Source: Deltaproteobacteria bacterium RIFCSPHIGHO2_02_FULL_44_16
GTDB taxonomy: Bacteria; UBA10199; 2-02-FULL-44-16
Direction: 5' to 3'
NCBI GenBank assembly: GCA_001798185.1
Contig: MGRM01000005.1
Span: forward strand, 19,925 to 83,924
DNA: 64,000 nt
Shown here piece by piece: positions 1 through 64,000 of the stretch (its first letter is position 1; every line of letters starts with the position of its first letter). Below the pieces are notes generated by a model. That model was not told the DNA's origin and ran no database searches. It worked only from the letters and a program-made list of their open reading frames with translations. Position numbers and translations under genes: made by a program.

Positions 1-948
1 CAAGCTGCTTATCAAAAGAGAAATCTTGCGGCGTCATCCCTGCGAAAGCAGGGATCTCATGCTGATCATGAGATTCCCGCTTTCGCGGGAATGACTTTAC
101 AATACGATATGCTGCGCAAACTGGAACTCTCGTTGAAAAACTTCCAAACGTTGAAAAAATATTGTGATAAAAAGAAGATCACGTTTTTAGTCACACCTTT
201 TGATGAACTTTCGGCAGATCAGTTAGATCCTCTGGTTGAGCAATTTAAAATTTCTTCTGGTGATTGTACGAATATCCCTTTGCTCAAACATATTGCGAGC
301 AAACGGAAGCCCATTATTCTCTCCACAGGCATGACAACACTTGAAGAGGTAAGAAGAGCGGTTGATATCTTTTCAAAAAAACAATTTACGCTTTTGCATT
401 GCACGACCAACTATCCATGCCCGTTTCCAGAAGTGAATCTGGGTGCAATGAAAACACTCCGAGATGAGTTTCAGTGTCCCGTTGGACTTTCGGATCATAC
501 CGAGGGGATCGAAGTGGCAATAGCAGCTGCAGCCCTTGGTGCATCGGTGATCGAAAAACATTTTACGCTTGATCGAACACTTCCAGGTCCTGACCACAAA
601 GCGTCTCTGGAACCAAATGAGTTAATATCCATGGTGCGAGCGATTCGCAACATTGAACAGGCGCTCGGAGATGGAGTGAAAAAGCCGCAAATTTCGGAAG
701 TGGAGACAGCAAAAGTCGCCAGGCGCAGTCTTGTCTTTTCAAAAAATCTTCCGAAAGGGACCGTGCTTCATGAGACTCACTTTCTGGCAAAGCGTCCAGG
801 AACAGGTCTCTCTCCAGAAAAAATTGAACAGATTGTGGGTCGAACATTAAAAAAAGCTGTTGTGAAAGATGAACTTGTCAGTTTTGAATCGCTAGAAACC
901 AATTTTTTGGATATTGAGAACGCTCACCCTGAGCTTGTCGAAGGGTGA
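1..948 (+). CDS. neuB: N-acylneuraminate / nonulosonic acid synthase (NeuB/PseI/LegI family). It is 5'-partial: the frame is open to the window start, and the repeat element at 33-96 lies inside the open frame.
   Basis: Motifs ILSTGM, LLHCTTNYP, LSDHTEGI and a C-terminal SAF (antifreeze-like) domain are present. The ORF aligns from about residue 85 of NeuB-type enzymes. Frame 1 has no stop between positions 1 and 90. The ATG at 91 is supplied by the repeat element. Confidence 0.75.
   Translation, partial: QAAYQKRNLAASSLRKQGSHADHEIPAFAGMTLQYDMLRKLELSLKNFQTLKKYCDKKKITFLVTPFDELSADQLDPLVEQFKISSGDCTNIPLLKHIASKRKPIILSTGMTTLEEVRRAVDIFSKKQFTLLHCTTNYPCPFPEVNLGAMKTLRDEFQCPVGLSDHTEGIEVAIAAAALGASVIEKHFTLDRTLPGPDHKASLEPNELISMVRAIRNIEQALGDGVKKPQISEVETAKVARRSLVFSKNLPKGTVLHETHFLAKRPGTGLSPEKIEQIVGRTLKKAVVKDELVSFESLETNFLDIENAHPELVEG
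33..96. repeat. Double-hairpin palindromic repeat element, family 1, full copy.
   Basis: The sequence is gtcatccctgc-gaaa-gcagggat...gagattcccgc-tttc-gcgggaatgac. It is highly similar to 26765-26823, and 47426-47452 is a half-copy. Confidence 0.7.
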
Positions 949-995
949 TGCTTCGACAGGCTCAGCATGAACGGGATATTTTTGACTTAATAGGT

Positions 996-1937
996 ATGAA
1001 GAAAAAAATAGTCATCATTGGACTTGGCTCGATTGGAAAACGGCACGCACGTCTTCTGTTGGAAGAGGGCTATGACGTCGTCGCCTTTCGATCAGGGACA
1101 CAAAAAGGGAATGATCTGCAACTTCCTGAAATTTATTCCTGGGAAGAACTTTTTAAACTGAAACCAGACGCCTGTTTCATTACGAACCCAACCCATCTTC
1201 ACTTGAAGACAGTTCAGCCGTGTCTTGAAGCAGGGATTCCTGTTTTTCTCGAAAAACCGATCGATATGTCGTGTGAAAACCTCGATGCTTGTTTATCCAT
1301 GCTGAAAGAGCGCCAGCTCCCGACGTATGTGGCGTATGTGCTTCGGTTTCACCCTGTGGTGAAAGCGCTTCGAGAAGAGCTTCAGGGGAAAAAAGTTTTT
1401 CACGTACGAGGAGTCTGTACGTCATATCTCCCAAGCTGGCGAGCAGGAGAGGCGAAGCAATATTATTCAGCTCATGCTTCGCAAGGGGGAGGAGTGATCC
1501 TTGATGTGTCGCATGAGTTTGACCTTATGGATTATCTTTTAGGCCCTCTTGAAGAGATAAAGGGAAACTTTTCAAGATTGTCACATCTAACTGAAAATGC
1601 AGAGGATTTTGTTGATTGCTTCATGCGATCAAAGACAGGTGCCCAGATCAATCTCCATCTGAATTTTTTGAGTCACCACCGTGAACGTCGTTTGGTCATT
1701 GATACGGAAAAGGGATGCTATAAGGGCGATCTTCTTGCAGGGAAACTTTCGTTTCTTTCCGAAAAAGAAGAGAGCTGGGAAAAACAATATCATTTTCACT
1801 CTGACGATCTTTTCCGAGAGCAGATTCGATACTTTTTTGATCATCTGCATGATCCGACGATGATGAACAATCTTGTAGATGCGGCACCACTCTATCGAAA
1901 AATCATTGCGATGCGAGAGGGGAAATCTCTTTTATGA
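996..1937 (+). CDS. Gfo/Idh/MocA family NAD(P)-dependent oxidoreductase.
   Basis: The N-terminal Rossmann motif is MKKKIVIIGLGSIGKRH. The six-frame ORF starts at a GTG at 945, but the ATG at 996 fits the family N-terminus better. Confidence 0.7.
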   Translation: MKKKIVIIGLGSIGKRHARLLLEEGYDVVAFRSGTQKGNDLQLPEIYSWEELFKLKPDACFITNPTHLHLKTVQPCLEAGIPVFLEKPIDMSCENLDACLSMLKERQLPTYVAYVLRFHPVVKALREELQGKKVFHVRGVCTSYLPSWRAGEAKQYYSAHASQGGGVILDVSHEFDLMDYLLGPLEEIKGNFSRLSHLTENAEDFVDCFMRSKTGAQINLHLNFLSHHRERRLVIDTEKGCYKGDLLAGKLSFLSEKEESWEKQYHFHSDDLFREQIRYFFDHLHDPTMMNNLVDAAPLYRKIIAMREGKSLL

Positions 1938-2644
1938 ACATTCTAGTGACGATTGCTGCGCGCGGTGGTTCCAAAGGAGTGCCTGGAAAAAACATTCGTC
2001 CTCTTTGCGGGAAACCTTTGATAGCTCACACCATTGAACAAGCAAAAAGATGGGGAAGAGCTTCGCACAGTGTGGTGAGCACAGATTCTGACAAGATTGC
2101 TTCTGTTGCCCGTGATTACGGTGCGCTTGTTCCCTTTATGCGTCCCGCAGAGATGGCAACCGATACTGCGGATAAGTTTTCGGTTCTTCGCCATGCCACA
2201 AAAACTTCCGAAGAAATTTTTCAAACGACGTACGATATTATCGTGGATCTTGATGTAACATCTCCTTTTCGAACGGTGCAAGATTTGGAAAATTGTTTAG
2301 ATATCTTTACCCAGAAAAGGCCGCAGGCCCTTTTTAGTGTGGTCAGGGCGCATAAGAGCCCGTACTTCAATATGGTGGAAGTGGATGAGAGGGGATTTGC
2401 TTCTCTTTCGAAACGACTTGCCACGAATATTCATCGTCGTCAGGACGCGCCGGTGGTGTATGCGATGAATGCTTCGATTTATTTTTATGATCGAGATTTT
2501 TTAATTGATCCCCAAAGCATGTCTCCCATTTCAGATCGCTCAGTGATTTATGAAATGGAAGAAATCTCGAGTTTCGATATCGATCGCGAAATCGATTTTC
2601 ACTACGCAGAATTTCTTGTCACGGGAGGATATTTTTCATTATGA
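1934..2644 (+). CDS. neuA: Acylneuraminate cytidylyltransferase (CMP-nonulosonic acid synthetase).
   Basis: The protein carries the ARGGSKGVPGKN motif characteristic of CMP-NeuAc/CMP-Pse/CMP-Leg synthetases. It overlaps the upstream gene in an ATGA junction. Confidence 0.8.
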   Translation: MNILVTIAARGGSKGVPGKNIRPLCGKPLIAHTIEQAKRWGRASHSVVSTDSDKIASVARDYGALVPFMRPAEMATDTADKFSVLRHATKTSEEIFQTTYDIIVDLDVTSPFRTVQDLENCLDIFTQKRPQALFSVVRAHKSPYFNMVEVDERGFASLSKRLATNIHRRQDAPVVYAMNASIYFYDRDFLIDPQSMSPISDRSVIYEMEEISSFDIDREIDFHYAEFLVTGGYFSL

Positions 2645-3420
2645 AAAATCTTTTCGATCTTACAGATCGTGTGGTAGTCGTTACGGGAGGAGCAGGGACG
2701 CTTGGGAGAAGTTTTGTTTCGGCATTTCTTCAAGCCGGGGCAAACGTTGTCATTGCTGAAAAGGATGTTGAATGCGCAAATGATTTTGTTTCTCAATTAC
2801 AGTATAAAGATCGTGTACAGTCTGTAGCTCTCGATATCTCATCTGAATCTTCTCTTCTCTCTTGTATGACCGACATCGTAAAGCGCCAGGGACGTATCGA
2901 TGTCTGGATCAACAACGCTTATCCACGCACGAGCGATTGGCATCTTCCCTTCGATAAAATTCCTTTTGCGTCATGGCAGAAAAATATCAATGATCATTTG
3001 AATGGCTATTGCTGGTGTGCCCGCGAGGTGGCCGAAGAAATGAAAAGCCACGGCAGTGGCTCGATCATTAATATTGCCTCTATTTATGGAATTGTTGGCC
3101 CCGATTTTTCGATTTACGAAGGAACACAGATGACGATGCCAGCAGCCTATGCAGCGATCAAAGGAGGCATTGTTCAGTTCACGCGCTATTTAGCCTCTTG
3201 GTACGGTTCTTCTGGAGTACGGGTGAATACGATCTCTCCTGGTGGTATTGAAGCGGATCAACCGAAAAGTTTTAAAGAAAAATATATCGCGCGAACACCG
3301 CTCCGCCGCATGGGGACGCCTGAAGATATTTCAGGTGCAGCCCTTTTTCTCGCTTCCGACGCTTCATCTTATATGACCGGCCACAATCTCGTGATTGATG
3401 GCGGTTGGAGTATTATATGA
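2641..3420 (+). CDS. SDR family oxidoreductase.
   Basis: It has the TGGAGTLG Rossmann motif and SDR length (259 aa). It overlaps the upstream gene in an ATGA junction. Confidence 0.75.
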   Translation: MKNLFDLTDRVVVVTGGAGTLGRSFVSAFLQAGANVVIAEKDVECANDFVSQLQYKDRVQSVALDISSESSLLSCMTDIVKRQGRIDVWINNAYPRTSDWHLPFDKIPFASWQKNINDHLNGYCWCAREVAEEMKSHGSGSIINIASIYGIVGPDFSIYEGTQMTMPAAYAAIKGGIVQFTRYLASWYGSSGVRVNTISPGGIEADQPKSFKEKYIARTPLRRMGTPEDISGAALFLASDASSYMTGHNLVIDGGWSII

Positions 3421-5579
3421 AAATTTTAAGTACCCTTGGTCCCGCCTCGTTGAAAAAAGAGATCATTCAAAAGTTAGATGTGCTTGGTGTTGACATTTTT
3501 CGTATTAATCTTTCCCATGTGGGTCTCGATGTTCTCGAGCAGATCATTTGCACCATCAAAGAAGCGACTTCAAAACAGATTTGTATTGATACGGAAGGGG
3601 CGCAAATCCGCAATCGATACATGGAAAAGAATGTGCAGGTGAAAGAAAATGCGCTCATTGAACTGACCTCTCAAGAAGTGCTTGGCAATGAACGTCTGCT
3701 TTCACTTTCACCGACCTTTGCGGTCGATCTCATTGAAGAGGGGAGTTTTGTCAGTATCGATTTTGATTCTGTCTTTTTACACGTGATTGAAAAAAAACCG
3801 GGGAAACTCATTGCCAAAGTTCTTTCGGGCGGCACGATCGGAAGTAATAAGGCTGTGACGGTCGATCATCCGGTAGCTCTCCCGGTGCTTTCAGAAAAAG
3901 ATGAAAAAGCCATCGAGCTTGCAAAAAAATATGGCATTGATTGTTACGCACTTTCATTTGCTTCAAGCGCCAAAGCGGTGAAGTATGTTCGCGAACGTAT
4001 AGGATCATCGGCATTTTTAATCTCAAAAATTGAAAGTCGGCAGGGTGTTCGCAATGTGGACGAAATTCTTGAGGTCACTGATGCAATTCTGATTGATCGC
4101 GGCGATCTTTCGCGTGAAGTGGCCATTGAAAAAATTCCCTTTCTTCAAAAACTTCTGATTCAAAAAGCGAATGAGAAAAAAGTGCCAGTGTTCGTTGCAA
4201 CAAATCTTCTCGAATCAATGACTGATCGTCGGAAACCGACACGCGCTGAAATGAATGATGTCATGAATACACTTCTTGATGGAGCCGATGGCCTTGTTTT
4301 AGCGGCTGAGACTGCAGTGGGAAAACATCCGCGCGATTGTGTGGCTCTTGTCTCCTCGTGTATTCAGCACTTTCAGGAATGCACCAAGATAAAATCTTGT
4401 GATGATCTTCTGGCAGATCATTCCTTTTTTCTCACAGCACCACACGGTGGGACATTAGTAGAAGCGTTGTCGGAAAAGAGAGATCGAGAGGAACTTTCTG
4501 CTTTTCCAACTCTTTTTGTGGATGAAACCACCTTGATGGATGCAGAGCAGATTGCCATTGGAACCTTTTCTCCGCTTCGTGGATTTATGACGCGTGAAGA
4601 GGTGCAGCATGTTCTTTCTGACTATGCTTTGCCAACAGGAACACCTTGGCCTCTTCCTATTCTCTTTCAAGTATCACAGGAACAAGCTGCACGTTGTCGT
4701 GAAAACAAATGTGTTGCTCTTGCGTCGTCGCAAACAAAACAAGTTCATGCGCTTCTTCAGGTAACCGATGTTTATCCTTATGATCTTAAAAAGCTCGCTC
4801 GTGAGATGTATGGAGTTGACACTGAAGAGCATGCTGGAGTGAAGCGTCTTCTGAAAAATGAGGGATGGTTTGTGGGCGGAGAAATAACGCTCGTGAGCAG
4901 ATTGCCGCGTCCTCTGAAACGTTATGAACTCACGCCTCGTCAGACGCGCATTATTTTTGAACATCAGGGATGGAGTCGTATCGTCGGTTTTCATACACGC
5001 AATGTGATTCATCGCGCGCATGAAGCGCTTCAACTCACGGCGCTCGAAAAATATGGATGCGATGCGCTTTTTGTGCATCCGGTGGTGGGCCCAAAAAAGA
5101 AGGATGACTATACATCTGAAGTGATTCTCAAAAGTTATGAACATATGGTGGAACATCATTATCCTTCGCAGGTGCTCTTAGCAGCCTTCTCTACGTTTTC
5201 GCGATATGCAGGTCCACGCGAAGCGGTCTTTACAGCGCTTTGCCGGAAAAATTTCGGATGCAGTCATTTCATTATGGGACGCGACCACACAGGTGTCGGA
5301 GAGTTTTATGCAGCCGATGCGTCCCAGAAGCTTTTTTCCGAAATGGGAGATTTAGGAATTCAACCTGTTTTCTTTGATCGTGTTTCCTATTGCGATAAAT
5401 GTGGTCGTCATGTGGAAACATGCGAGCATGGAGAAGCAGCGCATCTTTTTATCAGTGGAACCAAAGCGCGAGAGATGTTGATGGCAGGAGAACGACCCCC
5501 GGAATGGTTTATGCGTTCGGATATCTCAGATCTTTTAATGAAAGCGATGAAGGAAGGAAAAGAAGTCTTTGTCTCCTAA
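3417..5579 (+). CDS. sat: Fusion protein: an N-terminal pyruvate-kinase-like barrel domain joined to a complete ATP sulfurylase (sulfate adenylyltransferase) with its PUA-like and catalytic domains.
   Basis: The first ~330 aa align with pyruvate kinase (LGPAS, IDTEGAQIRN, RGDLSREV, MTDRRKPTRAEMNDVMNTLLDGADGLVLAAETAVGK). The C-terminal ~390 aa carry ATP sulfurylase motifs (GTFSPLRGFM, FHTRNVIHRAHE, GRDHTGVG). Confidence 0.8.
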   Translation: MKILSTLGPASLKKEIIQKLDVLGVDIFRINLSHVGLDVLEQIICTIKEATSKQICIDTEGAQIRNRYMEKNVQVKENALIELTSQEVLGNERLLSLSPTFAVDLIEEGSFVSIDFDSVFLHVIEKKPGKLIAKVLSGGTIGSNKAVTVDHPVALPVLSEKDEKAIELAKKYGIDCYALSFASSAKAVKYVRERIGSSAFLISKIESRQGVRNVDEILEVTDAILIDRGDLSREVAIEKIPFLQKLLIQKANEKKVPVFVATNLLESMTDRRKPTRAEMNDVMNTLLDGADGLVLAAETAVGKHPRDCVALVSSCIQHFQECTKIKSCDDLLADHSFFLTAPHGGTLVEALSEKRDREELSAFPTLFVDETTLMDAEQIAIGTFSPLRGFMTREEVQHVLSDYALPTGTPWPLPILFQVSQEQAARCRENKCVALASSQTKQVHALLQVTDVYPYDLKKLAREMYGVDTEEHAGVKRLLKNEGWFVGGEITLVSRLPRPLKRYELTPRQTRIIFEHQGWSRIVGFHTRNVIHRAHEALQLTALEKYGCDALFVHPVVGPKKKDDYTSEVILKSYEHMVEHHYPSQVLLAAFSTFSRYAGPREAVFTALCRKNFGCSHFIMGRDHTGVGEFYAADASQKLFSEMGDLGIQPVFFDRVSYCDKCGRHVETCEHGEAAHLFISGTKAREMLMAGERPPEWFMRSDISDLLMKAMKEGKEVFVS

Positions 5580-6105
5580 ACAAGCTCCTATTTTTTGGAT
5601 GACCGGTTTGTCTGGCGCTGGCAAAACGACCCTCGTCAATGCGGCGATCCGTGAACTTTCAGCTGAAGGATATCGTATCAAAGTGCTCGATGGCGATGTG
5701 GTGCGACTGGAAGTCAATCCCCATTTAGGTTTTACGCCAGAGGATATCCGAGAGAATAATCGTATTATTGCAACCCTCTGTCTTGAGCATCGTCCTCATC
5801 ACGATCTTCTTTTTGTTCCGGTGATTACCCCCTTTGAAGATATACGAAACGAAATTCGAAAACGAATTGGGGAAGGATTTTTTCTCATTTATCTCAAGAC
5901 ATCGTTACAGACGGTGATGCAACGAGATGTCAAAGGGCTCTATCAAAAGGCTTTAAAAAAAGAGATTGATCATGTGATCGGTTTTGATGAGCGCGTTCCG
6001 TTTCAGGAACCAACGCATCCAGATCTTGTGATTCATACAGAGAAAGAAATGTTAACTGAATCGACGGATTGCTTTTTGACGTTTATTCGAAAGGTTTTAG
6101 ATTAA
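5569..6105 (+). CDS. cysC: Adenylylsulfate (APS) kinase.
   Basis: The P-loop WMTGLSGAGKTT is present with APS kinase length and context. The ORF track places a TTG start at 5569. Confidence 0.85.
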   Translation: MSPKQAPIFWMTGLSGAGKTTLVNAAIRELSAEGYRIKVLDGDVVRLEVNPHLGFTPEDIRENNRIIATLCLEHRPHHDLLFVPVITPFEDIRNEIRKRIGEGFFLIYLKTSLQTVMQRDVKGLYQKALKKEIDHVIGFDERVPFQEPTHPDLVIHTEKEMLTESTDCFLTFIRKVLD

Positions 6106-6108
6106 GCG

Positions 6109-7725
6109 ATGGGTGAGCAGATATATACGGTGATTGGTTCAGGTCCGAGTGCGGTGCATGCGGCCCTCACGTTATTAGAGCGAGGAAAACGTGTTCGCCT
6201 TCTCGATGTGGGAGAAGAAGAAAAACCGATTCCATATCCTGAAGTCAATTTTTTGGAATTGAAATCAAAACTTTCTGATCCTTTTCGTTTTTTCCTCGGA
6301 GAACATGCAGAAGGGGTTCTTTCTCCAAATAGAGAAGAAATTTTTTCCTATCCTCCTGTACGAAATTTTCATGTTTCCTCTCACAATCCTTATTTTCGTG
6401 TTGAGGGAAAAGAATTTGTTCCGATTGTTTCGCACAATCGTGGCGGTCTCGGAGTAGCGTGGGGTGCGAACTGTCTGCCATACGATGCTGACGACATGAG
6501 AGATTTTCCGGTCTCTTCCCAGGAGTTTGCGAGTGCCTATGAGCGCGTGGGAAAACGCATTGCGATTTGCGGTGAACGTCAGGAGGAGGGGGGATCTTTT
6601 TTACCTCTTAATCGACATGATGCGCAGGTATGGAAAAAATATCTTGAGCACCAACATCTTCTGCAGAAAAAATTTCGCATCGTGATGGAACGCGCGCGAA
6701 TGGCGGTGGATACAGATCCACATTCGCCAACCCGTTGTATTTCGTGCAATCGTTGTTTGTGGGGATGTGGAGTGGGAGCGATTTATAATCCGACAGCCAC
6801 CCTTGAACTCTGTCGACGGTATGAACAATTTGAATATCGCTCCGGCATCTACGTTACCTCGTTTGGGATTGAACACGGAAAAGTGACGAAGATTCATTTT
6901 TTCGATATCCCTCGACAGCAATTCGATACTCTCTCAGCTGAAACTGTTTTGCTCGGTGCTGGTGCTCTCAGTAGTGCTGGCATCTTCTTACGAACGCTCA
7001 AAAATGACCCACAGTTCGCTCCTCAATGGAAAGAGCGTCAGCTCCGAACGCGGTCGGTGATGGATACGCAGGTCATCAAGCTCCCCTATCTTTTATGGCG
7101 TGCGCTTGGGAGTCAGGTTGATCCTCATGATTTTCAATTTAACAAGCTTATTCTCGGATATATGAATGAAACCTGTTCGCACTACCCTCGTTATGTTCAT
7201 GCAGAAGTGCTTTCGCTTTCGAGTTTGCTCTATCATCCTCTCATCGAATCGCTCCCGTTTGGAAGTCGCGATTCAGCTCGAATCTTCGCACAGATTCGAT
7301 CAGCGCTGGGTGTGGCGACTTATTTTCTTCCGGATCGACCGTATGGAGAGAATGGTATTTCCTTGGAACCTGATGGGGGAACCATTACCGGCGATCGTTT
7401 AAAAATTACGTATCAAACAGATCCTCAAAAAATGGCATTGGCTGAAGAAGCGTGTCAATATACCCGACGCGTTTTTCGTCGCCTTGGATGTTGGATGCCA
7501 AAAAAGAAGATGCTTCAGCCAAAACCGGGAAGCGGGATTCATTATGCCGGAACGATTCCGATGTCGAAAGAACGTGATATCCTCTGTATCGATTCGAAAG
7601 GTGCAAGTTTTGCCTATCCGAATTTGTATGTCATCGATGGTTCTGGCTTTCCAACGCTTCCTTCAAAAAGCATTACCTTTTCATTGATGGCAAATGCGAC
7701 ACGCATTGCGGAACATGTTTCCTGA
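6109..7725 (+). CDS. GMC family FAD-dependent oxidoreductase.
   Basis: The N-terminal FAD dinucleotide fold is VIGSGPSAVHAA and the C-terminal GMC-type motif is GSGFPTLPSKSITFSLMA. Confidence 0.65.
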   Translation: MGEQIYTVIGSGPSAVHAALTLLERGKRVRLLDVGEEEKPIPYPEVNFLELKSKLSDPFRFFLGEHAEGVLSPNREEIFSYPPVRNFHVSSHNPYFRVEGKEFVPIVSHNRGGLGVAWGANCLPYDADDMRDFPVSSQEFASAYERVGKRIAICGERQEEGGSFLPLNRHDAQVWKKYLEHQHLLQKKFRIVMERARMAVDTDPHSPTRCISCNRCLWGCGVGAIYNPTATLELCRRYEQFEYRSGIYVTSFGIEHGKVTKIHFFDIPRQQFDTLSAETVLLGAGALSSAGIFLRTLKNDPQFAPQWKERQLRTRSVMDTQVIKLPYLLWRALGSQVDPHDFQFNKLILGYMNETCSHYPRYVHAEVLSLSSLLYHPLIESLPFGSRDSARIFAQIRSALGVATYFLPDRPYGENGISLEPDGGTITGDRLKITYQTDPQKMALAEEACQYTRRVFRRLGCWMPKKKMLQPKPGSGIHYAGTIPMSKERDILCIDSKGASFAYPNLYVIDGSGFPTLPSKSITFSLMANATRIAEHVS

Positions 7726-8647
7726 TGAAAATAAAAAAGATGTTTTTGTGACTGGTGCTCACCGATCTGGCTCGAGTTGGATTGGAAAGATGTTGGCTCT
7801 TGGAGAAAATATTTGTCTTCGAGATGAAGAAATTTTTCATCGTTATTGGGAGTTGGCAAAAGCTCCTTTTGAAAAAATGCATGCGTATATTTGTCAGGAG
7901 AATGAACATCACTATCTCCCTTATGTGAATCGTATGGTGAACAATCGTTTCCATTTAGCACGAGCGATGGCGCATATTCGTTCAGCGCGAGATGTAGGTC
8001 GTGTTGTGAAGCGTCAGGGAGTTTTTTGGAGGCGACAACTTCAATCAGCAGAACGCACGATTTACATTGAACCGATCGGACTGTTTTCTGCTGAATGGTT
8101 TTCTCAGAAATTTCATACCGATATGCTTCTCGTGATCAGGCATCCAGCTTCTTTTGTGAGTAGTTTGAAAAGTTTGAATTGGGGTTATAACTTCAATGAT
8201 CTTCTTGAACAACCTCTTTTAATGGACCGCTATTTATCGCGATTTCGCCATGACATGGAGAGAGCTCCTCGTAAACCGGATGTGGTTGGTATCGGCATTC
8301 TTCTCTGGAAAATTTTGTATTCTGTAGTTCATCAGTATCAACAACAGCATCCTGACTGGATTTTTATTCGACATGAAGATTATGCGCAACATCCAGAAAA
8401 AAAGTTTCAAGAACTCTATCAGCGTTTACACTTTCCGTTTACAACAACAGTAGAGCAGACTATTTCCGATTATACTTCTCCCTCTAATCCAACGGAATTT
8501 TCTGGAAAAAGAGATGACTCTCGTCGCAATAGCCGTGAAACAATTCATATTTGGAAAACTCGTTTAACAGAAGAAGAGGTGAAGCGCATTCGTGATGGTG
8601 TGGAAGAAGTCTCTTCGTTTTTCTATGATGGAGCGAGTTGGGAATGA
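7715..8647 (+). CDS. PAPS-dependent sulfotransferase.
   Basis: A 5'-PSB-like loop (TGAHRSGSSW) and a 3'-PB-like motif (RHPASFVSS) are present. The gene lies immediately downstream of the sat-cysC PAPS module. Confidence 0.7.
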   Translation: MFPDENKKDVFVTGAHRSGSSWIGKMLALGENICLRDEEIFHRYWELAKAPFEKMHAYICQENEHHYLPYVNRMVNNRFHLARAMAHIRSARDVGRVVKRQGVFWRRQLQSAERTIYIEPIGLFSAEWFSQKFHTDMLLVIRHPASFVSSLKSLNWGYNFNDLLEQPLLMDRYLSRFRHDMERAPRKPDVVGIGILLWKILYSVVHQYQQQHPDWIFIRHEDYAQHPEKKFQELYQRLHFPFTTTVEQTISDYTSPSNPTEFSGKRDDSRRNSRETIHIWKTRLTEEEVKRIRDGVEEVSSFFYDGASWE

Positions 8648-9084
8648 AACAGGAACTGACGCGGATAGTTCACTATCTTTTTGGTATGTCTGCCGGGAAT
8701 GCTGCTTTTTCTTCCCTGTATGAAGAGAACGTGCATCGCATTTGTGCCGGTTCAAATCCAAGTCCTTTTTCGCATCTGGTATCGAAGGTTGCACTCAAAC
8801 ACCGATTTTTTTTAATGTTGCTCGATCCATGGACTCGTCTTTTTGATCCTAAAAGTCTTCTTCGATGTAAGCTTAATTTTGTAGTGGCATTAGCAGAATG
8901 TGATCCTCTCTTATGCTTGAAACTTCAAAGAAAAACACAAGGAGATATGATTTCTGTGATGATCATCGGTCTCTGGCTCGTCATTCGATGGGCAATGTTT
9001 CTGCTGGTGGGAACTCTTTTGGTAGCATTTTTAAAATGTATTTCGGTGGTGAAACGAAATGAAGCATTCCTTTTTTCACGATAA
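8638..9084 (+). CDS. Hypothetical small membrane protein.
   Basis: This 148-aa ORF fills an otherwise empty 400-bp gap and has a C-terminal hydrophobic helix. No family was recognised. Confidence 0.3.
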   Translation: MGMKQELTRIVHYLFGMSAGNAAFSSLYEENVHRICAGSNPSPFSHLVSKVALKHRFFLMLLDPWTRLFDPKSLLRCKLNFVVALAECDPLLCLKLQRKTQGDMISVMIIGLWLVIRWAMFLLVGTLLVAFLKCISVVKRNEAFLFSR

Positions 9085-9814
9085 AAATATCCTTATCACG
9101 GGAGCGAGTCGCGGGCTTGGGCGTGAACTGGCGCTTCACTGTGCTTCGCAAGGTGCACGCGTGTTTGCCATTGCACGTGACGAAGAAAAACTTCGTCTCT
9201 TAGCGGCAACGTCATCGCATATTCATCCCTATGTTGCCGACATTACGCAAGCAGCATGGTCAGACCAACTTCGTCGCATTCTTCACGAATATCCCATCGA
9301 CATTGCGATTCTGAATGCTGGCATCAAAGAACGATCAGAGCATCTCTTTTCACTTCCATCGGTAGAACGAACATTTGCCGTGAATGTTTTTGGTGCTTGT
9401 CGAACGGTTGAGGTTTTGCTTCCGCAGATGAGAGAGCAACAACATGGTCATCTTGTTTTTATTTCGAGTATGGGGGCTCATCACGGCATGGTTCAAGCTT
9501 CTGGATATAATGCTTCGAAGGCAGCGCTCCTGAACTTAGCCACCTCTTTACGTATGGATCTTGTTCGAGAAAAAATTCCGATCACCGTTACCGTGGTAGA
9601 GCCTGGATTATTTCGCACATCTATGATTTCATCCAAGGGACTCATGAATTGGTTGGCCATGGATGTGAGCGCTGTCTCCAAAAGAATTATAAAAGGGATT
9701 GTTCGTGGTGAAGAAAAAATTGTATGTCCAAAGTGGATGAGCTTTATGACCCAAGTGATTGCCCATGTTCCAGGACGATGGCAGAGAATGCTGCTGACGA
9801 GAGTGAAATCATGA
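9059..9814 (+). CDS. SDR family oxidoreductase.
   Basis: It has the ITGASRGLG motif, an SDR catalytic region (NASKAA) and a length of 251 aa. Confidence 0.75.
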   Translation: MKHSFFHDKNILITGASRGLGRELALHCASQGARVFAIARDEEKLRLLAATSSHIHPYVADITQAAWSDQLRRILHEYPIDIAILNAGIKERSEHLFSLPSVERTFAVNVFGACRTVEVLLPQMREQQHGHLVFISSMGAHHGMVQASGYNASKAALLNLATSLRMDLVREKIPITVTVVEPGLFRTSMISSKGLMNWLAMDVSAVSKRIIKGIVRGEEKIVCPKWMSFMTQVIAHVPGRWQRMLLTRVKS

Positions 9815-10575
9815 CTCATCTTTCCGTAATTATTCCGGTCTACAATGCTGAAGCGTTCGTGAAACAGAATGTCCAGAAGGTATTGGCGGAACTTGCAACA
9901 CAATCTTTTGCTTGGGAAGTGATCGCTGTCGATGATGGCAGTCGTGATCGATCTCTTCTCTTTCTGCAAGAGCTCGCCAAAGAAAATCCAGAGCTTCGAG
10001 TCGTTGAAAGCAAGTGTAATCGAGGAAAGGGACACGCCGTTCGATTGGGGATCGAACATGCGCAAGGACATTATGTGGTCTTTAATGATGTCGATTTAGC
10101 CTATCCCGTCAGTGAAATCTTTCGGCTCTTAGCGGTGCTTGAAAAAGGGACCGATATTGCTATTGCTTGTCGGGTGTTACCTGAATCTCGCTATGAAATC
10201 AGCCCTGCCTTTTTTCGTTATCTGTATACGCGCCATGTGATGGGACGTTTTTTTAATCTCCTTGTTCGCAAGCTCTTGCTTCCTGGCCTTTTGGATACAC
10301 AGGCAGGGCTTAAAGGTTTTCGGGCAGAAGTGGCGAAAACCGTTTTTGCGCGCCAAACTCTTTTTCGTTTTAGTTTTGATGTCGAAATTCTCTATATTGC
10401 GCAAAAATTCGGTTTCAAGATTGAACAGGTGCCAATTTTCTTTCGTTATTTCTTTGAGGAAACAACCGTCCGTTTTTTTGAGGATACGGTGAAGATGGTA
10501 AGTGATTTGTGTCGAATTAAATTGAATGATTGGAGAGGGCGATACAGTGCGACAACTCCTTGTAAATGCCGATGA
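9811..10575 (+). CDS. GT2 polyprenyl-phosphate glycosyltransferase (GtrB/ArnC/DPM1-like).
   Basis: LSVIIPVYNAE...VIAVDDGSRD is a GT-A DxD-type signature. The start at 9811 makes an ATGA overlap with the upstream SDR. Confidence 0.8.
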   Translation: MTHLSVIIPVYNAEAFVKQNVQKVLAELATQSFAWEVIAVDDGSRDRSLLFLQELAKENPELRVVESKCNRGKGHAVRLGIEHAQGHYVVFNDVDLAYPVSEIFRLLAVLEKGTDIAIACRVLPESRYEISPAFFRYLYTRHVMGRFFNLLVRKLLLPGLLDTQAGLKGFRAEVAKTVFARQTLFRFSFDVEILYIAQKFGFKIEQVPIFFRYFFEETTVRFFEDTVKMVSDLCRIKLNDWRGRYSATTPCKCR

Positions 10576-11404
10576 CTTCGGAATTTCCGAAGGCGTGAGT
10601 CGTGGCATTCTGTATTGCTATCAGAAGGGGATTGTTCGTTCTGCTTCGCTCATGGCAAATTTCCCTTCGTTTGAGACTGCGGTCTTGCTCGCACGACAAA
10701 ATCCTGGACTGAAAATAGGAGTGCATCTCAATGCGACCTCTGGAGTTCCGCTTCTTTCTCCAAAAACGATTCCTTCACTTGTGAGCTCACAAGGGATGTT
10801 TTATGCTCTGCATCCCTTGATTTCGCGCATGGTGTTGGGAAAGCTTGAGATGCCTGAACTCGAACAGGAATGGGCGGCTCAGATCGAACGTGTTCTTGGA
10901 GCTGGTCTCCAGCCGACGCATTTGGATACGCATCAACACGTGCACGGTTTTCCTGTCATTCGAAAACTCGTCACCCATTTAGCAAAACGTTTTTCCATTC
11001 CTCGAACGCGTCAGATGACAAACCTTCTTCGTCGAGGATTATATCTTCGTTCTCAGATGCTGTGGGATCGACACACCTATAGTGGTTGTCTGAAGACGCT
11101 GTTGCTTTCGATGCTCTCTCCTTTTGGTTCGCATGAGAAGAGGAAGAGACATTTGCTCGGAGTAGGGTATGTCCCTCAAGGTCAGTATCAGTCAGCACTG
11201 TTGCACTATTTCAAACATCTTCCGGAGAGCGATTCAGAACTTGTGTGCCATCCTGGATTTGTCGATGCTGAGCTTTCGCGCTGGGATCAGTGGACGCACA
11301 TGCGTGAGGAAGAATTAAAAGTGCTTTCTTCTTCGCAAACCTGGGACGCTCTTCAACATTATGGAGTTCATTTAGATGACACATCCTCTTCATTCCATTC
11401 GTGA
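10526..11404 (+). CDS. YdjC/ChbG/HpnK family carbohydrate deacetylase.
   Basis: The N-terminal LVNADDFGIS motif is typical of YdjC-like deacetylases. Confidence 0.7.
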   Translation: MIGEGDTVRQLLVNADDFGISEGVSRGILYCYQKGIVRSASLMANFPSFETAVLLARQNPGLKIGVHLNATSGVPLLSPKTIPSLVSSQGMFYALHPLISRMVLGKLEMPELEQEWAAQIERVLGAGLQPTHLDTHQHVHGFPVIRKLVTHLAKRFSIPRTRQMTNLLRRGLYLRSQMLWDRHTYSGCLKTLLLSMLSPFGSHEKRKRHLLGVGYVPQGQYQSALLHYFKHLPESDSELVCHPGFVDAELSRWDQWTHMREEELKVLSSSQTWDALQHYGVHLDDTSSSFHS

Positions 11405-12050
11405 TCAAGTTCGTCACCTTTATTGGCGTGAAAGCATGGGGCCATTTTTTGATCGCCTCTTTACACGTTTACGACTGAAGGTACTTCCTCTCGAAGTTCT
11501 CAATACGGTAGTTCCTGCTCAGGGGAAAATAGTTGAGATCGGTTGCGGGCATGGACTCATTTGCAATTATCTCGGTTTAGCAAACCCAGAACGTGAAATC
11601 ATTGGAGTCGATATCGATCCTCGTCGCATGACCATGGCAAAAACAACCTTGAATGGAAGGGAAAATGTTCATTTTCAAGAAGGACGTTTTGAACATTTTC
11701 ATTTTATCAATCTCGACATGGTCATTCTTTTTGGAGTTCTCTGTGTCATTCCGATCCGATATTGGGATGAACTCTTCGCCAATATTCATCGCGCGCTCAA
11801 GCCTGGTGGAGAGTTGCTCCTTCACGATATCCGTGTTGATGATTCAATGCTCTTTCGTCTTCACACCTTCAAAGAAACACTTTTTCGTGTGGTTGGCATT
11901 ACACGAGGTGAAGGAGTGAATGTGATGCCGCCAGATGTTTTGGAAAAGAGAATGATGCAATACGGTTTTACCGTTCGTGCACTTGGGCCCGAACTTGATG
12001 TCCCTTTTCACTCCTGTTTTACATGGCTTCTCACAAAACAATCACACTAA
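11376..12050 (+). CDS. Class I SAM-dependent methyltransferase.
   Basis: VEIGCGHGL (motif I) and LKPGGELLL (post-II) are present. Confidence 0.65.
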   Translation: MTHPLHSIRDQVRHLYWRESMGPFFDRLFTRLRLKVLPLEVLNTVVPAQGKIVEIGCGHGLICNYLGLANPEREIIGVDIDPRRMTMAKTTLNGRENVHFQEGRFEHFHFINLDMVILFGVLCVIPIRYWDELFANIHRALKPGGELLLHDIRVDDSMLFRLHTFKETLFRVVGITRGEGVNVMPPDVLEKRMMQYGFTVRALGPELDVPFHSCFTWLLTKQSH

Positions 12051-13567
12051 GTATCTTTGTGCTCATCCTCCTTCTTGCCTGCGGCTTAGGGTTCATGGCG
12101 GTTTTTGGAAACTTTGATACCAATGAAGGATGGTATGCCAACGATCTCTTTTTGGTCAGTCAAGGAATGCGACCTTACGAAGATTTTTTCTATCATCGGC
12201 TTCCGCTGTTTCTTTATAGTTTTGTCCCTTTTCAGTCATTCATCAGCATTGATTGGATCACGCTGCGAATTTTTTCAGCACTCTTTTTGTGGCTTGCTGC
12301 GTGTGGACTTGTTTGGCTGTTATGGGGACGTGTCCGACCTGCGCTGATCTGTTTGGCTATCGGACTTCTGTGCGTCAATATTCATGGCCTTCACATTTTT
12401 GCGACCGTGCAAGTCTATTCTATCGTGGCCTTTTTCTATATCGTGATACTTCTGGTTGTCGAAAAAGTTCGTACAGCATGGCTTTCTGTTCTTTTTTTTG
12501 CCTGTTTGTGTGTTGTTGCGCAGTGGATGCGTTATCCGATTGATTATCTCCCCTTTGTTTTTTTTCTTTATCTTTTCGTCGTCTTTTGGGGTCGCTGGTC
12601 GTTGATGTTGTTAGGCCTCGTTGTTTACGTGAGCTTGCACGCATTTCTTCTCTCACAGTTTGCTTCGGAGAAATTTTTTCATCACATCATTTTTGGTATG
12701 AATCCTTTTCAATATCTTCAGGGAGAACTTCCGAAGCTCGAGTTTGGATCGATGGCATGGTTGCGTTATAAGTCCGATTGGCTTCTCTCTGGCGTGCGTT
12801 GGTTTTTCCCTCTTTTGCTTTTGGGATTTCCCTTGCTTGTAGTTTTTTTCTCCCGGTACAAGTTTCGTTTTTGGTTGAATCGTTCTTTTCTTGCGAAACA
12901 TCGTGGAGCTTGGCTCGCATTTCTTCTCGTTACCGGAAATACAAGTATGTATCTTCTTGCTCCGGAAGGTCACCCGGTTCAACTCTATTATATTTTCCCT
13001 GTGTTGCTGTATCTTCTGTGTCATCTTCTCGATTGGGGTTTCTCGTTTTCACCTCCAATGCCACGATATGCCTTTTCGACAATGACCTTTGTTCTTGTGT
13101 TGAGTGCCCCTTGGCTGCATGACCGCGATGTTCGTCTCTCTTCCACGGCTCGCGATACTGCAATTGTCGCTCAGATAGCGACAGAGTTAAAAAAACATTG
13201 CTCTGCTGGTGAAGAGCTGCTTACGTTTACTCCGCTCGTGGCCATGGAAAGCTCCATGCGAGTGACTCCTGGACTTGAGTTTGAAACCTTTAGTTATTTT
13301 GATTCATTATCGACGTCAGAAGCAGCACAATATGGATTGATGAATCGTGAATTGTTGGTGCAACGTGTTCAAGAAAAACAACCTTGTGCGATTCACTTGG
13401 ATAACCGATTTCATCAAACTCAAGGAAATGCAGCTCGTTTACGTGCGATGCAAAAGGATTTTTTGCGCACCGTGACATTTCATTATCTTCCGCCTTCTTC
13501 CTTGGCTGAAACAGGATGGGAAGCGTTACGAGGACCAGTCTTCCTCTATTTTCGTCGTGAAAGTTAG
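12023..13567 (+). CDS. Polytopic membrane glycosyltransferase, GT-C fold (PMT/ArnT/GT39/83-like).
   Basis: This is a 514-aa protein with about 11 predicted transmembrane helices and an N-terminal region resembling dolichyl-phosphate-mannose/ArnT-type transferases. It is grouped with the GT2 and YdjC genes. Confidence 0.55.
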   Translation: MASHKTITLSIFVLILLLACGLGFMAVFGNFDTNEGWYANDLFLVSQGMRPYEDFFYHRLPLFLYSFVPFQSFISIDWITLRIFSALFLWLAACGLVWLLWGRVRPALICLAIGLLCVNIHGLHIFATVQVYSIVAFFYIVILLVVEKVRTAWLSVLFFACLCVVAQWMRYPIDYLPFVFFLYLFVVFWGRWSLMLLGLVVYVSLHAFLLSQFASEKFFHHIIFGMNPFQYLQGELPKLEFGSMAWLRYKSDWLLSGVRWFFPLLLLGFPLLVVFFSRYKFRFWLNRSFLAKHRGAWLAFLLVTGNTSMYLLAPEGHPVQLYYIFPVLLYLLCHLLDWGFSFSPPMPRYAFSTMTFVLVLSAPWLHDRDVRLSSTARDTAIVAQIATELKKHCSAGEELLTFTPLVAMESSMRVTPGLEFETFSYFDSLSTSEAAQYGLMNRELLVQRVQEKQPCAIHLDNRFHQTQGNAARLRAMQKDFLRTVTFHYLPPSSLAETGWEALRGPVFLYFRRES

Positions 13568-13597
13568 AAAAAATTAACACTCTTAAAGGAGAAAAGT

Positions 13598-14449
13598 ATG
13601 AAAAAAGGAAATTTTATTCAGAACTGGGATGTGAGTTACGAAGAATTAGCCACCACCTATAATGATGATCATATTCAATCGCGAGATGATCTGCTCCAAC
13701 TGCTCGAGTATGAATATGTGTACGAAGACATTATAAAAAATATCAAAAAACCAATTCATGAAATCAAAACCTTGGAAATTGGCTGCGGTGGAGCTCGTGT
13801 TTCTGTCTATTTGGCAAAGAAGGGGATGCAGGTCACCTGTACGGATAATGCTCGCGAAGCCTTGCGTTTAGCAGAAGCCAATTTCAAAAAAGAAAATGCA
13901 AAAAATTATACGTTAGTCGAAGATGATCTTTTGCATTCTAAACTCATTCCCGAGTCCTATGATGTGGTCATGAGTTTCGGATTGTTAGAGCATTTTCGAG
14001 ATCTTGATGAACTCTTTACAGCGATGTCTCGTTTTATTCGACCAGGTGGGATTCATATCCACGATATTATTACCAAACGATTTTCAATACGAAAGGTGAC
14101 AGAAATTTGGAATACGATTGCTCGTTTTTTGAAAAGATTTTTTACATTTCAATGGAAGAAAATGTTTACAGAAAGCTATATTCCCTTTCCTCATTATGAA
14201 AATAGTTATTCGCTTGATCAATATGTCGAAGCTATGGATCGCAGTGGATGTAATCTTGTTTATCGTGGCGGTATGGTTTTCTGGACATTTTTTGCACTTC
14301 CACGTTCTTGGCAAAGAGCTCTTGTAAGCTGGGCAAAACGTCATCCCGATTTTTTCCGCAACCTCGATCGTTCAGGGAAAAAGTGGATGGAAGTTGTGGG
14401 AGCAACGTGGTGGCTTGTTGGAAAGAAAAGAGAAAAAATAGGCTCTTAA
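13598..14449 (+). CDS. Class I SAM-dependent methyltransferase.
   Basis: LEIGCGGARVSVYLA is motif I. A good RBS (aaaggagaaaagtATG) precedes the start. Confidence 0.65.
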   Translation: MKKGNFIQNWDVSYEELATTYNDDHIQSRDDLLQLLEYEYVYEDIIKNIKKPIHEIKTLEIGCGGARVSVYLAKKGMQVTCTDNAREALRLAEANFKKENAKNYTLVEDDLLHSKLIPESYDVVMSFGLLEHFRDLDELFTAMSRFIRPGGIHIHDIITKRFSIRKVTEIWNTIARFLKRFFTFQWKKMFTESYIPFPHYENSYSLDQYVEAMDRSGCNLVYRGGMVFWTFFALPRSWQRALVSWAKRHPDFFRNLDRSGKKWMEVVGATWWLVGKKREKIGS

Positions 14450-16237
14450 GTGAAAATCTATTTTCTTTTTGAAAGAAATAAAAAACTACTGCGTTCTTTT
14501 ATCCAAGAGCATGCTCCAAAGCGACTCTTTGTGTCGCCGATGCTTCAAGAAGAATGTAGAGCGCAAGGAGTTGAGTGTACTTCTCTTGATGATCTTGGCG
14601 ATTTCTCTCAAGGAGAAATGAGTTACGCTCTTCGTGCTCGAGCTTTTTTGGATGAACTTCTGGTGCTTCATCGGAAACATGGATTTTTAAGGCTGAAGCA
14701 AGTTTCGTTTTTGGAAATAAATACGGCGCCGCTGATTCTTTACTATCTTCAAAAAAGTTTTCGGCTTCTTGAAATTACAGAAAAATTTCTCAATACGTTG
14801 CAGCCGATACAGGTGATTCTTAGTTCCAGTGATCACGATGTGGCTCGAGTGGTTTACGAGGAGTGTCTCCAAAGAAAAATTGAAGTTGAAGTTTTAGATC
14901 ACAAGAGAGGCAAAAAGATTTTTCCTTTTGCTCGTTCACTTGTATGGTTTTTGCGCGAGATCATGCTTTCATTTCGTTTTTTCGGAAAGCGTCAACCCAT
15001 TTCTCCCTGTCATGTTTTAATGGTGTGTAATGTGAAGCGACAATTTGAATCTTTTATTCCGGTGATTGAACAATTATTGAAGAGAAAGAATCAGCGACTT
15101 TGCGTTCTCACGAAATTTCCCTTGGATCCTTCACAACGTATTGTGAATGAGCGTTTACAATACATCACGTGGGCATCTGTGCGATCATATGGATATATTC
15201 CTCATCTTCTTTTATCGTGTGTGCGTCTTCTGAATTGTGAGCGAAGAAATTCTTTTACGAATCTCATTCAAACTCATGGTTTTCTTCGATGGATGCTTCA
15301 GAAGTGGTTTTCAGTAATGTGTTTGCGATCCGTGCGTGCTCTGGAGCTTTCTGGACGTGTGCTTCAAAAAACAAAGCCTCAGGTTATTGTCGTCAGTGAT
15401 GTTTCCGATTATGAAGCCAAAAGTATCACTGCTCTTGGGAAGTTCAAACAATGTAAAACCTTTTGTCTGCAGTATGGAATGCTTGCACCTCAAGATAGTG
15501 AATGGCATTATTTGCACCAGGATTACGTGGGAGCTTTTGATCACGAGAGCGCACATATCATGGCCGGTCATGGTATTGAACATCATCGTATTATTGTTAC
15601 CGGAAATCCACGCTTTGATCTCTATCGTCAAAATAAAAGGATGAGAAATGAATTTCGTGAGATACGTAACATTCCAAAAAATGCGCGGCTCGTTGCATTT
15701 ATGTCAGTCCCTGTTGCTTCTGAGGAAACTGGCGGGATTGAATCTGGTATGACCAAAAGCGAATATGAAACTATTCTGGAGACAATTTATGGACTTCTCA
15801 ACGACATGGATGGAATTTTTCTGGTCGTCAAGCCGCATCCAGAAGAAGATATTTCAATTCATCAAAAATTTCGTGCTGCTTCTCAGGAAGATCACTTTAA
15901 ATTTGTCACCAATTGCTCCGCGTATGAACTGCTCAACGCTGCAGATATTGTGATTACGCTTTATTCCACGACAGCACTTGAGGCGGTGTATCTCGACAAG
16001 CCGCTCTTTCTCCTGAATTTTCGACAAGGTGCAGATCTCGTCGATATTGCTGAGAGAGGTGCTGCCGTAAGCATTCGTTCGCGTGAAGAACTGGTGCAGG
16101 CTCTTCGCGATTATTTCCGGAATACAGAGATGGAAAAGAAATATGGTGAAGGAAGAAAACAATATCTCGCACAAATGGGAATAAAACCCGGAGAGAGTGC
16201 TTCGCGATGTGCGGAAGTGATCATGTCATTACATTAA
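14450..16237 (+). CDS. Capsule polysaccharide biosynthesis protein, GT-B-like (KpsC/KpsS or TagF-type glycosyl/phosphotransferase).
   Basis: The C-terminal half (VVKPHPEE...ADIVITLYSTTALEAVYLDKPL) resembles the KpsS/TagF catalytic domain. The ORF has a GTG start. Confidence 0.45.
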   Translation: MKIYFLFERNKKLLRSFIQEHAPKRLFVSPMLQEECRAQGVECTSLDDLGDFSQGEMSYALRARAFLDELLVLHRKHGFLRLKQVSFLEINTAPLILYYLQKSFRLLEITEKFLNTLQPIQVILSSSDHDVARVVYEECLQRKIEVEVLDHKRGKKIFPFARSLVWFLREIMLSFRFFGKRQPISPCHVLMVCNVKRQFESFIPVIEQLLKRKNQRLCVLTKFPLDPSQRIVNERLQYITWASVRSYGYIPHLLLSCVRLLNCERRNSFTNLIQTHGFLRWMLQKWFSVMCLRSVRALELSGRVLQKTKPQVIVVSDVSDYEAKSITALGKFKQCKTFCLQYGMLAPQDSEWHYLHQDYVGAFDHESAHIMAGHGIEHHRIIVTGNPRFDLYRQNKRMRNEFREIRNIPKNARLVAFMSVPVASEETGGIESGMTKSEYETILETIYGLLNDMDGIFLVVKPHPEEDISIHQKFRAASQEDHFKFVTNCSAYELLNAADIVITLYSTTALEAVYLDKPLFLLNFRQGADLVDIAERGAAVSIRSREELVQALRDYFRNTEMEKKYGEGRKQYLAQMGIKPGESASRCAEVIMSLH

Positions 16238-16246
16238 GGAGCCTTT

Positions 16247-17524
16247 ATGAATTATGCTGCACTTGAAAAATGTCGTATTTGTGGATCTCCCCATTTGACG
16301 CCAGTCATTGATTTGGGAGCTCAGATGCTTGCCACGGTGACAGTTACTGAGGAGAATAAAGATCGATATCCAAAAGAAAAGGTGCCGTTGGTCGTGGTGC
16401 GTTGCGATAAAGAAAAAAATCCAAAAGGATGTGGACTAGTACAGATGAAATATACGTATCCCAGCACAAATATTTATCGTGAATATTGGTACCGTTCGGG
16501 GGTCAATCAAACTATGCGCGATGTTCTCAAGGATGTGGTCGAATCTGCGATGCGTCGAGTTGACCTGCGTCCAGAAGATACGGTGCTTGATATCGGATGC
16601 AATGATGGAACTTTGCTCAGCAATTATGATCCAAAACTCAATCGTATTGGAATTGATCCTGTCGAAAATATTCGAGGAGAAAACGAAACATTTACGCGTG
16701 TCATCGGTTTTTTTAATGCGGCGAATTTCAATCGTGTTGCCAAAGGAAAAAAGGCAAAGATTATGACGAGTATTGCCATGTTCTATGACCTGGAAGACCC
16801 AAATGCGTTTGTCGCTGATATCGCAACGTGTTTAGCCGATGATGGCATCTGGATCGTGCAAATGGCAGATCTCCCGGAAATGCTTCAAAACAATATGTAT
16901 GATCAAATTGTTCATGAACATCTGGAATACTATCATATCGAACCTTTTCGTTATCTCGTTGAGCAGCATGGACTGAAAATTGTCGATATTGAGAAAAACT
17001 TGGCAAATGGAAGTAGCTATCGATTCTCGGTGCGCAAAGAGGGGAGTGCGTCTCCTTCCCCAGAGGCGCACAAGCGAATGGAACAATGGATGAAGGAAGA
17101 AGAAGCCCTTCATTTAACAGGTGAAGCTATTTACGATCGTTTTCGAAAAGATGTTTTGAACACGAAAGAAGAGCTCATTCGCTTTGTTCGAAGTGAACGC
17201 GCAAAAGGGAAAACGATCTTTGGTTATGGAGCTTCGACGAAAGGGAATGTTATTTTACAGTATTGCGGTTTTACGTCTGAAGATATCTCCTGCATTGCAG
17301 ATCGTAATCAATATAAATGGAATGGAGAAACAGTCGGGACGCATATTCCGATTATTTCAGAAGAAGAGGCGCGTCGCCAAAAACCGGACTACTTTCTCGT
17401 TCTTCCATATTACTTTGCGCAAGAAATGATGGTGAGAGAAAAAGAATATTTAAAGCATGGCGGGAAATTTGTGATTCCGCTTCCCCATGTCTCCTTGCTT
17501 GATGCGAGTGCCTTGCCCGCGTGA
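16247..17524 (+). CDS. Sugar C-methyltransferase (TylCIII/NovU-like): zinc ribbon, SAM methyltransferase domain and C-terminal C-methyltransferase domain.
   Basis: An N-terminal CRICGS zinc ribbon is followed by a class I methyltransferase core and a C-terminal domain. It sits adjacent to the GDP-sugar dehydratases. Confidence 0.6.
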   Translation: MNYAALEKCRICGSPHLTPVIDLGAQMLATVTVTEENKDRYPKEKVPLVVVRCDKEKNPKGCGLVQMKYTYPSTNIYREYWYRSGVNQTMRDVLKDVVESAMRRVDLRPEDTVLDIGCNDGTLLSNYDPKLNRIGIDPVENIRGENETFTRVIGFFNAANFNRVAKGKKAKIMTSIAMFYDLEDPNAFVADIATCLADDGIWIVQMADLPEMLQNNMYDQIVHEHLEYYHIEPFRYLVEQHGLKIVDIEKNLANGSSYRFSVRKEGSASPSPEAHKRMEQWMKEEEALHLTGEAIYDRFRKDVLNTKEELIRFVRSERAKGKTIFGYGASTKGNVILQYCGFTSEDISCIADRNQYKWNGETVGTHIPIISEEEARRQKPDYFLVLPYYFAQEMMVREKEYLKHGGKFVIPLPHVSLLDASALPA

Positions 17525-18513
17525 AAAAAAGAGCTCTTATTACTGGAGTCTTCGGCCAAGATGGAAGCTACGTTGCGGAGCTTCTTGCGAAAAAGGGATA
17601 TGAAGTCCATGGCATTGCACGCCTGCCCCTTTCAAAAAATGCTCAACGCATTTGTGCTTTCCTCCAAAAAAATGGGATCGACATCATAACTCATGAATGT
17701 CTTCTGGAAAAATATACCGATGTTCTTGCACTGATCTCAGCCCTGCGACCGCATGAATGTTATCATTTGGCGGCAACACATTATTCTTCGCAGGCAACAG
17801 AAGCTGAGCGCCTCACGATTGCCCGAGAACTTTATCAAAATAATATTATTTCTGCGTCCAATCTTCTGCATGCCATTCATGTTTCTTCTCCTGAAACCAA
17901 AGTCGTGTTCGCAGGATCGAGCCTTATGTTTGATGCTACAAACGAATCACCGCAAGATGAAACCACTCCTTTTTCAACCGCATCCATTTATGGACTTTCC
18001 AAGGTTGCGGCAGCAGAACTCGCTCGTTTTTATCGTGCACAGCATGGGATGCATGTGACCAATGCCATTCTTTACAATCATGAATCTCCTCGAAGGTCAT
18101 TTGATTTTGTGACACAAAAAATCGCGTGGAATGTGGCTCAGATCAAGATGGGGACATCGACCACAATGACACTTGGGAATCTTCATTCAGCAAAAGATTG
18201 GGGCTATGCTCAAGATTATGCGAATGGAATGTATCTCGCGGCACAGCAGGAGAAGAGTGACGATTATATTTTCGCAACCGGAGAACTTCATTCTGTAGAA
18301 GAATTTCTCTCGTATGCTTTTCGCGCGATTGGTGTTGAACAATGGCGTGACTATGTGACAATCGATGCAACCCTTGCCACAAAACTGGATACGCCGCTGA
18401 GAGGAAATGCACAGAAAGCTTATCAGCAATTGAATTGGAAACACACGCTGACCTTTTCAGAGCTTGCAGAAAAAATGGTCAACGCTGTTCTTGATGAAAA
18501 ATCAAAATTATAA
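17521..18513 (+). CDS. GDP-mannose 4,6-dehydratase family paralog, possibly a GDP-4-keto-6-deoxymannose reductase (Rmd-like).
   Basis: ITGVFGQDGSYVAELL and NHESPRRSFDFVTQKI are related to but diverged from the Gmd immediately downstream. The ORF has a GTG start. Confidence 0.6.
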   Translation: MKKRALITGVFGQDGSYVAELLAKKGYEVHGIARLPLSKNAQRICAFLQKNGIDIITHECLLEKYTDVLALISALRPHECYHLAATHYSSQATEAERLTIARELYQNNIISASNLLHAIHVSSPETKVVFAGSSLMFDATNESPQDETTPFSTASIYGLSKVAAAELARFYRAQHGMHVTNAILYNHESPRRSFDFVTQKIAWNVAQIKMGTSTTMTLGNLHSAKDWGYAQDYANGMYLAAQQEKSDDYIFATGELHSVEEFLSYAFRAIGVEQWRDYVTIDATLATKLDTPLRGNAQKAYQQLNWKHTLTFSELAEKMVNAVLDEKSKL

Positions 18514-18528
18514 CCACAAGGATGACGC

Positions 18529-19569
18529 ATGAAAAAAGCATTTATTTCAGGAATCACAGGACAGGATGGAAGTTATCTCGCAGAATTTTTACTTTCAAAG
18601 GGTTACGAAGTGCATGGATTGGTGCGTCGCTCCAGTAGTTTTAATCGAGAGCGTATTGATCATCTTTATGTGGATCAGCATCATAGTGGCTGCAAGCTCT
18701 TTCTTCACTACGGCGACATTTCTGATTCAGGAAGTCTCACGAACTTGCTTCACAGTATTCGTCCTGATGAAGTGTACAATCTCGGAGCACAAAGTCATGT
18801 GAAGGTAAGTTTTGAAATGCCTGAATATACCTCCGACGTTGTTGGACTTGGAACCATTCGGATGTTGGAAGCTATTCGACGAGCAAATGTGGGATGTAAA
18901 TTTTATCAAGCCTCGAGCAGTGAAATGTTTGGAAGTGCTCCACCTCCTCAACGTGAGACAACTCCTTTTGAGCCTCGTAGCCCCTATGCAGTTGCGAAAA
19001 TTATGGGTTACTATTCGACTCAAAATTATCGTGAAGCTTATGGTCTTTTTGCTTCCAACGGCATTCTTTTTAATCATGAAAGTCCAAGGCGTGGCGAATC
19101 CTTTGTGACCAGAAAAATCACGATCAGTATCGCACGTATTTTGGCGGGGAAACAAAACAAACTCTATTTGGGAAATCTGAAAGCAAAAAGAGATTGGGGA
19201 TATGCGCCCGATTATGTTGAAGCGATGTGGAAGATGCTGCAGTGTGAAACATCTGGTGATTTTGTGATTGGAACTGGTGAAACGCACTCGGTGGAAGAGT
19301 TTGTACAAGAGTCATTTGCCTATGCAGGTTTGAATTATCAAAAATATGTCGAGATTGATCCAAAGTATTTTCGTCCGCTTGAAGTCGATAATCTCCGTGC
19401 AGACATTACCAAAGTCAAAAAGAGTTTTGATTTTGAACCCCGTGTCAATTTTTCGGATCTCGTTAAAATTATGGTTGATGCTGATATCGAAAAAATAGGT
19501 CTTCCGTCAAAGGGCGAAGGAAGAAAGATACTTAAAGACAAAGACTTTTTCTGGCTTCGAAACATGTAA
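18529..19569 (+). CDS. gmd: GDP-mannose 4,6-dehydratase.
   Basis: [17 protein letters not shown]...VRRSSSFN...[17 protein letters not shown] is the canonical Gmd signature. Confidence 0.9.
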
Positions 19570-19579
19570 AGGGGAAATA

Positions 19580-19969
19580 ATGATGATTCATATACCAGTG
19601 TCAGTAGGTGAGCTTCTGGACAAGATGACAATTTTGGAGATCAAAACAGAACGCATTGCCGATGCGAAGAAAAGAAAAAATTGTCAGAAGGAATACGATC
19701 TTCTGGAACATATCGCGAAGACTCACGGTATTCTTTTCATGGCTGAGCGTGCAGAGTTGAAGCGTGTGAATGAATGGCTTTGGGAGATTGAAGATTCTAT
19801 GCGAAAGAAAGAAGCCAAAAAAGAATTTGATCAGGATTTTATTGAACTCACGCGAGATGAATACCGAGCAAATGATACGCGAGCGAAGATTAAAAAGGAA
19901 ATTAATCTCGCGTCTGGATCAGAGCTTATCGAAGAAAAGGAATATGTTGCCTACGATCTGAATAAATGA
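19580..19969 (+). CDS. Hypothetical protein.
   Basis: A strong RBS (aaaggggaaataATG) precedes this charged 129-aa protein. No family was recognised. Confidence 0.45.
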   Translation: MMIHIPVSVGELLDKMTILEIKTERIADAKKRKNCQKEYDLLEHIAKTHGILFMAERAELKRVNEWLWEIEDSMRKKEAKKEFDQDFIELTRDEYRANDTRAKIKKEINLASGSELIEEKEYVAYDLNK

Positions 19970-20844
19970 AGAACTTTCTCTGCAAAGGAAAAAAAGGCGA
20001 TCTCATCATGTCCCTCTATATCGTGAAAGCGATGGGGGGAGGGAATGTTTTGATTACCCCGGGAGAATTTGAAGAACCACTTGAGAGTGTTCTCGAATCG
20101 TGCGGCAAGCTTGTATTATCGCAACCCTATGTCCATTCTTTTCGGATCTACAAAGATGAGCCGATCGATATCGATCTCGATGCATTTCGACATCATAAGA
20201 TGCTTTTTCGCACGACACTTCTTGATGTCATGTGTCATGCACAACATCTGCCCTCGCCACAAAATGTTCAAAGTTGGATCGATGTTCCCGGTGATACTTC
20301 ATTTGCAGACAAAATTATTATTCATCGTCGAGCGGTCGTCAAAGCACGTGCGAATCCGCTTTTTGATTGGGATGCTCTTATCTCTCGGTTGGGAGCGAAA
20401 AATTTTCTCTTTGTGTCACGTCTTGAAGGAGAGTGGAAAGAATTTGGTCGCAAAGAAGTAGAATATTATAAACCTGCAGATAACTATGAACATGCTCGTG
20501 TGTTGAAAGGTTCGAAGCTCTATATTGGCAATCAATCCTTCCCTTCTGCCTTGGCTGATGCTCTCGGAGTACGACGCATTTTCGAAGTCATGACCGGCAT
20601 CGACCGACGTCATTTCGCTATCGATTATGCGTCAAATGCCTGGTATTTTGCGACCCCTTGGGATTGCACCCTCAAACATTTTCGTTATCTCGCGAAAGAC
20701 AATGGACATTATGATGATGTGGTGACGGGCGAGTCTGTTCACGTGCCTCTGGAATTTCACTACAATCGGATGCAAACATTACGTCATGAAGCTCACTATT
20801 ATAAATCCCTCCTCAAACAATACGTGAAAGTTCTATGTCTTTAG
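19966..20844 (+). CDS. Hypothetical protein, possibly a GT9 (heptosyltransferase-like) C-terminal domain.
   Basis: LYIGNQSFPSALADALGVRRI weakly resembles the GT9 motif IGNDSGPMHLAAA. The assignment is weak. Confidence 0.35.
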   Translation: MKNFLCKGKKGDLIMSLYIVKAMGGGNVLITPGEFEEPLESVLESCGKLVLSQPYVHSFRIYKDEPIDIDLDAFRHHKMLFRTTLLDVMCHAQHLPSPQNVQSWIDVPGDTSFADKIIIHRRAVVKARANPLFDWDALISRLGAKNFLFVSRLEGEWKEFGRKEVEYYKPADNYEHARVLKGSKLYIGNQSFPSALADALGVRRIFEVMTGIDRRHFAIDYASNAWYFATPWDCTLKHFRYLAKDNGHYDDVVTGESVHVPLEFHYNRMQTLRHEAHYYKSLLKQYVKVLCL

Positions 20845-22202
20845 TGAATAAATCTCTCAGCATTTTTAATCGAGAAATTGTGTTTACCTTTCTCCGGCTC
20901 GGTACCGGAGCCATCGTGGCACGAAAACTTGGCCCGACCGGCATGGGTATTTGGGCAGCGCTTGATTTGATTGTGAATTATTCTCGTGTTTTTGGAGCTC
21001 CTCGTCTCGAAATCGCGACGGTCTATTTTTGGAGCCAAAAACAATGGAACCGAGGAGAAATTCTTTTTACGGTCAATGTCGTCGGTTTTACGATGGGACT
21101 TTTACTCTGCTTTCTTCTTTCCTTTCAGCATGATTTGTTACGAACTTTTTTTGTAAAAACAAATATTGAACCTTTGCTCATGATCCTTGTTTTTGCGCAT
21201 TTGCCTCTGCGTTTTGTAAAAAGGAATTATCATTACTTTCTTTTGGCCCAAGAGGATACGCAATCTTACAATCGTGTTTTGGTGATTGATGATGTCCTGA
21301 AAGCCATGATCACTATAACGCTTTTACTCTTTTTTGATCTCGGTCTTTGGTCCCTTGCGATTGCGATTCATATTTCAAGCGCATGCGCCTTTGTCTATGC
21401 TGCTGTAAAAGTCCGACGAACTCAGCGTATGGTCGTGCACCATAACGTGAAACTTTTTTTTACGATGCTCCGCTTTAGTATGAAAGTGTATGTCTCGGAA
21501 GCGAGCGGTTTTTTAACCATCTATATCTCCAATTTAATTACCGCTCTTTTCCTTGGTCCTGCTCAGCTTGCTTTTTTTTCCATGGGAAAGGGAAAGGCTG
21601 AATGGTTGAATCGTATCACCAATGCGATTGCGACAGTGCTCTATCCGAGAGTTTCACACCTGCAAGGGAGTGGACAGGATGCCTCGATAACCACAACCGA
21701 TGCTTCACGCATCTCCCTTCTCATCTTATCCGTTGCTGCTTTTTTCTTATCCCTTTTCATTTATCCCGCCACGCTTCTTCTCTATGGTCGGGAATTTAGT
21801 CCTTTGGTGATTGTTTTCTTTCTTATTCTACCGGGTTTTATTTTTCATTCGGTCACGAGTCTGCAGCGACAGTATTTTCTTGGAATTGGAAGAGCTGATA
21901 TTCCGATGAAAATCAATATGATACCTCTCATCTTGCAAGCAACACTTTGCTATCTTTTTATTCCCAAAATGGGATTTATGGGGGGAGCCATTGCTGTATC
22001 GCTGACTCATCTGATGATGTCTGCGATCACGGTTATCGTGTATCGTCGCATGACCGGAATTACCTTTTCACAGCTTTTACTCCCTACGCGAAGGGATAGA
22101 GATTATTTGGTCCAGCTCGTGATGACCAAGCTTCAGATTTTCTTCGACATGCTTCGACGAATGTTTGGAAGAGTTCTTCAGAGTCTTTATGAAAAAGTTT
22201 AA
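20835..22202 (+). CDS. wzx: Wzx-type oligosaccharide flippase (MOP superfamily polysaccharide biosynthesis protein).
   Basis: The 455-aa protein has about 12 predicted transmembrane helices and an N-terminus typical of polysaccharide_synt/Wzx proteins. Confidence 0.65.
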   Translation: MSLVNKSLSIFNREIVFTFLRLGTGAIVARKLGPTGMGIWAALDLIVNYSRVFGAPRLEIATVYFWSQKQWNRGEILFTVNVVGFTMGLLLCFLLSFQHDLLRTFFVKTNIEPLLMILVFAHLPLRFVKRNYHYFLLAQEDTQSYNRVLVIDDVLKAMITITLLLFFDLGLWSLAIAIHISSACAFVYAAVKVRRTQRMVVHHNVKLFFTMLRFSMKVYVSEASGFLTIYISNLITALFLGPAQLAFFSMGKGKAEWLNRITNAIATVLYPRVSHLQGSGQDASITTTDASRISLLILSVAAFFLSLFIYPATLLLYGREFSPLVIVFFLILPGFIFHSVTSLQRQYFLGIGRADIPMKINMIPLILQATLCYLFIPKMGFMGGAIAVSLTHLMMSAITVIVYRRMTGITFSQLLLPTRRDRDYLVQLVMTKLQIFFDMLRRMFGRVLQSLYEKV

Positions 22203-24030
22203 AAAAATACTTCGTTCTCTCAAACGTTCTTTTGTGACGGTCTCACGATTTCTCCGATTTGGAGATAGTCATAAGGTTGTTTTTTTTGAAACGCTCTCTT
22301 CCGAAAATAAAACGTTGCCTTCACGAAGAGATGTTCTGCGCTGGATTTCTCCCATTCTCAAAGAGATGGGGAGAACATTTGTGCGAGCTTACCGAGTTGG
22401 ACTTGGAGAAGCGCATACGCTTCATCCCGATCCGCTTTCCACAGCAGGAGGGGAGAGTTATGGAAAATGTCGAATCGGTTTTACGTACAAAAACGCCTTT
22501 TCGCTTTCCCATGCTCCTCAAGGAAGTGTGTCGCTGAATCTTTCAGATGAGGCTGCCGAAGGAATATACTTTTGGGTCGGGAAAAAATTTATTGAAACCG
22601 GTGATGGACTTTTGGATCTTTTTCTTGAAGGAAAAGATTCCACAAAAATTTTTTCAAAAAAATTAAATGCGCTTCATCACGCATGGGATCTTTTTTATTT
22701 TCCTTTAGCCCAAAAGAGCGGCGAATATAAATTCACGTGGAGTACACAAGGGGAGAAGAAGGATCTTTTACTGACTCCCCCTCTGATCAAACGAAAACAG
22801 GAACGAACTGTTCTTCTTCTCATCGCTGATGCTGTGCGACCTCAAGACATCGGGCTTTATTCAGGAGCTGTTCATACACCGATGCTCGATGCCTATTTTT
22901 CATCAGGAGTTCTTTTTCAAAATAGTTTTGCTCAAAGTAATTGGACGCTTCCGGCCTTTGCTTCGATTGCCACTTCTCACTATGCATCAGAACATGGCGT
23001 GGTCGATCCTGATCGCTATTCGCGTCCCATGGATCGACACGTTCCAACCTTAGGGGAAGTGATGCGCGCTCACGGATTTTATACCTATGGCTCTGTATCT
23101 CATTTTCGCAGTAACCAAGCTTATGGGCATCATCGTGGTTTTGAACACTTTGACTATGCAAGTACGATGCAAGAAAAACCGGGAACCACAGGAGTGGCAG
23201 GACAGAATAATATGCATCGTCAACTTCGGGAACTTTGTGCGTATGTTGACAATCTTCGCGGAGTGAATTTTTTTGGAATGATCCACTTTTTTGATACGCA
23301 TTTCCCCTATTTTTATAATCCCTATCAGCTCAACCAGCATGATCTTCTTTTTCAAAATTCTCTGGAATACTCTGTGCGAAAACCATTCACTCAGCAATTT
23401 ACGGAGGAAGAGTATCGGTATATGCTTCATCAGTATTATACGCGTCTTGCAGAGTTGGATGCTGCACTCGCGCAGCTCTTTTATGTTCTTCGAAACAGAG
23501 AGAACGTCACCGTTCTTTTTATGTCCGATCATGGATATTGTTTTGAGAAATCCCTTGGGCATGATTTGTCCTCTGATGAGATTGCAACTCCTCTTTTCAT
23601 AAGCTCCACTGAATTCAAGCTCGAAGGGGGGAAACATCAGCGCGTGACGCAGTCTTCGGTGGATATCCTGCCGACATTGACAACCCTTTTTGGGATTCAT
23701 GATGTAACTGCGCGCGCGGGAACCTCTCTGTTTGATCGCTCAGGAAAAGTTCTCCAGAAAGAAGTGGCAGTGTCAGAGTTGATCTATCATGAACTCTATC
23801 AAGTACGTCTTATTGGAAAAAAAGGAGCAACACTTTTGTTTGAAACCAAACGTTCTCGTAAGAGTGGAACGATTGAAGTTGACCAACTTTTTATCAAGGA
23901 CAATCGTTTTGACTCCCCCTCAGAAACATCTCTTGAAATGTTCCTTGCCTCTGTAGAAAGTTCAAAACTTTTTCCTTCACTCAAAAAGAAAATGTGTGAA
24001 CTGATTCGTTCTGGAGAGAACTTGCAATGA
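22189..24030 (+). CDS. Sulfatase-like (alkaline-phosphatase-superfamily) protein, paralog 1.
   Basis: LLLIADAVRPQDIGLYSG is the sulfatase N-terminal metal-site motif. At the CxPxR position the protein has TLPAF, that is Thr in place of Cys and no Arg. No transmembrane segment is predicted. Confidence 0.65.
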   Translation: MKKFKKILRSLKRSFVTVSRFLRFGDSHKVVFFETLSSENKTLPSRRDVLRWISPILKEMGRTFVRAYRVGLGEAHTLHPDPLSTAGGESYGKCRIGFTYKNAFSLSHAPQGSVSLNLSDEAAEGIYFWVGKKFIETGDGLLDLFLEGKDSTKIFSKKLNALHHAWDLFYFPLAQKSGEYKFTWSTQGEKKDLLLTPPLIKRKQERTVLLLIADAVRPQDIGLYSGAVHTPMLDAYFSSGVLFQNSFAQSNWTLPAFASIATSHYASEHGVVDPDRYSRPMDRHVPTLGEVMRAHGFYTYGSVSHFRSNQAYGHHRGFEHFDYASTMQEKPGTTGVAGQNNMHRQLRELCAYVDNLRGVNFFGMIHFFDTHFPYFYNPYQLNQHDLLFQNSLEYSVRKPFTQQFTEEEYRYMLHQYYTRLAELDAALAQLFYVLRNRENVTVLFMSDHGYCFEKSLGHDLSSDEIATPLFISSTEFKLEGGKHQRVTQSSVDILPTLTTLFGIHDVTARAGTSLFDRSGKVLQKEVAVSELIYHELYQVRLIGKKGATLLFETKRSRKSGTIEVDQLFIKDNRFDSPSETSLEMFLASVESSKLFPSLKKKMCELIRSGENLQ

Positions 24031-25442
24031 CCGATATTCCCCTGTGTGTCGATCTCGATGGGACACTTTTAAAGACTGATACCTTGGTCGAAGGTTTTCT
24101 TGCTTGTCTCAAAAAGAAACCGTTATCGTTGGTGCAAGCTCCATTTTGGTTGTTTAAAGGCAAAGCTGTCCTGAAACGAAAAATCTTTGAAACGATTGAG
24201 CTCAACCCCCATGTGCTTCCTTACCATCTCGATTTTTTAGACTATCTTCACGGAGAATATGAAAAGGGAAGGAAGCTCATTTTAGCAACTGCTGCGCATG
24301 AACGTATTGCAACTTCTATTGCGCAGCATCTCAATATTTTTTCCGAAGTATTTTCGACGAATCACACAAACTTAAAAGGTTCTTCTAAATGTGAAATATT
24401 GGAAAAAAGGTTTGGAAAGAAAAAGTTTGGATATGCAGGAAATGCTCACATTGATCTTTTGGTTTGGAAAGAAGCTGGAGAGGGTATTGTCGTCAACGCA
24501 TCACCTCGGTTATTACAAAAGGCGGAAAAAATGACCTCTGTGGTTAAATTTTTTCCTCAAAAAAGAGGAACTTTTTTGAAAATCTTGAAGGCCATGCGTC
24601 TTTATCAATGGGTGAAAAACTTGCTTGTTTTCATTCCATTGATCTTGGCTCATCGCGTTACAGAGATTTCACTTTTTCAAGATGCTGTGGTTGCATTTTT
24701 TTCTTTTGGACTATGTGCCTCGAGTGTTTATCTTTTAAATGATTTGCTCGATTTGGAAGCAGACCGTCTTCATCCCCGAAAACGGCTTCGTCCTTTTGCT
24801 TCCGGAGAACTGAGCCCTTGGATCGGTATTTTCTTCATTCCGCTTCTTTTGATAACGAGTTTTCTCACTGCGCTCACACTTTCGATCTGGTTTGTCGTTA
24901 CGCTTGGGATTTATTATGTGCTGACACTTTCTTATTCTCTCTATTTGAAACGCATTCCTCTGATCGATGTCGTGTTACTGGCGATGCTTTATACGCTTCG
25001 TTTGATTGCGGGGATTGCGTCAGTGCATGTTCCCATTTCGCCGTGGCTTTTTGCCTTTGCGCTCTTTTTCTTTTTAAGTTTAGCGCTTGTAAAACGATCT
25101 TCGGAATTAACGATGATGCAAAAAGAAAACCTGGAGAGTTCACTTGGTCGTGGCTATCGACCAGATGATTTAGAACTCCTGACCATGATGGGAATCTCCA
25201 GCGGATTTCTTTCGGTTTTGGTTTTGGCGCTCTACATTCACAGTGAAGATGTTTCAGTTTTATATGCGCAGCCAATGTTTCTCTGGCTTATCTGTCCTTT
25301 CTTCCTTTATTGGATCGGACGTATTTGGTTTTTGACGCGAAGAGGAGGAATTCCTGACGATCCCATTCTTTTCGCGGCGAAAGATAAAATAAGCTATGTG
25401 ATTGGGAGTTTTATCTTTTTTATTCTCTATGTGGCATCATGA
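24027..25442 (+). CDS. Fusion of an HAD-like phosphatase domain with a UbiA-family polyprenyl-phosphate phosphoribosyltransferase (DPPR synthase / Rv3806c-like).
   Basis: The N-terminal CVDLDGTLLK is HAD motif I. The C-terminal YQWVKNLLVF...YLLNDLLDLEADRLHPRKRLRP carries the UbiA NDxxDxxxD motif. Confidence 0.75.
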   Translation: MTDIPLCVDLDGTLLKTDTLVEGFLACLKKKPLSLVQAPFWLFKGKAVLKRKIFETIELNPHVLPYHLDFLDYLHGEYEKGRKLILATAAHERIATSIAQHLNIFSEVFSTNHTNLKGSSKCEILEKRFGKKKFGYAGNAHIDLLVWKEAGEGIVVNASPRLLQKAEKMTSVVKFFPQKRGTFLKILKAMRLYQWVKNLLVFIPLILAHRVTEISLFQDAVVAFFSFGLCASSVYLLNDLLDLEADRLHPRKRLRPFASGELSPWIGIFFIPLLLITSFLTALTLSIWFVVTLGIYYVLTLSYSLYLKRIPLIDVVLLAMLYTLRLIAGIASVHVPISPWLFAFALFFFLSLALVKRSSELTMMQKENLESSLGRGYRPDDLELLTMMGISSGFLSVLVLALYIHSEDVSVLYAQPMFLWLICPFFLYWIGRIWFLTRRGGIPDDPILFAAKDKISYVIGSFIFFILYVAS

Positions 25443-26758
25443 AAAATGATTCTGAAGTTCTTGAATCCTGGGGACGCAACCCACAGATTCAGCAATCATC
25501 GACTTCTCTTCATTGGAGAAGTGATATTCACTTTTCTTCAGAGAAGAAGATGTTGCCTTACGGAATGGGGCGAAGTTACGGTGATGTCTGTCTCCATGAA
25601 GGAGGACTTCTTCTGAAGACGAGAGGACTGAATCGTTTTTTAGAGTTCGATGCAGAAGAGGGGAGATTGATCTGCGAAGCAGGTGTCTCTTTTGAGGAGA
25701 TTCTCGATTTTGCTGTTCCTCGAGGGTGGTTTCTTCCGGTAACTCCGGGAACAAAATATGTGACGGTCGGTGGTGCGATTGCAAATGATGTGCATGGCAA
25801 AAACCATCACCGTGCAGGATCATTTGGTTGTCATGTCGTTCGTTTTGAACTGTTGCGTTCTGATGGAACGCACCTTCTTTGTAGTCAGACTGAAAATACT
25901 GATTGGTTTCGGGCCACGGTGGGAGGTTTAGGTCTTACCGGTGTTATTACCTGGGCTGACATTCGTCTCAAAAAAGTTGTCAGTCCCTTTATTCGTCAAG
26001 AAACGGTTCCATTTCGTTGTGTCGATGATTTTTTTGCACTTTCTGCTTCGAGCAATCGCGATTTTGAATACACCGTCGCCTGGATCGATTGTTTGGCGAA
26101 GGGGAAAAATCTTGGACGAGGTATTTTTATTCGTGGAAATCATGCAGAAATGAACTCAACAAAAAAGAATCCAAAGAGAAAAAAACCGACATGGAGTATT
26201 CCATGTCAGATGCCTTCTTTTCTTTTGAATCCATTGACGATCAAAGTTTTCAATGGAATGTATTATTTTTCTCAATGCTGGCGAAAAGATTCAAGGCTTG
26301 TTCACTTTGATCCTTTCTTTTATCCGCTCGATGCCGTGAAATGTTGGAATCGTCTGTACGGCCATCGCGGCTTTTTTCAATACCAGTGTGTTGTCCCTCC
26401 GCAGACAGCGCCAGAAAATATACGGCGTCTTCTCGACAAAGTTTCTCATTCAAAGCAAGCATCCTTCCTTTCCGTGTTGAAACAATTCGGTTCGCTTCCT
26501 TCTCCGGGAATGATGTCCTTTCCCCGAAAAGGAGTGACTCTTGCTATGGATTTTCCCAATCGTGGTATCAAAACTTCTCAACTTCTTCATCAACTGGATG
26601 ATATTGTGCAGAAAGTGGGAGGAGCTGTCTATCCGGCGAAAGATGCCTGTATGTCGCGTACCTCCTTTGCTGCTTATTATCCACGATGGAAAGAGTTTGC
26701 ATCGTATATTGATCCCCAGTTCTCATCCAGTTTCTGGAAAAGAGTGAAAGGTGAATAA
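25439..26758 (+). CDS. dprE1: Decaprenylphosphoryl-beta-D-ribose 2'-oxidase-like FAD oxidoreductase (DprE1 homolog).
   Basis: Conserved blocks GRSYGD, GTKYVTVGGAIANDVHGKNHHRAGSFG, ATVGGLGLTG, FYPLD, WNRLYGHRGFFQYQCVVP and GGAVYPAKD match DprE1 closely. Confidence 0.85.
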   Translation: MKNDSEVLESWGRNPQIQQSSTSLHWRSDIHFSSEKKMLPYGMGRSYGDVCLHEGGLLLKTRGLNRFLEFDAEEGRLICEAGVSFEEILDFAVPRGWFLPVTPGTKYVTVGGAIANDVHGKNHHRAGSFGCHVVRFELLRSDGTHLLCSQTENTDWFRATVGGLGLTGVITWADIRLKKVVSPFIRQETVPFRCVDDFFALSASSNRDFEYTVAWIDCLAKGKNLGRGIFIRGNHAEMNSTKKNPKRKKPTWSIPCQMPSFLLNPLTIKVFNGMYYFSQCWRKDSRLVHFDPFFYPLDAVKCWNRLYGHRGFFQYQCVVPPQTAPENIRRLLDKVSHSKQASFLSVLKQFGSLPSPGMMSFPRKGVTLAMDFPNRGIKTSQLLHQLDDIVQKVGGAVYPAKDACMSRTSFAAYYPRWKEFASYIDPQFSSSFWKRVKGE

Positions 26759-26764
26759 ACTTTC

Positions 26765-26823
26765 GTCATCCCCGCTTACGCGGGGATCTCATGAGATTCC
26801 CGCTTCCTGCATGCGGGAATGAC
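26765..26823. repeat. Double-hairpin palindromic repeat element, family 1, full copy.
   Basis: The sequence is gtcatccccgc-ttac-gcggggat ctcatg agattcccgc-ttcctgcat-gcgggaatgac. It lies intergenic between the dprE1-like and dprE2-like genes. Its ATG (26791) creates a spurious upstream ORF start. Confidence 0.7.
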
Positions 26824-26841
26824 AACCATGCGAGTGCACAT

Positions 26842-27576
26842 ATGAAAAATGTTCTGATTCTTGGCGCAACCTCTGCAATCGCTCACGAAGTAGCGAAGCT
26901 CTATGCTGATGAGCAAGCTCATCTCTTTTTGGTCGCAAGAAATGAATTCAAACTGGAAACAATCGCAAAGGATTTAATAGTACGAGGAGCAAAAGTAACA
27001 TCAGGTGTGGCGAACTTTCACGATTTTTCATCGCATCCAAGACTTCTTGAACAGATAAAAGAAAAACTTGGAAATATCGATGTGGTTCTTCTTGCCTATG
27101 GTTCTTTAGGGAATCAAGCGGAGAGTGAAAAGAATATCTCCGTTGCGCTTCAAGAAATAGAAACCAATTTTTTGACCGCATTTTCTCTGCTCTCTTTACT
27201 TGCTCATATCTTGGAAGCTCAGGGGAGTGGAACTCTTGCCGTGATCTCTTCTGTTGCTGGAGATCGTGGTCGTCAAAGTAATTATATCTATGGAACCGCA
27301 AAGGGGGCGCTCAATATTTTTTTACAGGGTTTGCGTAATCGTCTTTATAAAAAAGGAGTTCATGTGTTGACCATTAAACCCGGTTTTGTCGATACTCCTA
27401 TGACAACGCATCTCAAAAAAGGATTTTTATTTTCTTCTTCTCAAAAAGTGGGAAATGATATTTATAAAGCGATAGAAGAAAAAGAAGACGTCCTGTATAC
27501 TCCTCAATTTTGGAGAGCGATTATGTTTGTGATTCGAAATATTCCGGAAGCTCTTTTTAAAAGGCTCAACCTATGA
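26842..27576 (+). CDS. dprE2: Decaprenylphosphoryl-2-keto-ribose reductase-like SDR (DprE2 homolog).
   Basis: ILGATSAIA, AVISSVAGDRGRQSNYIYGTAKGALNIF and AIMFVIRNIPEALFKRL match DprE2 blocks. The real start is the ATG at 26842; the 26791 ORF start lies inside the repeat. Confidence 0.8.
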   Translation: MKNVLILGATSAIAHEVAKLYADEQAHLFLVARNEFKLETIAKDLIVRGAKVTSGVANFHDFSSHPRLLEQIKEKLGNIDVVLLAYGSLGNQAESEKNISVALQEIETNFLTAFSLLSLLAHILEAQGSGTLAVISSVAGDRGRQSNYIYGTAKGALNIFLQGLRNRLYKKGVHVLTIKPGFVDTPMTTHLKKGFLFSSSQKVGNDIYKAIEEKEDVLYTPQFWRAIMFVIRNIPEALFKRLNL

Positions 27577-29780
27577 AAAATTTTTTTCTCCTTCTCTTCG
27601 TTCTGATTTCTGCCTGCAAAATAAGTTGCGCCGCCAATTTTACAGATGAATCTCTTTCTGAAAATAGCCAATCTTCCAGCCAACCTTCTGAGGTCGATGG
27701 GCAAAAATGTTTTTATTATCGTGATCAGGACCTTGATAGGTATGGCGATCCCCTGTCTGTGCTTGAAAATTGTTTTCCTCCTTCGGGTTATGTTGAAAAT
27801 GCGGATGACTGTGACGATAATGATGCTCAAGTGTTTCCAAAGCTTTGGTATTTAGATGCTGATGGCGATAGCTATGGAAATCCGTCACAAACGCTCAGAA
27901 GTTGTAATCCTCCCTTAAAGTATGTGCAAAATGCTACGGACTGCGATGATGCCGATGCTGCTATATCACCCAAAACTATTTGGTACGCTGATAAAGATGC
28001 GGATGGATTTCTGGGAAGAACGATTTCGTGCGCAAAACCAGAATCTTTTGTCCCTCAACTTGTTTTCATTCCAGAAGAGAGTATTGACTGTGATGATACG
28101 AAGAATGCAGTTTATCCGGGAGCGTTTGAATATATCGATCACATTGACCAAAACTGTGACGGAAAAATAAGAACTCTTTATTTAAAAGATATTTCTCCTG
28201 ACCATGTTTTTCATGGTGCTGAAAGAGGAGATAATACAGGTTTTGATCTTGCAGCAGGAGATTTTGATGGAGATGGATACGATGATATGTTGATCAGCGC
28301 TGTCTTTGCGGGATCTGACCTGAAAGGAAAAATTTATCTCATCTATGGAAAGCCTTCTCTGATACTTGATCAAGCTGATGCAACCCTTGTCGGAGAATTT
28401 TCAAATGATCATGCCGGTCAGTTTCTCTCCACATCTGGCGATGTGAATGCCGATGGTTGTGTCGATTTTCTGATTGGTGTTCCTGAATATTCAGATACCA
28501 TTCTGCAACGAGGGAAAACGTATCTCATTTATGGAAGTGGAGCCCGTTGTGCTTTTCCCCAACGATTAACAGGAACGAATAGTCTGACGTCTGTGGGCGC
28601 CGTCGGTGGAATTTCGGGCGCTACTTTTCTTGGAGTCAACAGAGAAGATTACAGCGGAGCAGATATTGCATCAGCGGGAGATATTGATGGAGATGGAAAG
28701 GACGATCTCCTTATTGGCGCGTATGGAGCAGATGCAACGGCGAATGCTTCCGGAAAGGTCTATCTTGTTTATGGAAAAGCGTTAAACGATGTGACCTGTA
28801 TGGATGGAACAAATCCCCATCAGATGAATCTGTCGATCCTGGAAACAGCGGCTGATGCACATTGTGGCCATGAGATTCTTGGCGAGGGAGGAGGAAGTCT
28901 CTTTGGAATTACATTAGCAGGAGTAGGGGATGTGAATCAAAATGGAACCGATGATCTCTTTATCGGTGCTTATGGTTTTAATCCGGATCCAAATCAGACC
29001 CAACCCGCGTACCAATATCAAGGAAAAGCTTACCTTTTTGATTTTGGAATCCTCGGAACGCCTGCAGGACAAAATATTCCGAGACGAATTTTTGCGAGCA
29101 CCGATACGAAGGCTTATTTTGGTGGATTTGCTTTGACTGGCTTAGATGATTGGCGTTCCTGTGCGAGTACTATTTCTGCTTTAGGAGATACGGATGGGGA
29201 CAGCGCCAATGACTTTATGCTGGGATGCTATGCGCTTGATAATCGAACCATTCAGATGCCGGATTCAGGCGGTGTGTATGTGATGTATGGTGGTGAGTAC
29301 ACGGGTGATATAGCGTCCGATGCTCTTTTTCTTCTTGGCACAGAGGATAATGGACAGCTTGCCCAGGAAAATCTTGCCTCTGGAGGAAATGTCAATCGTG
29401 ATGCTTTCGCTGATATTCTCATTGGTGCTTCGAGAGTGAACGGAGGGACATGGCCTGGAAAGTATGAAGCGGGAAAAACCTATTTGATCCTTGGCCGGAG
29501 CCGTGTTGATTTCGCAGCCGCGTATACGAATCAATTTTTAGATAATGTTGATCTCACCTTCAGAGAAGTCGGAGGGTTCGAATTTCTTGGGGAAGAGAGA
29601 TATGACGAAAGTGGTGCTGGTTTGGCAAGCGGTGATTTTGATGGCGATGGAGATACAGATATTCTCATCGGTGCTCCTGGGGATGAAGTGAATAAACTGT
29701 ATAAACATCAGAATTTTGAATCTCAGGCAAATCCACCGCGACCTGGAAAGGTTTATTTTGTTGAATCCAGGTATGAATAA
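27573..29780 (+). CDS. FG-GAP repeat lipoprotein with N-terminal cysteine-containing CDD repeats.
   Basis: A lipobox (LISAC) is followed by three DCDDxDAxxxP repeats. Multiple FG-GAP/Ca-binding DxDGDG motifs follow (DFDGDGYDDMLIS, DIDGDGKDDLLIGA, DFDGDGDTDILIGAPG). It overlaps the dprE2-like gene in an ATGA junction. Confidence 0.7.
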   Translation: MKNFFLLLFVLISACKISCAANFTDESLSENSQSSSQPSEVDGQKCFYYRDQDLDRYGDPLSVLENCFPPSGYVENADDCDDNDAQVFPKLWYLDADGDSYGNPSQTLRSCNPPLKYVQNATDCDDADAAISPKTIWYADKDADGFLGRTISCAKPESFVPQLVFIPEESIDCDDTKNAVYPGAFEYIDHIDQNCDGKIRTLYLKDISPDHVFHGAERGDNTGFDLAAGDFDGDGYDDMLISAVFAGSDLKGKIYLIYGKPSLILDQADATLVGEFSNDHAGQFLSTSGDVNADGCVDFLIGVPEYSDTILQRGKTYLIYGSGARCAFPQRLTGTNSLTSVGAVGGISGATFLGVNREDYSGADIASAGDIDGDGKDDLLIGAYGADATANASGKVYLVYGKALNDVTCMDGTNPHQMNLSILETAADAHCGHEILGEGGGSLFGITLAGVGDVNQNGTDDLFIGAYGFNPDPNQTQPAYQYQGKAYLFDFGILGTPAGQNIPRRIFASTDTKAYFGGFALTGLDDWRSCASTISALGDTDGDSANDFMLGCYALDNRTIQMPDSGGVYVMYGGEYTGDIASDALFLLGTEDNGQLAQENLASGGNVNRDAFADILIGASRVNGGTWPGKYEAGKTYLILGRSRVDFAAAYTNQFLDNVDLTFREVGGFEFLGEERYDESGAGLASGDFDGDGDTDILIGAPGDEVNKLYKHQNFESQANPPRPGKVYFVESRYE

Positions 29781-30648
29781 ACCTTCAGTGTTAGTCTCCA
29801 TTCTGGCTTATAATCATTTCGATGATTTAATAGAAACGATTCGATGCTTGAAGGCTCAATCCTACAAAGATTTTCATCTTCAGGTGATTGATAACGCATC
29901 CACTGATAATATCGTCCCGAGATTAAAAGAAATCTATTCTGATATTGATGTGATTCAACTGACAAAAAACAGAGGATATACCGGTGGAAACAATGTTGCG
30001 CTCGAAAAAGGTTTTCAACAAGGATATGAATATACCTTCATTCTCAACGATGATATTTCGGTTGAAGTCAATTTTCTCGCGCATCTTATAGAGACGGCAA
30101 AAAGCGATGTTGATTGTGGAGTTGTGGGCGTTATTGAAGAAGATTTTTATACAGGAAAAATAAGAACAATCGGGGGAAGTTCATTTCATTTTCGAAGGGC
30201 GCGAGGGCAATGGTTGAAAGATATTCCAAAATTAGCATCGAACTCTTTACAGGTGGATTATGTTCAAGGCGCTGCTCTTCTGTTTACTGCACGTGCTTTA
30301 GCGCAAGGAATTCGATTTGATGAAAAACTTTTTATGTACTGTGAAGAGATCGATTTGGGATTTCAACTGCGTGAAAAGAAACTCAAAGCTCTTGTGGATC
30401 TGAGAACTCGAGTACGACATAAATCAGTTCCCGGGAAATGGAATTCTTTTCAAGCGTATTATCTTCAACGCAATCGGCTCTATTTATGTCGCAAGTATGG
30501 TTCGCGTGCGATTTTTTTTCAGGCCTGTTGTTATATGTGCTTTATTGAGTTGCCGCTAAAGATGGTGTTGAGAACGCTTCAGGGTCATCCTCGTTTTGCG
30601 TGGGCTTGCGTTCGAGGATGTAAAGCCGCTGTAGAAAATAATATATGA
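29773..30648 (+). CDS. GT2 family glycosyltransferase.
   Basis: VSILAYNHFDDLIETIRCLKAQSYKDF...VIDNASTD is a GT-A signature. Confidence 0.75.
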   Translation: MNKPSVLVSILAYNHFDDLIETIRCLKAQSYKDFHLQVIDNASTDNIVPRLKEIYSDIDVIQLTKNRGYTGGNNVALEKGFQQGYEYTFILNDDISVEVNFLAHLIETAKSDVDCGVVGVIEEDFYTGKIRTIGGSSFHFRRARGQWLKDIPKLASNSLQVDYVQGAALLFTARALAQGIRFDEKLFMYCEEIDLGFQLREKKLKALVDLRTRVRHKSVPGKWNSFQAYYLQRNRLYLCRKYGSRAIFFQACCYMCFIELPLKMVLRTLQGHPRFAWACVRGCKAAVENNI

Positions 30649-32060
30649 TGAAGACACAACATGCAATTCGGATACATCCTGCGGTATTTGTTTATGTATT
30701 AGCGTTTGTTTCTCCATTTGCGATTTATGGAATTGGTATCGGTGAAGTTGGTTTTACGCCGATCAATTTTTTGAGTATTCTTTTTTTTCCTGCTTTTCTG
30801 ATGTTCTTTTTATTTAAGAATTGGTCATTAAAAAATTTAACTCTCGTGGGAGTTCTTCATCTTGCATATTTTGTTTTTGCATTTCTTGCTTCTGCATTTG
30901 CGACGAAACATATGGCAGCTGTCAGAGGGTCCGTTGGATATCTAATTGATTTTTTTCTCTGTTACCTTTTTGCCGTTTATTTTATTCAAGAAGAAAAACA
31001 GATTCGAACGGTTCTGAAAATATTTATTTTTGTAGGCGCTGTGAATGCCGTCATGGGACTCGTACAATTTGGTGGATTTTTCTTTTTTGGAGAAATGATT
31101 GCTCCTCCTTTTGTTCATTTCTTTCATGAAGAAGTCTCTACGAAAAATTTTGGCTATGGAACAGGCCTCTTCTCTATTGCTGGATTTATGAAGATGTATG
31201 GATTTTTAGGAGCAGGCTCTGATGCTTTTGGGGGATACACGCTCATTTCTCTCGCTTTTTCGATGTACTTTTTCCAAAGAAAAAAGAATTTTTTCTACGC
31301 TTTTCTTATCGTATTTTTTGGAATCACTTTATTGCTCAGTTGTGCGCGTAACGCGTATGTGGGAACACTTTTCTTTTTTCTTTTCCTCTATTTTTTTTAC
31401 CGTCCTCTCAAGGAAAAAATATTTCAACGCATCTTCAAGGTCTTTAGCCTCGTTTTCATTGTTATTTTTCTTGTGGGGGGGGGTTATATCACACAGAACA
31501 TGAAGGCCTTTGAAAGCGCAGAAATTCAGGTTTCAGCCACTTCTGCATATAAAACGCCAATTTTTTTACTTCAAAGAGTGAATCCTTTTGCTTCTGCGAG
31601 CTTTCAAATCTCTCTGGTCGATTTTTTTTGGGGACATCTCAAATATGCACTTGTTCATGGTTTTGATAATTTTGGTTTAGGGATGGGATTGCAAAATTTT
31701 GATGACTATGTCTCTGCAATCTATGGAGTGAAATATGGATCTCATTCAGACTTTATTTTGACGCTTGGAGGAAGTGGTTATATTGGGCTCCTGATTCAAA
31801 TGTTGATCATTTTTTGTACCATACGCTATGGTCTTAAGGCCTACTATCAACAGCCTCGTGAAAATATAGATTCTCTTCCACTCTTTTTAACAGCATTATT
31901 TGTGGGAATGGTAGCGATTGGAATCGTCAGAACGTTTTACTTCGTTCCCTATAATTTTCTTATCATCGGATTGATTGTCAGATTGTATACGATAAAAGCG
32001 AATGAGTATCGAGAAGCTGGCGCTATACAATCCTACAACAAAAAGAAAAACGGAAAATGA
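30645..32060 (+). CDS. O-antigen ligase / Wzy-type polymerase family membrane protein.
   Basis: The 471-aa protein has about 10-12 predicted transmembrane helices and a Wzy_C-like central region. Confidence 0.5.
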   Translation: MMKTQHAIRIHPAVFVYVLAFVSPFAIYGIGIGEVGFTPINFLSILFFPAFLMFFLFKNWSLKNLTLVGVLHLAYFVFAFLASAFATKHMAAVRGSVGYLIDFFLCYLFAVYFIQEEKQIRTVLKIFIFVGAVNAVMGLVQFGGFFFFGEMIAPPFVHFFHEEVSTKNFGYGTGLFSIAGFMKMYGFLGAGSDAFGGYTLISLAFSMYFFQRKKNFFYAFLIVFFGITLLLSCARNAYVGTLFFFLFLYFFYRPLKEKIFQRIFKVFSLVFIVIFLVGGGYITQNMKAFESAEIQVSATSAYKTPIFLLQRVNPFASASFQISLVDFFWGHLKYALVHGFDNFGLGMGLQNFDDYVSAIYGVKYGSHSDFILTLGGSGYIGLLIQMLIIFCTIRYGLKAYYQQPRENIDSLPLFLTALFVGMVAIGIVRTFYFVPYNFLIIGLIVRLYTIKANEYREAGAIQSYNKKKNGK

Positions 32061-33221
32061 TGCCATGTTTGTCGAGAGTGGGATATGGTGAAATAAAAAA
32101 GGAAGCCAGATGACAAGACAATGAATTGTCAGAAGAGATATTTTTTCTTTTTTCCCAAAACGTAAAGAAGGAGCCAGTAAAAAAGGAAGAGCGATCCAAA
32201 AAAGAGGCCAACCATAGGCCATGAGGCGAAAACCTCCGGGTCCCAAAACAGGACCAAGAATGAATGAAAAGAATCCGTAGAAAAAAAGAATAAAAAATCC
32301 AAGAGGCATTTTTCGAAGGGCGTGAGAACGTAAGAAAAAAAGAAGAAAAAGCGGCCCAATACCAAAAACTGTCAGCAATGATATCAATGTGTGCAGAGGT
32401 TGCGAAAAATCAAAACCACAAAAACCGATGTTTTGAATTTTTCCAAAAGTGAGCCAAGCAGGAAGAGTTTTTGTAAAAGAAGGTGAACAGTAATCGAGTG
32501 TATTGGTCCAGATATTGAGTCCTAAAAAATTACCGCAAAAATTAAAAATCATTTTTGCAGGGATATAAAAGAGATTTGAAAGCTGGTGTTTGTTCGGAAG
32601 TCCATGATGGCTCAAATATCCCGAGAGCAGCATGCTTCCGAGCGAAATAAAAATGGTGGTTGCAGCTAAAGTCCACCGCTTGTGAAAGAAAAAACAAGCT
32701 GTCAAAACCAACGAAAGAAGAAGTGTTGCTTCTCGTGTGAGAAAGAGAGGGATGAGAAGCAAGAGCGCAAGAGAGTACTTTTTCTTTACGAGCAAGAAAG
32801 AAAAAAAAGCAACTTCAACGCCGTAAAAAAGATCATGCAATTCGTAATCATAAAACATTTGACTGAGAGCCGGTGTCAGGAGGAGAGGGATGGCCGTCCA
32901 TGCCGGCAAATCTGCTTGCTTTATGAAGTAGGTCAGAAGAAAACAAAAGAAAAAGAGGTTGATCAAAGCAATAAAAAAAAATGATTTCCAAAGCTCAAGG
33001 GAAGTCAGTGCTGAAAATGCTTTTACGAAATAGGGATGAAGAATTCTTTTATTAAAAGGTTGGGGAACATCTGATATTTCCCCCTTTGCGATATGCGTAT
33101 AATATTTTCCGTCAGGCATTTTATAGATTGGATTGATGTGAGGAAGTTTATTCCATGAAACAAGAAACGTCGCCAAAAATAGAGTGAAAGAGATGAATCC
33201 TATTGATGCAAGCCTTTTCAT
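31896..33221 (-). CDS. Polytopic membrane protein, possibly a GT-C fold glycosyltransferase that uses a polyprenyl-phosphate sugar donor.
   Basis: This is a 441-aa ORF with about 11 hydrophobic helices and an acidic YDYELHD motif after the first helices. It is the only minus-strand gene in this part of the locus. Its 3' end overlaps the convergent gene by 165 bp. Confidence 0.5.
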   Translation of the reverse strand: MKRLASIGFISFTLFLATFLVSWNKLPHINPIYKMPDGKYYTHIAKGEISDVPQPFNKRILHPYFVKAFSALTSLELWKSFFFIALINLFFFCFLLTYFIKQADLPAWTAIPLLLTPALSQMFYDYELHDLFYGVEVAFFSFLLVKKKYSLALLLLIPLFLTREATLLLSLVLTACFFFHKRWTLAATTIFISLGSMLLSGYLSHHGLPNKHQLSNLFYIPAKMIFNFCGNFLGLNIWTNTLDYCSPSFTKTLPAWLTFGKIQNIGFCGFDFSQPLHTLISLLTVFGIGPLFLLFFLRSHALRKMPLGFFILFFYGFFSFILGPVLGPGGFRLMAYGWPLFWIALPFLLAPSLRFGKKEKISLLTIHCLVIWLPFLFHHIPLSTNMASFSVFLFVVGLYSASFSILIRFYRIQSDNQSDDKKIIGNEVKRSDDSNRYHSHK

Positions 33222-33306
33222 GTGGTTGATTTAATTCCTTCATTCCCTTTCGTCAATCGGATGTCGACTAAAGAAAGATCGTCAAGAAAGATCAAAGAGA
33301 AGATTT
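33222..33306. promoter_or_regulatory. Divergent intergenic region, a putative bidirectional promoter.
   Basis: This 85-bp AT-rich non-coding gap lies between divergently transcribed genes. No clear sigma70 boxes were identified by eye. Confidence 0.25.
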
Positions 33307-34500
33307 ATGAAAATACTCCTCCTTACTTCTGGTATTCTCCCCGACACGCACAGTGGTATTGCAAAAGTCGCCTATTATACAGGACGAGAATTGTGTGAGA
33401 GTGGCCATCAGGTGGTTGTTTTAACACGGCGTTATAAGGAGCATCATGCAGTCACTGAGGAAATCAACGGAATGCATTATTATCGTATTCCTTATCCCGA
33501 TCGATGGGGAGTTTTTCATGTGACGTGGCCTCTGGTTGCTGCCGTCAAATCATGGATATGGCAAAAGCGGATTCACCGCATTCATCCGGATGTGGATGCG
33601 GTCTGGATTTTGAACCCATGGTGGACGTTGTTGCTCAACCCTCGTAAACTTTGGCCCCGTGCAAAGCTTATCTGTCAATTTTATGGGAATCCGTATGATG
33701 AAATCACCGCAAATAATGGCAAGACGTTCAAAGCTCGTCTTTTTGCACGACTCTACATGGCGGTTTCAAAACAGTGTATGCGTCTCTCTCATTATGTGGC
33801 GATGCCAAGTCAATTTGCCTATGATGACGCTGTTGCCATGATGGGGGCAAATGCCCAAAAAAAATTAGTTCTTATTCCGCATGGTGTGGACGTTGATTGT
33901 TATCGGACTGCATCGTCAGAGGAAAAACAGGATTTAAAGAAAAAACTTCAGTTGCCACATGACAGGCCCATCTTTATAACAGCTCGAGGGCTTAAACGTC
34001 GAACGGGAGTGGATAAACTCATTACCGCTGCATCTCTTTTAAAAAAAGAGGGATTCCTCTTTTATCTTGTGGTGATTGGAAAGGGCCCCATGAAAGAAGC
34101 CATTCAACAACAGATTCAGGCTCTGCGTCTCGACGATTCCGTAACATTGTTAAGTGATCTTTCCGAAGAAAAACTTGCAGCGTATTATCGAGCGAGTGAT
34201 GTTTTTGTCCTTCCCACACAAGCAGCTGAGGCTTTCGGGCTTGCAACGATTGAAGCCATTGCAGCAGGGCTTGTTGCGTTTGGCACGAACAATGGCGCAA
34301 CTCCAGAAATCCTCAACCGTTATCAGCCGGAATGGATTATTCCGGGAAGTGATGAAAAAAGTATTTATCATAAAATGAAAGAATTTTGTCGGGATCCGCA
34401 AAAGTTTACGATCCCTTATGAGGATATGAAAGCGATCACGGCCAAACATTATAGTTGGACAAGTGCAGCAAAGAAATTTGCTCATACTTGTTCCCATTGA
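33307..34500 (+). CDS. GT4 (GT-B) family glycosyltransferase.
   Basis: The C-terminal EAFGLATIEAIAAGLVAFGTNNGATPEIL is a GT1/GT4 donor-binding motif. Confidence 0.75.
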   Translation: MKILLLTSGILPDTHSGIAKVAYYTGRELCESGHQVVVLTRRYKEHHAVTEEINGMHYYRIPYPDRWGVFHVTWPLVAAVKSWIWQKRIHRIHPDVDAVWILNPWWTLLLNPRKLWPRAKLICQFYGNPYDEITANNGKTFKARLFARLYMAVSKQCMRLSHYVAMPSQFAYDDAVAMMGANAQKKLVLIPHGVDVDCYRTASSEEKQDLKKKLQLPHDRPIFITARGLKRRTGVDKLITAASLLKKEGFLFYLVVIGKGPMKEAIQQQIQALRLDDSVTLLSDLSEEKLAAYYRASDVFVLPTQAAEAFGLATIEAIAAGLVAFGTNNGATPEILNRYQPEWIIPGSDEKSIYHKMKEFCRDPQKFTIPYEDMKAITAKHYSWTSAAKKFAHTCSH

Positions 34501-34510
34501 AATAAACAAA

Positions 34511-36427
34511 ATGTATTATTTCTTTCAGAAAAAATGGAGATGGTTCAAAAAGCACCTTATCGGTTGTTATCGATTACTCCGATATGGATCTTTCGAAAAA
34601 GTTGCATTTTTTGAGATCACGACTCCTGAAAATATTTTTGGACCTTCATTTTTTGACTTTATTGCTTGTATCCCCCGTGTTCTTCAAGAGATGGCATGGA
34701 CCTTGGTTCGGACATATCAAACAACATTTTGGGAATCCTGCGTTCTGAAGCCCGATCATCTCTCTCGTCCTTTTGAAGGAGATTATGGAAAGTTTCGAGT
34801 GAGAAGCATTTATAGGAATGCTTTTTCCCTTTTTCACTCACGTTGCGGGAAAATACATCTCGATCTTGCAAATGATTCGGATGCGGAAGGTTTTTATTTT
34901 TCTATTGGAAAACAATTTATCACAATGAAAAAAGGCGTTTTGGAAATTTTTCTTGAAAGCGATGGAAATTCAACCAAAATATTTTCGAAACCCTTACAAA
35001 TGCTTCGTCATAATTGGAACTGGTTCTATTTTTCTTTGGATACTTTGAAGAACATCTCCAAGCACTCTCATTATATTGGCGCAAAATATGATTTTAGGTG
35101 GAATCTTAGCGAGAAAAAGAGAAAGGTATTTATTTCTACGCTTATAATCAAAAGAAAAAAACAAGAAAGAATTTTCCTTCTTCTTGTTGCTGATGCTGTG
35201 CGTCCATCAGATATAGGACTGTATGGTCAATCCTCTTTGACCCCTCATCTCGATACATTTTTTTCTTCGGGTGCAGTTTTCCGAAATAGTTTTGCGCAAA
35301 GCAATTGGACTCTTCCTGTCTTTGCCTCTCTAGCAACGTCTCAATATGCTTCACAGCACGGGGTTGTTGATCCAGACATCTACTTGCGATGTCTTCCACC
35401 TCATGTTCCGACATTAGCGGAACTTATGCGTGCAAATGGTTTTTTTACATATGCTTCTGTGGCACACCATCGTTGCAATCATTCCATTGGTCACCATCGA
35501 GGTTATGAATATTTTGATTATTCGCAAACAGTAGAGGTGAAATATAACTCCATGGGAATCCCTGGAAAAAATAATATGTACCGGCAACTTCAAAACCTTT
35601 GTGCGCGATTGGATAATTTCCGTGGCGCTGATTTTTTTGGAATGGTTCATTTTTTTGATACACATATTCCTTATCTTTATAATCGTAATGAACTTAATAC
35701 ACGTCATCTTCTTTTTCAGAAATCAGTGGACCAATGTGTCATGGAATCCCTTTCTCATAAATTGAAAGGAGAAGAATATCACTATCTTCTTTATAGATAT
35801 CAGATGCGATTAGCTGAGCTGGATCAAGCTCTTCTCAAAGTATTTAGGATCCTTAAAAAAAGAGAGAAAGTAACTGTCATTTTTATGTCGGATCATGGTT
35901 TTTCTTTTGAAAATCCGCTTGCTTGGGATTTGTCTTTTGATAAAATCGAAACTCCCTTTTTAATCCGCTCCAATGAGTTTGATCTTCAACGAGGAATACA
36001 GAATCGTATGGTTGAGTCTTCGCTTGATGTTCTTCCAACAATAACAAACCTTTATAATATCCAAGATTCTGTTCTGCGATCTGGAACTCCTTTATTTGAT
36101 CATGTGGGGAAAATAATATTAAAAGAATATGCAATTTCAGAGCACGTCTATGACGACATTTATCAGTTGCGTCTCATCGGAAAAGAAAAACTCTCCCTTC
36201 TTTTTGAAACAAGCCGACATCGAAAGACAGGATCAATTGATATTGATGGAATGAGGTTGAAAAACTGTTGTTATCAAGGACTTTCACCGAGTATCGGGAA
36301 CCATCTCTTTTTAAGTTTTCTTGAAAAAGCCAAGCTTCCATTTTCTTTAAAAAAGAAATTACAACAACTGATCAGTCAAAATGCACTTCAAGATCAACCT
36401 GAAGTTGCAAGTGAAGGAGCTCTATGA
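34511..36427 (+). CDS. Sulfatase-like (alkaline-phosphatase-superfamily) protein, paralog 2.
   Basis: It is collinear with paralog 1 (LLLVADAVRPSDIGLYGQ, SNWTLPVFASLATSQYASQHGVVDPD, FFGMVHFFDTHIPY). The start was moved to the ATG at 34511. Confidence 0.65.
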   Translation: MYYFFQKKWRWFKKHLIGCYRLLRYGSFEKVAFFEITTPENIFGPSFFDFIACIPRVLQEMAWTLVRTYQTTFWESCVLKPDHLSRPFEGDYGKFRVRSIYRNAFSLFHSRCGKIHLDLANDSDAEGFYFSIGKQFITMKKGVLEIFLESDGNSTKIFSKPLQMLRHNWNWFYFSLDTLKNISKHSHYIGAKYDFRWNLSEKKRKVFISTLIIKRKKQERIFLLLVADAVRPSDIGLYGQSSLTPHLDTFFSSGAVFRNSFAQSNWTLPVFASLATSQYASQHGVVDPDIYLRCLPPHVPTLAELMRANGFFTYASVAHHRCNHSIGHHRGYEYFDYSQTVEVKYNSMGIPGKNNMYRQLQNLCARLDNFRGADFFGMVHFFDTHIPYLYNRNELNTRHLLFQKSVDQCVMESLSHKLKGEEYHYLLYRYQMRLAELDQALLKVFRILKKREKVTVIFMSDHGFSFENPLAWDLSFDKIETPFLIRSNEFDLQRGIQNRMVESSLDVLPTITNLYNIQDSVLRSGTPLFDHVGKIILKEYAISEHVYDDIYQLRLIGKEKLSLLFETSRHRKTGSIDIDGMRLKNCCYQGLSPSIGNHLFLSFLEKAKLPFSLKKKLQQLISQNALQDQPEVASEGAL

Positions 36428-37125
36428 ATTTTACTGAATTTTGCGCGAAATCTTATCCTGAAAAATCAGTGTTTGATCGAAAACAATTTGACCCGTTTAC
36501 GAATTTCGTCAAATGGTTTGCGATGCGTTTTGGGTATTTTCTTTTTCAAGGTGGTGTCACCGCAAATACGCTCGATGTTCTTGCTCTTTTACTTTCTTTC
36601 CTCGGTTTTTTCTTTTTCTCGACGGCAAGAGATGGACATATCGTGCTTCCTTTTCTTGGGATTGCACTGCTTTATTTTCATATTTTTGTTGATTTTGTGG
36701 ATGGCACCCTTGCCAAAGCTTCAGGAACGACGAGCCTTTTAGGACATTATCTGGACGAAATTGGTTGTGATATCGATCGTATGCTTTTGCTCGTTTTATT
36801 TGGTGTGTATACGGGGAAAATATTTTTTATTCTTGGTAATTGTTTTGCGGTTGGTATTCTCATTCGTTTAGCCCCCTTAACAAAAAAAGAACTTCCGACC
36901 ACAGGAAAAATCGGGGCGTTATGTCGTTTGTATGTCTACAAATACTCCTTTCTTTCAGTACGGTTTATGTTAGCGATTCTTCCCCTTTTATTGGGACTTG
37001 TTCTCTTGATGAGATGGGATCTTCAGTTGCTTTCAACGCTCCTCTCTCTTTTTTATGAGATCGCTGCAGTCGTTTGGCTTTTTTTATGTATTCCTCAATT
37101 TAAAGAGAAAGCGAAGGTGGTGTGA
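36424..37125 (+). CDS. CDP-alcohol phosphatidyltransferase family membrane protein.
   Basis: DFVDGTLAKASGTTSLLGHYLDEIGCDIDR fits the D(x)2DG(x)2AR...G(x)3D(x)3D motif. Confidence 0.7.
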   Translation: MNFTEFCAKSYPEKSVFDRKQFDPFTNFVKWFAMRFGYFLFQGGVTANTLDVLALLLSFLGFFFFSTARDGHIVLPFLGIALLYFHIFVDFVDGTLAKASGTTSLLGHYLDEIGCDIDRMLLLVLFGVYTGKIFFILGNCFAVGILIRLAPLTKKELPTTGKIGALCRLYVYKYSFLSVRFMLAILPLLLGLVLLMRWDLQLLSTLLSLFYEIAAVVWLFLCIPQFKEKAKVV

Positions 37126-38162
37126 TGACAATCAAAGTAGGTATCAATGGTCTGGGCCGGATCGGGCGTGCCATTGTACGCATTCTTCTTGAGCGCGCTG
37201 ATATTGAGATCGTGGCTGTCAATGATATCAATCCCGATATCGAAAATATGGCATATCTTCTGAAATATGATTCCACCTATGGGAAACTCCCGTTTTCTGT
37301 AACAACTGGCGAACATGAAATCATTATCGGAAATGAAAAGCGGATGCATATTTTTCATCATCATCTGATTACAGATGTTCCATGGGAGAAGTATGGAGTA
37401 GAAGTAGTCGTCGATTCCTCCGGGGTACGAAAAAATCTTTTGGAAGCGCGAAACCTCAAAGGGAGAGTCAAACGGTGTATTGTGACTCATTCACCTCCAT
37501 CTACCGACGTTGATCGAACGATTATTCTTGGAGCAAATGAGCAGGAATGGGATCCCAAAAAGGATTTTCTTCTCTCTAGTAGCATTTGTGATGCAAATGC
37601 TTTTGCTCCCGTTGCAAAAGTTCTAGATAATAGCTTCGGAATTACACACGGTTTTTTAACGACACTTCATCCGTGGCTCAACTATCAGAATCTTTTGGAT
37701 GGACCTTCGATTTCTTATGCAACGCCAGGAGAAATTCATGATTATTATGCCTTAGGGAGAGCAAGCACTGGTTCTCTTATTCCGAAAACAACTTCTGCTA
37801 TTAAGGCTTCGGAAGCAGTATTGAAAAGTCTTCGAGATAAATTTTTATCTATGTCGTATCGTGTGCCGACGATGATTGTTTCATCCGCTGATCTTTCCGT
37901 GCAGCTTGAAAAACAGACCACACTTGAAGAAGTCAAGCAGGCTTTTGAAGAGATGGCTCAAAACCAAAAGTGGAATATCATTTATAATAACAAAGAAGCC
38001 CTCGTTTCTACGGATTTTACGGGTTGCGCCTCTTCAGCGGTAGTCGACCATCGCTGGATGAGACTGAATGAACATAATTATTTAAAAATGGTCCTCTGGT
38101 ACGACAATGAGTGGGGTTACTCTTCCCGTGTTGTCGATCTCATTGCTTATATTTCACAATGA
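37125..38162 (+). CDS. Glyceraldehyde-3-phosphate dehydrogenase family (GAPDH/E4PDH-like) NAD-dependent dehydrogenase.
   Basis: The N-terminal IKVGINGLGRIGR motif is present. The catalytic Cys lies in SSSICDANAFAP and the conserved His in TTLHPW. Confidence 0.7.
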   Translation: MTIKVGINGLGRIGRAIVRILLERADIEIVAVNDINPDIENMAYLLKYDSTYGKLPFSVTTGEHEIIIGNEKRMHIFHHHLITDVPWEKYGVEVVVDSSGVRKNLLEARNLKGRVKRCIVTHSPPSTDVDRTIILGANEQEWDPKKDFLLSSSICDANAFAPVAKVLDNSFGITHGFLTTLHPWLNYQNLLDGPSISYATPGEIHDYYALGRASTGSLIPKTTSAIKASEAVLKSLRDKFLSMSYRVPTMIVSSADLSVQLEKQTTLEEVKQAFEEMAQNQKWNIIYNNKEALVSTDFTGCASSAVVDHRWMRLNEHNYLKMVLWYDNEWGYSSRVVDLIAYISQ

Positions 38163-38926
38163 TTATTCCAAAATGTATTGCTTTTGATTTTGATGGTGTC
38201 CTCTGCGATTCTTTAGATGAGACCATGGTTGTTTCCTATTATGCTTATGGTACGTTACATGAATTAAATCGGATACATCCTTATAGCTGTGATCATGTTC
38301 CTCAGGAACTCGCAAAAATATTTTTCCATTTCCGACCACTGGTACGAGTTGCAGAGGAATATTATCTTCTGTGGGCGCTCATCCTTGAACGCGCAGATCT
38401 CAAAGAGACAGAGCCGCTTTGTGAACAAGCTCAGCACATTCCGTTTCCAAAGCAACAATTTCGCGAGCTTTTTTTTCAAGAGAGGAAAAATTGGAGAGCC
38501 AACAATGAAGCATCATGGAAGAGGCATCTCTCACTTTATCCGGAAATGAAACTTACCTTAAAAATTTTAAAAGATCGTGAGACTCCTACTTTTATTGTTT
38601 CATCTAAAGATGAAGCCGCGATACGTCAAATTCTTTCCTTGCATGATGTTTCATGGCGAGCTGAAGATATTTTTGGTGCCGAAAAAAACCTTGATAAGGA
38701 TCGACTTTTTCAGTTGTTATTGAAAGTCAAACAGCTTTCTTCTTCTGAACTTTTTTTTCTTGATGATAATTTAGTGAATCTTCGCTTGGCAAAGCGTATT
38801 GGCATACAGGGAGCAATGGCAGCGTGGGGTTATAATTTTAAACACGAACAGAAAATAGCCCTCGATGAGGGATTTGAAATTTTTCAACTTAAAGACATCC
38901 ACACACGTATTCATTATGTTTCATGA
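38159..38926 (+). CDS. HAD superfamily hydrolase.
   Basis: IAFDFDGVLCDS is HAD motif I (DxDG). It overlaps the upstream gene in an ATGA junction. Confidence 0.65.
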   Translation: MIIPKCIAFDFDGVLCDSLDETMVVSYYAYGTLHELNRIHPYSCDHVPQELAKIFFHFRPLVRVAEEYYLLWALILERADLKETEPLCEQAQHIPFPKQQFRELFFQERKNWRANNEASWKRHLSLYPEMKLTLKILKDRETPTFIVSSKDEAAIRQILSLHDVSWRAEDIFGAEKNLDKDRLFQLLLKVKQLSSSELFFLDDNLVNLRLAKRIGIQGAMAAWGYNFKHEQKIALDEGFEIFQLKDIHTRIHYVS

Positions 38927-39638
38927 ATTGTCATTAAAACAGTATAGTCTTCTCAATTCTCATTACCGTATGATAGAGATAAATAATGTATTGTATCTTG
39001 AAAAAAAGATTACTCTTCATCCCTCATGGGGAAGACCTCATGTTGAAGCGCTTTTTGAGCTCACGCTCACCTATATTGAACAATTGCAGAAAGCGAATAT
39101 TTATTTTCCTGCTGTCAAAACTGCAACTAGAGGAGAAAATTATTTTCTCTTTTTGTGTGAATATAAAGGAATCAATGGGGTTCAGTATATAGAGGAGTAT
39201 GGGTTTCCCATGTTTCTTGCTCCAGGTGGCTTTTTGAATCAAATGTTTGAAATCATTCGTCAAGCGCAACATCAAAAAATTTCTCTCGATCCCCATATCA
39301 AAAATTTTGTCTTTGATGGAGAAAAAGTTTGGTATGTTGATTTTTCCCCGCCGTGGGGAAAGGAATATTATCAGTTACGTTTTTCAGTTGCTTCAGGTGA
39401 AGAAAAAAAAATTCTTCGTTCCTTTTTTTCCTGTTTTGAACCAAAACAACTAGGGTATCATGCAGCAAGTGATCTTCTCAAAACTGACTCTTCATCTCTT
39501 GCGATGATGCCGAAAATCTATGATGCATTGCATAAGCGAGGTATGGTCACGAGTTTGTATGAATATTTTCTGGAAGAGGGAAGCAGAATTCGTGAGGCTG
39601 AAGCAACTCGCGAGATGAAGGACCTTTTCCTTTTATAA
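38916..39638 (+). CDS. Putative kinase with a protein-kinase-like fold (APH/choline-kinase family).
   Basis: DPHIKNFVFDGEKVWYVDF resembles an HxDxxxxN catalytic loop followed by a DFG-like IDF motif. Confidence 0.4.
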   Translation: MFHELSLKQYSLLNSHYRMIEINNVLYLEKKITLHPSWGRPHVEALFELTLTYIEQLQKANIYFPAVKTATRGENYFLFLCEYKGINGVQYIEEYGFPMFLAPGGFLNQMFEIIRQAQHQKISLDPHIKNFVFDGEKVWYVDFSPPWGKEYYQLRFSVASGEEKKILRSFFSCFEPKQLGYHAASDLLKTDSSSLAMMPKIYDALHKRGMVTSLYEYFLEEGSRIREAEATREMKDLFLL

Positions 39639-39666
39639 TAAGTTTTACCTTGATAGGAGATTTTTT

Positions 39667-40563
39667 ATGAAGAGACGGCTGCAATTATTACTGTATTCAA
39701 TGCGTTCGCAACTTGCACATTTTCCAGGTATGTTTGCTTTACTGAAGATTTTCATGCTGTTTTTACCCAAAAATTTGAAAGCGAATTATTATGGCGTAAC
39801 CATGTATATCGATTCTCGAGATCTTCGCTCAATGAAGGAAGCTTTTTTAAAATCTCCTTATGAAAACAAAATGCATGAAACTTTTAACAATGTTCTTAAA
39901 GCAGGTATGTCAGTTGTTGATATAGGTGCACATATTGGATTGTTTTCGCTTATTGCAGGTCAAAAAGTTGGAGCAGAAGGGCATGTGTATGCTTTTGAAC
40001 CCATGCCCAGATGTTATGAATTACTGCAAAAGAACATTCAACTTTATAATCTCAATAACGTGGAAGCAATTCAATCCATTGTGACGAATAAACAAGGGAA
40101 AACGGAATTGTGGATGGATAAATATTATTCGATTCTGGGTTCGCTTCATAAAGACAATCTTATGAATAAGGGAGAAAAAGTTGAAGTGGATGCTATAACC
40201 CTTGATCATTTTTTTCTCGGCACAGATAGTCATGAGCGTCGTATAGATATTATTAAAATGAATATTCAGGGTGCTGAAGGGTTAGTGATTGATGGGGCAA
40301 AGCAATTACTTCGCTCAAAAGGACCAACCATATTTATGGAGTTTTGGCCTTTTGGCTTAAAAAAAATGGGGAGTGATCCAGAGCAACTCTTCGATACGTT
40401 AACGGGCTATGGGTATCAGGTTTATAGGATCCATATGGATGATGCCAGTTTAAAACCGATGAAGAAAAGTGACATTTTCCCCCTCTCTGATTTTTATATG
40501 AAAAAATCAGTAGCAATGTATTTGCTGTGGCAAATGCCCAGAACAAATGAGTTGTCTCTATGA
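39667..40563 (+). CDS. FkbM family methyltransferase.
   Basis: VVDIGAHIGLFSLIAG...VYAFEPMPRCYELLQKN is the FkbM (Methyltransf_21) signature. Confidence 0.7.
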   Translation: MKRRLQLLLYSMRSQLAHFPGMFALLKIFMLFLPKNLKANYYGVTMYIDSRDLRSMKEAFLKSPYENKMHETFNNVLKAGMSVVDIGAHIGLFSLIAGQKVGAEGHVYAFEPMPRCYELLQKNIQLYNLNNVEAIQSIVTNKQGKTELWMDKYYSILGSLHKDNLMNKGEKVEVDAITLDHFFLGTDSHERRIDIIKMNIQGAEGLVIDGAKQLLRSKGPTIFMEFWPFGLKKMGSDPEQLFDTLTGYGYQVYRIHMDDASLKPMKKSDIFPLSDFYMKKSVAMYLLWQMPRTNELSL

Positions 40564-41441
40564 AAACTCTCTTTCGTTTTTTAAAACGTGCTGGTTTGGG
40601 TCGGGTTCCTGGTTTGCTGCAGCTCTATAATTTTCTCTATAGTATTTTTATTCGATTCTCTCGCATCGACCCTATTGTTCATCTTGACGGACAAAAAATT
40701 CTGGTAAGCAAAGAGGATTTGTCTACTTCAAGAAGATTATTGGTATATGGTGAACATGTTCAAGAAACAGCAGAATTTCTCAAAAATATTGTGAAAGAGG
40801 GAATGATCGTAGCTGATATCGGGGCGAACATTGGTTATTATACATTACTTTCAGCAAAGCGCGTTGGGACGAAGGGGCGTGTTTATGCTTTTGAGCCGGA
40901 TCCCCGTTGTGTTGAGATTTTACAAAAAAATATTTTGCTCAACGCTTATTCAAACATTTCTATTGTGCAGAATGCTGTTTCTCATACAACTGGAAAGACA
41001 ATTCCAGTCTATCTCGATAAACATCATTTTTCTCTCACATCTTTAGCAAAAGAGAATGTAACTACCACTGAAGAAAAAATCGAAATTACCACTATCTCTT
41101 TGGACGATTTTTTTGAGAAACAAATTGGCAATAGTCGTTTGGATTTTGTAAAGATGAATATTCAAGGGGCTGAAGGTTATGTCATTGAAGGTGCGAAAAA
41201 ATTGTTTCAAAAGAATAACCTCACCTTGATTACGGAATTTTGGCCGGAGGGTCTGGAAAAGTGCGGGACGGATCCACAAAAACTTTTGTTGATGTTGAAA
41301 GAGTTAGGTTATACGTGGAGACCTGTTGGTCATAATGAGGAAAAGAAGAAATCATATTCCATTGGTGAGATTATTTCTCTGGGAAACAAGTTTATTCACC
41401 AAAAAAAGAAATCTCTCCATCTTGTTGTTTCAAGAGTTTAA
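40560..41441 (+). CDS. FkbM family methyltransferase, tandem paralog.
   Basis: VADIGANIGYYTLLSAK...VYAFEPDPRCVEILQKN is collinear with the upstream paralog. It overlaps the upstream gene in an ATGA junction. Confidence 0.7.
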   Translation: MKTLFRFLKRAGLGRVPGLLQLYNFLYSIFIRFSRIDPIVHLDGQKILVSKEDLSTSRRLLVYGEHVQETAEFLKNIVKEGMIVADIGANIGYYTLLSAKRVGTKGRVYAFEPDPRCVEILQKNILLNAYSNISIVQNAVSHTTGKTIPVYLDKHHFSLTSLAKENVTTTEEKIEITTISLDDFFEKQIGNSRLDFVKMNIQGAEGYVIEGAKKLFQKNNLTLITEFWPEGLEKCGTDPQKLLLMLKELGYTWRPVGHNEEKKKSYSIGEIISLGNKFIHQKKKSLHLVVSRV

Positions 41442-41444
41442 TTT

Positions 41445-42173
41445 ATGAAAACATTGATTCTGGCTGCAGGTCTTGGCTCACGGCTTCAGCATAAAACACA
41501 ACATTCACCTAAAGCTTTAGTTCGCATCCATGACAAGCCAATTTTGGCCTATCAGTTAGATGCCTTGTCAGCGTGTGGCATGAAGGATATCGGTATTGTT
41601 CTTGGATATCAGGGAGAAATGATCAAAGAGTATATCGAGCAAAATTATTCTTTTCTTCATACGACTTTTTTTTGGAATCATGACTATGCTTCTTCCAATA
41701 GTTCCTATTCCTTTTGGATGGCAAAAGATTGGATTGCGGATGAAAGTTATATTCACTTGAATTGCGATATTCTTTTTTCACCCACATTGTTACAGAAACT
41801 TCTGAAGCACAGGCATGAAAACGTCATTGCGATAAAACGAGATGTGTCGCTGGGTGGACGCCTTGAACATGTCGTGGTGAAGGGTGAGCAGATCCAAAAA
41901 ATGTCGATCGAATATGATCCGCAAGCGACAGGAAAAGCCTTTGGCCTGGCGAAGCTTGGAACTTTGAGTCACGTTATTTTACAGAAGCTAATTGCAACGT
42001 ATCTTGCTCAAGGGGATAAAAATCAAAATTACTTTGGGATGATCCGTCATGCCATTCATCAAAAAATTCCTTATTATGTACTCGATGCCACGCATGAAGA
42101 ACTTTTTGAAGTGAACACCTTAGAAGATTACAAAAAAGTAGAAGAGTATGTAGCGCACAAAAAACTATGTTGA
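41445..42173 (+). CDS. Nucleotidyltransferase (LicC/IspD-like NTP-transferase for a phospho-alcohol or sugar phosphate).
   Basis: MKTLILAAGLGSRL...PKALV is a nucleotidyltransferase G-rich loop. The protein is 242 aa. Confidence 0.65.
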   Translation: MKTLILAAGLGSRLQHKTQHSPKALVRIHDKPILAYQLDALSACGMKDIGIVLGYQGEMIKEYIEQNYSFLHTTFFWNHDYASSNSSYSFWMAKDWIADESYIHLNCDILFSPTLLQKLLKHRHENVIAIKRDVSLGGRLEHVVVKGEQIQKMSIEYDPQATGKAFGLAKLGTLSHVILQKLIATYLAQGDKNQNYFGMIRHAIHQKIPYYVLDATHEELFEVNTLEDYKKVEEYVAHKKLC

Positions 42174-42928
42174 AATCATTTCTTCTTGCCCTTTTTCCCT
42201 TTCGATTTGCACTTCTTCTCTTTTTTTTCGGTCTTCTCTTTTTATTTGTCCGAAAAGAGCGTTTGGCAAAGAGAGTGCTTGTGGTGAGTTTTTGTATTCT
42301 TTTTTTGGGGAGTCTTTCTGGTTTTTCTGGGCGGCTTCTTTTCAATCTTGAATCGCGGTATCCTTCATTTGATGTTTTGATCCAAAAGGAAAATCTGGAA
42401 AATATAATGTACATTGTTGTCTTAGGAGATGGACATGTTGAAGAAGTTTCCTGGCCATTGACGAGTCAACTCAGCGATGAAATGCTGAAACGAACAGTTG
42501 AAGGGATGCGACTGCATCTGCAGTTGCCGCATACCAAAATTGTGGTTTCAGGTGGTAAGCTTACGAAAAAAAGTGAGGCTGAGGTGATGCAAGAGTTGCT
42601 CGTTTCACTCGGGATTTCAGCAGACGACATTATCACCGAAAGAAAATCTGCAAATACCTACGAACAAGCACTTTTTTTGAAGCCGATCTTACGGCAGCAG
42701 CGGTTTATTCTGGTGACTTCCGCCAGACATATGCCTCGTGCCATGAAACTTTTTCAAGAACATGACCTCCAGCCTCTGGCAGCGCCAACTGCACATTATG
42801 TTTTGAGTACCAAAAGTTTTATTCCCAGCTTAAGACATTTTCAAAAACTTGAAATTGCCCTCTATGAATATTTAGGATTGATAAAAAATGCTTTTTTGCA
42901 AAGAACCGAACATGAATCTTCCAACTGA
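42167..42928 (+). CDS. DUF218 (YdcF/ElyC) family protein.
   Basis: An N-terminal transmembrane helix is followed by a VVLGDGH...SGG...LVTSARHMPRA core. Confidence 0.55.
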   Translation: MLKSFLLALFPFRFALLLFFFGLLFLFVRKERLAKRVLVVSFCILFLGSLSGFSGRLLFNLESRYPSFDVLIQKENLENIMYIVVLGDGHVEEVSWPLTSQLSDEMLKRTVEGMRLHLQLPHTKIVVSGGKLTKKSEAEVMQELLVSLGISADDIITERKSANTYEQALFLKPILRQQRFILVTSARHMPRAMKLFQEHDLQPLAAPTAHYVLSTKSFIPSLRHFQKLEIALYEYLGLIKNAFLQRTEHESSN

Positions 42929-43973
42929 AAAAATAAGCGTTGTTATTCCTTGTTACAATGAAGAAAGATACATTGGAAAGTGTCTTGATTCGATTCTTGC
43001 GAATGATTATCCACATCACTCTCTTGAAATTATCGTTGTGGATGGCCGGAGTGATGATAGAACAAGAGATATTGTTCATCTCTATCAAGAAAAATATTCT
43101 TTTCTTCGTTTATTAGAGAACCCGGAACGTTTTACCACCGCGGCGCTGAATAAAGGTATTCAAGCTGCATCGGGCGAGATCATTTTAAGAATAGATGCCC
43201 ATTCTGTCTATCCCACCGAGTACATTTCAAAATGTGTGAAATATTTGCGACAGTATGATGCAAGTAATGTAGGAGGTGTTTGGCGTATTCGTCCTGGAGA
43301 AGAAACTTTTATCGCGAAAGCCATTGCTCTTGCTCTGGCGCATCCCTTTGGTATTGGGCTTGCTCGATATCGAACCGTCAAAGTGTCGCATTCTCCGCAA
43401 GAGGTGGATACCGTTCCCTATGGCTGTTTTCCGAAAAAGATTTTTGAACACATCGGTTATTTTAGAGAAGATCTGCCTCGTTGGAAAGGGAGGTGCAATG
43501 AAGACATTGATTTTAATAAACGGATTCGAGAGAGTGGAGGAAAAATTTTTCTCATTCCGGAAATTATTGTCTATTACTATGCACGTGGGACTTTAAAGTC
43601 TTTTTTACAACATAATTTTAATAATGGAGTTCTTGTCACCATGCCACTCGGAAATAACGATATGGATTTTTCGTATCGACATCTGGTTCCGGGGTTTTTT
43701 GTTCTGAGCTTTATGACATTGATACCTCTCTCTTTTATAAGTCCTTTTTTTCGTACTCTTTTTTTCTTTCCTATGGCACTTTATCTCAGCCTCAGTCTTT
43801 ATTTTTCCTTTAAAAGAATGTTCGTCTACAAAAATCCTCTTTATTTCTTTTTCATGCCCGTTGTCTTTTTTGTTCTTCATCTCAGTTATGGCTTGGGCTC
43901 TCTCTACGGTCTTTTAAAAGCATTTCGCATGAAATGGCAAAATGCGGTGAAGTTGGAGAAACCTCTTTCATGA
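42912..43973 (+). CDS. GT2 family glycosyltransferase with a C-terminal membrane domain.
   Basis: ISVVIPCYNEERYI...IIVVDGRSDD is the GT2 signature. C-terminal hydrophobic helices are present. Confidence 0.75.
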   Translation: MNLPTEKISVVIPCYNEERYIGKCLDSILANDYPHHSLEIIVVDGRSDDRTRDIVHLYQEKYSFLRLLENPERFTTAALNKGIQAASGEIILRIDAHSVYPTEYISKCVKYLRQYDASNVGGVWRIRPGEETFIAKAIALALAHPFGIGLARYRTVKVSHSPQEVDTVPYGCFPKKIFEHIGYFREDLPRWKGRCNEDIDFNKRIRESGGKIFLIPEIIVYYYARGTLKSFLQHNFNNGVLVTMPLGNNDMDFSYRHLVPGFFVLSFMTLIPLSFISPFFRTLFFFPMALYLSLSLYFSFKRMFVYKNPLYFFFMPVVFFVLHLSYGLGSLYGLLKAFRMKWQNAVKLEKPLS

Positions 43974-45433
43974 CCATTTCTTCAAAACAGCTTATTCGAA
44001 ATATTACGAGCATTACATGCGCCTATGTAGGACGGAAAGCTCTGACGTTTATCTATTTTACGCTCATTGCACGATATAGCGGTGTTGAAGTGACAGGCGC
44101 TTACTTTTTACTCGTTTCTTTTGCAGCTGTCATCACATCATTTTTGGATTTTGGTTTTTCAAACACTCTTATTCGCGAAGCTTCAAAAGCTCCCGAAAAA
44201 CTCGCCTTCTATTTAAATAATATTCTAACAGCAAAAATTTTTCTCAGTGCTCTCGCCATTGTTGCGGGGACTTTTATTTTGATTTTTTTCGACTATAGTT
44301 TGCGCATAAAAATTTTGGTTGCGATGCTCGTTGCGACCATGATTTTCGAAACATTTGCGGAAACTTTTTTTTCATGTGCGCGTGTGCGTCATCACATGAA
44401 AACAGAAGCTCAAACACTTGTTATTGGACAATTTATTACGCTCATGGTGGGAGGACTCTCTCTTTGGCTTTATCCAAGTCTTTATTTGTTGATCTTGGCG
44501 CTTCTTTTAAATCAGATGTGTCATTTTTTCCGTTCATACTATCTGGTAGTGCATACCCTGTCTCTTCCATTGCAACTTTCATTTGATAAAACCACGTTCA
44601 TCTCTTTAACAAAAATTGCAATTCCGTTTCATATCGCGGTTTTATTTGAACAAATTCTTTATGCGGATGCTTTTATTCTGAAATATTTAACCGAAGATAG
44701 AATAGTTGGTCTTTTTGGAGTTTCCCACGCTCTTATCAACGCCTTTCGTTTTATTCCCATTGTTCTTGGCTTAGCTATTTTCCCGGCATTAAGTTCCTTC
44801 CATGCTTTTTCACCTTCAAAATTTAAAAAACTTTTTCAAGGTTTCTATACAGTTCTTTTAAGTTTAGTGGCGCCATTGGCCATTTTTCTTCTTCTCTTTT
44901 CTTCAGAGGCGATCGATCTTCTCTTTGGAGAAAAATATATTGAGTCAAGTAGAACGCTTCAAATTTTAGCACTTTCACTTCTCCCGCTTTTTTTAAGCTA
45001 TCCTTTTAGTAAATTACTGGATGCTTGTAACAAACAACTTCTGAATGCAACGTTGAAGGGAATATCACTTGTTATTCACCTCACCTTGACTGTTGTTCTT
45101 ATTCCTTCCTTTGGTGCTGTCGGGATCGCTCTTTCCTGTCTTTTGAGTTATACATTTCTTTTCCTTGCCTCCATGCATTATGGATCAAAAATGCTTCCTC
45201 ATGTTTATTCATTTTGTTTCAAGAATATGTTGTATGTCATGTTAGCATCCTGTTTTATGGGGTATTGTCTTTTTATTTTAAAACTGTTTCTGCATCCTTT
45301 TGTTCTCATTCCTTTTGGATTCTTCCTTTATATATCTTCTCTCATTCTTTTAAGAGGAATGACCCGAAGCGGTTTTAATAAAGATGAAGCTTATAGGGAA
45401 TGGTTATTACTTGCGAAACGTGCTTTGCGATAA
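43970..45433 (+). CDS. Wzx-type flippase / polysaccharide biosynthesis protein (MOP superfamily), second copy.
   Basis: The 488-aa protein has about 12 transmembrane helices and an N-terminus typical of Wzx. It overlaps the upstream gene in an ATGA junction. Confidence 0.6.
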   Translation: MTISSKQLIRNITSITCAYVGRKALTFIYFTLIARYSGVEVTGAYFLLVSFAAVITSFLDFGFSNTLIREASKAPEKLAFYLNNILTAKIFLSALAIVAGTFILIFFDYSLRIKILVAMLVATMIFETFAETFFSCARVRHHMKTEAQTLVIGQFITLMVGGLSLWLYPSLYLLILALLLNQMCHFFRSYYLVVHTLSLPLQLSFDKTTFISLTKIAIPFHIAVLFEQILYADAFILKYLTEDRIVGLFGVSHALINAFRFIPIVLGLAIFPALSSFHAFSPSKFKKLFQGFYTVLLSLVAPLAIFLLLFSSEAIDLLFGEKYIESSRTLQILALSLLPLFLSYPFSKLLDACNKQLLNATLKGISLVIHLTLTVVLIPSFGAVGIALSCLLSYTFLFLASMHYGSKMLPHVYSFCFKNMLYVMLASCFMGYCLFILKLFLHPFVLIPFGFFLYISSLILLRGMTRSGFNKDEAYREWLLLAKRALR

Positions 45434-45436
45434 AAT

Positions 45437-46183
45437 ATGAACGATAACATTTCCCAACCTGTTATTTTGATTACCGGAGCAAGCGGCGGCATTGGAGCTG
45501 GTGTTGCTGATTCTTTATTTGAACGTGGATATACACGGATTGCATGTCAGCATCGTTCGTCTTCGGATCATCTTGGACGCATTATCCAAAAATATACTTT
45601 GGATCCCAAACAACATTTATTTCAAGGTGATCTGACAAATGAAGCGTATGTTGAGGAACTCGAAAAAAAAATAAACGAACAGTTTGGTGCCGTCGATGTG
45701 CTCATTAATTTAGCAGGAGGCTCAACAAACGGGCTTTCCTGGAAGCTATCGCTCCAAGAATTTCACGATGTTATGGCGATGAATCTTACGACTACTTTTC
45801 TGACGTGCCGACAATTTATTCCTCGCATGCGAGAAAAAGGATTTGGAAGAATTATAAACACCTCCTCTGTTGTTGCTTTCAAAGGGACAACAGGAGCGGC
45901 GCATTACAGCGCAGCAAAAGCAGCCGTTGTGGGATTTACCAAATCGCTTTCTTTGGAACTCGCGAATAAAAACATCACTGCGAATACGCTTGCTCTGGGA
46001 TATTTTGATGTTGGCATTATCAATCACGTTCCTGTTGAGATGCAGCGGAAGATCCAGCAAGACATTCCCTTGAAAAGATTTGGTACGGTCAAAGAGATTG
46101 GTCGGCTTGTTGAATATCTCTTAAACGATGAGTCTGCATATATTACCGGTCAAATCTTTCATATTAATGGTGGGCTGTATTGA
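45437..46183 (+). CDS. SDR family oxidoreductase (FabG-like 3-oxoacyl reductase type).
   Basis: ITGASGGIG and the YSAAKAAV catalytic YxxxK motif are present. Confidence 0.75.
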   Translation: MNDNISQPVILITGASGGIGAGVADSLFERGYTRIACQHRSSSDHLGRIIQKYTLDPKQHLFQGDLTNEAYVEELEKKINEQFGAVDVLINLAGGSTNGLSWKLSLQEFHDVMAMNLTTTFLTCRQFIPRMREKGFGRIINTSSVVAFKGTTGAAHYSAAKAAVVGFTKSLSLELANKNITANTLALGYFDVGIINHVPVEMQRKIQQDIPLKRFGTVKEIGRLVEYLLNDESAYITGQIFHINGGLY

Positions 46184-46326
46184 AAAGTCCGCAGGAGGCG
46201 ATTGTCGAGCGGCGTCTTCAGACACTGGAAACGAAGCCTCAATATCCAGTAGGCTGAAGCACAGGCAAAAATCCGGCGTGTGAGGATTTTTGCCGTAGTG
46301 AGACAACGCCTCCGAGAGACTTTTCA
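46184..46326. repeat. Structured repeat of about 143 bp with terminal inverted repeats, family 2, copy A.
   Basis: About 90% identical to the reverse complement of 52546-52688. The ends aaaagtc..ggaggcg / cgcctcc..gactttt are inverted repeats. An internal hairpin is ggcaaaaatcc-N9-ggatttttgcc. Confidence 0.75.
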
Positions 46327-46334
46327 ATTTATAG

Positions 46335-47423
46335 ATGAAGATCACATTCGATCAATTCAACCGACAAAAAAATTTACACGAGCAGCGAAAACTTTATGCT
46401 CACTGCTTTCCCGAAAGCCATTTGTCCGCAGAAGAGAGCGAAGCTCATTATCAATGGCAATTTGCAAGTTTTCCTCATCTTCATCAAGGTAGTGCTAGCT
46501 ATGAGTATGCAGCTTTCGATAATGATGAAATGGTTGGCTACTATGCAGCGCTTCCTTATCGATATAACATCGAAGGGGTACTTTGTACGTGTGGCATGGT
46601 CTGCGATGTCATGACCCATCCGCAGAAGAGAGGACAGGGCATTTTTAAACAACTGGGAATGTTTGCGACAGAAGATCTAAAAAGAGCTCAGCTCCATTTT
46701 ACCTCTGGGTATCCTATTCGCAAGGATGTGATGCCCGGTCATCTCAGTGTCGGATGGAAAGTCGGTTTTAAATTGCCGATGTTTGTCTCTTTTTTGGCAT
46801 CGCGTGCGATGCTTCAAAAAATTCATCTTTCTCTTGTGGCTCCATTTGCTGATGCGTTGTTGATTTTTTTCAATGCTCTTTTGAGTTTTTATTGGCGCAA
46901 GAAAATTCCCTTCTATGATGTGGAGTCCAGAGAAGCTTCCGAAACTTCCTTACAATCTCTTCTCCCCTTTATTGCTCTTTGGGAAAAAGAGCAGAATTTT
47001 TTTTTGATCAAAGATTTTGAGTTTTTGAGGTGGAGACTGGGAAAAAAAAATGCTCATTACAAAATATTTTTTCTTCAAAAAAGTGATGACATTGTCGGTG
47101 CTGCGCTGGTTCGATATACAAATTTTTACGGTATTCCCGCGGCAGTCATTCTCGATTGCATGGTTCTTCGGGATCATCTTCAAGCGTCACCACGGATGTT
47201 TTCGGAGATAAAGAAAGCGGCGTTTCAAGACAGATGTGAAGCTGTGGTGGTCATGATGAGTGGTCACTGGGGAAAGAGGTATCAACTGCGCAAGGCAGGT
47301 TTTTTGAGATCGCCCTATGTGTTTCAATTCATTTCAAAAAAATTGAATTATTCCATGGAAGAAAAAAATTTTCTCGATGAAAAAAACTGGCATCTGATGT
47401 GGATCGATTCTGATCGGTTTTAG
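46335..47423 (+). CDS. GNAT-fold (FemAB-like) acyltransferase.
   Basis: The central VGYYAALPY...RGQGIFKQL acyl-CoA-binding-like region is present. The protein is 362 aa, about twice GNAT length, as in FemAB-type enzymes. Confidence 0.45.
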   Translation: MKITFDQFNRQKNLHEQRKLYAHCFPESHLSAEESEAHYQWQFASFPHLHQGSASYEYAAFDNDEMVGYYAALPYRYNIEGVLCTCGMVCDVMTHPQKRGQGIFKQLGMFATEDLKRAQLHFTSGYPIRKDVMPGHLSVGWKVGFKLPMFVSFLASRAMLQKIHLSLVAPFADALLIFFNALLSFYWRKKIPFYDVESREASETSLQSLLPFIALWEKEQNFFLIKDFEFLRWRLGKKNAHYKIFFLQKSDDIVGAALVRYTNFYGIPAAVILDCMVLRDHLQASPRMFSEIKKAAFQDRCEAVVVMMSGHWGKRYQLRKAGFLRSPYVFQFISKKLNYSMEEKNFLDEKNWHLMWIDSDRF

Positions 47424-47425
47424 TG

Positions 47426-47452
47426 TCGTCATTCCCGCGCAGGCGGGAACAG
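47426..47452. repeat. Half-copy of the family 1 palindromic repeat.
   Basis: gtcattcccgc-gcag-gcgggaa matches the right-arm hairpin of family 1. It lies in the 38-bp gap between convergent genes. Confidence 0.5.
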
Positions 47453-47461
47453 GGATAACAT

Positions 47462-48340
47462 TCAAGAATGTGATTGATACTTTTTAACATATTCTTCCAT
47501 TGTGAGAAATTCGACATTGTGTTTTGCAATCCAGGAAAAGAGTTCGTGATTCATGATGTGAATTTTTTCTCCAAGATAACGCCTTCCCATCCAGACACGA
47601 AGCGGAAATCCTCGAATAAGCCATGTGCGATGGGGAATGAAAAGTTTCCAGGAAAAAGGAATGCGCTTTTCATAAACAAACTCGTGGGGATGGACCAGAT
47701 ACACAATCGGTTTTCCTGTCAGTTTTGATTCAAGATAAAAAAGTTCAAATAAACATTTCATAAAGGTGACACCAAAAATACGAAGCGTTGTGGAAACAAA
47801 AGGGATCATAAAGGCAGAGACTGGAATTTCAAAAAGTTTCATCTCTCCCTTTCGGTAAGGAGATGTTTTGCTGGGATGATAAGGGTTTCGAGGAGCAATA
47901 AGCCAGCCAGGATTTATGAGGTTTGAAGAGAGAAAATCGAGTCGCTGGGAACACACGGAAGAATCAACACTGTAGCCGAGCTCTTCGAGGACCGACAGGG
48001 TTGAGCTTGAAGTCTTCACGCGAGGAGATCGAAAGGAACGAATGGGTTTGCCGAGAAGTTTTTCAAGACGCTCTGTCGCTTCCCCAAGTATCTGTTGTGC
48101 CGCTTCTTTTGGAAGTCGATGAAACTCTTCTGTATCGTCATGATAAAGGCCATGACATCCGATTTCGTGTCCGTCCTGAGCAATTTTCTGAAGCGTTTTG
48201 TGTTCAGCGTAAGAAGCTGTATAGAAAAAAGTAGCCTTAATTCCATTTGCTTTTGTAAGCTCAAGCGCATAATCAATGGCCTCCTCGAGCTTCTCGCAGG
48301 GATCCACGTCAAAGGTGATAAGCACGGGAACTTTTTTCAT
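47462..48340 (-). CDS. Polysaccharide deacetylase (NodB homology, CE4 family).
   Basis: FDVDPCE...ATFFYTASYAEH...HEIGCHGLYHDD are NodB motifs. Confidence 0.75.
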   Translation of the reverse strand: MKKVPVLITFDVDPCEKLEEAIDYALELTKANGIKATFFYTASYAEHKTLQKIAQDGHEIGCHGLYHDDTEEFHRLPKEAAQQILGEATERLEKLLGKPIRSFRSPRVKTSSSTLSVLEELGYSVDSSVCSQRLDFLSSNLINPGWLIAPRNPYHPSKTSPYRKGEMKLFEIPVSAFMIPFVSTTLRIFGVTFMKCLFELFYLESKLTGKPIVYLVHPHEFVYEKRIPFSWKLFIPHRTWLIRGFPLRVWMGRRYLGEKIHIMNHELFSWIAKHNVEFLTMEEYVKKYQSHS

Positions 48341-48380
48341 AGAGATTGTTTTTCAGAAATAACTGCGGAGCACAAGTGCT
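48341..48380. promoter_or_regulatory. Divergent intergenic region, a putative bidirectional promoter.
   Basis: This 40-bp gap lies between the divergently oriented deacetylase (-) and methyltransferase (+) genes. Confidence 0.2.
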
Positions 48381-49223
48381 ATGAATACGGCGTTGCAAAA
48401 TGATTATTCCTTGATCACCGAACGAGCGGGCGCAAACGTCACACAGGAACAACTTTTGCGTGTCTATCAACGTTATGTGTTTGCGGCGCAGTATTGTCAT
48501 GGCAAAGATGTTCTTGAAGCAGCATGCGGAAGCGGTGTGGGACTTGGATTGTTAGGAGATGTAGCACATTCTGTGACAGCTCTTGATTGTGAACGAAAAA
48601 ATTTATTTCATGCAGAAACGACGTATCAGCAAGATTCCAAAGTTCGTATTCTGCATGGAGATGCGCAGGCAATTCCATTTCCAGACAAAAGTTTTGATGT
48701 CGTTATTCTCTACGAAGCAATTTATTATTTATCTCATCCAGAAAAGTTTTTTGCCGAATGTAAGCGGGTCTTACGTTCGGGAGGAAGGCTTATCATCGGA
48801 AGCGCCAACCGTGAGTGGGCTGATTTTAATCCGAGTATTTACAGTACCCGTTATTTTTCTGCATCTGAACTCTATGAGATGATGGAAAAAGAAGGTTTTC
48901 AGACAAAAATTTATAAAGGTTTTCCGATTGAAGAGAGCCAGGGAGGAAAACAAAAAGTACTCTCTCTCATGAAGCGAGTTGCAGTGAAGCTGCATTGCAT
49001 TCCAAAATCGATGAAGTATAAAAAATTTCTCAAACGCATTTTTGTCGGTCAACTTGTTCCGCTGCCGCCGCGATTGACGCAGGGAAGTGTGGAATATAGA
49101 GAGCCAACGCCACTTTCTTTGGGAAAAGAGACGCAGTTCAAGGTGATCTATGCTGTTGGTCACTATCATCCTGAGCCCTTCGGCCTTGCTCAGGACAGGC
49201 TTGTCGAAGGACGAGGAGCGTAA
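48381..49223 (+). CDS. Class I SAM-dependent methyltransferase.
   Basis: VLEAACGSGVGL (motif I) and LRSGGRLIIGS are present. Confidence 0.7.
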   Translation: MNTALQNDYSLITERAGANVTQEQLLRVYQRYVFAAQYCHGKDVLEAACGSGVGLGLLGDVAHSVTALDCERKNLFHAETTYQQDSKVRILHGDAQAIPFPDKSFDVVILYEAIYYLSHPEKFFAECKRVLRSGGRLIIGSANREWADFNPSIYSTRYFSASELYEMMEKEGFQTKIYKGFPIEESQGGKQKVLSLMKRVAVKLHCIPKSMKYKKFLKRIFVGQLVPLPPRLTQGSVEYREPTPLSLGKETQFKVIYAVGHYHPEPFGLAQDRLVEGRGA

Positions 49224-49781
49224 ATGGGCTGCCGTGTCCTGACAACAGATATTCCTGATGTCAAAATCATTCTTCCGGAGAAATTTGGAGATCATCGCGG
49301 TTTTTTTTCGGAAACGTACCATAAGAGAGAGTTCGCAACAGCGGGCATTCATCTGGAATTTGTTCAAGATAATCATGCGCTCAGTGGTCCCAAAGGAACC
49401 GTACGAGGGCTTCATTTTCAAACTCCTCCCTATGAAATGTGGAAACTGGTGCGCGTGGTGAGAGGTTCTATTTTTGATGTTGCGGTCGACATTCGCAAGT
49501 ATTCTCCCACGTATGGAAAGCATGTGGCAGTGGAGCTCAGCGCTGAAAAATGGAATCAACTTCTGGTTCCTGCTGGTTTTGCGCACGGCTATTGTACGCT
49601 CGAACCCAATACGGAAGTCGTCTATAAAGTGACGAATTATTATTCTCAAGAGCATGACAAAGGTATTTTATGGAATGACGAAGCTCTCGGGATTCGCTGG
49701 CCAGTTGAAGGGAGCGCAGCTCTTTCGGAAAAAGATAAAAAGTGGCCAAGGCTTTCCGCTTCAGGAGTATATTTCTCATGA
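49224..49781 (+). CDS. rfbC: dTDP-4-dehydrorhamnose 3,5-epimerase.
   Basis: RGLHFQ...KLVRVVRGSIFDVAVDIRKYSPTYGK is the RmlC signature. Confidence 0.9.
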   Translation: MGCRVLTTDIPDVKIILPEKFGDHRGFFSETYHKREFATAGIHLEFVQDNHALSGPKGTVRGLHFQTPPYEMWKLVRVVRGSIFDVAVDIRKYSPTYGKHVAVELSAEKWNQLLVPAGFAHGYCTLEPNTEVVYKVTNYYSQEHDKGILWNDEALGIRWPVEGSAALSEKDKKWPRLSASGVYFS

Positions 49782-50794
49782 AACTTCTTGTGACAGGTGG
49801 TCTCGGATTTATCGGTTCAAACTTCATTCGATATCAGCTGGAACACGATCCGAGCTGTTCGATCGTGAACTTAGATTGCCAGACCTATTCGGGAAATCCG
49901 GAAAACTTGCGCGACATTGAAAACAATCCGCGATATCGATGGGTCAAAGGAGATATTGTTGATGCTGAGGTTGTAGGGCCCCTCATGCAGGAGGCAGAGT
50001 GTGTGGTACATTTTGCGGCAGAGTCTCATGTCGATCGCTCTATTCTTGACTCATCTGCCTTTCTTCGGACCAATGTTCAAGGGACGCACGTTCTGCTTGA
50101 GGCAGCGAAAAAATATGGCATCGAACTTTTTGTGCATGTGAGCACTGATGAAGTGTATGGTTCTGTTGAAAAAGGGGAGTCGGTTGAGAGTGATCCTTTG
50201 GAGCCTAACAGTCCCTATGCCGCCTCAAAAGCTGCGTCAGATCTTCTCGTACGCTCCTATCATGTCACGCATAAGCTTCCGACGATTATTACCAGATGTT
50301 CAAATAATTTTGGTCCCTATCAATTTCCCGAAAAAGCGCTTCCACTTTTAATGACGAACGCGCTCGAAGAAAAACCATTTCCTCTTTATGGGAGCGGAGA
50401 AAATGTTCGCGATTGGATCTATGTCTTAGATCATGCCAAGGCCATTTCGTTTTTGATTCGCAAAGGAAATGTGGGAGAAATTTATAATATTGGCGGTACG
50501 TATTCTGCGCAAAATAAAATTCTCTTCACGAAAATTTTGGAACTGATGCAAAAACCAGCTTCGCTGCTTCACATCGTTGCAGATCGACCGGGCCATGATA
50601 AACGTTATGCACTGAACTGCGATAAGTTGAAACGTCTTGGCTGGAGTCCGGAAACACCTTTTGAAGCAGCATTAGAGCAAACGATCAATTGGTATTGCGA
50701 AAGAACTGATTGGTGGCAACCCTTGAAATATGGGACTGATTTTCAGCATTACTACACATCGCAATATGCTTCCCGCGCGATGAAAACCTCATGA
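49778..50794 (+). CDS. rfbB: dTDP-glucose 4,6-dehydratase.
   Basis: MKLLVTGGLGFIGSNF, the YSASKAASD catalytic motif and HVSTDEVYG are present. Confidence 0.9.
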   Translation: MKLLVTGGLGFIGSNFIRYQLEHDPSCSIVNLDCQTYSGNPENLRDIENNPRYRWVKGDIVDAEVVGPLMQEAECVVHFAAESHVDRSILDSSAFLRTNVQGTHVLLEAAKKYGIELFVHVSTDEVYGSVEKGESVESDPLEPNSPYAASKAASDLLVRSYHVTHKLPTIITRCSNNFGPYQFPEKALPLLMTNALEEKPFPLYGSGENVRDWIYVLDHAKAISFLIRKGNVGEIYNIGGTYSAQNKILFTKILELMQKPASLLHIVADRPGHDKRYALNCDKLKRLGWSPETPFEAALEQTINWYCERTDWWQPLKYGTDFQHYYTSQYASRAMKTS

Positions 50795-51657
50795 AGATTC
50801 TTCTTCTGGGTGCTTCAGGACAGCTTGGGTTTGATCTCTGTCGTTTGTTTCAGAACAACGAATGTTTCGATGTTTCCCCTCTAACACGAACAGATCTTGA
50901 TCTCATGCATATTGCCCGCATACCGGAGGTCTTGCATCAATATCAGTTCGATATTCTCATCAACTGTACTGCGTATAATCGTGTCGATGATGCACAATCT
51001 CATTCGCAACTTGCATATGCGATCAATACCTATGCTGTGGAAGCACTTGCCAAATACTGTGCAGAAGTTCGAGCAAAGTTCGTCCACGTCAGTTCCGATT
51101 TTGTTTTTAACGGTGAGAAAACTTCTCCTTATACAGAGACAGATCTGGTTATGCCGCTGTCTGTCTATGGAACTTCAAAGCTCTTGGGAGAACTCTTTGC
51201 GCAGCAATCACATAACGATGTGCTGGTGATTCGTACGGCGTCTCTTTTTGGCGAAGTCGGTTCCTCGGGAAAAGGGGGGAACTGCGTGGAAGCTTTTGTC
51301 CACAAGGCTCGTCGCGAAGAAGAGCTGAGAGTCATTAACGATATCACGATGTCGCCGACGTCGACGGCAGATCTTGCGCAGGCCATTATTTCTCTCTTGC
51401 AACAGAAAGCTCCTTCTGGAATTTATCATGTGGTCAATGACGGAGTGGTGACGTGGTATGCATTTGCTTCTGAAATCATGAACCAAATGCGTCTTTCGGC
51501 ACGTATGACTCCGGTTTCACATGCTGAGTTTCCGATGAAGGCTTTGCGGCCTCGGTATAGTGTTCTTGACACCGCAAAGACGGCCAATGTCATTGGAAAG
51601 ATGCCAACATGGCAAGAAGCGCTGCATCGTTATCTTCAGCAGAAGAGGTATATATAA
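50791..51657 (+). CDS. rfbD: dTDP-4-dehydrorhamnose reductase.
   Basis: [13 protein letters not shown] and the YGTSKLLGE motif are present with RmlD length. Confidence 0.85.
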
Positions 51658-52532
51658 TGAAGGGGATTATACTCGCAGGTGGAGCAGGTTCTCGTTTGTA
51701 TCCTCTCACTCATGTGGTGAGTAAGCAGCTTTTACCGGTGTATGATAAACCAATGATTTATTATCCTCTTTCATCGTTGATGCTCGCAGGGATTCAAGAC
51801 ATTCTGATTATTTCAACGCCGCAGGATCTTCCGCTTTATCAGCGGCTGCTTCAAGATGGACAACAGTGGGGCATTCGTTTGAGCTATGCGGAACAACCTT
51901 TTCCCGGTGGTCTTGCTCAAGCTTTTCTGATTGGGAAATCTTTTATCGGTTCGGATGCCTGTGCTCTCGTGCTCGGCGATAACATTTTTTTCGGAGAGGG
52001 TTTTACAAAGCAGCTTGAGCGAGCCGCGCTTAAAAAGAAGGGGGCAACGGTTTTTGGATATTGGGTAAACGACCCCGAACGATACGGCGTTGCTGTTTTT
52101 GATAAGACTGGAAAAGTCATTGAAATTGAGGAAAAGCCGGCACGACCAAAGTCGCATTATGCAATCACGGGTCTCTATTTTTACGACCATCGTGTAGTCG
52201 ATGTCGCATCACGCTTACAACCCTCTGCACGCGGGGAACTCGAGATTACAGATGTGAATAATTTTTATCTTCGCGAACAGCAATTAGAAGTGGAAAAACT
52301 CGGTCGAGGGATTGCGTGGCTTGATACGGGCACACATGATTCTCTCGTGGAAGCTTCAAATTTTATTGCGACGATTGAAAAACGCCAAGGACTCAAAGTG
52401 GCGTGTCTTGAAGAGATCGCTTGGAGAAAGAGATGGATTTCGAAAGAAGGTCTCGAAGGCCTCATCGAAAGAATGTCGCACAATACGTATCGAGAATATT
52501 TAGTGACGATGCTTGAACATGAAGCAGAATGA
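51657..52532 (+). CDS. rfbA: Glucose-1-phosphate thymidylyltransferase.
   Basis: [18 protein letters not shown]...[18 protein letters not shown] is the RmlA signature. Confidence 0.9.
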
Positions 52533-52545
52533 TGACATTGTTGAA

Positions 52546-52688
52546 AAAAGTCTCTCGGAGGCCGCTTCTCGCTACGGCAAAAATCCTCACATGCCGGATT
52601 TTTGCCTGCGCTTCAGCCTGCCGTATATTGAGGCTTCGTTTCCGGCGTCTGAAGACGCCGCTCGAATTCGGCCTCCTGCGGCCTTTTT
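52546..52688. repeat. Structured repeat of about 143 bp with terminal inverted repeats, family 2, copy B, in inverted orientation.
   Basis: Its reverse complement aligns with 46184-46326 at about 90% identity, including the ggcaaaaatcc..ggatttttgcc hairpin. Confidence 0.75.
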
Positions 52689-52715
52689 TCAATGCACAAC
52701 AAGGAGAATGTTATG

Positions 52716-53828
52716 AACGAGCAACGAAAGGTTCCATTTTTTAATTATCAAGGAATCTTTGAACATCGACGCGAAGAATATTTGAAAACCATCGAAGATG
52801 TTCTTTCACGAGGCGCTTTTATTTTGCAGCGTGATGGAAAAGAATTTGAAACAAACGTTGCTGAATATTTACAGGTGAAACATGCGATTGGTGTTGCGAA
52901 TTGCACCGATGGCTTAACGCTTGCACTGCAGGCGGTAGGGGTAAAAGCGGGCGATGAAGTGATTTTCCCTTCGCATACTTTTGTGGCAACTGCAGCATCG
53001 GCAAAAGCCATAGGCGCTGTTCCAGTTCCGGTTGATTGTGGCAAAGATCATCTGATCGATCCGCAATCGATCAAAAAAGCAATCACCTCTAAAACAAAAG
53101 TGATTATGCCGGTGCAACTGAACGGTCGTACTTCTCGTATGGACGAAATCCAGGCGATTGCAGATCAGCATCGTCTTCTGGTCGTCGAAGATGCTGCTCA
53201 GGCTTTTGGTTCTACCTATAAAGGTCGACATGCAGGGACATTTGGGCTTGCGGCAGCGTTTAGTTTTTATCCTGCAAAAACACTCGGCTGTTTTGGTGAT
53301 GGTGGTATTGTCGTGACCAATGATGACCATGTGGCAGAGACGGTGACGCTGCTGCGCGATCATGGTCGCAATAAAGAAGGGGAGATTGTGCAGTGGGGAA
53401 TGAATTCGCGACTCGATAATCTTCAAGCTGCTCTTTTGAATGTGAATTTAAAATATTATAAAGAGTCGATCCACCGACGTCGGGAAATTGCAGCTTGTTA
53501 TCACGAAGAACTTGGAGGACTTTCTGAACTGACACTTCCACCTGCTCCAGGAAGTGAGAAAGATCACTACGATATTTTTCAAAATTATGAGATCGAAGCA
53601 GATCGTCGCGACGATCTGCGCTCTTTTTTGCAATCGAAAGGTGTGGGAACGTTGATTCAGTGGGGTGGAAAAGCCGTTCATCAACTCAAAGCGCTTCAGT
53701 TCACGCAGAAACTTCCGGCGACGGATCGTCTTTTTGAGCGGGCGCTGATGCTTCCCATGCATGCGGTTCTCTCCAATGAAGATGTTCACTATGTCTGTCA
53801 GCAGGTGAAAGCGTTTTATCGTGCTTGA
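52716..53828 (+). CDS. DegT/DnrJ/EryC1/StrS family sugar aminotransferase (PLP-dependent).
   Basis: The fold-type I sugar aminotransferase blocks are present (ANCTDGLTLAL, FGSTYKGRHAGTFG, FSFYPAKTLG). The start was moved to the ATG at 52716 (MNEQRK). Confidence 0.85.
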   Translation, partial: NEQRKVPFFNYQGIFEHRREEYLKTIEDVLSRGAFILQRDGKEFETNVAEYLQVKHAIGVANCTDGLTLALQAVGVKAGDEVIFPSHTFVATAASAKAIGAVPVPVDCGKDHLIDPQSIKKAITSKTKVIMPVQLNGRTSRMDEIQAIADQHRLLVVEDAAQAFGSTYKGRHAGTFGLAAAFSFYPAKTLGCFGDGGIVVTNDDHVAETVTLLRDHGRNKEGEIVQWGMNSRLDNLQAALLNVNLKYYKESIHRRREIAACYHEELGGLSELTLPPAPGSEKDHYDIFQNYEIEADRRDDLRSFLQSKGVGTLIQWGGKAVHQLKALQFTQKLPATDRLFERALMLPMHAVLSNEDVHYVCQQVKAFYRA

Positions 53829-53858
53829 TTAATACGTGACAAAATGGTCAAAAACAAA

Positions 53859-53993
53859 TTAGAACTTATTTCAAAACTGATAAATCTTCGGGTGGAGTCG
53901 ACGGTGGATCCCAGGGGTGCCCCGCGTCAGCGGGGAGGTGGAACGCCGGAGGGGACGGGCCCCGTAACAGTGAGTGTTTTGAAATAAGTTCTA
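53859..53993. ncRNA. Element bounded by an 18-bp perfect inverted repeat that encloses a 98-bp GC-rich core. It is a candidate structured RNA/leader or a MITE.
   Basis: tagaacttatttcaaaac (53860-53877) is the exact reverse complement of gttttgaaataagttcta (53976-53993). The core holds a gccccgc-gtca-gcggggag hairpin. The right arm ends in the ATG of the transketolase gene. Confidence 0.4.
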
Positions 53994-54811
53994 TGATCAC
54001 AAAAATGACAACCGAACAACTTGCGAAAAATATTCGATGTCATGCACTTCGTATGACGAGTCGTGGCCAGAGCTCACATATTGCATCGGTTTTTTCGATG
54101 ACCGACTTGCTTGCCGTTCTTTACGGTGAGATTTTGAATGTCGATCCGCAACTACCGAGCTGGGATGGTCGCGATCGTTTTATTCTCAGTAAAGGCCATG
54201 CTGGTGCCGGTATTTATGCGGCTCTGGCAGAGCGTGGTTTTTTCCCCAAAGAACGTCTGGAGACCCATTATCAAGATGGTTCCAACCTTTGTGGACATGT
54301 GACGACCAAAGGGATCCCGGGAGTCGATTTTTCCACAGGATCTCTGGGCCACGGACTCTCTGTTGCGACTGGTATGGCGTATGGCGCAAAACTCGATGGC
54401 AAAACGCATCGGGTTTTTGCATTGCTCAGTGACGGAGAATGTGACGAAGGTTCAAATTGGGAAGCCATTCTTTTTGCATCACATGCAAAACTCGATAATT
54501 TAATGGTTCTTGTTGACTACAATAAAATTCAAAGCCTCGCGAGTGTTGCGGAGACTCTCGCCCTTGAACCCTTTGCACAGAAGTGGAAAAGTTTTGGATG
54601 GAGTGTGCACGAAATTGACGGTCATGATCATCACGATATTCTCACCACCTGTCGCCGTCTCCCTTTTGAAACGAACAAGCCGAGTTGCATCATTGCGCAT
54701 ACGGTCAAAGGGAAAGGGGTTTCATTTATGGAAAATACAGTGCTGTGGCATTATCGCTCAGCGCAGGGCGAAGAATATAAAAAAGCACTCGAGGAGTTAG
54801 AGCGAACATGA
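53993..54811 (+). CDS. Transketolase, N-terminal (TPP-binding) subunit.
   Basis: GHAGAGIYAALAERG, GSLGHGLSVATGMAYG and the LLSDGECDEGSNWEA TPP motif are present. Confidence 0.85.
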   Translation: MITKMTTEQLAKNIRCHALRMTSRGQSSHIASVFSMTDLLAVLYGEILNVDPQLPSWDGRDRFILSKGHAGAGIYAALAERGFFPKERLETHYQDGSNLCGHVTTKGIPGVDFSTGSLGHGLSVATGMAYGAKLDGKTHRVFALLSDGECDEGSNWEAILFASHAKLDNLMVLVDYNKIQSLASVAETLALEPFAQKWKSFGWSVHEIDGHDHHDILTTCRRLPFETNKPSCIIAHTVKGKGVSFMENTVLWHYRSAQGEEYKKALEELERT

Positions 54812-55788
54812 GAAATGCTTTTATCAAAAAACTCTCGCTGCTTGCTGAAAAAGATCCTCGCATTTTTCTTATTACCGGTGATCTCGGTTTTGGGGTGCTC
54901 GAAGAATTCGCGCGTTGCTCTCCGCGACAATATTTAAATGTAGGAGTGGCAGAACAAAATATGACAGGCATTGCCACGGGCTTGGCGCTTGAAGGAAGGA
55001 TTGTGTACACCTATTCGATTGGGAATTTTCCAACGCTTCGTTGTCTTGAGCAACTTCGAAATGACGCTTGTTATCATGGTGCCAATGTCAATGTGGTTTC
55101 CATTGGCGGCGGATTTAGCTATGGAGCTCTTGGTTTTTCTCATCATGCGACTGAAGATCTCAGTATTCTCCGTTCTCTTCCAGGAATGACGGTGATGGCT
55201 CCGTGCGATACCTGGGAAGTAGAAGAGGCGACATCTGCGCTTTCTCAGAAAAGTGGAGTAGGGTATCTCCGTTTAGATAAATCATCTGCTCCTCTGAAAC
55301 CAAAAGAAGGAGAAGTTTTTCACATCGGTAAATCACGATGTGTGCGAGAAGGGAATGATCTGACCTTTGTGGTTGCGGGGGGTATTCTCGAAGAAGTTTT
55401 GAAGGCAAGCGAACTCTTGAAAGCTGAAGGGATTGAAGCTCGGATTCTCAGTATGCATACGATTAAACCTTTAGACACTGAAGCGCTCTTTGAAGCCGTG
55501 CGCACATCAGAAGGGATCGTGACGGTTGAGGAACATACGATTGAGGGAGGTCTTGGTGGAGCGGTAGCTGAAAGTTGTCTTGAGGCAGGAGTCGTTCCAC
55601 GATTTTTTTATCGTTTTGGATTGCGCCAAGGTTTTTCTTCTTTGATCGGAAGCCAAGCTTATATGCGTCGACTGTATGGTCTGGATGCTGAGGCTATCGC
55701 GAAACGTGTTAAGGAGCTTGTTTCAGAGCGAGATGCTCAAAAAATACATCGCCTCGAAAGGTTCCCAAATGCTCAAGAGAATTTTTGA
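54808..55788 (+). CDS. Transketolase, C-terminal (pyrimidine-binding) subunit.
   Basis: The Pyr-binding and C-terminal transketolase domains are present. It overlaps the N-terminal subunit gene in an ATGA junction. Confidence 0.85.
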   Translation: MRNAFIKKLSLLAEKDPRIFLITGDLGFGVLEEFARCSPRQYLNVGVAEQNMTGIATGLALEGRIVYTYSIGNFPTLRCLEQLRNDACYHGANVNVVSIGGGFSYGALGFSHHATEDLSILRSLPGMTVMAPCDTWEVEEATSALSQKSGVGYLRLDKSSAPLKPKEGEVFHIGKSRCVREGNDLTFVVAGGILEEVLKASELLKAEGIEARILSMHTIKPLDTEALFEAVRTSEGIVTVEEHTIEGGLGGAVAESCLEAGVVPRFFYRFGLRQGFSSLIGSQAYMRRLYGLDAEAIAKRVKELVSERDAQKIHRLERFPNAQENF

Positions 55789-56500
55789 AATCGGCTTTGC
55801 TCTTTTCGCACTTCTTGTTGCGAGTCCCGTGTTGATTCCAGTTTTAATTCTGGTTTGGCTGCAGGATTTTCACTCTCCTTTTTACATTGCTCCACGCGTC
55901 GGAAAGGGCTGTTGCCCTTTTCAGATGCTCAAAATACGATCCATGGTTGTGAATGCCGATAAGTCTGGTGTTGATTCAACCTCATCAAGTGATCGGCGCA
56001 TTACTCCCGTTGGAAAGTTTATCCGCGCTTATAAATTGGATGAAGTGGCACAGCTTTGGAGCGTTCTTCTTGGATATATGTCATTGGTAGGCCCACGGCC
56101 AAATGTGCCGCGTGAAGTGGATCTTTATACCGAGGTGGAAAAACGTTTGCTTTCGGTAAATCCTGGCATTACCGATTTTGCGTCGATTGTTTTTGCGGAC
56201 GAAGGAGAAATTTTACGCGAGAGTAAAGATCCAGATTTGGACTATCATCAACTCATCCGTCCCTGGAAAAGTCGACTGGGGCTTTTTTACATTGACAGAA
56301 GTGGTTTTTTCCTTGACCTCCAATTAATTGCTTTCACCGTGGTAGCGATTTTTTCGCGCCAGCGAGCTCTTGAGAAGGTGCAGAAATTGTTAGTGAAACT
56401 GGGTGCAGATCAAGAACTCTGCCAGGTTGCAGCAAGAAGAGCTCAATTAATTCCTCATGCTCCACCAGGAGCGACACATATTGTGATGACCAGAACATGA
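55769..56500 (+). CDS. Bacterial sugar transferase (PglC/WbaP C-terminal-like polyprenyl-phosphate hexose-1-phosphate transferase).
   Basis: LKRIFEIGFALFALLVASPVLIP is a re-entrant helix. KIRSM..NAD...SS.DRRITPVGKFIR and VGPRP are sugar transferase motifs. Confidence 0.8.
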   Translation: MLKRIFEIGFALFALLVASPVLIPVLILVWLQDFHSPFYIAPRVGKGCCPFQMLKIRSMVVNADKSGVDSTSSSDRRITPVGKFIRAYKLDEVAQLWSVLLGYMSLVGPRPNVPREVDLYTEVEKRLLSVNPGITDFASIVFADEGEILRESKDPDLDYHQLIRPWKSRLGLFYIDRSGFFLDLQLIAFTVVAIFSRQRALEKVQKLLVKLGADQELCQVAARRAQLIPHAPPGATHIVMTRT

Positions 56501-58344
56501 ATAAACTGACTTTAAAATCTCTGTTTCTCGTTTCTTGCGACGTCCTTTTTTTAACGACTGCTTTCCTTCTGAGCTGCTTTTTGGTCGATTTTCCCATCGT
56601 TCATTTTTTGCGGCCACTTCTCTTTTTGTGGCCTCTGTTGTTGGCAGCGCATATCGCTCTTTTTGTGAAATGCGGACTTTATCGCGCGAGCCTTCGATAT
56701 GCGAGTGTGGACTTTGTAGCGACTATTTTCAAAGCAGTGACCATGGGGATTTTTTTAGTCATTCTGACACTCTATGCTGTTCATATTCAGCTCTCTTTGC
56801 GCGTGCTTTTTTTGTCGTGGCTTTTAAGTCTCTTTTTTGTGGGAGGAGTCCGTTTTTCCATTCGATATCTCTTTGATCAGCGTTATATTTTTCGCCGTGG
56901 ACGTCGCGTCCTTGTTTACGGAGCAGGCGATGCCGGCGTTTTAGCGCTTCGTCAGCTTCGCATGAGTCATGAGGTCGCTTATTCTCCTTTGGCATTCTTA
57001 GATGATGATCCTAAAAAGTTGGGAAATACCCTTCAGGGAGTAAAAGTGATTGGCGCTATCGATCGTCTCGAAGCGCTGATCGATGAATTATCGGTGGAAG
57101 AAGTGGTGGTCGCTATTTCAGAAATCAAAGGCGAAAAGTTGCGCAGTATTGTAAAACGTTGCCGACAAAAAGGGGTTGTCTGTCGTATTATCCCCTGTTT
57201 TTCCAAGATGCTCGAGATGGAACCGAAGATGAGAAATATTGAGCTTGCGGATTTAATGCGACGCGCTCCTCGTGATCTCGATAAACATGTTATTCGTCAT
57301 TTTCTTCAAGGAAAGATTGTGCTCGTGACAGGAGCCGCAGGTTCCATTGGGAGCGAACTTGTACGGCAGACGCTGAAGTATGGCCCTCGGCTGATTATTG
57401 CCGTCGATCATTCTGAGTATGGTCTCTATGCCCTTCGTGAAGAACTCGGTGACCATCTGGTACAATATGTTGTTGGAAATGTGACCAATCGTGCAGGGAT
57501 GCAGAGAATTTTTAAAGAGACGGTGCCGGAAATCGTTTTTCATGCAGCGGCATATAAACATGTTCCTCTTTTAGAGAACAATGCTCTTGAAGCTATTTCC
57601 AATAATGTCGGTGGGACGCAAGTGGTTGCAGAACTTGCTGATCTCCATGGAGTTCAAACATTTGTTTTAATTTCAACGGATAAAGCGGTAAAACCATCGA
57701 GTATTATGGGAGCGACAAAAAGAATTTGTGAGCTTTTTGTTCAAAACTTTAACGAACGGAGTAAAACAAAATATGTCTCTGTTCGATTTGGGAATGTCCT
57801 GGGGAGTTCCGGAAGTGTGATTCCGAAATTTCTCAAACAGATTCAAGCTCGGCAAACCGTCACCATCACTCATCCCGAAGCCACGCGTTATTTTATGCTT
57901 ATCGATGAAGCGGTGCAGCTTGTCTTGCAATCTGCAGCGATAGGGCAGGGAGGCGAAATTTTTATTTTGAATATGGGAGAGCCGGTGAAAATTGCAGAGA
58001 TGGCGGAGGACTTGATTTATCTTATGGGTTTTCAACCTCATCGGGATATCTCCATTGAGTCCACGGGGCTAAGGCCCGGTGAAAAAATGGTCGAAGAACT
58101 TTTTCATGATGAAATGGAAGAAAAAACTCAGTTCGAAGATATTACGATCGGAAGAATGGTGAAGCTTGACTGGGACTTGTTTGTGAGTAAATTGTCGACT
58201 CTTTTTATGCATACGCAATGCGGCGATCATATCGAAGCCGTAGAGGCATTATGGAATATGATTTCAGATGAGAAGCTTGGCGAAGCCACTAAAAAGTCTC
58301 TGGTGAAAGAGATTGAAAGTAATCTGAGAGTTTTGAATTCGTAA
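56497..58344 (+). CDS. Membrane-anchored UDP-N-acetylhexosamine 4,6-dehydratase (CapD/WbpM/PglF family).
   Basis: Four N-terminal transmembrane helices are followed by two Rossmann regions (VYGAGDAG; VTGAAGSIGSEL) and the YKHVP/GATKR catalytic region. Confidence 0.85.
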   Translation: MNKLTLKSLFLVSCDVLFLTTAFLLSCFLVDFPIVHFLRPLLFLWPLLLAAHIALFVKCGLYRASLRYASVDFVATIFKAVTMGIFLVILTLYAVHIQLSLRVLFLSWLLSLFFVGGVRFSIRYLFDQRYIFRRGRRVLVYGAGDAGVLALRQLRMSHEVAYSPLAFLDDDPKKLGNTLQGVKVIGAIDRLEALIDELSVEEVVVAISEIKGEKLRSIVKRCRQKGVVCRIIPCFSKMLEMEPKMRNIELADLMRRAPRDLDKHVIRHFLQGKIVLVTGAAGSIGSELVRQTLKYGPRLIIAVDHSEYGLYALREELGDHLVQYVVGNVTNRAGMQRIFKETVPEIVFHAAAYKHVPLLENNALEAISNNVGGTQVVAELADLHGVQTFVLISTDKAVKPSSIMGATKRICELFVQNFNERSKTKYVSVRFGNVLGSSGSVIPKFLKQIQARQTVTITHPEATRYFMLIDEAVQLVLQSAAIGQGGEIFILNMGEPVKIAEMAEDLIYLMGFQPHRDISIESTGLRPGEKMVEELFHDEMEEKTQFEDITIGRMVKLDWDLFVSKLSTLFMHTQCGDHIEAVEALWNMISDEKLGEATKKSLVKEIESNLRVLNS

Positions 58345-58359
58345 AAAACGGGGTGAAAG

Positions 58360-59406
58360 ATGGATGACATTAATATTTTTGAATACTATCGAATTTTTCG
58401 GGCACGGAGAAACATTTTTTTTCTGACCGTGCTTATGCTCACCGCAATAGGCGTTGTCTATGCCTATCTGCAGCCTACGACTTATTCCGCGACTGCTGAA
58501 ATTCTCCCGGTAGGCGGATCGGAAGCAGGCGGCCTTGCAGCTCTTGCAGCACAGGTTCCTGGATTTGCAGGAATTGGAGGCGCCATGGGGGGTGGAGATA
58601 CTTCAGCAAAAACACTCCTTGCTATTTTAAAAAGTAGGACGCTTGCGGAACAGATCATTCGTCGGAGTCATCTTTTTCAGTATTATTTTGGAAACGATGC
58701 ACAAGAGAGCCCAGACCTTATGGAAGCTGCGGTTTCGATGCTTCTCAGAAGGAACACCGAGTTTTCAAATTCTCTCAAAACAGGAACTATTATTATTCGA
58801 GCCGAATTCAAAGACCCCGCTCTTTCCGCTGATGTTGCAAATGGCTATGTTGAGCTTCTGCAACATTCTCTGCAGAACAATGCTTTTACCAAAGCAAAAC
58901 GTAACCGCTTTTTTATTGAAGAAAGACTTGCTCAAAACAAACGAGAACTTCTTGAAACCGGGAAACGACTGAATGAGTTTTATCAAGAACGACAAGTTTC
59001 GAATGTTGAAGCCAGTGTCGATGTCCCGATTGGCGATGATAATGGTTCTCCTGTGGTGCTGGCAGAACTTGAAAAGTTGGAAAAAGAAAAAGGAGAGTTG
59101 AAACAGAAAATTCTCATTATTAAAGATATTCCTCAGCAGATCTACTTGGAATATGTTGCTCAACAAAAAGAGATTTTTGCAAAAATGAATATTTTGCTTT
59201 CTCAACAATTTGAAATGGCAAAGATTGAAGAAGCGAAGGAAGATTTAGCATTTCAAATCATTGATCCTGCTCGAAAACCAGTTGGTCGATCTAGTCCCAA
59301 TCGAAAACTTATTTTTTATCTTTCTTTCTTTGCCTCTCTCTTTATGGGGATTTTTCTTGTCTTTGTGACTGAATATATTGTTCGTGTGAAAAGAGGCCAA
59401 ATCTAA
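58360..59406 (+). CDS. Wzz-like polysaccharide chain-length determinant (PCP family).
   Basis: An N-terminal transmembrane helix, a coiled-coil-rich periplasmic region and a C-terminal transmembrane helix are present. Confidence 0.55.
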   Translation: MDDINIFEYYRIFRARRNIFFLTVLMLTAIGVVYAYLQPTTYSATAEILPVGGSEAGGLAALAAQVPGFAGIGGAMGGGDTSAKTLLAILKSRTLAEQIIRRSHLFQYYFGNDAQESPDLMEAAVSMLLRRNTEFSNSLKTGTIIIRAEFKDPALSADVANGYVELLQHSLQNNAFTKAKRNRFFIEERLAQNKRELLETGKRLNEFYQERQVSNVEASVDVPIGDDNGSPVVLAELEKLEKEKGELKQKILIIKDIPQQIYLEYVAQQKEIFAKMNILLSQQFEMAKIEEAKEDLAFQIIDPARKPVGRSSPNRKLIFYLSFFASLFMGIFLVFVTEYIVRVKRGQI

Positions 59407-59415
59407 ATTGAGCTG

Positions 59416-61059
59416 TTAAAACTGATATTGAAGCGCCGCGTCTCCCATCACGACATTTTTATTTTCGTTTCTAAAATCGAAGTGTTCAATGTGTTGAAAT
59501 CCTCCTGAGAAACGAAGTAGCAGGTGTTGCGTCATCGACAGTGTACTTCCCAAGCGAGAGATGAGTCTCGTCTCTTTTGCAACTCCCCTCCCACTATCTG
59601 GAAGTCGATCATAATGAATGTAAGTCGTCTCTCCCCAGAGTTCCATTCGTAATCCTATCAACCGCGAAATCCATACGTGATATTCCGTGGCGGCAGGCCC
59701 GCTATCGAGACCAAGAACGCGTCTTTGATGGCTTAATCCCGAAAGATTGGTGGCGTGAGTGTAGGGGATGGTGCGTGCATGACTTGCTTCAAGAAGCAAA
59801 CGCCATTCCCCATCGGGATCTACATGAGGAATCCAAACTCCTCCATGAAAGACTGTATTTTCCAGAAAAAAATCCCATCCTCCAAAATCGAGTGGATCTT
59901 CATCGTAGATATCCAGAAAAATTTCACTTTGCCGCAGAGTTGGAATGCGCCATCGAGCATCCATGCCGAGCACATTATTAAAATCTGTAGGAGCATCTTC
60001 TTCCTTTTTAAAGGGGATCATCAAAAAACGTCCCGACTTCCATCGAAGCCCGACAAGTTCAGCAATAGGTTCAAGGGGAAAAAAATCGGAAGCGCCGCTT
60101 CCTCCGAAAACAACGGCGCGAGAAAGGCCAAATTCGAGATTGTGGAGCGGCTTCATCATGATTCGTCCCCCGAAAATCATGACATGGGGAAAATGTTGAT
60201 CTTTATCGAGGACAGTCCAAAAAAGACGATACTGAAAAGGACCGAGGTGCTTTAAAAACCATGGCAATTGCAATGACTGCGGAGAACCAAGCTCGATCAG
60301 TTCAAGAGGTTTTGTGTTTTCCGAAAAAAGGACCCGTTTGTCTCGTCCTTGTCCCCAGAGAACAGGAGAGCGTCCTATCTTCATCTGAGCGTTACGCCAC
60401 GTGAGTTTGAGATGACCTGAATGGAGATTGGATTGAAACTTCGAGGTACCATCTCGAAGAAATGTTGGCTCTACAGAGATATCGAGAAACTCTCCTGCAG
60501 AAAGGCCTGTTTTCCCCCGTACCAGCATGTTGTGTCCATGTTGATAGGGGATGCCTTCTCGGTACGCTGTCCAAGGACTTGTGAAGCCATCAAGAGAAGC
60601 ATAGGGAAAGTCACGTCGATCGTCTTCGAAAACAACATAATGAAATCCAAGCGATGAAGGAGAGAGCGAGAAACCTTTTCGCGGTTCTTTTTTCTCCTCT
60701 GCTGCGAAAGCAGTTTGATACTGCTGTTTAAAACGATCAAGCACACGAGAGGGCAACGAGGTTGTTGTACATTTTTTGCTGTTTGCTCTTTGTGTCACTT
60801 CGAGATGCTCCTCCATGTCGATGAGAGCTCGGGCCAATGTTTTTTCTGTTAAGATCGCATCTCCGGTGAGGAGACTTGGCATACAACCTGTGGCTCGGAG
60901 AACTTCGAGGCCTTCGGACACTGTCAGAGAAGTATCCATGAGATTATCCTGAGGATGAATATCTGGCGACGCATGAACGAAAGAGGAGAAAAAAAGAAAA
61001 AGAGAGAGAAAACTAAAAAACAATACCTTGTGATGTTTCAAAAAATAGGTCAAAAACAT
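59416..61059 (-). CDS. Secreted outer-membrane beta-barrel protein (possible Wzi-like capsule assembly protein or porin).
   Basis: An N-terminal signal peptide ends in SFVHA-SP. The C-terminus ends in aromatic ...LQYQF, typical of OMPs. The sequence is amphipathic beta-strand rich. Confidence 0.5.
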   Translation of the reverse strand: MFLTYFLKHHKVLFFSFLSLFLFFSSFVHASPDIHPQDNLMDTSLTVSEGLEVLRATGCMPSLLTGDAILTEKTLARALIDMEEHLEVTQRANSKKCTTTSLPSRVLDRFKQQYQTAFAAEEKKEPRKGFSLSPSSLGFHYVVFEDDRRDFPYASLDGFTSPWTAYREGIPYQHGHNMLVRGKTGLSAGEFLDISVEPTFLRDGTSKFQSNLHSGHLKLTWRNAQMKIGRSPVLWGQGRDKRVLFSENTKPLELIELGSPQSLQLPWFLKHLGPFQYRLFWTVLDKDQHFPHVMIFGGRIMMKPLHNLEFGLSRAVVFGGSGASDFFPLEPIAELVGLRWKSGRFLMIPFKKEEDAPTDFNNVLGMDARWRIPTLRQSEIFLDIYDEDPLDFGGWDFFLENTVFHGGVWIPHVDPDGEWRLLLEASHARTIPYTHATNLSGLSHQRRVLGLDSGPAATEYHVWISRLIGLRMELWGETTYIHYDRLPDSGRGVAKETRLISRLGSTLSMTQHLLLRFSGGFQHIEHFDFRNENKNVVMGDAALQYQF

Positions 61060-61090
61060 GTGCTTGGGGTTTTCTCGGCTAGGCCTTTAA

Positions 61091-62722
61091 ATGTCAAGTA
61101 AACGAAAGATGCCATCACCGCGCGAAGAGTTATTAAAGCTTCATCAACGTCTTTATCGACGTAACCGGGACGTGATTGAAAGCTCTGTCTTAGTTGAAGA
61201 GCCTGGTTTTGATCAGTATGAACGTTCGTATTCTCAGTATGTCCGAGATTATCGTACGCTTTCCAGTCATGAACAGATGGTCAAAGCGCTTTTACGCGCG
61301 GATATCATTTATGTTGGCGATTATCATACACTCAATCAATCCCAACGTTCGTTTTTGCGCATTTTAAAAACGACTGTTGTGGAAGATCCCCATTTCATTG
61401 TTGGACTCGAACTCTTTCATGAACGTTACCAACCTTTTATTGATCGTTATCTAGCGGGAAAAATCACGGAAAAAACGTTTCTTCAACGCGTGAAGCTGAA
61501 AGAACATTGGGTTTTTGATTTATGGGAAAATTTTAAACCTATTTTTGATTTTTGTCGTTATCATCATATTCCTATTCAAGCGATTGATGCAGCGCCTTAT
61601 GGATCCACAGTCCGTGAGCGGGATCGTGCCACTGCAAAATTGATTGCTCGATTACAACAAGAACATCCGCAAAAAAAGTTTTTTGTTTTTATTGGAGACT
61701 TGCATATTGCTCCTCCTCATCTTCCCCGTGATGTAAAACGGGAAATGAAAAAAGCGCATCTTTCGTATCGCGACATCATTCTTTATCAAAACAGTGTTCC
61801 GATCTACTGGAAACTTGCAAAAGAAGAACTTCAAGATCGGGTGGAAGTGGTCTACGTCGATGACCGCAGTTACTGTCGCATGCATACTCCGCCGATTATT
61901 GCTCAACAGTCCTATCTCAATTGGCTCGACCATGAAGAGGGTGAAATCGATTATGGAAACGTTCGACAAAGTTTTTTGGAACTCGTCGAGCAAATTTCAA
62001 CTTTTCTCGGAATGCGCATCAAACAAAAAGATTTGGAATCGGTCGAAGTGTTTACCGCTGGAGATTTAAGCTTTTTGAAACGGCTGCGCGAAGCAAAAGT
62101 TTTTTCAAAAGAAGAGATCGAAACCATTAAACATCAAATTCTTTCGAGCGAAAGTTATTTTATTGCGAAAACCCGTTTTGTTTATTTAGCAACGCTCTCT
62201 CTCAATCACGCTGCAGAAGAAGCGTCGCATTTTATGAAGCATGTCTGTTCAGGATCAGAGTCGCCTCGCGAACTCATTGATGCTTTCTATGCCAATATTC
62301 TTCATGAAGCTCTTGGGTTTTGGGGATCGAAAATTATTAATCATAAACGTAAATGTCCCCATGAACAGGATTTTCGCGAACTCGTTGCGTATTTTGAAAG
62401 CATTCATGTTCCAGTGGATCGTCGATTAGAACAGGAATCAGCGCATCTCATTCTGGAATATCTTCGCCACGAGCAAAAAGGGAAGCCGCTTGAATATGCT
62501 GATATTTTTGCGACTCGAATGGATCTGTTTATTTCAGTGACGCATGCGCTTGGATATATGCTGGGAGAAAAGCTTTATTATGGCCTTATGGACAACGTGA
62601 TCAGCAAAAAAGAGATACGCCAACTTTTTTGTCGTGCGTGGCGACAAAAAGGAGAACCGCTCACGGTGTATTGGAAGATAAAAAAGAAATTGCAAACGGT
62701 TCGATTGCCCAAACGAATTTAG
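61091..62722 (+). CDS. ChaN-like (Tiki/TraB/GumN superfamily) domain protein.
   Basis: The N-terminal region (IIYVGDYHTLNQSQRSFLRIL...GLELFHE) resembles the ChaN heme-binding/erythromycin-esterase-like fold. This is a moderate assignment. Confidence 0.4.
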   Translation: MSSKRKMPSPREELLKLHQRLYRRNRDVIESSVLVEEPGFDQYERSYSQYVRDYRTLSSHEQMVKALLRADIIYVGDYHTLNQSQRSFLRILKTTVVEDPHFIVGLELFHERYQPFIDRYLAGKITEKTFLQRVKLKEHWVFDLWENFKPIFDFCRYHHIPIQAIDAAPYGSTVRERDRATAKLIARLQQEHPQKKFFVFIGDLHIAPPHLPRDVKREMKKAHLSYRDIILYQNSVPIYWKLAKEELQDRVEVVYVDDRSYCRMHTPPIIAQQSYLNWLDHEEGEIDYGNVRQSFLELVEQISTFLGMRIKQKDLESVEVFTAGDLSFLKRLREAKVFSKEEIETIKHQILSSESYFIAKTRFVYLATLSLNHAAEEASHFMKHVCSGSESPRELIDAFYANILHEALGFWGSKIINHKRKCPHEQDFRELVAYFESIHVPVDRRLEQESAHLILEYLRHEQKGKPLEYADIFATRMDLFISVTHALGYMLGEKLYYGLMDNVISKKEIRQLFCRAWRQKGEPLTVYWKIKKKLQTVRLPKRI

Positions 62723-62756
62723 GGTCTCGACCCTAGGGTCAAGACCCTAGGTTTCG
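62719..62756. terminator. Tandem palindromic hairpin shared by two convergent genes, a putative bidirectional terminator.
   Basis: ttt-agggtc-tc-gaccct-agggtc-aa-gaccct-agg-tttcg: the stems embed both stop codons. The U-tracts are weak. Confidence 0.35.
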
Positions 62757-64000
62757 TAATATTCTCGTCCCAAATGCGTAATTTGCTCTTCACCCATCAG
62801 ATAGCGAAGCGTATTTTTGAGTTTCATTTCTTGAATGAAAAGATTGTGCTCTGGATAGAGACCAGCGGCAACCATCGGAGATTTGTAATAGAAGGAGAGC
62901 CACTCCTGAATTCCTTTCAGCTTTGCTCGTTTTGCGAGATCCATAAAAAGAGCCAAATCTAAAACCAGAGGAGCTGCGAGAATGGAATCGCGGCAGAGAA
63001 AGTTAACCTTGATTTGCATCGGGTAGCCCATCCATCCAAAGATATCGATGTTGTCCCATCCCTCTTTGTTATCACCTCGTGGAGGATAGTAATGAATGCG
63101 GACTTTGTGATGCATATCGCCATAGAGATCGGGATTGAGATCAGGTTGCAAAATAGTTTCTAAGACAGAGAGCTTGCTCTCTTCTTTTGATTTGAAGGAA
63201 CCAGGATCGTCCAACACTTCTCCATCTCGATTGCCTAAAATATTGGTGGAGAACCAACCATTGAGTCCTAATAAACGGGCACGAAATCCTGGCGCTAAAA
63301 TCGTTTTGATCAACGTTTGACCTGTTTTGAAATCTTTTCCCGAAATAGGAACGCCATTTTTTTCTGCCAGCTCATGGATGGCGGGAGCATCGACCGTTAA
63401 GTTCGGAGCTCCATTGGCATAAGGAATCCCTAATGAGAGAGCTGCATAAGCATACAGCATAGAAGGAGAAATATCCGGATCATTTTGATCGAGTCCTTTT
63501 TCAAAAGCAGCGAGTGTTTGATGCACCGGCTTTACAGCAGTAAAGACCTCGGTCGATCCGCACCAGACCATGACGGAACGTGAGACACGATTGTGGTCTT
63601 CAAATTTTTTGATGTCTGCGATAAGTCCCTCAACCAGTTTACGTTTGGTCGAAGCTTGCTTGGTATGCGTCCCATCGAGTTTTTTGACCCACGTTTTTTC
63701 AAATGCTCCTTTAAAAGGAGAGATTTTCGAGAGAGGTTCTTTGAGTTCTTCTAAATCGTGAGGACGAAGAACCCCGGCTTTTTTTGCAGCTTCATATGCA
63801 TTATCAGGGAAAATATCCCATGCCCCAAAAACAAGGTCGTTTAAATCGGCAAGAGGAACAAAGTCTTTGACTAAAGGACTGCGATGTTCTGTTCTTTTCC
63901 CAAGGCGAATGGTCCCCATTTGGGTTAAAGATCCGATTGGCTTTCGGCCATGATTCCGAATGGCTTCAACCCCGGCTATAAAGGTGGTACTGACAGCGCC
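62747..64000 (-). CDS. myo-Inositol-1-phosphate synthase (bacterial/archaeal type). It is 5'-partial: the frame is open to the window end.
   Basis: NGAPNLTVD, the GDNDG-like region and overall collinearity with about 390-aa MIPS enzymes are seen. Upstream of the Met at 63919 the frame stays open to position 64000 (…VSTTFIAGVEAIRNHGRKPIGSLTQ). Confidence 0.7.
   Translation of the reverse strand, partial: GAVSTTFIAGVEAIRNHGRKPIGSLTQMGTIRLGKRTEHRSPLVKDFVPLADLNDLVFGAWDIFPDNAYEAAKKAGVLRPHDLEELKEPLSKISPFKGAFEKTWVKKLDGTHTKQASTKRKLVEGLIADIKKFEDHNRVSRSVMVWCGSTEVFTAVKPVHQTLAAFEKGLDQNDPDISPSMLYAYAALSLGIPYANGAPNLTVDAPAIHELAEKNGVPISGKDFKTGQTLIKTILAPGFRARLLGLNGWFSTNILGNRDGEVLDDPGSFKSKEESKLSVLETILQPDLNPDLYGDMHHKVRIHYYPPRGDNKEGWDNIDIFGWMGYPMQIKVNFLCRDSILAAPLVLDLALFMDLAKRAKLKGIQEWLSFYYKSPMVAAGLYPEHNLFIQEMKLKNTLRYLMGEEQITHLGREYYET

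Follow-up and report, generated by a model that had tools for sequence, protein, structure and literature searches.

A pyruvate kinase core fused to ATP sulfurylase in a bacterial glycan locus and its proposed role in PAPS supply for glycan sulfation

Why does a bacterial glycan locus carry genes for sulfate activation, and to what protein is its ATP sulfurylase fused? We addressed these questions in a 64-kb window (the whole stretch of DNA that was analyzed) of a Rifle-aquifer "Deltaproteobacteria" MAG, which represents an uncultured groundwater bacterium. Positions 3417-8647 hold four collinear genes on the + strand, encoding a fusion of pyruvate kinase (PK) and ATP sulfurylase (Sat), here called PK-Sat, the APS kinase CysC, a GMC-like flavoprotein, and a sulfotransferase. 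All four are located where the original prediction had placed sat, cysC, and a sulfotransferase with a GMC gene between them. Its interpretation as a PAPS-making and sulfotransferase module with a role in glycan synthesis is supported in these parts, but not in its view of the Sat as monomeric or in its argument from the presence of Sat rather than CysDN. The features of the locus are as follows.

91-948, + strand: NeuB-type nonulosonate synthase, upstream operon partner
945-1937, + strand: Gfo/Idh/MocA oxidoreductase, upstream operon partner
1934-2644, + strand: PseF/NeuA-like cytidylyltransferase, upstream operon partner
2641-3420, + strand: PtmA-like SDR, upstream operon partner
3417-5579, + strand: PK-Sat fusion protein, 720 amino acids from an ATG (724 from a TTG at 3405)
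3420-4343, + strand: PK barrel and lid (A and B domains) of PK-Sat, without the allosteric PK_C domain
4437-5543, + strand: whole Sat half of PK-Sat
4437-4898, + strand: PUA_2 domain of the Sat half (amino acids 345-498; Pfam 3.8e-39)
4920-5543, + strand: ATP sulfurylase catalytic domain of the Sat half (amino acids 506-713; Pfam 2.5e-77)
5569-6105, + strand: APS kinase CysC, 178 amino acids, TTG start
6109-7725, + strand: GMC-like FAD oxidoreductase, 538 amino acids, with an internal CxxCxxCxxxC motif
7694-8647, + strand: PAPS-type sulfotransferase, 317 amino acids
9724-10575, + strand: GT2 polyprenyl-phosphate-sugar-synthase-like protein, downstream partner, syntenic with locus L004
10526-11404, + strand: YdjC-family deacetylase, downstream partner, syntenic with L004
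11376-12050, + strand: SAM methyltransferase, downstream partner, syntenic with L004
12023-13567, + strand: polytopic membrane protein of 514 amino acids, syntenic with L004, no family match

The gene order of the upstream block (91-3420, + strand) is the same in the closest homologous locus (L002-L004). According to Pfam matches of the window ORFs, the genes around the module encode NeuB, a CMP-sugar synthetase, GT2 and GT4 glycosyltransferases, flippases, Wzz, Wzi, a PglF-like protein, and DegT. No cysQ and no sulfate transporter or permease gene was found among the window ORFs scanned.

The original prediction described sat as a fusion but left the partner unnamed; the fusion is present, and its partner is the catalytic core of a pyruvate kinase. 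PK-Sat consists of a PK A+B core, a variable linker, a PUA-like domain, and an ATP sulfurylase domain with a Zn-site-like Cys3His cluster, and its AlphaFold2 model has a pLDDT of 89.8 and a pTM of 0.77. The sequence corresponds to the identical NCBI entries OGQ23303.1 and OGQ45957.1, which are named "hypothetical protein." The PK barrel gives a Pfam match (PF00224) of 1.5e-69 (amino acids 6-313). Based on an alignment with PykF, the catalytic, Mg2+, and K+ ligands R29, N31, S33, D58, and T59 correspond to PykF R32, N34, S36, D66, and T67, and K204, E206, D230, and T262 correspond to PykF K220, E222, D246, and T278. Eight of these nine mapped ligands are invariant in 30 family members, the exception being T59 (DTEG in 27, DSEG in two, and DLEG in one). 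Conservation is equally high in the two halves, with mean pairwise identities of 54% in the PK half and 48-61% in the Sat half, compared to 27% in the linker. Over their full length, the A and B domains of the PK half align with those of PykF and Geobacillus PK (2e28; E about 1e-52 to 1e-54), but PK-Sat differs from both in lacking the C-terminal effector domain (no PK_C, PF02887, by Pfam) and in scoring below curated PK equivalog cutoffs (TIGR01064: 269.9 bits against 306.4, with a match that covers only positions 4-343 of 476). The canonical PK loop DTKGPEIR is replaced by DTEGAQIR, a family-specific change that may affect the use of nucleotide or K+. The N-terminal half is thus a PK catalytic core and not a canonical PK.

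The C-terminal half has both domains of the homo-oligomeric Sat type (PF01747 and PF14306), a PUA-like domain followed by a nucleotidyl-transferase domain, and PK-Sat scores above the cutoffs of NCBIfam NF003166 (sulfate adenylyltransferase; 407.8 bits against 387) and TIGR00339 (323.2 bits against 322.95). Its motifs are GRDHTGVG, C659/C662/C669/H671, and FHTRNVIHRAHE, in which H stands in place of the Q of canonical QTRN. HRAHE is kept, whereas QTRN reads HTRN (H526 is invariant in 30 sequences) and GRDHAG reads GRDHTG; both changes are common to stand-alone Sats of the same subclade. The His replaces the sulfate-contacting Gln of the canonical motif, and specificity for sulfate is assumed here. 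The best PDB matches of the Sat half are the enzymes from Methanothermococcus thermolithotrophicus (8a8d, E 2.6e-94) and Thermus thermophilus (1v47, 9.7e-76), which share with it HRAHE, the GRDH loop, and the domain III Cys/His cluster. Both are stand-alone proteins with a canonical FQTRN, whereas the window clade has FHTRN, GRDHTG, and an N-terminal PK core. The fungal Sat entries 1i2d and 1m8p are also among the PDB matches.

Sat-type enzymes are housekeeping assimilatory sulfurylases in many organisms. For this reason, the presence of a Sat rather than CysDN, which had been taken to indicate a dedicated role, is not a valid argument. No CysD (PAPS_reduct fold) or CysN (EF-Tu-like GTPase) domain was found in the four genes or the other Pfam-scanned window ORFs. 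The description of this Sat as monomeric is at odds with its closest solved relatives, the Methanothermococcus and Thermus enzymes, which are homodimeric and contain Zn (PMC10322725).

CysC matches APS_kinase (PF01583, 7.3e-38) and exceeds the cutoff of TIGR00455 (148.9 bits against 138.7). Its P-loop, WMTGLSGAGKTT, is present as quoted earlier, with GLSGAGKTT fitting GxxGxGK(S/T)T. The TTG start of cysC overlaps the stop of the PK-Sat gene by 11 nt, and this overlap suggests that the two are translationally coupled. The next gene had been called a GMC oxidoreductase, and the encoded 538-amino acid flavoprotein indeed has a C-terminal GMC domain (GMC_oxred_C, 6.4e-12, the C-terminal domain alone) and an N-terminal GSGPSA dinucleotide-binding motif. 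It is GMC-like and not a clean member of the family, as there is no Pfam match to GMC_oxred_N (PF00732), and its best PDB match, pyranose oxidase (1.4e-6), covers only the C-terminal 107 residues. Among 81 loci compared, this gene is unique to the window locus, and it is not conserved in other PK-Sat loci.

The sulfotransferase matches Sulfotransfer_1 (1.3e-9) and Sulfotransfer_3 (7.3e-7) and contains both TGAHRSGSSW and RHPASFVSS, which had been proposed as PAPS-binding-like motifs. The 5'-PSB and 3'-PB residues are intact, and G21, H23, R24, S25, G26, W29, R149, P151, and S157 are invariant in 32 homologs. A structure prediction, as called for by the original prediction, yielded a sulfotransferase fold (AlphaFold2; pLDDT 89.3, pTM 0.88). 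All 50 Foldseek PDB matches listed are PAPS sulfotransferases (TPST2, the CurM sulfotransferase, SULTs, Stf1, and 3-OST); the best of them have a probability of 1.00 and a TM of about 0.5, and identity to solved enzymes is only 11-15%. The 3'-PB residues together with the fold rule out a generic P-loop protein without 3'-PB residues.

PK-Sat represents a large, widespread, and uncharacterized family. More than 120 homologs are full length; all 120 listed of 2801 matches are full-length fusions, as are all of the best 80 genome loci, with identities of 44-59% for the listed proteins and loci. Carriers belong to more than 12 phyla and include cultured bacteria, namely Ensifer adhaerens, Sinorhizobium saheli, Mesorhizobium album, and Methyloversatilis universalis. 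At 79 loci, cysC lies within 1 kb in 32 and directly downstream in 28, and a motif-qualified sulfotransferase is found within 1 kb at 39 loci and within 10 kb at 46; 51 of the 73 candidate sulfotransferases near PK-Sat are confirmed by Pfam. Other neighbors at these loci encode TauE, glycosyltransferases, flippases, Wzy, and NeuB. The proposal of a role dedicated to glycans is thus supported by the glycan operon in the window and by fusion homologs from many phyla beside sulfotransferases and glycan genes. Variants of the fusion include PK-Sat-CysC (APS kinase) triple fusions (P0274, P0289, and P0290), a reverse-order Sat-PK (P0334), and a full-length PK with PK_C fused to Sat (P0307). Since the PK halves of P0334 and P0307 come from a different PK clade than that of the window family, PK and Sat were fused independently at least three times.

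We propose, with a probability of roughly 60%, that the module serves to provide PAPS specifically for the sulfation of a glycan made by this locus, with its PK core spending PEP to turn the ADP left by CysC back into ATP. The Sat half would convert ATP and sulfate to APS, CysC would phosphorylate APS to PAPS with release of ADP, and the sulfotransferase would pass the sulfate on to a putative sugar or lipid-linked sugar acceptor. An active PK core would convert PEP and ADP to pyruvate and ATP beside the Sat and CysC reactions. By consuming ADP, this step could keep APS kinase out of a dead-end enzyme-ADP-APS complex and resupply ATP, and the free energy of PEP would pull the very unfavorable sulfurylase equilibrium. 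Energy would then be coupled to sulfate activation in a third way, besides the CysN GTPase and fusions to pyrophosphatase or APS kinase. In vitro, PAPS synthesis fails without ATP regeneration by PK and PEP because APS kinase forms the dead-end E-ADP-APS complex, and cascades combine sulfurylase, APS kinase, and PK for the same reason (PMC9885120). Such cascades are engineered mixtures of separate enzymes, whereas the PK-Sat system is a natural polypeptide or operon. Bulk cellular PK already holds ADP low, and a benefit of the fused copy needs channeling or a complex with CysC.

It is unlikely that the module is instead the general PAPS route for cysteine synthesis and merely lies beside glycan genes. 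Many bacteria and archaea also use Sat with CysC for assimilation (PMC10322725), and the reverse-order fusion at locus L086 adjoins an ABC transporter and CysD/CysN-like genes. In the window, however, the genes belong to a single glycan operon on the + strand, with the sulfotransferase after them, and the linkage of the fusion to sulfotransferases and polysaccharide genes extends across the 79 loci. Among the Pfam-annotated neighbors at five loci there is no sulfite reductase, and the sole PAPS_reduct-family gene is the CysD-like gene of L086; as this locus has CysDN besides the fusion, the fusion is not the sole activating enzyme there. The PK-Sat genes of Sinorhizobium and Ensifer are on secondary replicons of 2.6-2.8 Mb, beside Wzy and cysC. 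We give a similarly low probability to a PK core that does not work as a kinase and serves as an oligomerization scaffold or as a PEP/energy sensor gating Sat, in place of the regulatory domains of other Sat fusions. The missing PK C domain, which is part of the tetramer interface and of effector binding, would be in accordance with this, and fungal Sats provide a precedent with their non-catalytic, APS-kinase-like regulatory domain. Yet eight of the nine mapped PK ligands are invariant across 30 divergent members, the lid (B) domain is kept, and independent fusions with other PK clades, one of them with a complete PK, argue for the activity and not for one surface.

Part of the family lacks a nearby APS kinase gene: at 22 of the 46 sulfotransferase loci, one of them the nearest relative of the window locus, no cysC lies within 10 kb. 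Complete genomes with such a locus exist, OZ245849.1 among them. If PAPS is the donor, CysC must be encoded elsewhere in these 22 cases. That the PK core replaces APS kinase there, with PEP phosphorylating APS directly, or that the sulfotransferases use APS, is highly improbable. PK chemistry acts on a terminal phosphate and not on a ribose 3'-OH, cysC is present in the window and at 34 other loci, where it usually overlaps the fusion gene, and the triple fusions include it. The Arg and Ser that bind the 3'-phosphate are kept equally often in sulfotransferases of cysC-less loci (35/39 and 32/39) and of other loci (32/34 and 27/34). Still less credible is a non-sulfate donor, for example, for a phosphoramidate-type modification as in Campylobacter. 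Not every CysC homolog of a glycan locus is an APS kinase; Cj1415 of the Campylobacter MeOPN pathway, for instance, acts on a cytidine nucleotide. In addition, the Q-to-H change of the Sat half alters a residue of the anion site. By contrast, the CysC of the window scores above the curated APS kinase equivalog cutoff and is accompanied by a true Sat domain and a PAPS-type sulfotransferase, and no glutamine kinase (PEP-utilizing/PPDK-type) or amidase domain was found in the Pfam-scanned window ORFs.

PAPS modules have been described before in glycan loci. What is new is the PK fusion, of which a full-text literature search found no report. The CPS cluster of Cobetia marina contains cysNC, cysD, cysQ, a sulfate permease, and sulfotransferases (PMC11766843). 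Like rhizobial NodPQ/NodH, it encodes sulfate activation, APS kinase, and sulfotransferase with glycan genes and thus pathway-specific PAPS, but these systems use GTPase-coupled CysDN or NodPQ, whereas the window has a Sat of the homo-oligomeric type fused to a PK core. In metazoan PAPSS, the Aquifex Sat/APS kinase (2gks), and fungal Sat, as in PK-Sat, the sulfurylase is fused to a partner that handles the unfavorable equilibrium. The partner in PK-Sat, PK, acts on ADP/ATP and not on APS or PPi. Natural solutions to the equilibrium are GTP hydrolysis by the CysN GTPase and fusions to pyrophosphatase or APS kinase. A more far-reaching proposal, to which we give slightly less than even odds, is that PK-Sat, with CysC separate or fused, is an unrecognized PEP-driven sulfate activator and a third solution to the sulfurylase equilibrium, with at least three origins, which has reached more than 12 bacterial phyla, CPR bacteria included, together with loci for glycan sulfation, and which may pass ADP and ATP directly from one to another of its APS kinase, PK, and sulfurylase sites.

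In many environments, bacteria are found to make sulfated polysaccharides and glycolipids, and the cellular cost of PAPS for bulk sulfation has been little studied. If the proposal is correct, natural PK-Sat proteins, sometimes with APS kinase, would mean a coupling between PEP and sulfate activation in bacteria. In biocatalysis, PK and PEP are added by hand to make PAPS, and PK-Sat would then offer a compact enzyme for PAPS production. The fusion is also a possible genomic marker of glycan-sulfation loci, and its recognition would correct metabolic reconstructions from MAGs that assign such genes to glycolysis as PK or list them as sat of an assimilatory or dissimilatory pathway. In the source records, PK-Sat proteins are named "hypothetical protein," "sulfate adenylyltransferase," or "pyruvate kinase."

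The window carries, from 1 to 14 kb, a single run of plus-strand genes whose ends overlap or abut. The original prediction of a module for PAPS synthesis and sulfotransfer at 3417-8647 was right in its coordinates, gene order and quoted motifs, according to ORF calls and comparisons with Pfam and NCBIfam. The module comprises the following genes.

3417-5579, plus strand: PK-Sat, 720 aa, pyruvate kinase (PK) core and ATP sulfurylase (Sat) in one polypeptide (Pfam and NCBIfam)
5569-6105, plus strand: CysC, APS kinase, above the equivalog cutoff, with the predicted P-loop
6109-7725, plus strand: GMC-like flavoprotein, matching the C-terminal GMC domain only
7694-8647, plus strand: sulfotransferase (Sulfotransfer_1, 1.3e-9; Sulfotransfer_3, 7.3e-7)

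The original prediction described the sulfurylase as a fusion and left its partner unnamed. Pfam places a PK barrel domain at amino acids 6-313 (E 1.5e-69), a PUA_2 domain at 345-498 (E 3.8e-39) and an ATP-sulfurylase domain at 506-713 (E 2.5e-77) of a 724-aa ORF. In NCBIfam, sulfate adenylyltransferase is matched by the C-terminal half above the curated cutoff; the N-terminal half is below the cutoff of the PK model and covers only its positions 4-343 of 476. The TTG start of cysC overlaps the stop of the PK-Sat gene.

The PK part aligns end to end with the A and B domains of Geobacillus PK and E. coli PykF (E about 1e-52 to 1e-54), and the C-terminal PK effector domain is absent from PK-Sat. 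Based on the alignment, R29, N31, S33, D58 and T59 of PK-Sat correspond to PykF R32, N34, S36, D66 and T67, and K204, E206, D230 and T262 to K220, E222, D246 and T278. These residues correspond to the Arg of PK that binds PEP/phosphate, its K+ and Mg2+ ligands, its catalytic Lys and the Thr that acts as proton donor. All are invariant in 30 family members except T59, which is Ser in two and Leu in one. Mean pairwise identity among these members is 54% in the PK part, 27% in the linker, 48% in the PUA domain and 61% in the Sat catalytic domain; thus, as judged by sequence conservation, the PK part is as constrained as the sulfurylase. AlphaFold2 modelled the full-length protein confidently (pLDDT 89.8, pTM 0.77), with a softer stretch in the linker (residues 320-355).

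At equilibrium, the sulfurylase reaction strongly favors ATP and sulfate; cells drive it forward by removing PPi and APS or, in the case of CysDN, by GTP hydrolysis. APS kinase is caught in a dead-end enzyme-ADP-APS complex, and PAPS synthesis in vitro practically fails without PK and PEP to remove ADP and regenerate ATP (PMC9885120). As the simplest reading, we propose that the Sat half would form APS from ATP and sulfate, that CysC would convert APS and ATP to PAPS and ADP, and that the fused PK core would turn ADP and PEP into ATP and pyruvate, as the in vivo counterpart of the in vitro PK/PEP system. PEP would then pay for the CysC step, and APS would stay low. This would require a physical complex or channelling, since bulk PK would otherwise suffice. 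Recycling of ADP by the PK core fits the retention of the PK active site, the coupling of cysC translation to that of PK-Sat, and the triple fusions and repeated independent fusions described below. We regard a dedicated supply of PAPS for glycan sulfation as very probable, and the use of PEP by the PK core to recycle the ADP of CysC as somewhat favored; to the two combined we assign a probability of roughly 0.6. A phosphoramidate (MeOPN-like) pathway was considered as the role of the module and rejected. Likewise rejected was a supply of pyruvate for pyruvylation as the role of the PK core, because the substrate of ketal-pyruvyl transferases is PEP, not pyruvate.

A database search identified 310 homologues of the sulfotransferase, of about 307 aa. 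In an alignment of 32 of them, residues G21, H23, R24, S25, G26 and W29 of the 5'-phosphosulfate-binding (5'-PSB) loop are invariant, as are the 3'-phosphate-binding (3'-PB) pair R149 and S157, and P151. All 50 listed PDB matches to the AlphaFold2 model (pLDDT 89.3, pTM 0.88) are sulfotransferases (probability 1.00, TM about 0.5), among them TPST1/2, CurM and olefin-synthase sulfotransferase domains, cytosolic SULTs, Stf1 and 3-OST-1. The invariant PAPS-binding residues and the fold therefore rule out a generic P-loop protein devoid of 3'-PB residues, the outcome that the original prediction had named as its refutation.

The GMC-like flavoprotein between cysC and the sulfotransferase gene has a GSGPSA motif near its N terminus, and none of 80 other PK-Sat loci contains a counterpart. 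Within the protein there is also a C-x2-C-x2-C-x3-C motif (CISCNRCLWGC), and 4Fe-4S ferredoxins are matched weakly (E about 0.008). The sulfotransferase gene shares its last nucleotides with a 148-aa ORF (8638-9084) whose product would have a hydrophobic segment at the C terminus; this ORF may not be a real gene, and we found no family match and no counterpart in related loci.

PK-Sat belongs to a large family. A word-indexed search gave 2801 matches, of which the best 120 are all of 711-756 aa with PK, PUA_2 and ATP-sulfurylase domains and 48-59% identity. A scan of one genome per species gave more than 513 relatives, the best 80 of which span essentially the full query at 44-58% identity. 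These 80 come from Omnitrophota, "Deltaproteobacteria", Nitrospinota, Planctomycetota, Chloroflexota, Elusimicrobia, Acidobacteria, Actinomycetota, Bdellovibrionales, Verrucomicrobia, several CPR lineages, and Alpha- and Betaproteobacteria, and include the cultured Sinorhizobium saheli, S. chiapasense, Mesorhizobium album and Methyloversatilis. Ensifer adhaerens carries PK-Sat on a 2.8-Mb plasmid; the S. chiapasense and E. adhaerens plasmid records are unannotated at this locus, and the Ensifer locus was annotated here. An identical protein is present in the Rifle genomes RIFCSPLOWO2_02_FULL_44_10 and RIFCSPHIGHO2_02_FULL_44_16. Source records call the protein "sulfate adenylyltransferase" or "pyruvate kinase", and that of the window "hypothetical protein". 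Full-text searches of open-access papers and bioRxiv found no description of the architecture.

Rhizobial NodPQ/NodH exemplify PAPS genes within a polysaccharide cluster. Similarly, a polysaccharide cluster of Cobetia marina has cysNC-cysD-cysQ-permease and sulfotransferase genes embedded in it (PMC11766843). Thus, the headline of the original prediction, a PAPS module in a glycan locus, is not new in kind. The new element is the sulfurylase, with a PK-core fusion that is widespread, recurrent, misnamed and unstudied.

For a comparison of gene neighborhoods, ORFs of the 80 loci and the window were called and clustered, and representatives were annotated; counts refer to the 79 loci in which the fusion ORF is intact and derive from our ORF calls and HMMs, partly checked with Pfam. 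They are lower bounds because many loci are short contigs: cysC lies within 1 kb of PK-Sat in 32 of 79 loci (immediately downstream in 28) and within 10 kb in 35, and a sulfotransferase gene in 39 and 46, respectively. Only sulfotransferases keeping the 5'-PSB Arg/Lys and the 3'-PB Arg were counted; a broader iterative-HMM set was set aside after drifting to TPR proteins and a methyltransferase-like cluster. Both genes occur together in 24 loci, and a sulfotransferase gene without cysC in 22. The 3'-PB Arg and Ser are kept equally often in sulfotransferases of cysC-less and cysC-containing loci, which argues that PAPS is probably still the donor in the former, with cysC probably encoded elsewhere. 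Further recurrent neighbors encode TauE-family anion transporters, GT4 and GT2 glycosyltransferases, Wzx-type flippases, Wzy, DegT aminotransferases and NeuC-like epimerases, and NeuB is found in 17 of the 79 loci. The closest locus (MAG nzgw173; PK-Sat identity 58%) shares with the window the order NeuB, Gfo/Idh/MocA, (TauE), cytidylyltransferase, SDR, PK-Sat, sulfotransferase, GT2, YdjC, methyltransferase and membrane protein, and contains neither cysC nor a GMC-like gene. In an alphaproteobacterial MAG (L029, 500-20560), eight paralogous genes encoding proteins of 600-785 aa, most with TPR and sulfotransferase domains, surround PK-Sat, which suggests massive multi-site sulfation.

In its Sat half, PK-Sat is most similar to two homodimeric enzymes with a Zn-binding domain, those of Methanothermococcus thermolithotrophicus and Thermus thermophilus (PMC10322725), and the matching region near its C terminus contains an invariant Cys3His cluster. 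In contrast to these enzymes, PK-Sat has FHTRN in place of FQTRN and GRDHTG in place of GRDHAG. The His is H526 (window 4992-4994), at the position of the sulfate-contacting Gln of canonical FQTRN. The replacement is not specific to the fusion, as the stand-alone Sat proteins P0346 and P0353 of the subclade carry FHTRN too; the Ala-to-Thr change is likewise common to its fused and stand-alone members.

An exhaustive profile-free search of 1.8 billion cluster representatives, followed by Pfam, identified variant architectures.

P0274, P0289 and P0290: PK-PUA-Sat-APS kinase triple fusion, 904-930 aa
P0334: PUA-Sat-PK, reverse order, 725 aa
P0307: complete PK including PK_C, fused to Sat, 859 aa
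P0322: Phosphodiest(NPP)-PK-Sat, 1151 aa
P0399: Sat-NPP, 856 aa

In P0334 and P0307, the PK half has DLPGKKIR and DLPGPKIR, respectively, where the PK-Sat family has DTEGAQIR, and the Sat half has FHTRN and GRDHTG as in PK-Sat. By sequence, these PK halves belong to another PK clade, and their presence on a common Sat clade argues that PK and the FHTRN/GRDHTG Sat clade were joined at least three times. The gene for the reverse-order fusion (locus L086) lies between those for a PMT_2 glycosyltransferase and a GT2, with an ABC transporter and CysD/CysN-like genes nearby, so the fusion is not the sole sulfurylase of that genome. A small Phosphodiest gene (L086, 10241-10966) separates the CysD-like and CysN-like genes. 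The type I phosphodiesterase/nucleotide pyrophosphatase of P0322, P0399 and L086 may assist sulfate activation by removing PPi or PAP. The fusion clade also includes stand-alone PK cores (P0383, P0390 and P0412), one about 4 kb from a sulfotransferase gene. An apparent split pair of stand-alone PK core and Sat in a metagenome contig (L090, 6001-8208) was discarded as Rosetta-stone evidence, since its translation is the fused gene with one in-frame TAA. The stop directly follows the conserved PHGGELV, and an APS-kinase fragment lies upstream; a pseudogene, an error in sequencing and a true split of the gene are all conceivable.

With respect to the acceptor, genes for a GT2, a YdjC-family deacetylase, a methyltransferase and a large polytopic membrane protein are syntenic with the sulfotransferase gene in the window and in the PK-Sat locus L004. 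The GT2 resembles polyprenyl-phosphate sugar synthases, with matches to ArnC, PpgS and dolichyl-phosphate hexose transferase. Upstream is a nonulosonic-acid set (NeuB, Gfo/Idh/MocA, a PseF-like cytidylyltransferase and a PtmA-like SDR), and downstream in the window a BFO_1060/TIGR04396-type transferase. The sulfated product could possibly be a nonulosonate, or a lipid-linked amino sugar that undergoes deacetylation and then N- or O-sulfation. The downstream membrane protein of 514 aa has no Pfam or NCBIfam match, and direct comparison showed no similarity to the PMT_2 (ArnT-like) protein beside the reverse-order fusion.

At window 30-95, a small GC-rich palindromic repeat with hairpins CCCTGC-GAAA-GCAGGG and ATTCCCGC-TTTC-GCGGGAAT, then GAC, lies immediately before the NeuB ORF and in its frame; the Pfam match of NeuB begins at model position 44; the repeat may interrupt or replace the NeuB N terminus. 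The intergenic stretch 47428-47450 holds another copy, which has diverged (0 matches expected by chance). Consecutive genes at 24027-27576 encode a UbiA prenyltransferase with a HAD-like N terminus, a FAD_binding_4 oxidase and an SDR. This trio resembles the actinobacterial route from decaprenyl-phosphoribose to decaprenyl-phospho-arabinose (DPPR synthase, DprE1 and DprE2), and by analogy hints at a polyprenyl-phosphate pentofuranose donor in the glycan locus. Finally, proteins of 621 and 654 aa encoded at 22165-24030 and 34463-36427 have a C-terminal "Sulfatase" (alkaline-phosphatase superfamily) domain after about 215-240 residues, as in phospho-substituent transferases of the LtaS/EptA/OpgB type and unlike true sulfatases.

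Follow-up and report, generated by a model that had tools for sequence, protein, structure and literature searches.

The window, as we term the whole 64,000-nucleotide stretch of DNA that was analyzed, carries four overlapping ORFs on the plus strand at 9811-13567, in the order GT2, YdjC, SAM methyltransferase, and GT-C:

9811..10575, plus strand: GT2 glycosyltransferase, 254 aa, without transmembrane (TM) helices
10526..11404, plus strand: YdjC-family carbohydrate deacetylase, 292 aa (285 aa from the gene-caller start at 10547)
11376..12050, plus strand: class I SAM-dependent methyltransferase, 224 aa
12023..13567, plus strand: predicted GT-C-fold membrane glycosyltransferase, 514 aa, ~11 TM helices

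The ORFs, their order, strand, and coordinates are as described in a first-pass annotation of this DNA, whose four family assignments also held up against Pfam and PDB matches and Foldseek. Successive genes overlap by 4 to ~50 nt, the ATG of the GT2 gene overlaps the stop of the preceding SDR gene (ATGA), and the count of promoter-like and terminator-like sites in 3000-17000 was not above shuffle expectation; the overlaps and the lack of any excess of such sites fit a single operon. Homologues of each gene, at 31-64% identity, occur with this arrangement preserved on metagenome or MAG contigs of independent origin, and we therefore regard the genes as real. All four are labeled "hypothetical" in MAG RIFCSPLOWO2_02_FULL_44_10. 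The host is an uncultured groundwater deltaproteobacterium known as a MAG.

The module lies inside a ~59-kb Wzx/Wzy/Wzz/Wzi polysaccharide locus that also encodes NeuB, a CMP-transferase, Gmd/Rmd, a Wzy-type polymerase (30645-32060; L018 has Wzy_C as its syntenic counterpart), and a secreted FG-GAP/MopE repeat protein. The features around the module are as follows:

3405-5579, plus strand: PK-like/PUA/ATP-sulfurylase fusion, PAPS supply (Pfam PK, PUA_2, and ATP-sulfurylase, identical contig)
5569-6105, plus strand: APS kinase, PAPS supply (Pfam APS_kinase, identical contig)
6109..7725, plus strand: GMC-family FAD oxidoreductase, 538 aa (Pfam GMC_oxred_C, E=6e-12)
7694..8647, plus strand: cytoplasmic sulfotransferase, 317 aa (Pfam Sulfotransfer_1 and Sulfotransfer_3)
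8638..9084, plus strand: small protein, 148 aa, one C-terminal TM helix at 120-138
9059..9814, plus strand: SDR oxidoreductase, 251 aa (Pfam adh_short, E=2e-40), translationally coupled to the GT2
13598..14449, plus strand: second class I SAM methyltransferase, 283 aa, directly 3' of the GT-C (Pfam Methyltransf_11/25/12, TehB)
14450..16237, plus strand: soluble transferase, Glyphos_transf/"surface carbohydrate biosynthesis protein"-like, 595 aa (PF04464, E=1e-12)
20835..22202, plus strand: MOP-family flippase, Polysacc_synt/MurJ-like by Pfam families

Several of these genes recur with the module. The GMC protein has a Cys-rich CxxCxxCxxxC motif with weak Fer4 matches at 206-239 and no signal peptide in its 538 aa; its best PDB matches are pyranose oxidase and FAD-glucose dehydrogenase, its orthologues (42-50% identity) are found in L004, L007, and L016, and it probably serves the cassette as a sugar oxidase or dehydrogenase. 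The SDR, which matched only generic SDRs in the PDB and has cassette orthologues in L004, L006, L007, and L016, is probably the member that reduces a keto-sugar intermediate. Sulfotransferase orthologues adjoin the GT2 in L004, L009, and L010, and a sulfotransferase lies within the L016 cassette; L009 has orthologues of the PAPS genes, and in L007 an APS kinase adjoins the GT2. The 148-aa protein matched no Pfam or NCBIfam family and has homologues in L004 and in L007, where it is fused to a methyltransferase. The 595-aa transferase, which scored below cutoff for NCBIfam BFO_1060 and TIGR04396, comes after the GT-C in most of the related loci (L004, L006, L009, L010, L011). Flippase genes of the GtrA or ArnE/F type are absent from the vicinity; the MOP flippase at 20835..22202, which L004, L006, L009, and L016 also have downstream of their cassettes, is a candidate exporter for a lipid-linked sugar or repeat unit, and a second MOP-family flippase lies at 43934-45433. 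A MATE-type flippase is known for Und-P-ribofuranose (PMC11127046).

Across ~10 related loci, the constant core is GT2 plus methyltransferase plus GT-C. The three are adjacent in the window/L001, L004/L005, L006, L010, L011, L016, and L017; L009 and contig Ga0484001_0001648 carry GT2-YdjC-MT-GT-C, L014 carries the methyltransferase and GT-C, and L007 has the same gene set within 8.6 kb. This linkage persists despite extensive shuffling of neighboring genes, and the GMC, SDR, and sulfotransferase partners recur across L004, L007, L009, L010, and L016. The four-gene module belongs to a wider cassette, itself conserved, that includes the GMC, SDR, sulfotransferase, and PAPS genes. Operon structure and conserved gene linkage are shown here, as are the protein families and GT-C fold described below.

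The 514-aa membrane protein gave no match in Pfam, NCBIfam, or PDB sequences. Its AlphaFold model (pLDDT 82.7, pTM 0.85) matched ArnT (5ezm) first in Foldseek (E=4.6e-7, TM 0.56), followed by STT3, PglB, ALG9, AglB, ALG3, and AftB, with the top 14 matches all GT-C and no significant transporter or Wzy match. The ArnT-led fold matches, together with PMT_2 (PF13231) matches in 17 of its 47 distant relatives, point to a GT-C-fold membrane glycosyltransferase of an unclassified family, an assignment that is based on predicted structure (TM 0.56) and transitive homology, with no significant sequence match to a curated family. Alignment to E. coli ArnT alone by hhalign gave a probability of 3.7%. 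A transporter or a Wzy polymerase, the identities that the first-pass annotation had set against its GT-C call, is ruled out. Among 47 sequences, E35 and R82 are invariant and D54, F55, P61, and R170 are kept in at least 90%, while the wider family consensus DEGWY is in register with PDETRY of E. coli ArnT. The previously proposed ~11 TM helices fit AlphaFold secondary structure, hydropathy, and the positive-inside rule, and the positions of the basic loops (101-106, 149-152, 189-193, 280-293) indicate a topology with the N terminus in and with both loop 29-77 and a C-terminal alpha/beta domain (366-514) out. In this model, all invariant polar residues map to predicted periplasmic loops, and the E35 carboxylate is located where the first periplasmic loop helix begins.

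A GT-C of this kind might be a protein O-glycosyltransferase (PMT/TfpW-like) that decorates a secreted or surface protein with a tailored sugar: the PMT_2/PMT profiles matched by distant relatives include protein O-mannosyltransferases, the fold matches include OST, PglB, and PMT structures, and the FG-GAP/MopE repeat protein is a secreted product of the locus. We consider this very unlikely, because related loci show no consistent linkage to any acceptor protein gene; the linkage there is instead to Wzx, Wzy, sugar-nucleotide, and Wzi genes. Polysaccharide loci also often bundle unrelated tailoring genes, so that adjacency could reflect nothing beyond a shared locus, with the GT2, YdjC, and methyltransferases acting in the cytoplasm on nucleotide sugars or an Und-PP-linked repeat unit and the GT-C-fold protein being a polymerase, a ligase, or noncatalytic; methyltransferase and YdjC substrates are not readable from sequence, and GT-C-fold proteins without transferase activity exist (PIGU is among the fold matches). 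This too seems improbable, given that a Wzy-type polymerase is already present, that the GT-C retains an invariant carboxylate and basic residues at active GT-C positions, and that the GT2-MT-GT-C linkage outlasts the shuffling of its neighbors.

The GT2 matched Glycos_transf_2 (PF00535, E=7e-29) and carries DVD and DTQAGLKGF motifs that, with FSFDVE, are invariant across seven orthologues. Its best PDB matches are Dol-P-Man synthase (5mlz, residues 4-211), GtrB (5ekp), and ArnC (9bhc), whereas for a control GT2 from the same window Leloir enzymes rank first; its identity to E. coli ArnC is 25% (E=9e-17). A polyprenyl-phosphate signature, on which the first-pass reading had depended, is therefore apparent, and we predict that the enzyme belongs to the DPM1/GtrB/ArnC/PpgS type of polyprenyl-phosphate hexos(amin)e synthases. 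NCBIfam models for Dol-P-hexose transferase, AglJ, and PpgS align near full length (PpgS over residues 6-209, scoring 41.5 against an equivalog cutoff of 370), with every equivalog score below its cutoff. Hydropathy found no TM helix, only amphipathic helices at 142-159 and 215-236; because GtrB and ArnC have C-terminal TM helices that this GT2 lacks and its NCBIfam scores are below cutoff, polyprenyl phosphate is a predicted acceptor rather than a proven one, and the GT2 may use another.

We were attentive to a pentofuranose system downstream in the window, comprising a HAD-UbiA PPPRS fusion (24027-25442), a DprE1 homologue (25439-26758, E=4e-69), and a DprE2-like SDR (26791-27576), for which the 514-aa protein might be the transferase of polyprenyl-P-arabinofuranose while the GT2 is an ordinary Leloir enzyme working on the repeat unit. 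Such pathways require a GT-C (PMC11127046), and GT136 enzymes likewise have ~11 TM helices and a C-terminal domain, ArnT as closest relative, and an acidic motif after TM1. We nevertheless judge this reading improbable, and GT136 membership unlikely from gene linkage: the GT-C always adjoins the GT2 and methyltransferase and lies 10.5 kb from the PPPRS, to which a second GT-C-fold candidate (31896-33221, minus strand) is nearer; no UbiA or FAD_binding_4 gene occurs in the 39 kb of Ga0484001_0001648 or the 20.7 kb of L016; and the GT2, unlike the control, resembles polyprenyl-P enzymes.

The deacetylase matched PF04794 (E=7e-65, 219.9 bits, cutoff 29.7), with NADDFGIS and HLDTHQHVH motifs and PDB matches 2i5i, 7vi8, and 8jqe; five orthologues keep ADD(F/Y)G, G(V/I/L)H(L/I), and H(L/I)DxHxH(V/L/I)H. 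It fell short of the NCBIfam equivalogs ChbG (174, cutoff 227) and HpnK (140, cutoff 233). ArnD is a NodB-type deformylase rather than a YdjC enzyme, which makes it the wrong analogue in the ArnC-ArnD-ArnT parallel drawn by the first-pass annotation; FlmF2-NaxD-FlmK and LgmABC are the right ones. YdjC enzymes acting on Und-P-HexNAc have precedents in NaxD (Francisella, Acinetobacter) and LgmC (PMC11279074, PMC4993483), NaxD acting on Und-P-GalNAc (PMC11279074, PMC10927774). Only about half of the ~10 related loci have YdjC, which weakens the case for a general HexNAc-to-HexN step; L010, L011, L016, and L017 lack it between GT2 and methyltransferase.

The methyltransferase at 11376-12050 matched Pfam Methyltransf_12/23/25/11 (E=1e-14 to 5e-16), generic PDB entries over the SAM-binding core only, and its orthologues keep a (V/I)E(I/V)GxGHG motif. 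It always lies directly upstream of the GT-C gene and overlaps it (abutting orthologues in L004, L006, L010, L011, L014, L016, and L017); in L007, L011, and L016, too, a second methyltransferase is found beside the GT-C. Since the first methyltransferase stays where YdjC is missing, the proposed N-methylation of a freed amine on the carrier cannot be its general role.

These features bear on whether the GT-C adds a free-amine hexosamine onto lipid A phosphates, as in the FlmF2-NaxD-FlmK, LgmABC, or Arn-like modification of lipid A/core; this would lower negative charge and confer cationic peptide resistance. The Flm/Naa and Lgm systems consist of exactly this trio of GT2, YdjC, and GT-C (PMC11279074, PMC4993483), the GT-C finds its best structural match in ArnT, and the encoded Wzi and Wzz indicate a diderm. 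We find it unlikely: the module is embedded in the 59-kb polysaccharide locus and translationally coupled to glycan genes, the conserved methyltransferase, sulfotransferase, GMC, and SDR partners are foreign to lipid A systems, half of the relatives do without YdjC, the GT-C does not match the PMT_2/ArnT profile, and in MAG L008 its homologue comes immediately after wzi. Nothing points to lipid A, one of the two acceptors first suggested, and with sulfotransferase and PAPS genes in the cassette the net effect on charge could be anionic instead of cationic.

We put at about 60% the probability that these four genes make up the core of an extracytoplasmic glycosylation system of the Gtr/Arn/Lgm type. 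In such systems, the GT-C requires a donor in the form of a polyprenyl-P-sugar, and the polyprenyl-P GT2 in turn requires a GT-C-type enzyme to use its product (PMC11127046, PMC13390465). We infer the chemical steps, sugar, tailoring order, and acceptor as follows. At the cytoplasmic face, the peripheral GT2 would load polyprenyl (undecaprenyl) phosphate with a hexosamine-type sugar, in all likelihood HexNAc, taken from a nucleotide sugar, YdjC would strip the N-acetyl group while the sugar is on the carrier (compare NaxD and LgmC), and one or two SAM methyltransferases would methylate the sugar at N or O; the GMC/SDR pair probably oxidizes and then re-reduces it, leaving it epimerized, and the PAPS-dependent sulfotransferase probably sulfates it. 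A flippase, for which the MOP-family proteins of the locus are candidates, would export the tailored lipid-linked sugar, and the 514-aa GT-C would transfer it at the periplasmic face. As acceptor, the capsule- or O-antigen-like polysaccharide of the same locus is the most likely, since the position of the module makes its own glycan likelier than lipid A. In Halobacterium, sulfation, methylation, and epimerized uronic acids are installed at the Dol-P-linked stage (PMC4335974); the tailoring enzymes here could instead act on nucleotide sugars or an Und-PP-linked repeat unit, and the PPPRS/DprE1/DprE2 pathway could in principle feed the 514-aa GT-C. The earlier reading of a lipid-carrier sugar-modification module thus stands for its families, GT-C fold, and polyprenyl-P GT2 type and needs correction over the ArnD analogy, lipid A, and YdjC, which is not a constant member.

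Among known systems, Flm/NaxD/Lgm use a GT2 to make Und-P-HexNAc, a YdjC-superfamily deacetylase to yield Und-P-HexN, and an ArnT-like GT-C for periplasmic transfer (PMC11279074, PMC10927774, PMC4993483). The window shares this trio with Francisella FlmF2-NaxD-FlmK, Acinetobacter NaxD, and Bordetella LgmA-LgmC-LgmB (hexosamine on lipid A) at the family or fold level; these, however, form stand-alone PmrAB/Bvg-type regulated operons, whereas the window module belongs to a polysaccharide locus, fixes a methyltransferase between deacetylase and GT-C, has sulfotransferase, GMC, and SDR partners with YdjC optional among relatives, and has a GT-C outside the PMT_2 profile whose acceptor is probably not lipid A. 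E. coli/Salmonella Arn (ArnC-ArnD-ArnT-ArnE/F) offers the same logic of GT2 loading of Und-P, N-deacylation on the carrier, and GT-C transfer, with the ArnC and ArnT resemblances given above; it differs in its NodB-type deacylase, its ArnE/F flippase, the C-terminal TM helices of ArnC, and its Ara4N synthesis genes (ArnA/ArnB), which the window cassette lacks. Gtr systems (GtrA/GtrB/GtrC, CsbB/GtcA/YfhO; O-antigen, LTA, WTA) also pair a polyprenyl-P GT2 with a GT-C, in or near glycan loci, to decorate an already completed glycan with a side-branch sugar outside the cytoplasm, and GtrB is the second-best PDB match of our GT2; in contrast to the window, they have a GtrA-family flippase, a different GT-C family, and an unmodified hexose or HexNAc where the window links up to five tailoring enzymes.

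In Mycobacterium tuberculosis, a TM-less GT2 makes polyprenyl-P-GalNAc and, with a small membrane partner, a GT-C puts GalN(Ac) on a cell-wall polysaccharide (PMC3485146). PpgS (Rv3631)/Rv3632/Rv3779, which place GalN on arabinogalactan, thus resemble the window in TM-less GT2, small one-TM protein, and GT-C, but the window GT2 scores far below the PpgS cutoff, and the mycobacterial side has no methyltransferase or sulfotransferase. The pentofuranose system of Citrobacter youngae (ORF15/ORF14/ORF12, GT136) and the mycobacterial DPA pathway involve a lipid-linked donor epimerized on the carrier (DprE1/DprE2), a GT-C side chain, and a MATE/MOP-type flippase (PMC11127046); the window GMC and SDR beside the GT2 parallel the DprE1 and DprE2 beside the window's own PPPRS, although the window donor synthase is a GT2 rather than a UbiA-type PPPRS and the flavoenzyme GMC-type rather than VAO-type. 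Halobacterium salinarum, compared by chemistry, likewise tailors its N-glycan on dolichol phosphate, with sulfation, methylation, and epimerized uronic acids preceding transfer by the GT-C AglB (PMC4335974, PMC11980604), but it is archaeal and delivers an oligosaccharide to protein via an oligosaccharyltransferase. The window would represent a known bacterial strategy in a new form, with a previously unclassified membrane GT-C and a methyltransferase in a fixed place.

The four genes that the first-pass annotation had read as a lipid-carrier sugar-modification module lie on the forward strand at 9811-13567, in the order it gave, within a longer run of sugar-related genes that we call the cassette.

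3405-6105, forward strand, genes for PAPS synthesis
6109-7725, forward strand, GMC oxidoreductase
7694-8647, forward strand, sulfotransferase
8638-9084, forward strand, small protein with one TM segment
9059-9814, forward strand, SDR
9811-10575, forward strand, GT2 glycosyltransferase
10526-11404, forward strand, YdjC-family deacylase (start at 10547 according to the gene caller)
11376-12050, forward strand, methyltransferase (MT)
12023-13567, forward strand, 514-aa membrane protein

The ATG of the GT2 gene at 9811 overlaps the SDR stop codon as ATGA, and each of the following three ORFs overlaps its preceding gene by 28 to 50 nt. Between 3000 and 17000, promoter-like and terminator-like sites were no more frequent than in shuffled sequence. 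Because of these overlaps and the lack of excess promoter or terminator sites, the module genes appear to belong to a single long operon. The window sequence is identical to an ENA metagenome contig (141 kb). Identical proteins are also recorded for the NCBI MAG "Deltaproteobacteria bacterium RIFCSPLOWO2_02_FULL_44_10"; of the module, we looked up GT2, YdjC and the methyltransferase there, and all three carry the name "hypothetical protein".

The 514-aa membrane protein matched no Pfam or NCBIfam profile at E≤0.01, and neither phmmer nor its family profile retrieved anything from the PDB beyond chance matches (E>1). It had eight close homologues among 5.8 billion proteins; when 1.84 billion cluster representatives were searched with a profile, 1,607 relatives came up at E≤1e-3, 38 of them at E≤1e-30. 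The profile expected by the first-pass annotation, PMT_2 (PF13231, the ArnT/PMT family), failed to match the protein although it matched 17 of 47 sampled distant relatives (best E=4.7e-10), and we therefore place it, on sequence, in a divergent sister lineage of PMT_2 outside the curated threshold. From the eight-sequence alignment, AlphaFold gave a model (pLDDT 82.7, pTM 0.85) that nonetheless agreed with the proposed GT-C assignment; in a Foldseek search of the PDB, ArnT (5ezm) came first (E=4.6e-7, TM 0.56), followed by STT3, PglB, ALG9, AglB, ALG3 and AftB, and the top 14 matches were all GT-C. Two other readings had been named in advance, a transporter and a Wzy-type polymerase, and we rejected both. 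Folds of the MFS, MurJ and Wzx type gave only E>0.3 and probabilities under 0.1, and the Wzy role is filled by the ORF at 30645-32060, whose syntenic gene in the related locus L018 is Wzy_C.

Secondary structure, hydropathy and the positive-inside rule gave 11 TM helices, the approximate number first proposed and within the 7-13 expected of a GT-C_A membrane domain. The predicted topology has a cytoplasmic N terminus, with the loop at residues 29-77 and the C-terminal domain at 366-514 (mixed alpha/beta in the model) on the periplasmic side. In the model, TM1 (4-28) is followed by a periplasmic loop with two short helices (35-46 and 61-65), and the invariant polar residues (E35, D41, D54, H58, R59, T128, Q130, Q167, R170, D174, K250, H317 and Q320) all map to predicted periplasmic loops or helix ends. 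E35, which is invariant in 47 family sequences (D54 is kept in at least 90%), lies where the first loop helix begins, which is the place of the catalytic carboxylate in GT-C enzymes (PMC11127046). The family consensus DEGWY falls in register with PDETRY of Escherichia coli ArnT, with a weak single-sequence hhalign probability of 3.7%. The modeled first loop, with its short helices and conserved carboxylate, has the features by which GT-C_A enzymes are recognized, and we take the protein to be a GT-C-fold enzyme and a candidate transferase.

The GT2 has a GT-A domain (Pfam Glycos_transf_2, E=7e-29) with a DVD motif at residues 93-95, and the polyprenyl-phosphate-transferase signature predicted for it was present. 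The top seven PDB sequence matches were DPMS, GtrB and ArnC enzymes: a Dol-P-mannose synthase match spanning residues 4-211, then GtrB and three ArnC entries; identity to E. coli ArnC is 25% (E=9e-17). As a control, we ranked a second GT2 from the same window (42888-43973), for which Leloir-type GT2s came first, DPMS tenth and ArnC and GtrB last, so the likeness to polyprenyl-phosphate transferases is specific to the enzyme at 9811. DVD, DTQAGLKGF and FSFDVE (pattern FxFDxE) are invariant across seven orthologues. The GtrB-like description held for the DxD motif and the PDB ranking; it did not hold for the C-terminal TM helices of the GtrB/ArnC subtype, as hydropathy found amphipathic helices and no TM segment in the GT2, and it resembles the TM-less PpgS/Ppm1 (Ppm1-D2) subtype instead. 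The best NCBIfam score was 64.7 bits against equivalog cutoffs of 423 to 529, too far below them for the sugar to be named.

The YdjC family call was borne out (PF04794, 219.9 bits against a cutoff of 29.7), and the motifs DDFG, GVHLN and HLDTHQHVH are kept across orthologues. The protein fell under the equivalog cutoffs for ChbG (174.3 against 227) and HpnK (139.8 against 232.6), and by these scores it is an equivalog of neither. The ORF at 11376-12050 is, as proposed, a SAM methyltransferase, a generic class I enzyme by Pfam and PDB comparison; its PDB matches are generic SAM-binding cores only, with N- and C-methyltransferases both among them, so N- and O-methylation cannot be told apart.

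To examine linkage, we compared all window proteins with every fetched locus and went through the gene calls locus by locus. Two related loci came from 185,579 species genomes and five from the JGI metagenomes, so the synteny statistics rest on about ten loci, with these gene orders:

Window and L001, L004/L005 (JGI 3300045950), L006: GT2 - YdjC - MT - GT-C
L009 (Deltaproteobacteria MAG nzgw173): GT2 - YdjC - MT (different, MTS-type) - GT-C
L007: same functions, shuffled, within 8.6 kb
L010, L016, L017: GT2 - MT - GT-C, YdjC not between
L011: GT2 - MT - MT - GT-C, YdjC not between
L014: MT - GT-C
L008/L013: GT-C without GT2, directly after a wzi gene

From these orders, the conserved core is GT2, methyltransferase and GT-C, and YdjC is an accessory found in about half of them (L016 has none across its 20.7 kb). 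As the GT-C is conserved next to a polyprenyl-P-type GT2, its putative donor is a polyprenyl-phosphate-linked sugar. The GMC flavoenzyme, the SDR, the Sulfotransfer_1-type sulfotransferase, the small one-TM protein and the PAPS-synthesis genes travel with the core, as do a second methyltransferase (in the window 283 aa, 13598-14449) and a Glyphos_transf-like protein of 520 to 595 aa (595 aa, 14450-16237). L009 is colinear with the window, and its flanking proteins are about 60% identical, against just 24% for the GT-C, which suggests that the MT-GT-C pair (L009 9288-11461, compared with window 11376-13567) was replaced as a cassette, with a possible change of acceptor or donor specificity. The methyltransferase that precedes the GT-C there is of a different, MTS/PrmA-like type. 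In L008 (8382-11539, MAG RIFCSPHIGHO2_02_FULL_40_28), a GT-C homologue 34% identical to ours lies directly 3' of wzi, the gene for a capsule assembly lectin, and no GT2 or methyltransferase gene was found within 10 kb of it.

We considered whether the 514-aa GT-C might instead serve a second lipid-linked sugar pathway encoded in the window, at 24027-27576; two reverse-strand ORFs discussed below are listed with it.

24027-25442, forward strand, HAD-UbiA fusion (471 aa), a probable UbiA-type polyprenyl-phosphoribose synthase (PPPRS)
25439-26758, forward strand, DprE1 homologue (439 aa; E=4e-69 to mycobacterial DprE1)
26791-27576, forward strand, SDR (261 aa), which completes the block
31896-33221, reverse strand, membrane-protein ORF (441 aa)
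47462-48340, reverse strand, deacetylase gene, the window's only PF01522 (NodB-type) gene

By analogy with the three-component pentofuranose system of Kelly et al. 2024 (PMC11127046), the block at 24027-27576 looks like a donor pathway from polyprenyl-P-ribofuranose to arabinofuranose, and such a system needs a GT-C of family GT136, a role the 514-aa protein could in principle fill. The evidence argues against this assignment. The PPPRS lies 10.5 kb from the GT-C in the window, and contig Ga0484001_0001648 carries GT2-YdjC-MT-GT-C with no UbiA or FAD_binding_4 gene in 39 kb; both genes are absent from L016 too. The linkage of a UbiA-type PPPRS to the GT-C that marks GT136 was thus seen in none of these three loci. 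The GT136 enzyme ORF12 of C. youngae has a D31/E34/H106/R349 motif and a beta-rich C-terminal CBM (Kelly et al. 2024, PMC11127046); the C-terminal domain of the 514-aa protein is mixed alpha/beta. Apart from the missing block at 24027-27576, Ga0484001_0001648 is syntenic with the window.

The window also holds another candidate for the pentofuranose transferase. The 441-aa polytopic protein at 31896-33221 has no Pfam match and 12 homologues; its AlphaFold model (pLDDT 81.4) gave 22 top fold matches that were all of the GT-C fold (PIGU, PglB, STT3, ALG9 and PimE), though weak (best E=4.7e-3), and a D37...Y41...R59 loop follows TM1. The modeling makes it a probable second GT-C enzyme of this locus. 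The contexts of its distant homologues, housekeeping genes, were uninformative. For the two membrane ORFs without a family other than the 514-aa one, hhalign found no relationship to the GT-C profile. Our preferred reading stays the one in which the 514-aa GT-C works with the neighboring GT2.

The surroundings bear on the acceptor. From 91 to about 59,400 the window is one forward-strand glycan locus, with the ORFs at 31896-33221 and 47462-48340 as its two exceptions. It encodes NeuB together with an oxidoreductase and a CMP-transferase; Gmd/Rmd along with a C-methyltransferase; two flippases of the MOP family and a polymerase resembling Wzy; several glycosyltransferases of the Leloir type; FkbM methyltransferases; and Wzz and Wzi (Wzi convergent to Wzz). 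Transfer to a lipid A phosphate, the acceptor first proposed beside the glycan, sits poorly with this polysaccharide-locus setting. Because no lipid A gene or two-component regulator is linked to the locus, the comparison favors the locus's own polysaccharide as acceptor, as in Gtr systems or PpgS/Rv3779.

Some other genes of the locus hint at the composition of that polymer. Nonulosonic-acid genes (NeuB, GFO/IDH oxidoreductase and CMP-transferase) occupy 91-2644 on the forward strand. At 16247-19569, also forward, Gmd, an Rmd-like reductase and a C-methyltransferase for sugars that has Methyltransf_13/14 domains form a branch from GDP-mannose. We accordingly predict NulO and a C-methylated 6-deoxyhexose in the polymer. 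Since the locus also encodes an APS kinase, a Sulfotransfer_1 enzyme and a pyruvate-kinase-like/PUA/ATP-sulfurylase fusion (3405-8647, forward), a sulfated surface polysaccharide is predicted as well; the N-terminal pyruvate-kinase-like fusion to ATP sulfurylase is unusual. Paralogous sulfatase/alkaline-phosphatase-superfamily proteins of 621 and 654 aa (22165-24030 and 34463-36427, forward) each carry a 210- to 240-aa N-terminal extension; hydropathy found no TM helices in either, so they are not LtaS/EptA-like, and one paralogue is kept downstream of a MOP flippase in L004, L006 and L009. A CDP-alcohol phosphatidyltransferase-like protein, a GAPDH-like dehydrogenase and a HAD phosphatase follow in a row (36424-38926, forward; conserved in L018) and may make a phospho-alcohol substituent of the glycerol or glycerate type.

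From the observed families, fold and linkage we infer every chemical step of the following scheme. The GT2 would load a HexNAc-type sugar onto polyprenyl phosphate, and YdjC would deacetylate it on the carrier, much as the YdjC-superfamily enzyme NaxD acts on Und-P-GalNAc (PMC11279074, PMC10927774) and LgmABC plays an equivalent role in Bordetella (PMC4993483). One or more methyltransferases would methylate the sugar, the GMC and SDR pair would probably carry out an oxidation-reduction, and the sulfotransferase may sulfate it with locally made PAPS; a flippase would then export it for transfer by the GT-C at the periplasmic face. The GMC enzyme has pyranose oxidase and FAD-glucose dehydrogenase as its best PDB matches. 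It is cytoplasmic and conserved in the cassette, and it carries a cysteine cluster, CISCNRCLWGC, with weak Fer4 matches, which may resemble the 3Fe-4S motif found in FAD sugar dehydrogenases that associate with membranes. Its pairing with an SDR next to the GT2 parallels the DprE1 and DprE2 pair adjoining the window's own PPPRS; the PDB matches of the SDR at 9059-9814 included neither DprE2 nor a sugar-specific SDR.

A more ambitious reading, which we think rather unlikely (a probability of about 0.2), makes the cassette, with YdjC optional and one or two methyltransferases, a bacterial assembly line in which one heavily tailored sugar is built entirely on polyprenyl phosphate and passed to a capsule in the periplasm by the GT-C, of a family not classified before. 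Tailoring could then comprise N-deacetylation, epimerization via a keto intermediate, methylation and sulfation. Sulfation might be N-sulfation of the freed amine, as by the heparan-sulfate enzyme NDST, and the invariably coupled methyltransferase might supply a step required for export or for GT-C recognition. On-carrier sulfation, methylation and epimerization are documented for N-glycan assembly on dolichol phosphate in Halobacterium (PMC4335974, PMC11980604). An assembly line of this kind, if real, would match in a bacterium what happens there at the Dol-P stage, namely sulfation and (transient) methylation.

Surface antigens owe much of their diversity to periplasmic "three-component" glycosylation, and to our knowledge the sugars moved by known systems are unmodified or merely deacylated. 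The module would extend this repertoire by a GT-C family unseen by current profiles (about 1,600 representatives at E≤1e-3, about eight close members), by a methyltransferase genetically locked to the GT-C and by probable redox and sulfation steps on the lipid-linked sugar. Although it has no bearing on a long-standing open question, confirmation would provide annotation rules for "hypothetical" genes in groundwater deltaproteobacterial MAGs and new enzymes with which methylated, sulfated or amino sugars could be glyco-engineered.

By analogy, the logic of the module appears to be that of a Gtr/Arn/Lgm-type system. The proposed mirror of the Arn pathway stands for this logic and fails for membership: ArnD is a NodB-type (PF01522) deformylase and the deacylase here is YdjC, the window's one PF01522 gene is far off on the other strand (47462-48340), no small multi-TM ORF of the ArnE/F flippase type occurs in 5000-20000, and the GT-C is outside PMT_2. 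Likewise, the Gtr likeness is one of logic and not of a strict Gtr system, as no GtrA-family (PF04138) flippase was found among the ORFs scanned, where the flippases are of the MOP family only. Judged by profile scores, neither the GT2 nor YdjC is an equivalog of any named enzyme. Three features are new relative to these systems: the unclassified GT-C lineage (set apart from GT136 by gene linkage), a methyltransferase that is genetically tied to this lineage, and the partners for redox and sulfation steps that are conserved with them. In function the module comes closest to FlmF2-NaxD-FlmK and LgmABC or, where the acceptor is a glycan, to PpgS/Rv3779 (PMC3485146).

Follow-up and report, generated by a model that had tools for sequence, protein, structure and literature searches.

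Within the surface-sugar locus of an uncultured groundwater ‘Deltaproteobacteria’ MAG, three consecutive genes (positions 24027-27576) encode proteins carrying the GenBank labels ‘hypothetical protein’ and ‘FAD-linked oxidase’. The question that they raise is whether they form a route to a lipid-linked D-arabinofuranose (D-Araf) donor and, if so, which enzyme would use this donor and on which acceptor. Analysis of the 64-kb stretch of DNA that contains them (the window) leads us to propose, with a probability of roughly 0.7, that the trio is a cytoplasmic module for polyprenyl-phosphate-linked D-Araf and that a GT-C glycosyltransferase places the Araf on a Wzx/Wzy-type surface glycan; that the trio makes such a donor, as in mycobacteria, is very probable. 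All the open reading frames and motifs quoted in the initial annotation of this DNA were found in the sequence at the positions it gave. The glycan supercluster in which it had set them was also recognized: the surroundings of the trio are a large Wzx/Wzy-type glycan cluster with a Wzx/Wzy/Wzz polysaccharide set, and the locus also contains sulfation, methylation and nonulosonic-acid genes, indicating a heavily decorated glycan.

Enzymes encoded by the trio

The first gene (24027-25442, forward strand), whose start overlaps the stop of an upstream sulfatase-family gene (ATGA), encodes a HAD-UbiA fusion of 471 residues (Pfam UbiA, 4e-20; HAD, 3e-5) that contains the NDLLDLEADRLHP motif. The N-terminal part, up to approximately residue 175, is a HAD-type phosphoribose phosphatase (PRP) domain, and residues approximately 181-471 are a UbiA-family polyprenyl-phosphate 5-phosphoribosyltransferase (PPPRS) domain, with eight predicted transmembrane segments in the C-terminal part. 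The protein matches the NCBIfam model PRK08238 with 623 bits (cutoff 351; residues 2-471 aligned to positions 10-480 of 482) and the decaprenyl-phosphate phosphoribosyltransferase models with 148-153 bits, its best solved-structure match in the PDB being Rv3806c (8j8j, E 6e-27). Both the HAD motif residues (D9, D11, T88, K121 and D143) and the PPPRS residues (N238, D239, D242, D246, R357 and E360) are kept in at least 90-100% of 119 homologs, with D9, N238, D239, D242, D246, R357 and E360 being 99-100% conserved. These seven residues correspond, with a constant offset of 9, to D18, N247, D248, D251, D255, R366 and E369 of C. youngae ORF15, which were mutated and shown to be needed (Kelly et al. 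2024, PMC11127046). The fused HAD domain was overlooked in the initial annotation, which had nevertheless called the donor pathway complete. It provides the 5′-phosphatase step and the pathway is therefore complete, but only by way of this domain.

The second gene (25439-26758, forward strand) overlaps the preceding ubiA (ATGA) and encodes a predicted FAD-dependent polyprenyl-phospho-ribose 2′-oxidase of 439 residues without a signal peptide, a clear homolog of DprE1. It scores 368 bits with the DprE1 model NF053785 (next family, 46 bits) and does not reach the equivalog cutoff of 500, the NCBI cutoffs for DprE1 and DprE2, under which both homologs fall, being tuned to actinobacteria. In the PDB, DprE1 4aut is matched over residues 38-426 (389 residues) with an E-value of 4e-69, the next family following at 5e-10. 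The FAD-binding motifs, HGKNHH with the active-site His/Lys, QYQ (FFQYQ) and VYPAKD align with segments of M. smegmatis DprE1; GGAVYPAKD and a further block quoted in the initial annotation are present, and the catalytic Lys of Y-x-AKD (Mtb K418) is retained. At the position of the benzothiazinone-target Cys of mycobacterial DprE1 an Ala is found; this Cys is no defining feature of DprE1.

The three genes had been described as translationally coupled, which is correct for ubiA and dprE1. It does not apply to dprE1 and dprE2, between which lies a spacer of 32 nt, or of 83 nt (26759-26841) if, as is more probable, dprE2 starts at 26842; ATGA overlaps are seen only at the sulfatase-ubiA, ubiA-dprE1 and dprE2-FG-GAP junctions. 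The spacer contains a GC-rich palindrome, CCCCGCTTACGCGGGG (26770-26785), and a second short hairpin; a copy of the palindrome with one mismatch occurs at 53920-53935, against 0 matches expected by chance. From the ATG at 26842, the DprE2 homolog (26842-27576, forward strand), a predicted SDR-type 2′-keto reductase, has 244 residues, as gene callers also give in L002 and L003, while the longest open reading frame, from 26791, has 261. The product of 26791-27576 contains the AVISSVAGDRGRQSNYIYGTAKGALNIF motif and the Ser-Tyr-Lys triad is retained (SSVAG...YGTAK). NCBIfam scores are 310 bits for PRK07102 (cutoff 267), 191 bits for the DprE2 model NF053786 (actinobacterial cutoff of 250, not reached) and approximately 71 bits for FabG; in the PDB, DprE2 21gq_C is matched over the full length (E 4e-35; next SDR, 1e-16).

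Of 50 informative HAD-UbiA loci from metagenomes, 28 have the order HAD-UbiA, DprE1, DprE2, and this sharing argues for a selected functional unit and for a module that is not rare. An initial remark that such genes are reported only sporadically is therefore out of date, also in view of the description of this class of system as widespread (Kelly et al. 2024, PMC11127046). The systems defined there comprise a PRP-PPPRS fusion, a flippase and a GT-C, plus DprE1/E2 for Araf, and every Araf-containing glycan examined proved to have DprE1/E2 homologs in its system (PMC11127046). We regard the module described here as an arabinose-type ‘three-component’ pentofuranosylation system of this kind, a type already known.

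Downstream genes, candidate transferases and flippases

Downstream of the trio, the FG-GAP lipoprotein, GT2, Wzy-like protein and convergent polytopic protein of the initial annotation were found as described, as was the ATGA overlap by which dprE2 is translationally coupled to the lipoprotein gene. The latter (27573-29780, forward strand) encodes a secreted FG-GAP/MopE lipoprotein of 735 residues (Pfam FG-GAP, 6.5e-35; Cu-binding_MopE, 2e-12) with MopE-type Cys-rich motifs, FG-GAP beta-propeller repeats and a lipobox, ISAC, followed by a Ser-rich linker. It is absent from a relative locus (L007), collinear over approximately 43 kb and lacking the trio, and from 82 other HAD-UbiA loci; it belongs to the variable insert and could be an acceptor. 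The next two genes belong to the locus backbone. They encode a Leloir-type GT2 glycosyltransferase (29773-30648, forward strand, with a probable start at 29773 and not 29716; Pfam Glycos_transf_2, 4e-15), 55% identical to its ortholog in the relative locus, and a Wzy/O-antigen-ligase-like polytopic protein (30645-32060, forward strand; nine predicted transmembrane segments). A Pfam search with the latter gave no match; Wzy_C is carried by its L007 ortholog (46% identity).

The Wzy-like gene shares its last 165 nt with the 3′ end of the convergent gene (31896-33221, reverse strand), which lies four genes from the trio and encodes a protein of 441 residues belonging to an unclassified family. 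The GT-C fold proposed for it at the outset was obtained with confidence, while sequence searches of Pfam, NCBIfam and the PDB gave no match. No other GT-C of the window lacks a donor module of its own, and the 441-residue protein is the strongest candidate for the transferase that would use polyprenyl-P-Araf. Its link to arabinose is inferential because no trio lies within 10 kb of any of its 71 genomic homologs; family members from Acidobacteriaceae are found in a dxr/rseP/polyprenyl-synthase housekeeping context, and neither GT-C family of the window was found in the 82 other HAD-UbiA loci.

A second glycosyltransferase with a confident GT-C fold, also overlooked initially, has 514 residues (12023-13567, forward strand), its top matches including ArnT and AftB. 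Its donor would probably come from a separate module, formed by a GT2 (9724-10575), a YdjC deacetylase (10526-11404) and a methyltransferase (11376-12050), and the whole block (9724-13567) is conserved throughout in the relative that lacks the trio. The block resembles ArnC/ArnD/ArnT, the undecaprenyl-P-L-Ara4N modification module, in having a polyprenyl-P-sugar-synthase-like GT2, a YdjC-type deacetylase and a GT-C with ArnT as second-best structural match, but the sequence matches are weak, all under family cutoffs, and the methyltransferase is an addition. The D32-x-x-E35-x-x-Y38 motif that follows TM1 of the 514-residue protein bears a resemblance, and only that, to D31/E34/Y35 of C. youngae ORF12 (GT136), whose conserved residues are D31/E34/Y35/H106/R349/Y350.

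The only flippase candidates in the window are two Wzx-like MOP-family genes, one two genes upstream of the trio (20835-22202, forward strand; Pfam Polysacc_synt_3, Polysacc_synt, MurJ) and one at 43934-45433 (Polysacc_synt, Wzx_EPS). The 64-kb window contains no free-standing multi-transmembrane open reading frame of less than 220 residues and no GtrA/SMR-type flippase. PF03706 membrane proteins, which recur beside the trio elsewhere and are fused to UbiA in Methylomonas, are candidate flippases for lipid-linked pentofuranoses. None of these frequent partners was found adjoining the trio in the window; a distant PF03706 gene is located just outside it.

Proposed pathway and its alternatives

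What the analysis shows is to which families the proteins belong, that their catalytic residues are conserved, that the GT-C fold is present and in which gene context they lie. From this we infer which sugar is made and on which lipid carrier, and which flippase, GT-C and acceptor are involved. The putative PPPRS domain would convert PRPP into polyprenyl-P-ribofuranose, from which the N-terminal HAD domain would remove the 5′-phosphate; the DprE1 homolog would then oxidize C2′ of the ribose with its FAD and the SDR-type DprE2 homolog would reduce the keto intermediate to the arabino configuration. The lipid-linked Araf, with undecaprenyl as the expected carrier, would be flipped to the periplasm by a transporter and moved to the Wzx/Wzy-made surface glycan by a GT-C, most probably the 441-residue protein (31896-33221).

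In mycobacteria the pathway members are Rv3806c, Rv3807c, DprE1 (Rv3790), DprE2 (Rv3791), Rv3789 and the Emb/Aft GT-C enzymes. The mycobacterial and corynebacterial pathway shares with the present module homologous phosphoribosyltransferase, oxidase and reductase, the same route from PRPP to lipid-linked D-Araf and a GT-C consumer. It differs in having a separate PAP2-type phosphatase (Rv3807c) instead of the fused HAD domain and decaprenyl instead of, presumably, undecaprenyl as the carrier. Emb/Aft orthologs, Rv3789 and arabinan polymerization machinery are all absent here, and the setting is a Wzx/Wzy glycan locus. The C. youngae O1/O2 system (ORF15, ORF14, ORF12; PMC11127046), one of the three-component systems that add pentofuranose side chains to Gram-negative O antigens, is also placed within a polysaccharide gene cluster and has the same HAD-UbiA fusion, with the seven mutagenized residues shared, and the same logic of PRPP conversion to polyprenyl-P-Ribf, optional epimerization, flipping and GT-C transfer. 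There, a single SDR (ORF13) is the epimerase in place of the DprE1/E2 pair, ORF14 is a small four-helix transporter of which the window encodes none, and ORF12 is longer than the 441-residue GT-C, which lacks a C-terminal CBM; between the 441-residue protein and the GT-C-like proteins adjoining other HAD-UbiA genes no relation in sequence was detectable. In P. aeruginosa Pa5196/PA7, another Gram-negative DPPRS/DprE1/DprE2 set feeds a GT-C: PsPA7_6246-6249 and TfpW are responsible for D-Araf glycosylation of pilin, for which the DprE1/DprE2-type homologs are required; DprE1 is cytoplasmic there, and unlinked genes (ArnE/F) share part of the flippase function (Villela et al. 2020 preprint). Its PPPRS is not fused to HAD (PMC11127046), unlike the 24027-25442 product, and it has a GtrA-like protein and a pilin acceptor, whereas neither a pilin nor a tfpW-like gene occurs here.

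With respect to the sugar, Pfam alone returns only generic UbiA, FAD_binding_4 and adh_short domains, which with the GenBank names would fit a trio of generic enzymes (a quinone or heme prenyltransferase, an alditol or lactone oxidase and FabG). This reading is contradicted by the subfamily models and PDB searches and is extremely improbable: the DPPRS, DprE1 and DprE2 models of NCBIfam rank first among named functions, and in the PDB the same clades, represented by the mycobacterial namesakes, lead the generic families by 16-59 orders of magnitude in E-value, in agreement with the subfamilies assigned initially. That the DprE1 and DprE2 homologs yield not arabinose but lipid-linked ribofuranose, a 2-keto-pentofuranose or another epimer is quite improbable. 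Such an outcome would accord with their scores under the actinobacteria-tuned equivalog cutoffs, with their moderate identity to the mycobacterial enzymes and with the diversion of the same precursor to Xylf by other SDR epimerases (Kelly et al. 2024, PMC11127046), but the oxidase/reductase pair is specifically DprE1/DprE2-like, with intact catalytic residues, and strictly co-inherited with PPPRS in the 28 loci, and the equally distant P. aeruginosa homologs do make D-Araf.

The acceptor and the transferase may also differ from those proposed. By analogy with TfpW, a GT-C that arabinosylates the protein encoded next to it, the GT-C might O-arabinosylate the co-inserted FG-GAP/MopE lipoprotein, whose gene is coupled to dprE2 in the insert missing from the collinear relative and whose Ser-rich linker could be of significance, as could the different secreted Cys-rich protein (DUF4215/choice-of-anchor Q) directly beside the GT-C of L007. 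We consider this unlikely, given that no FG-GAP homolog accompanies the trio in the 82 other loci, that the neighbouring genes are the classical polysaccharide set and that in all cases analysed by Kelly et al. (PMC11127046) a side-chain position of a polysaccharide served as the acceptor. It is similarly doubtful that the arabinosyltransferase is the 514-residue GT-C, or one encoded elsewhere in the genome, with the 441-residue protein using another lipid-linked donor. The fold, matches and D-x-x-E-x-x-Y motif of the 514-residue protein, and the missing association of the 441-residue family with the trio elsewhere, would be consistent with it; against it, the 514-residue gene lies 10.5 kb upstream in an ArnC/ArnD/ArnT-like block that provides its own donor and is intact in the relative without the trio, and the 441-residue GT-C would, without the trio, have no donor module in the window.

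Possible donor exchange and significance

Beside the orthologous GT-C in L007 are found an Fcl-like SDR, a GT75 NDP-pyranose mutase homolog (MtdL, E 1e-15) and an AglJ/Dol-P-hexose-synthase-like GT2, a block also present in L014 and, more loosely, in L076. A tentative, rather speculative extension of the arabinose reading is that the 441-residue protein represents a donor-flexible furanosyltransferase family, and that related strains swap the adjacent donor modules, diversifying one surface glycan. The PRPP/DprE1/DprE2 route of this window would supply polyprenyl-P-D-Araf, and the module of the three relatives, with its GDP-L-fucose-synthase-like SDR, GT75 mutase and GT2, would yield polyprenyl-P-L-fucofuranose or L-galactofuranose, with PF03706 (MprF-flippase-like) proteins as the usual flippases of such donors. 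D-Araf, L-Galf and L-Fucf have identical ring stereochemistry, so that all three could fit a single active site. If true, a donor pathway for a lipid-linked L-hexofuranose would here be described for the first time, together with a natural example of isosteric donor exchange; found beside either of two furanose-donor modules, the unclassified GT-C family is a candidate new CAZy family.

The current understanding of the pathway itself is unchanged. The recently defined PRPP-based extracytoplasmic pentofuranose route is extended to an uncultured groundwater lineage, the 441-residue GT-C beside two alternative donor modules offers a testable case of donor-module exchange, and the recurrence of PF03706 proteins beside the trio gives a lead on the flippase of lipid-linked pentofuranoses. 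Environmental metagenomes commonly contain the HAD-UbiA, DprE1, DprE2 operon, so that bacteria probably carry D-arabinofuranose on their surfaces much more often than one would gather from the structural databases.

The donor enzymes and the fused phosphatase domain

All the open reading frames and motifs reported in the initial annotation are present in the window sequence, and the three donor enzymes belong to the phosphoribosyltransferase, DprE1 and DprE2 families, as it had proposed, generic UbiA proteins, alditol oxidases and FabG being excluded by the margins of the NCBIfam and PDB matches. The product of the HAD-UbiA fusion gene (ubiA, 24027-25442, 471 residues) scored 623 bits with PRK08238 (cutoff 351), to which it aligned over its full length, and 148-153 bits with the models for decaprenyl-phosphate 5-phosphoribosyltransferase (DPPRS), the next unrelated family being that of heme/quinone prenyltransferases (NCBIfam models, ≤50 bits). 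Pfam identified a UbiA domain and an N-terminal HAD domain, and the best PDB match was M. tuberculosis Rv3806c (8j8j, E 6e-27). The DprE1 homologue (25439-26758, 439 residues) gave 368 bits with NF053785 (cutoff 500) and was best matched by M. smegmatis DprE1 (4aut, E 4e-69 over 389 residues), with the next unrelated family at 46 bits in NCBIfam and 5e-10 in the PDB; alignment to DprE1 showed that GRSYGD, HGKNHH, QYQ and the catalytic Lys of Y-x-AKD are kept. For the DprE2 homologue (26791-27576, 261 residues, but probably 244), which has an intact SDR triad, the corresponding values were 310 bits with PRK07102 (cutoff 267), 191 bits with NF053786 (cutoff 250) and E 4e-35 over the full length with DprE2 (21gq_C), FabG following at about 71 bits and 1e-16 (PDB). 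Cys387 of M. tuberculosis DprE1 is the residue covalently modified by benzothiazinones; in the window homologue its position is occupied by Ala, within GVTLAMDFP, and, given this replacement, the enzyme is predicted to be insensitive to these inhibitors.

The donor pathway had been described as complete, and all its steps are indeed covered, but this rests on a HAD phosphatase domain (residues 1 to about 175 of the ubiA product) that the earlier description had overlooked. The mycobacterial phosphatase step is carried out by a separate and unrelated enzyme, Rv3807c, whereas in the window the phosphatase is fused to the transferase. Exactly this architecture has been characterized in Citrobacter youngae ORF15, in which the UbiA domain (polyprenyl-phosphate 5-phosphoribosyltransferase, PPPRS) moves ribose-5-phosphate from PRPP onto polyprenyl phosphate, and the HAD domain (phosphoribose phosphatase, PRP) then strips the 5'-phosphate (Kelly et al. 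2024, PMC11127046). All the ORF15 residues mutated in that work (D18, N247, D248, D251, D255, R366 and E369) correspond, with a constant offset of 9, to conserved residues of the window protein: in an alignment of 119 homologues, the HAD motif residues D9, D11, T88, K121 and D143 and the transferase-domain residues N238, D239, D242, D246, R357 and E360 are kept in at least 90-100% of the sequences. With the HAD domain fused in, three genes thus suffice for the whole donor pathway and, judging from sequence, the trio very probably is a cytoplasmic module that starts from PRPP and yields polyprenyl-phospho-D-arabinofuranose, its first enzyme also providing the phosphatase.

The proposed translational coupling of the trio holds for ubiA and dprE1, which overlap by ATGA, but not for dprE1 and dprE2, which are separated by a spacer. 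ATGA overlaps are also found between the sulfatase-family gene at 22165-24030 and ubiA, which are thereby coupled, and, as previously noted, between dprE2 and the gene for an FG-GAP lipoprotein (27573-29780). The 261-residue dprE2 frame begins 32 nt past the dprE1 stop; homologues and two automatic gene calls favour the ATG at 26842, which leaves an 83-nt spacer. The latter contains the palindrome CCCCGCTTACGCGGGG (26770-26785), a one-mismatch copy of which lies in the gap between an aminotransferase and a transketolase gene (53920-53935), with 0 matches expected by chance. The GC-rich consensus of the two intergenic copies is CCCCGCT(T/G)ACGCGGGG, and the element may be a small REP-like sequence or a transcript-stabilizing hairpin.

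Distribution of the module and setting of the locus

HAD-UbiA fusions are found very widely: E was ≤ 1e-20 for 7943 of 8000 scored candidates, with members about 50% identical to the window protein in Beggiatoa, Acidithiobacillus, Methylomonas, Pedosphaera and acidobacterial genomes. Of the metagenome loci scanned, 50 extended 2.5 kb or more past a HAD-UbiA homologue on its downstream side; a DprE1 homologue was found in 31 of them (directly downstream in 28) and a DprE2 homologue in 28. Three-component pentofuranosylation systems have been stated to be widespread, and DprE1/E2 homologues accompany the three core components for every Araf-containing glycan with an available genome (Kelly et al. 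2024, PMC11127046); the P. aeruginosa homologues are needed for D-Araf glycosylation of pilin (Villela et al. 2020 preprint). On the metagenome counts and the published systems, the window trio is thus an ordinary representative of an abundant module already known, and the earlier remark that it is reported only sporadically is contradicted both by the 28 loci of 50 with DprE1 directly downstream and by the statement of Kelly et al. Within the three-component pentofuranosylation systems described in 2024, the window module belongs to the arabinose type, and this module is abundant in metagenomes.

The closest relative of the HAD-UbiA protein (P0014, 56% identity) is solitary, without DprE1/E2. 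At another locus (L087, 10001-14120), just one SDR epimerase and a 492-residue multi-TM protein come after a 52% identical relative, again without DprE1/E2; this pairing resembles the C. youngae O2 type, an arrangement tied to xylofuranose by Kelly et al. The L087 locus may be prophage-borne, since a terminase gene lies 1.2 kb upstream. Neither locus gave a pointer to the identity of the GT-C.

The window itself is a nearly continuous same-strand run of glycan-biosynthesis genes, including those for nonulosonic acid, ATP sulfurylase, APS kinase, a sulfotransferase, several methyltransferases, rml functions, two Wzx-like flippases, one Wzy-like protein, a Bac_transf initiating transferase, Wzz and Wzi. 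Exact-sequence matches are a 141-kb metagenome contig and two Rifle aquifer GenBank MAGs (Deltaproteobacteria bacterium RIFCSPLOWO2_02_FULL_44_10 and RIFCSPHIGHO2_02_FULL_44_16), in both of which the trio proteins are labelled only 'hypothetical protein' or 'FAD-linked oxidase'. Inside the cluster, at 3405-8647, genes for a pyruvate-kinase-like, PUA and ATP-sulfurylase fusion, an APS kinase, a GMC oxidoreductase and a sulfotransferase predict that the surface glycan of this groundwater MAG is sulfated. The sulfatase/alkaline-phosphatase-superfamily protein encoded at 22165-24030 has a paralogue at 34463-36427 (about 50% identical), both with an N-terminal region of approximately 210 residues without predicted transmembrane helices. 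Genes for a CDP-alcohol phosphatidyltransferase, GAPDH-like and HAD proteins and a nucleotidyltransferase lie near both, a neighbourhood that suggests that the glycan bears a phospho-substituent, similar to glycerol- or glycerate-phosphate.

Proposed exchange of donor modules and the candidate transferase

Window positions 1 to about 43,500 have a gene-by-gene collinear counterpart on a 47-kb JGI contig (loci L012 and L007; 35-68% identity), and in the region of the trio and the GT-C the two differ by two replacements. In the window, a flippase and a sulfatase gene are followed by those for HAD-UbiA, DprE1, DprE2 and the FG-GAP lipoprotein, and then by GT2, Wzy, the convergent GT-C and GT4. 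In the relative, the four-gene insert is replaced by a pyruvate-kinase-like gene, while genes for a 246-residue GT2, a 308-residue protein and a 329-residue SDR, without counterpart in the window, stand between Wzy and the convergent GT-C, and one for a DUF4215/choice-of-anchor-Q secreted protein stands between GT-C and GT4. No tRNA genes were found in the window and no compositional island was seen around the trio (GC 0.42 versus 0.38-0.46 over the window), so that the synteny break is the one sign of recent horizontal insertion.

The four best NCBIfam matches of the relative's 246-residue GT2 (AglJ, Dol-P-hexose transferase, PgfS and ArnC) are weak (best E 1e-9) and all polyprenyl-phosphate glycosyl synthases, and the SDR best matches GDP-L-fucose synthase (1e-26). 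The 308-residue protein is similar, DDD motif region included, to the GT75 NDP-pyranose mutase MtdL (7xpr, E 1e-15), an enzyme that turns the pyranose forms of GDP-L-fucose and GDP-L-galactose into furanoses (PMC9937993). The module, found beside homologues of the window GT-C (31896-33221, minus strand, 441 residues) at L007 11220-13865, may be read as a route to a lipid-linked L-fucofuranose or L-galactofuranose donor. The same GT-C/SDR/GT75/GT2 block recurs in a 'Deltaproteobacteria' MAG (L014, module at 11244-13912, 68-79% identity), where a PF03706 protein follows, and in a looser version in a Saccharimonadales MAG (L076, module at 5206-7043), with STELLO/GT75-like, GT2, GT-C and Wzy_C proteins. 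This shared context indicates one furanose-donor module beside an orthologous GT-C in each locus, the SDR/GT75/GT2 module filling the functional slot held in the window by the D-Araf trio. D-Araf, L-Galf and L-Fucf have identical ring configuration, which makes a single transferase accepting either donor plausible. The GT-C of Kelly et al. is promiscuous, using Ribf and Xylf donors (PMC11127046). This comparative line of argument for the window GT-C is given a probability of roughly 0.6.

The 441-residue GT-C is without a sequence match in Pfam, NCBIfam or the PDB; relaxed Pfam and NCBIfam thresholds yielded nothing for it, for a second GT-C of 514 residues (12023-13567, plus strand) or for the Wzy-like protein, and the 514-residue protein has no PDB sequence match at E ≤ 10. 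Only 12 relatives of the 441-residue protein appeared in a word-indexed protein search, and its best match among the GTDB representative genomes scanned is 37% identical. Guilt by association as a partner of the trio failed from both sides: tblastn found no member of the trio at any of 71 genome loci with a homologue (10 kb flanks), and profiles of both window GT-C families matched none of 82 HAD-UbiA loci even at E ≤ 1, nor did tblastn with the FG-GAP, Wzy-like and GT-C proteins. Multi-TM proteins adjoining the trio at other loci share no sequence relationship with the 441-residue protein, and hhalign of the family of the latter against such neighbours in L086 and L087, and against the 514-residue GT-C, gave nothing significant. 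The bulk of the 71 loci is from Acidobacteriaceae (L018-L084, e.g. L041, L059, L068 and L082), in which a homologue roughly 30% identical is a conserved single gene near dxr, rseP, MetRS, a polyprenyl diphosphate synthase (with B12-binding domain), YajQ and a thioesterase, which suggests a housekeeping envelope function for this branch. The tie of the 441-residue GT-C to arabinose is accordingly less secure; its earlier designation as a candidate arabinosyltransferase can be kept in the sense that, on purely comparative grounds, it is most likely the transferase. Its gene converges with the Wzy-like gene (plus strand) with a 165-nt overlap (31896-32060), so that each strand there codes for the final transmembrane helices of one of the two proteins.

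By analogy with TfpW and pilin, the acceptor of arabinose might be a protein, namely the FG-GAP lipoprotein, whose gene is coupled to dprE2 and part of the insert, the more so as the GT-C of the relative adjoins a different secreted Cys-rich protein. However, no FG-GAP counterpart lies beside the trio in the 82 HAD-UbiA loci, and this alternative is assigned a low probability.

Candidate flippases

A small transporter with four helices is part of the known systems (C. youngae ORF14, the GtrA-like PsPA7_6247 of P. aeruginosa, mycobacterial Rv3789), whereas the window lacks one: two hydropathy scans of the 64 kb revealed no free-standing small GtrA/SMR/ArnE-like multi-TM frame outside longer ones. 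A frame at 8638-9084 (146-148 residues) was rejected, having just one TM segment, at its C-terminus. The only transporter-like genes encode Wzx-type MOP proteins (20835-22202, kept in the relative, and 43934-45433). An unlinked flippase is plausible, since unlinked ArnE/F can stand in for the dedicated component in P. aeruginosa PAO1 (Villela et al. 2020 preprint).

A PF03706 protein (LPG_synthase_TM, MprF-flippase-like, roughly 320 residues) adjoins the trio in 10 of about 30 metagenome loci (L086, at 14798-15751, and L090, L096, L103, L108, L116, L122, L138, L143 and L152), follows the GT75/GT2 furanose module in L014 (13967-14953) and is fused to UbiA in a 793-residue Methylomonas paludis protein (P0056). 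The window's contig has one PF03706 gene only, distant, just past the window end, in an inositol-phosphate/CDP-alcohol operon. PF03706 proteins are thus candidate flippases for lipid-linked furanose donors, unlike the small transporters described so far. The main interest of the locus lies in this lead and in the proposed exchange of donor modules around an unclassified GT-C family.
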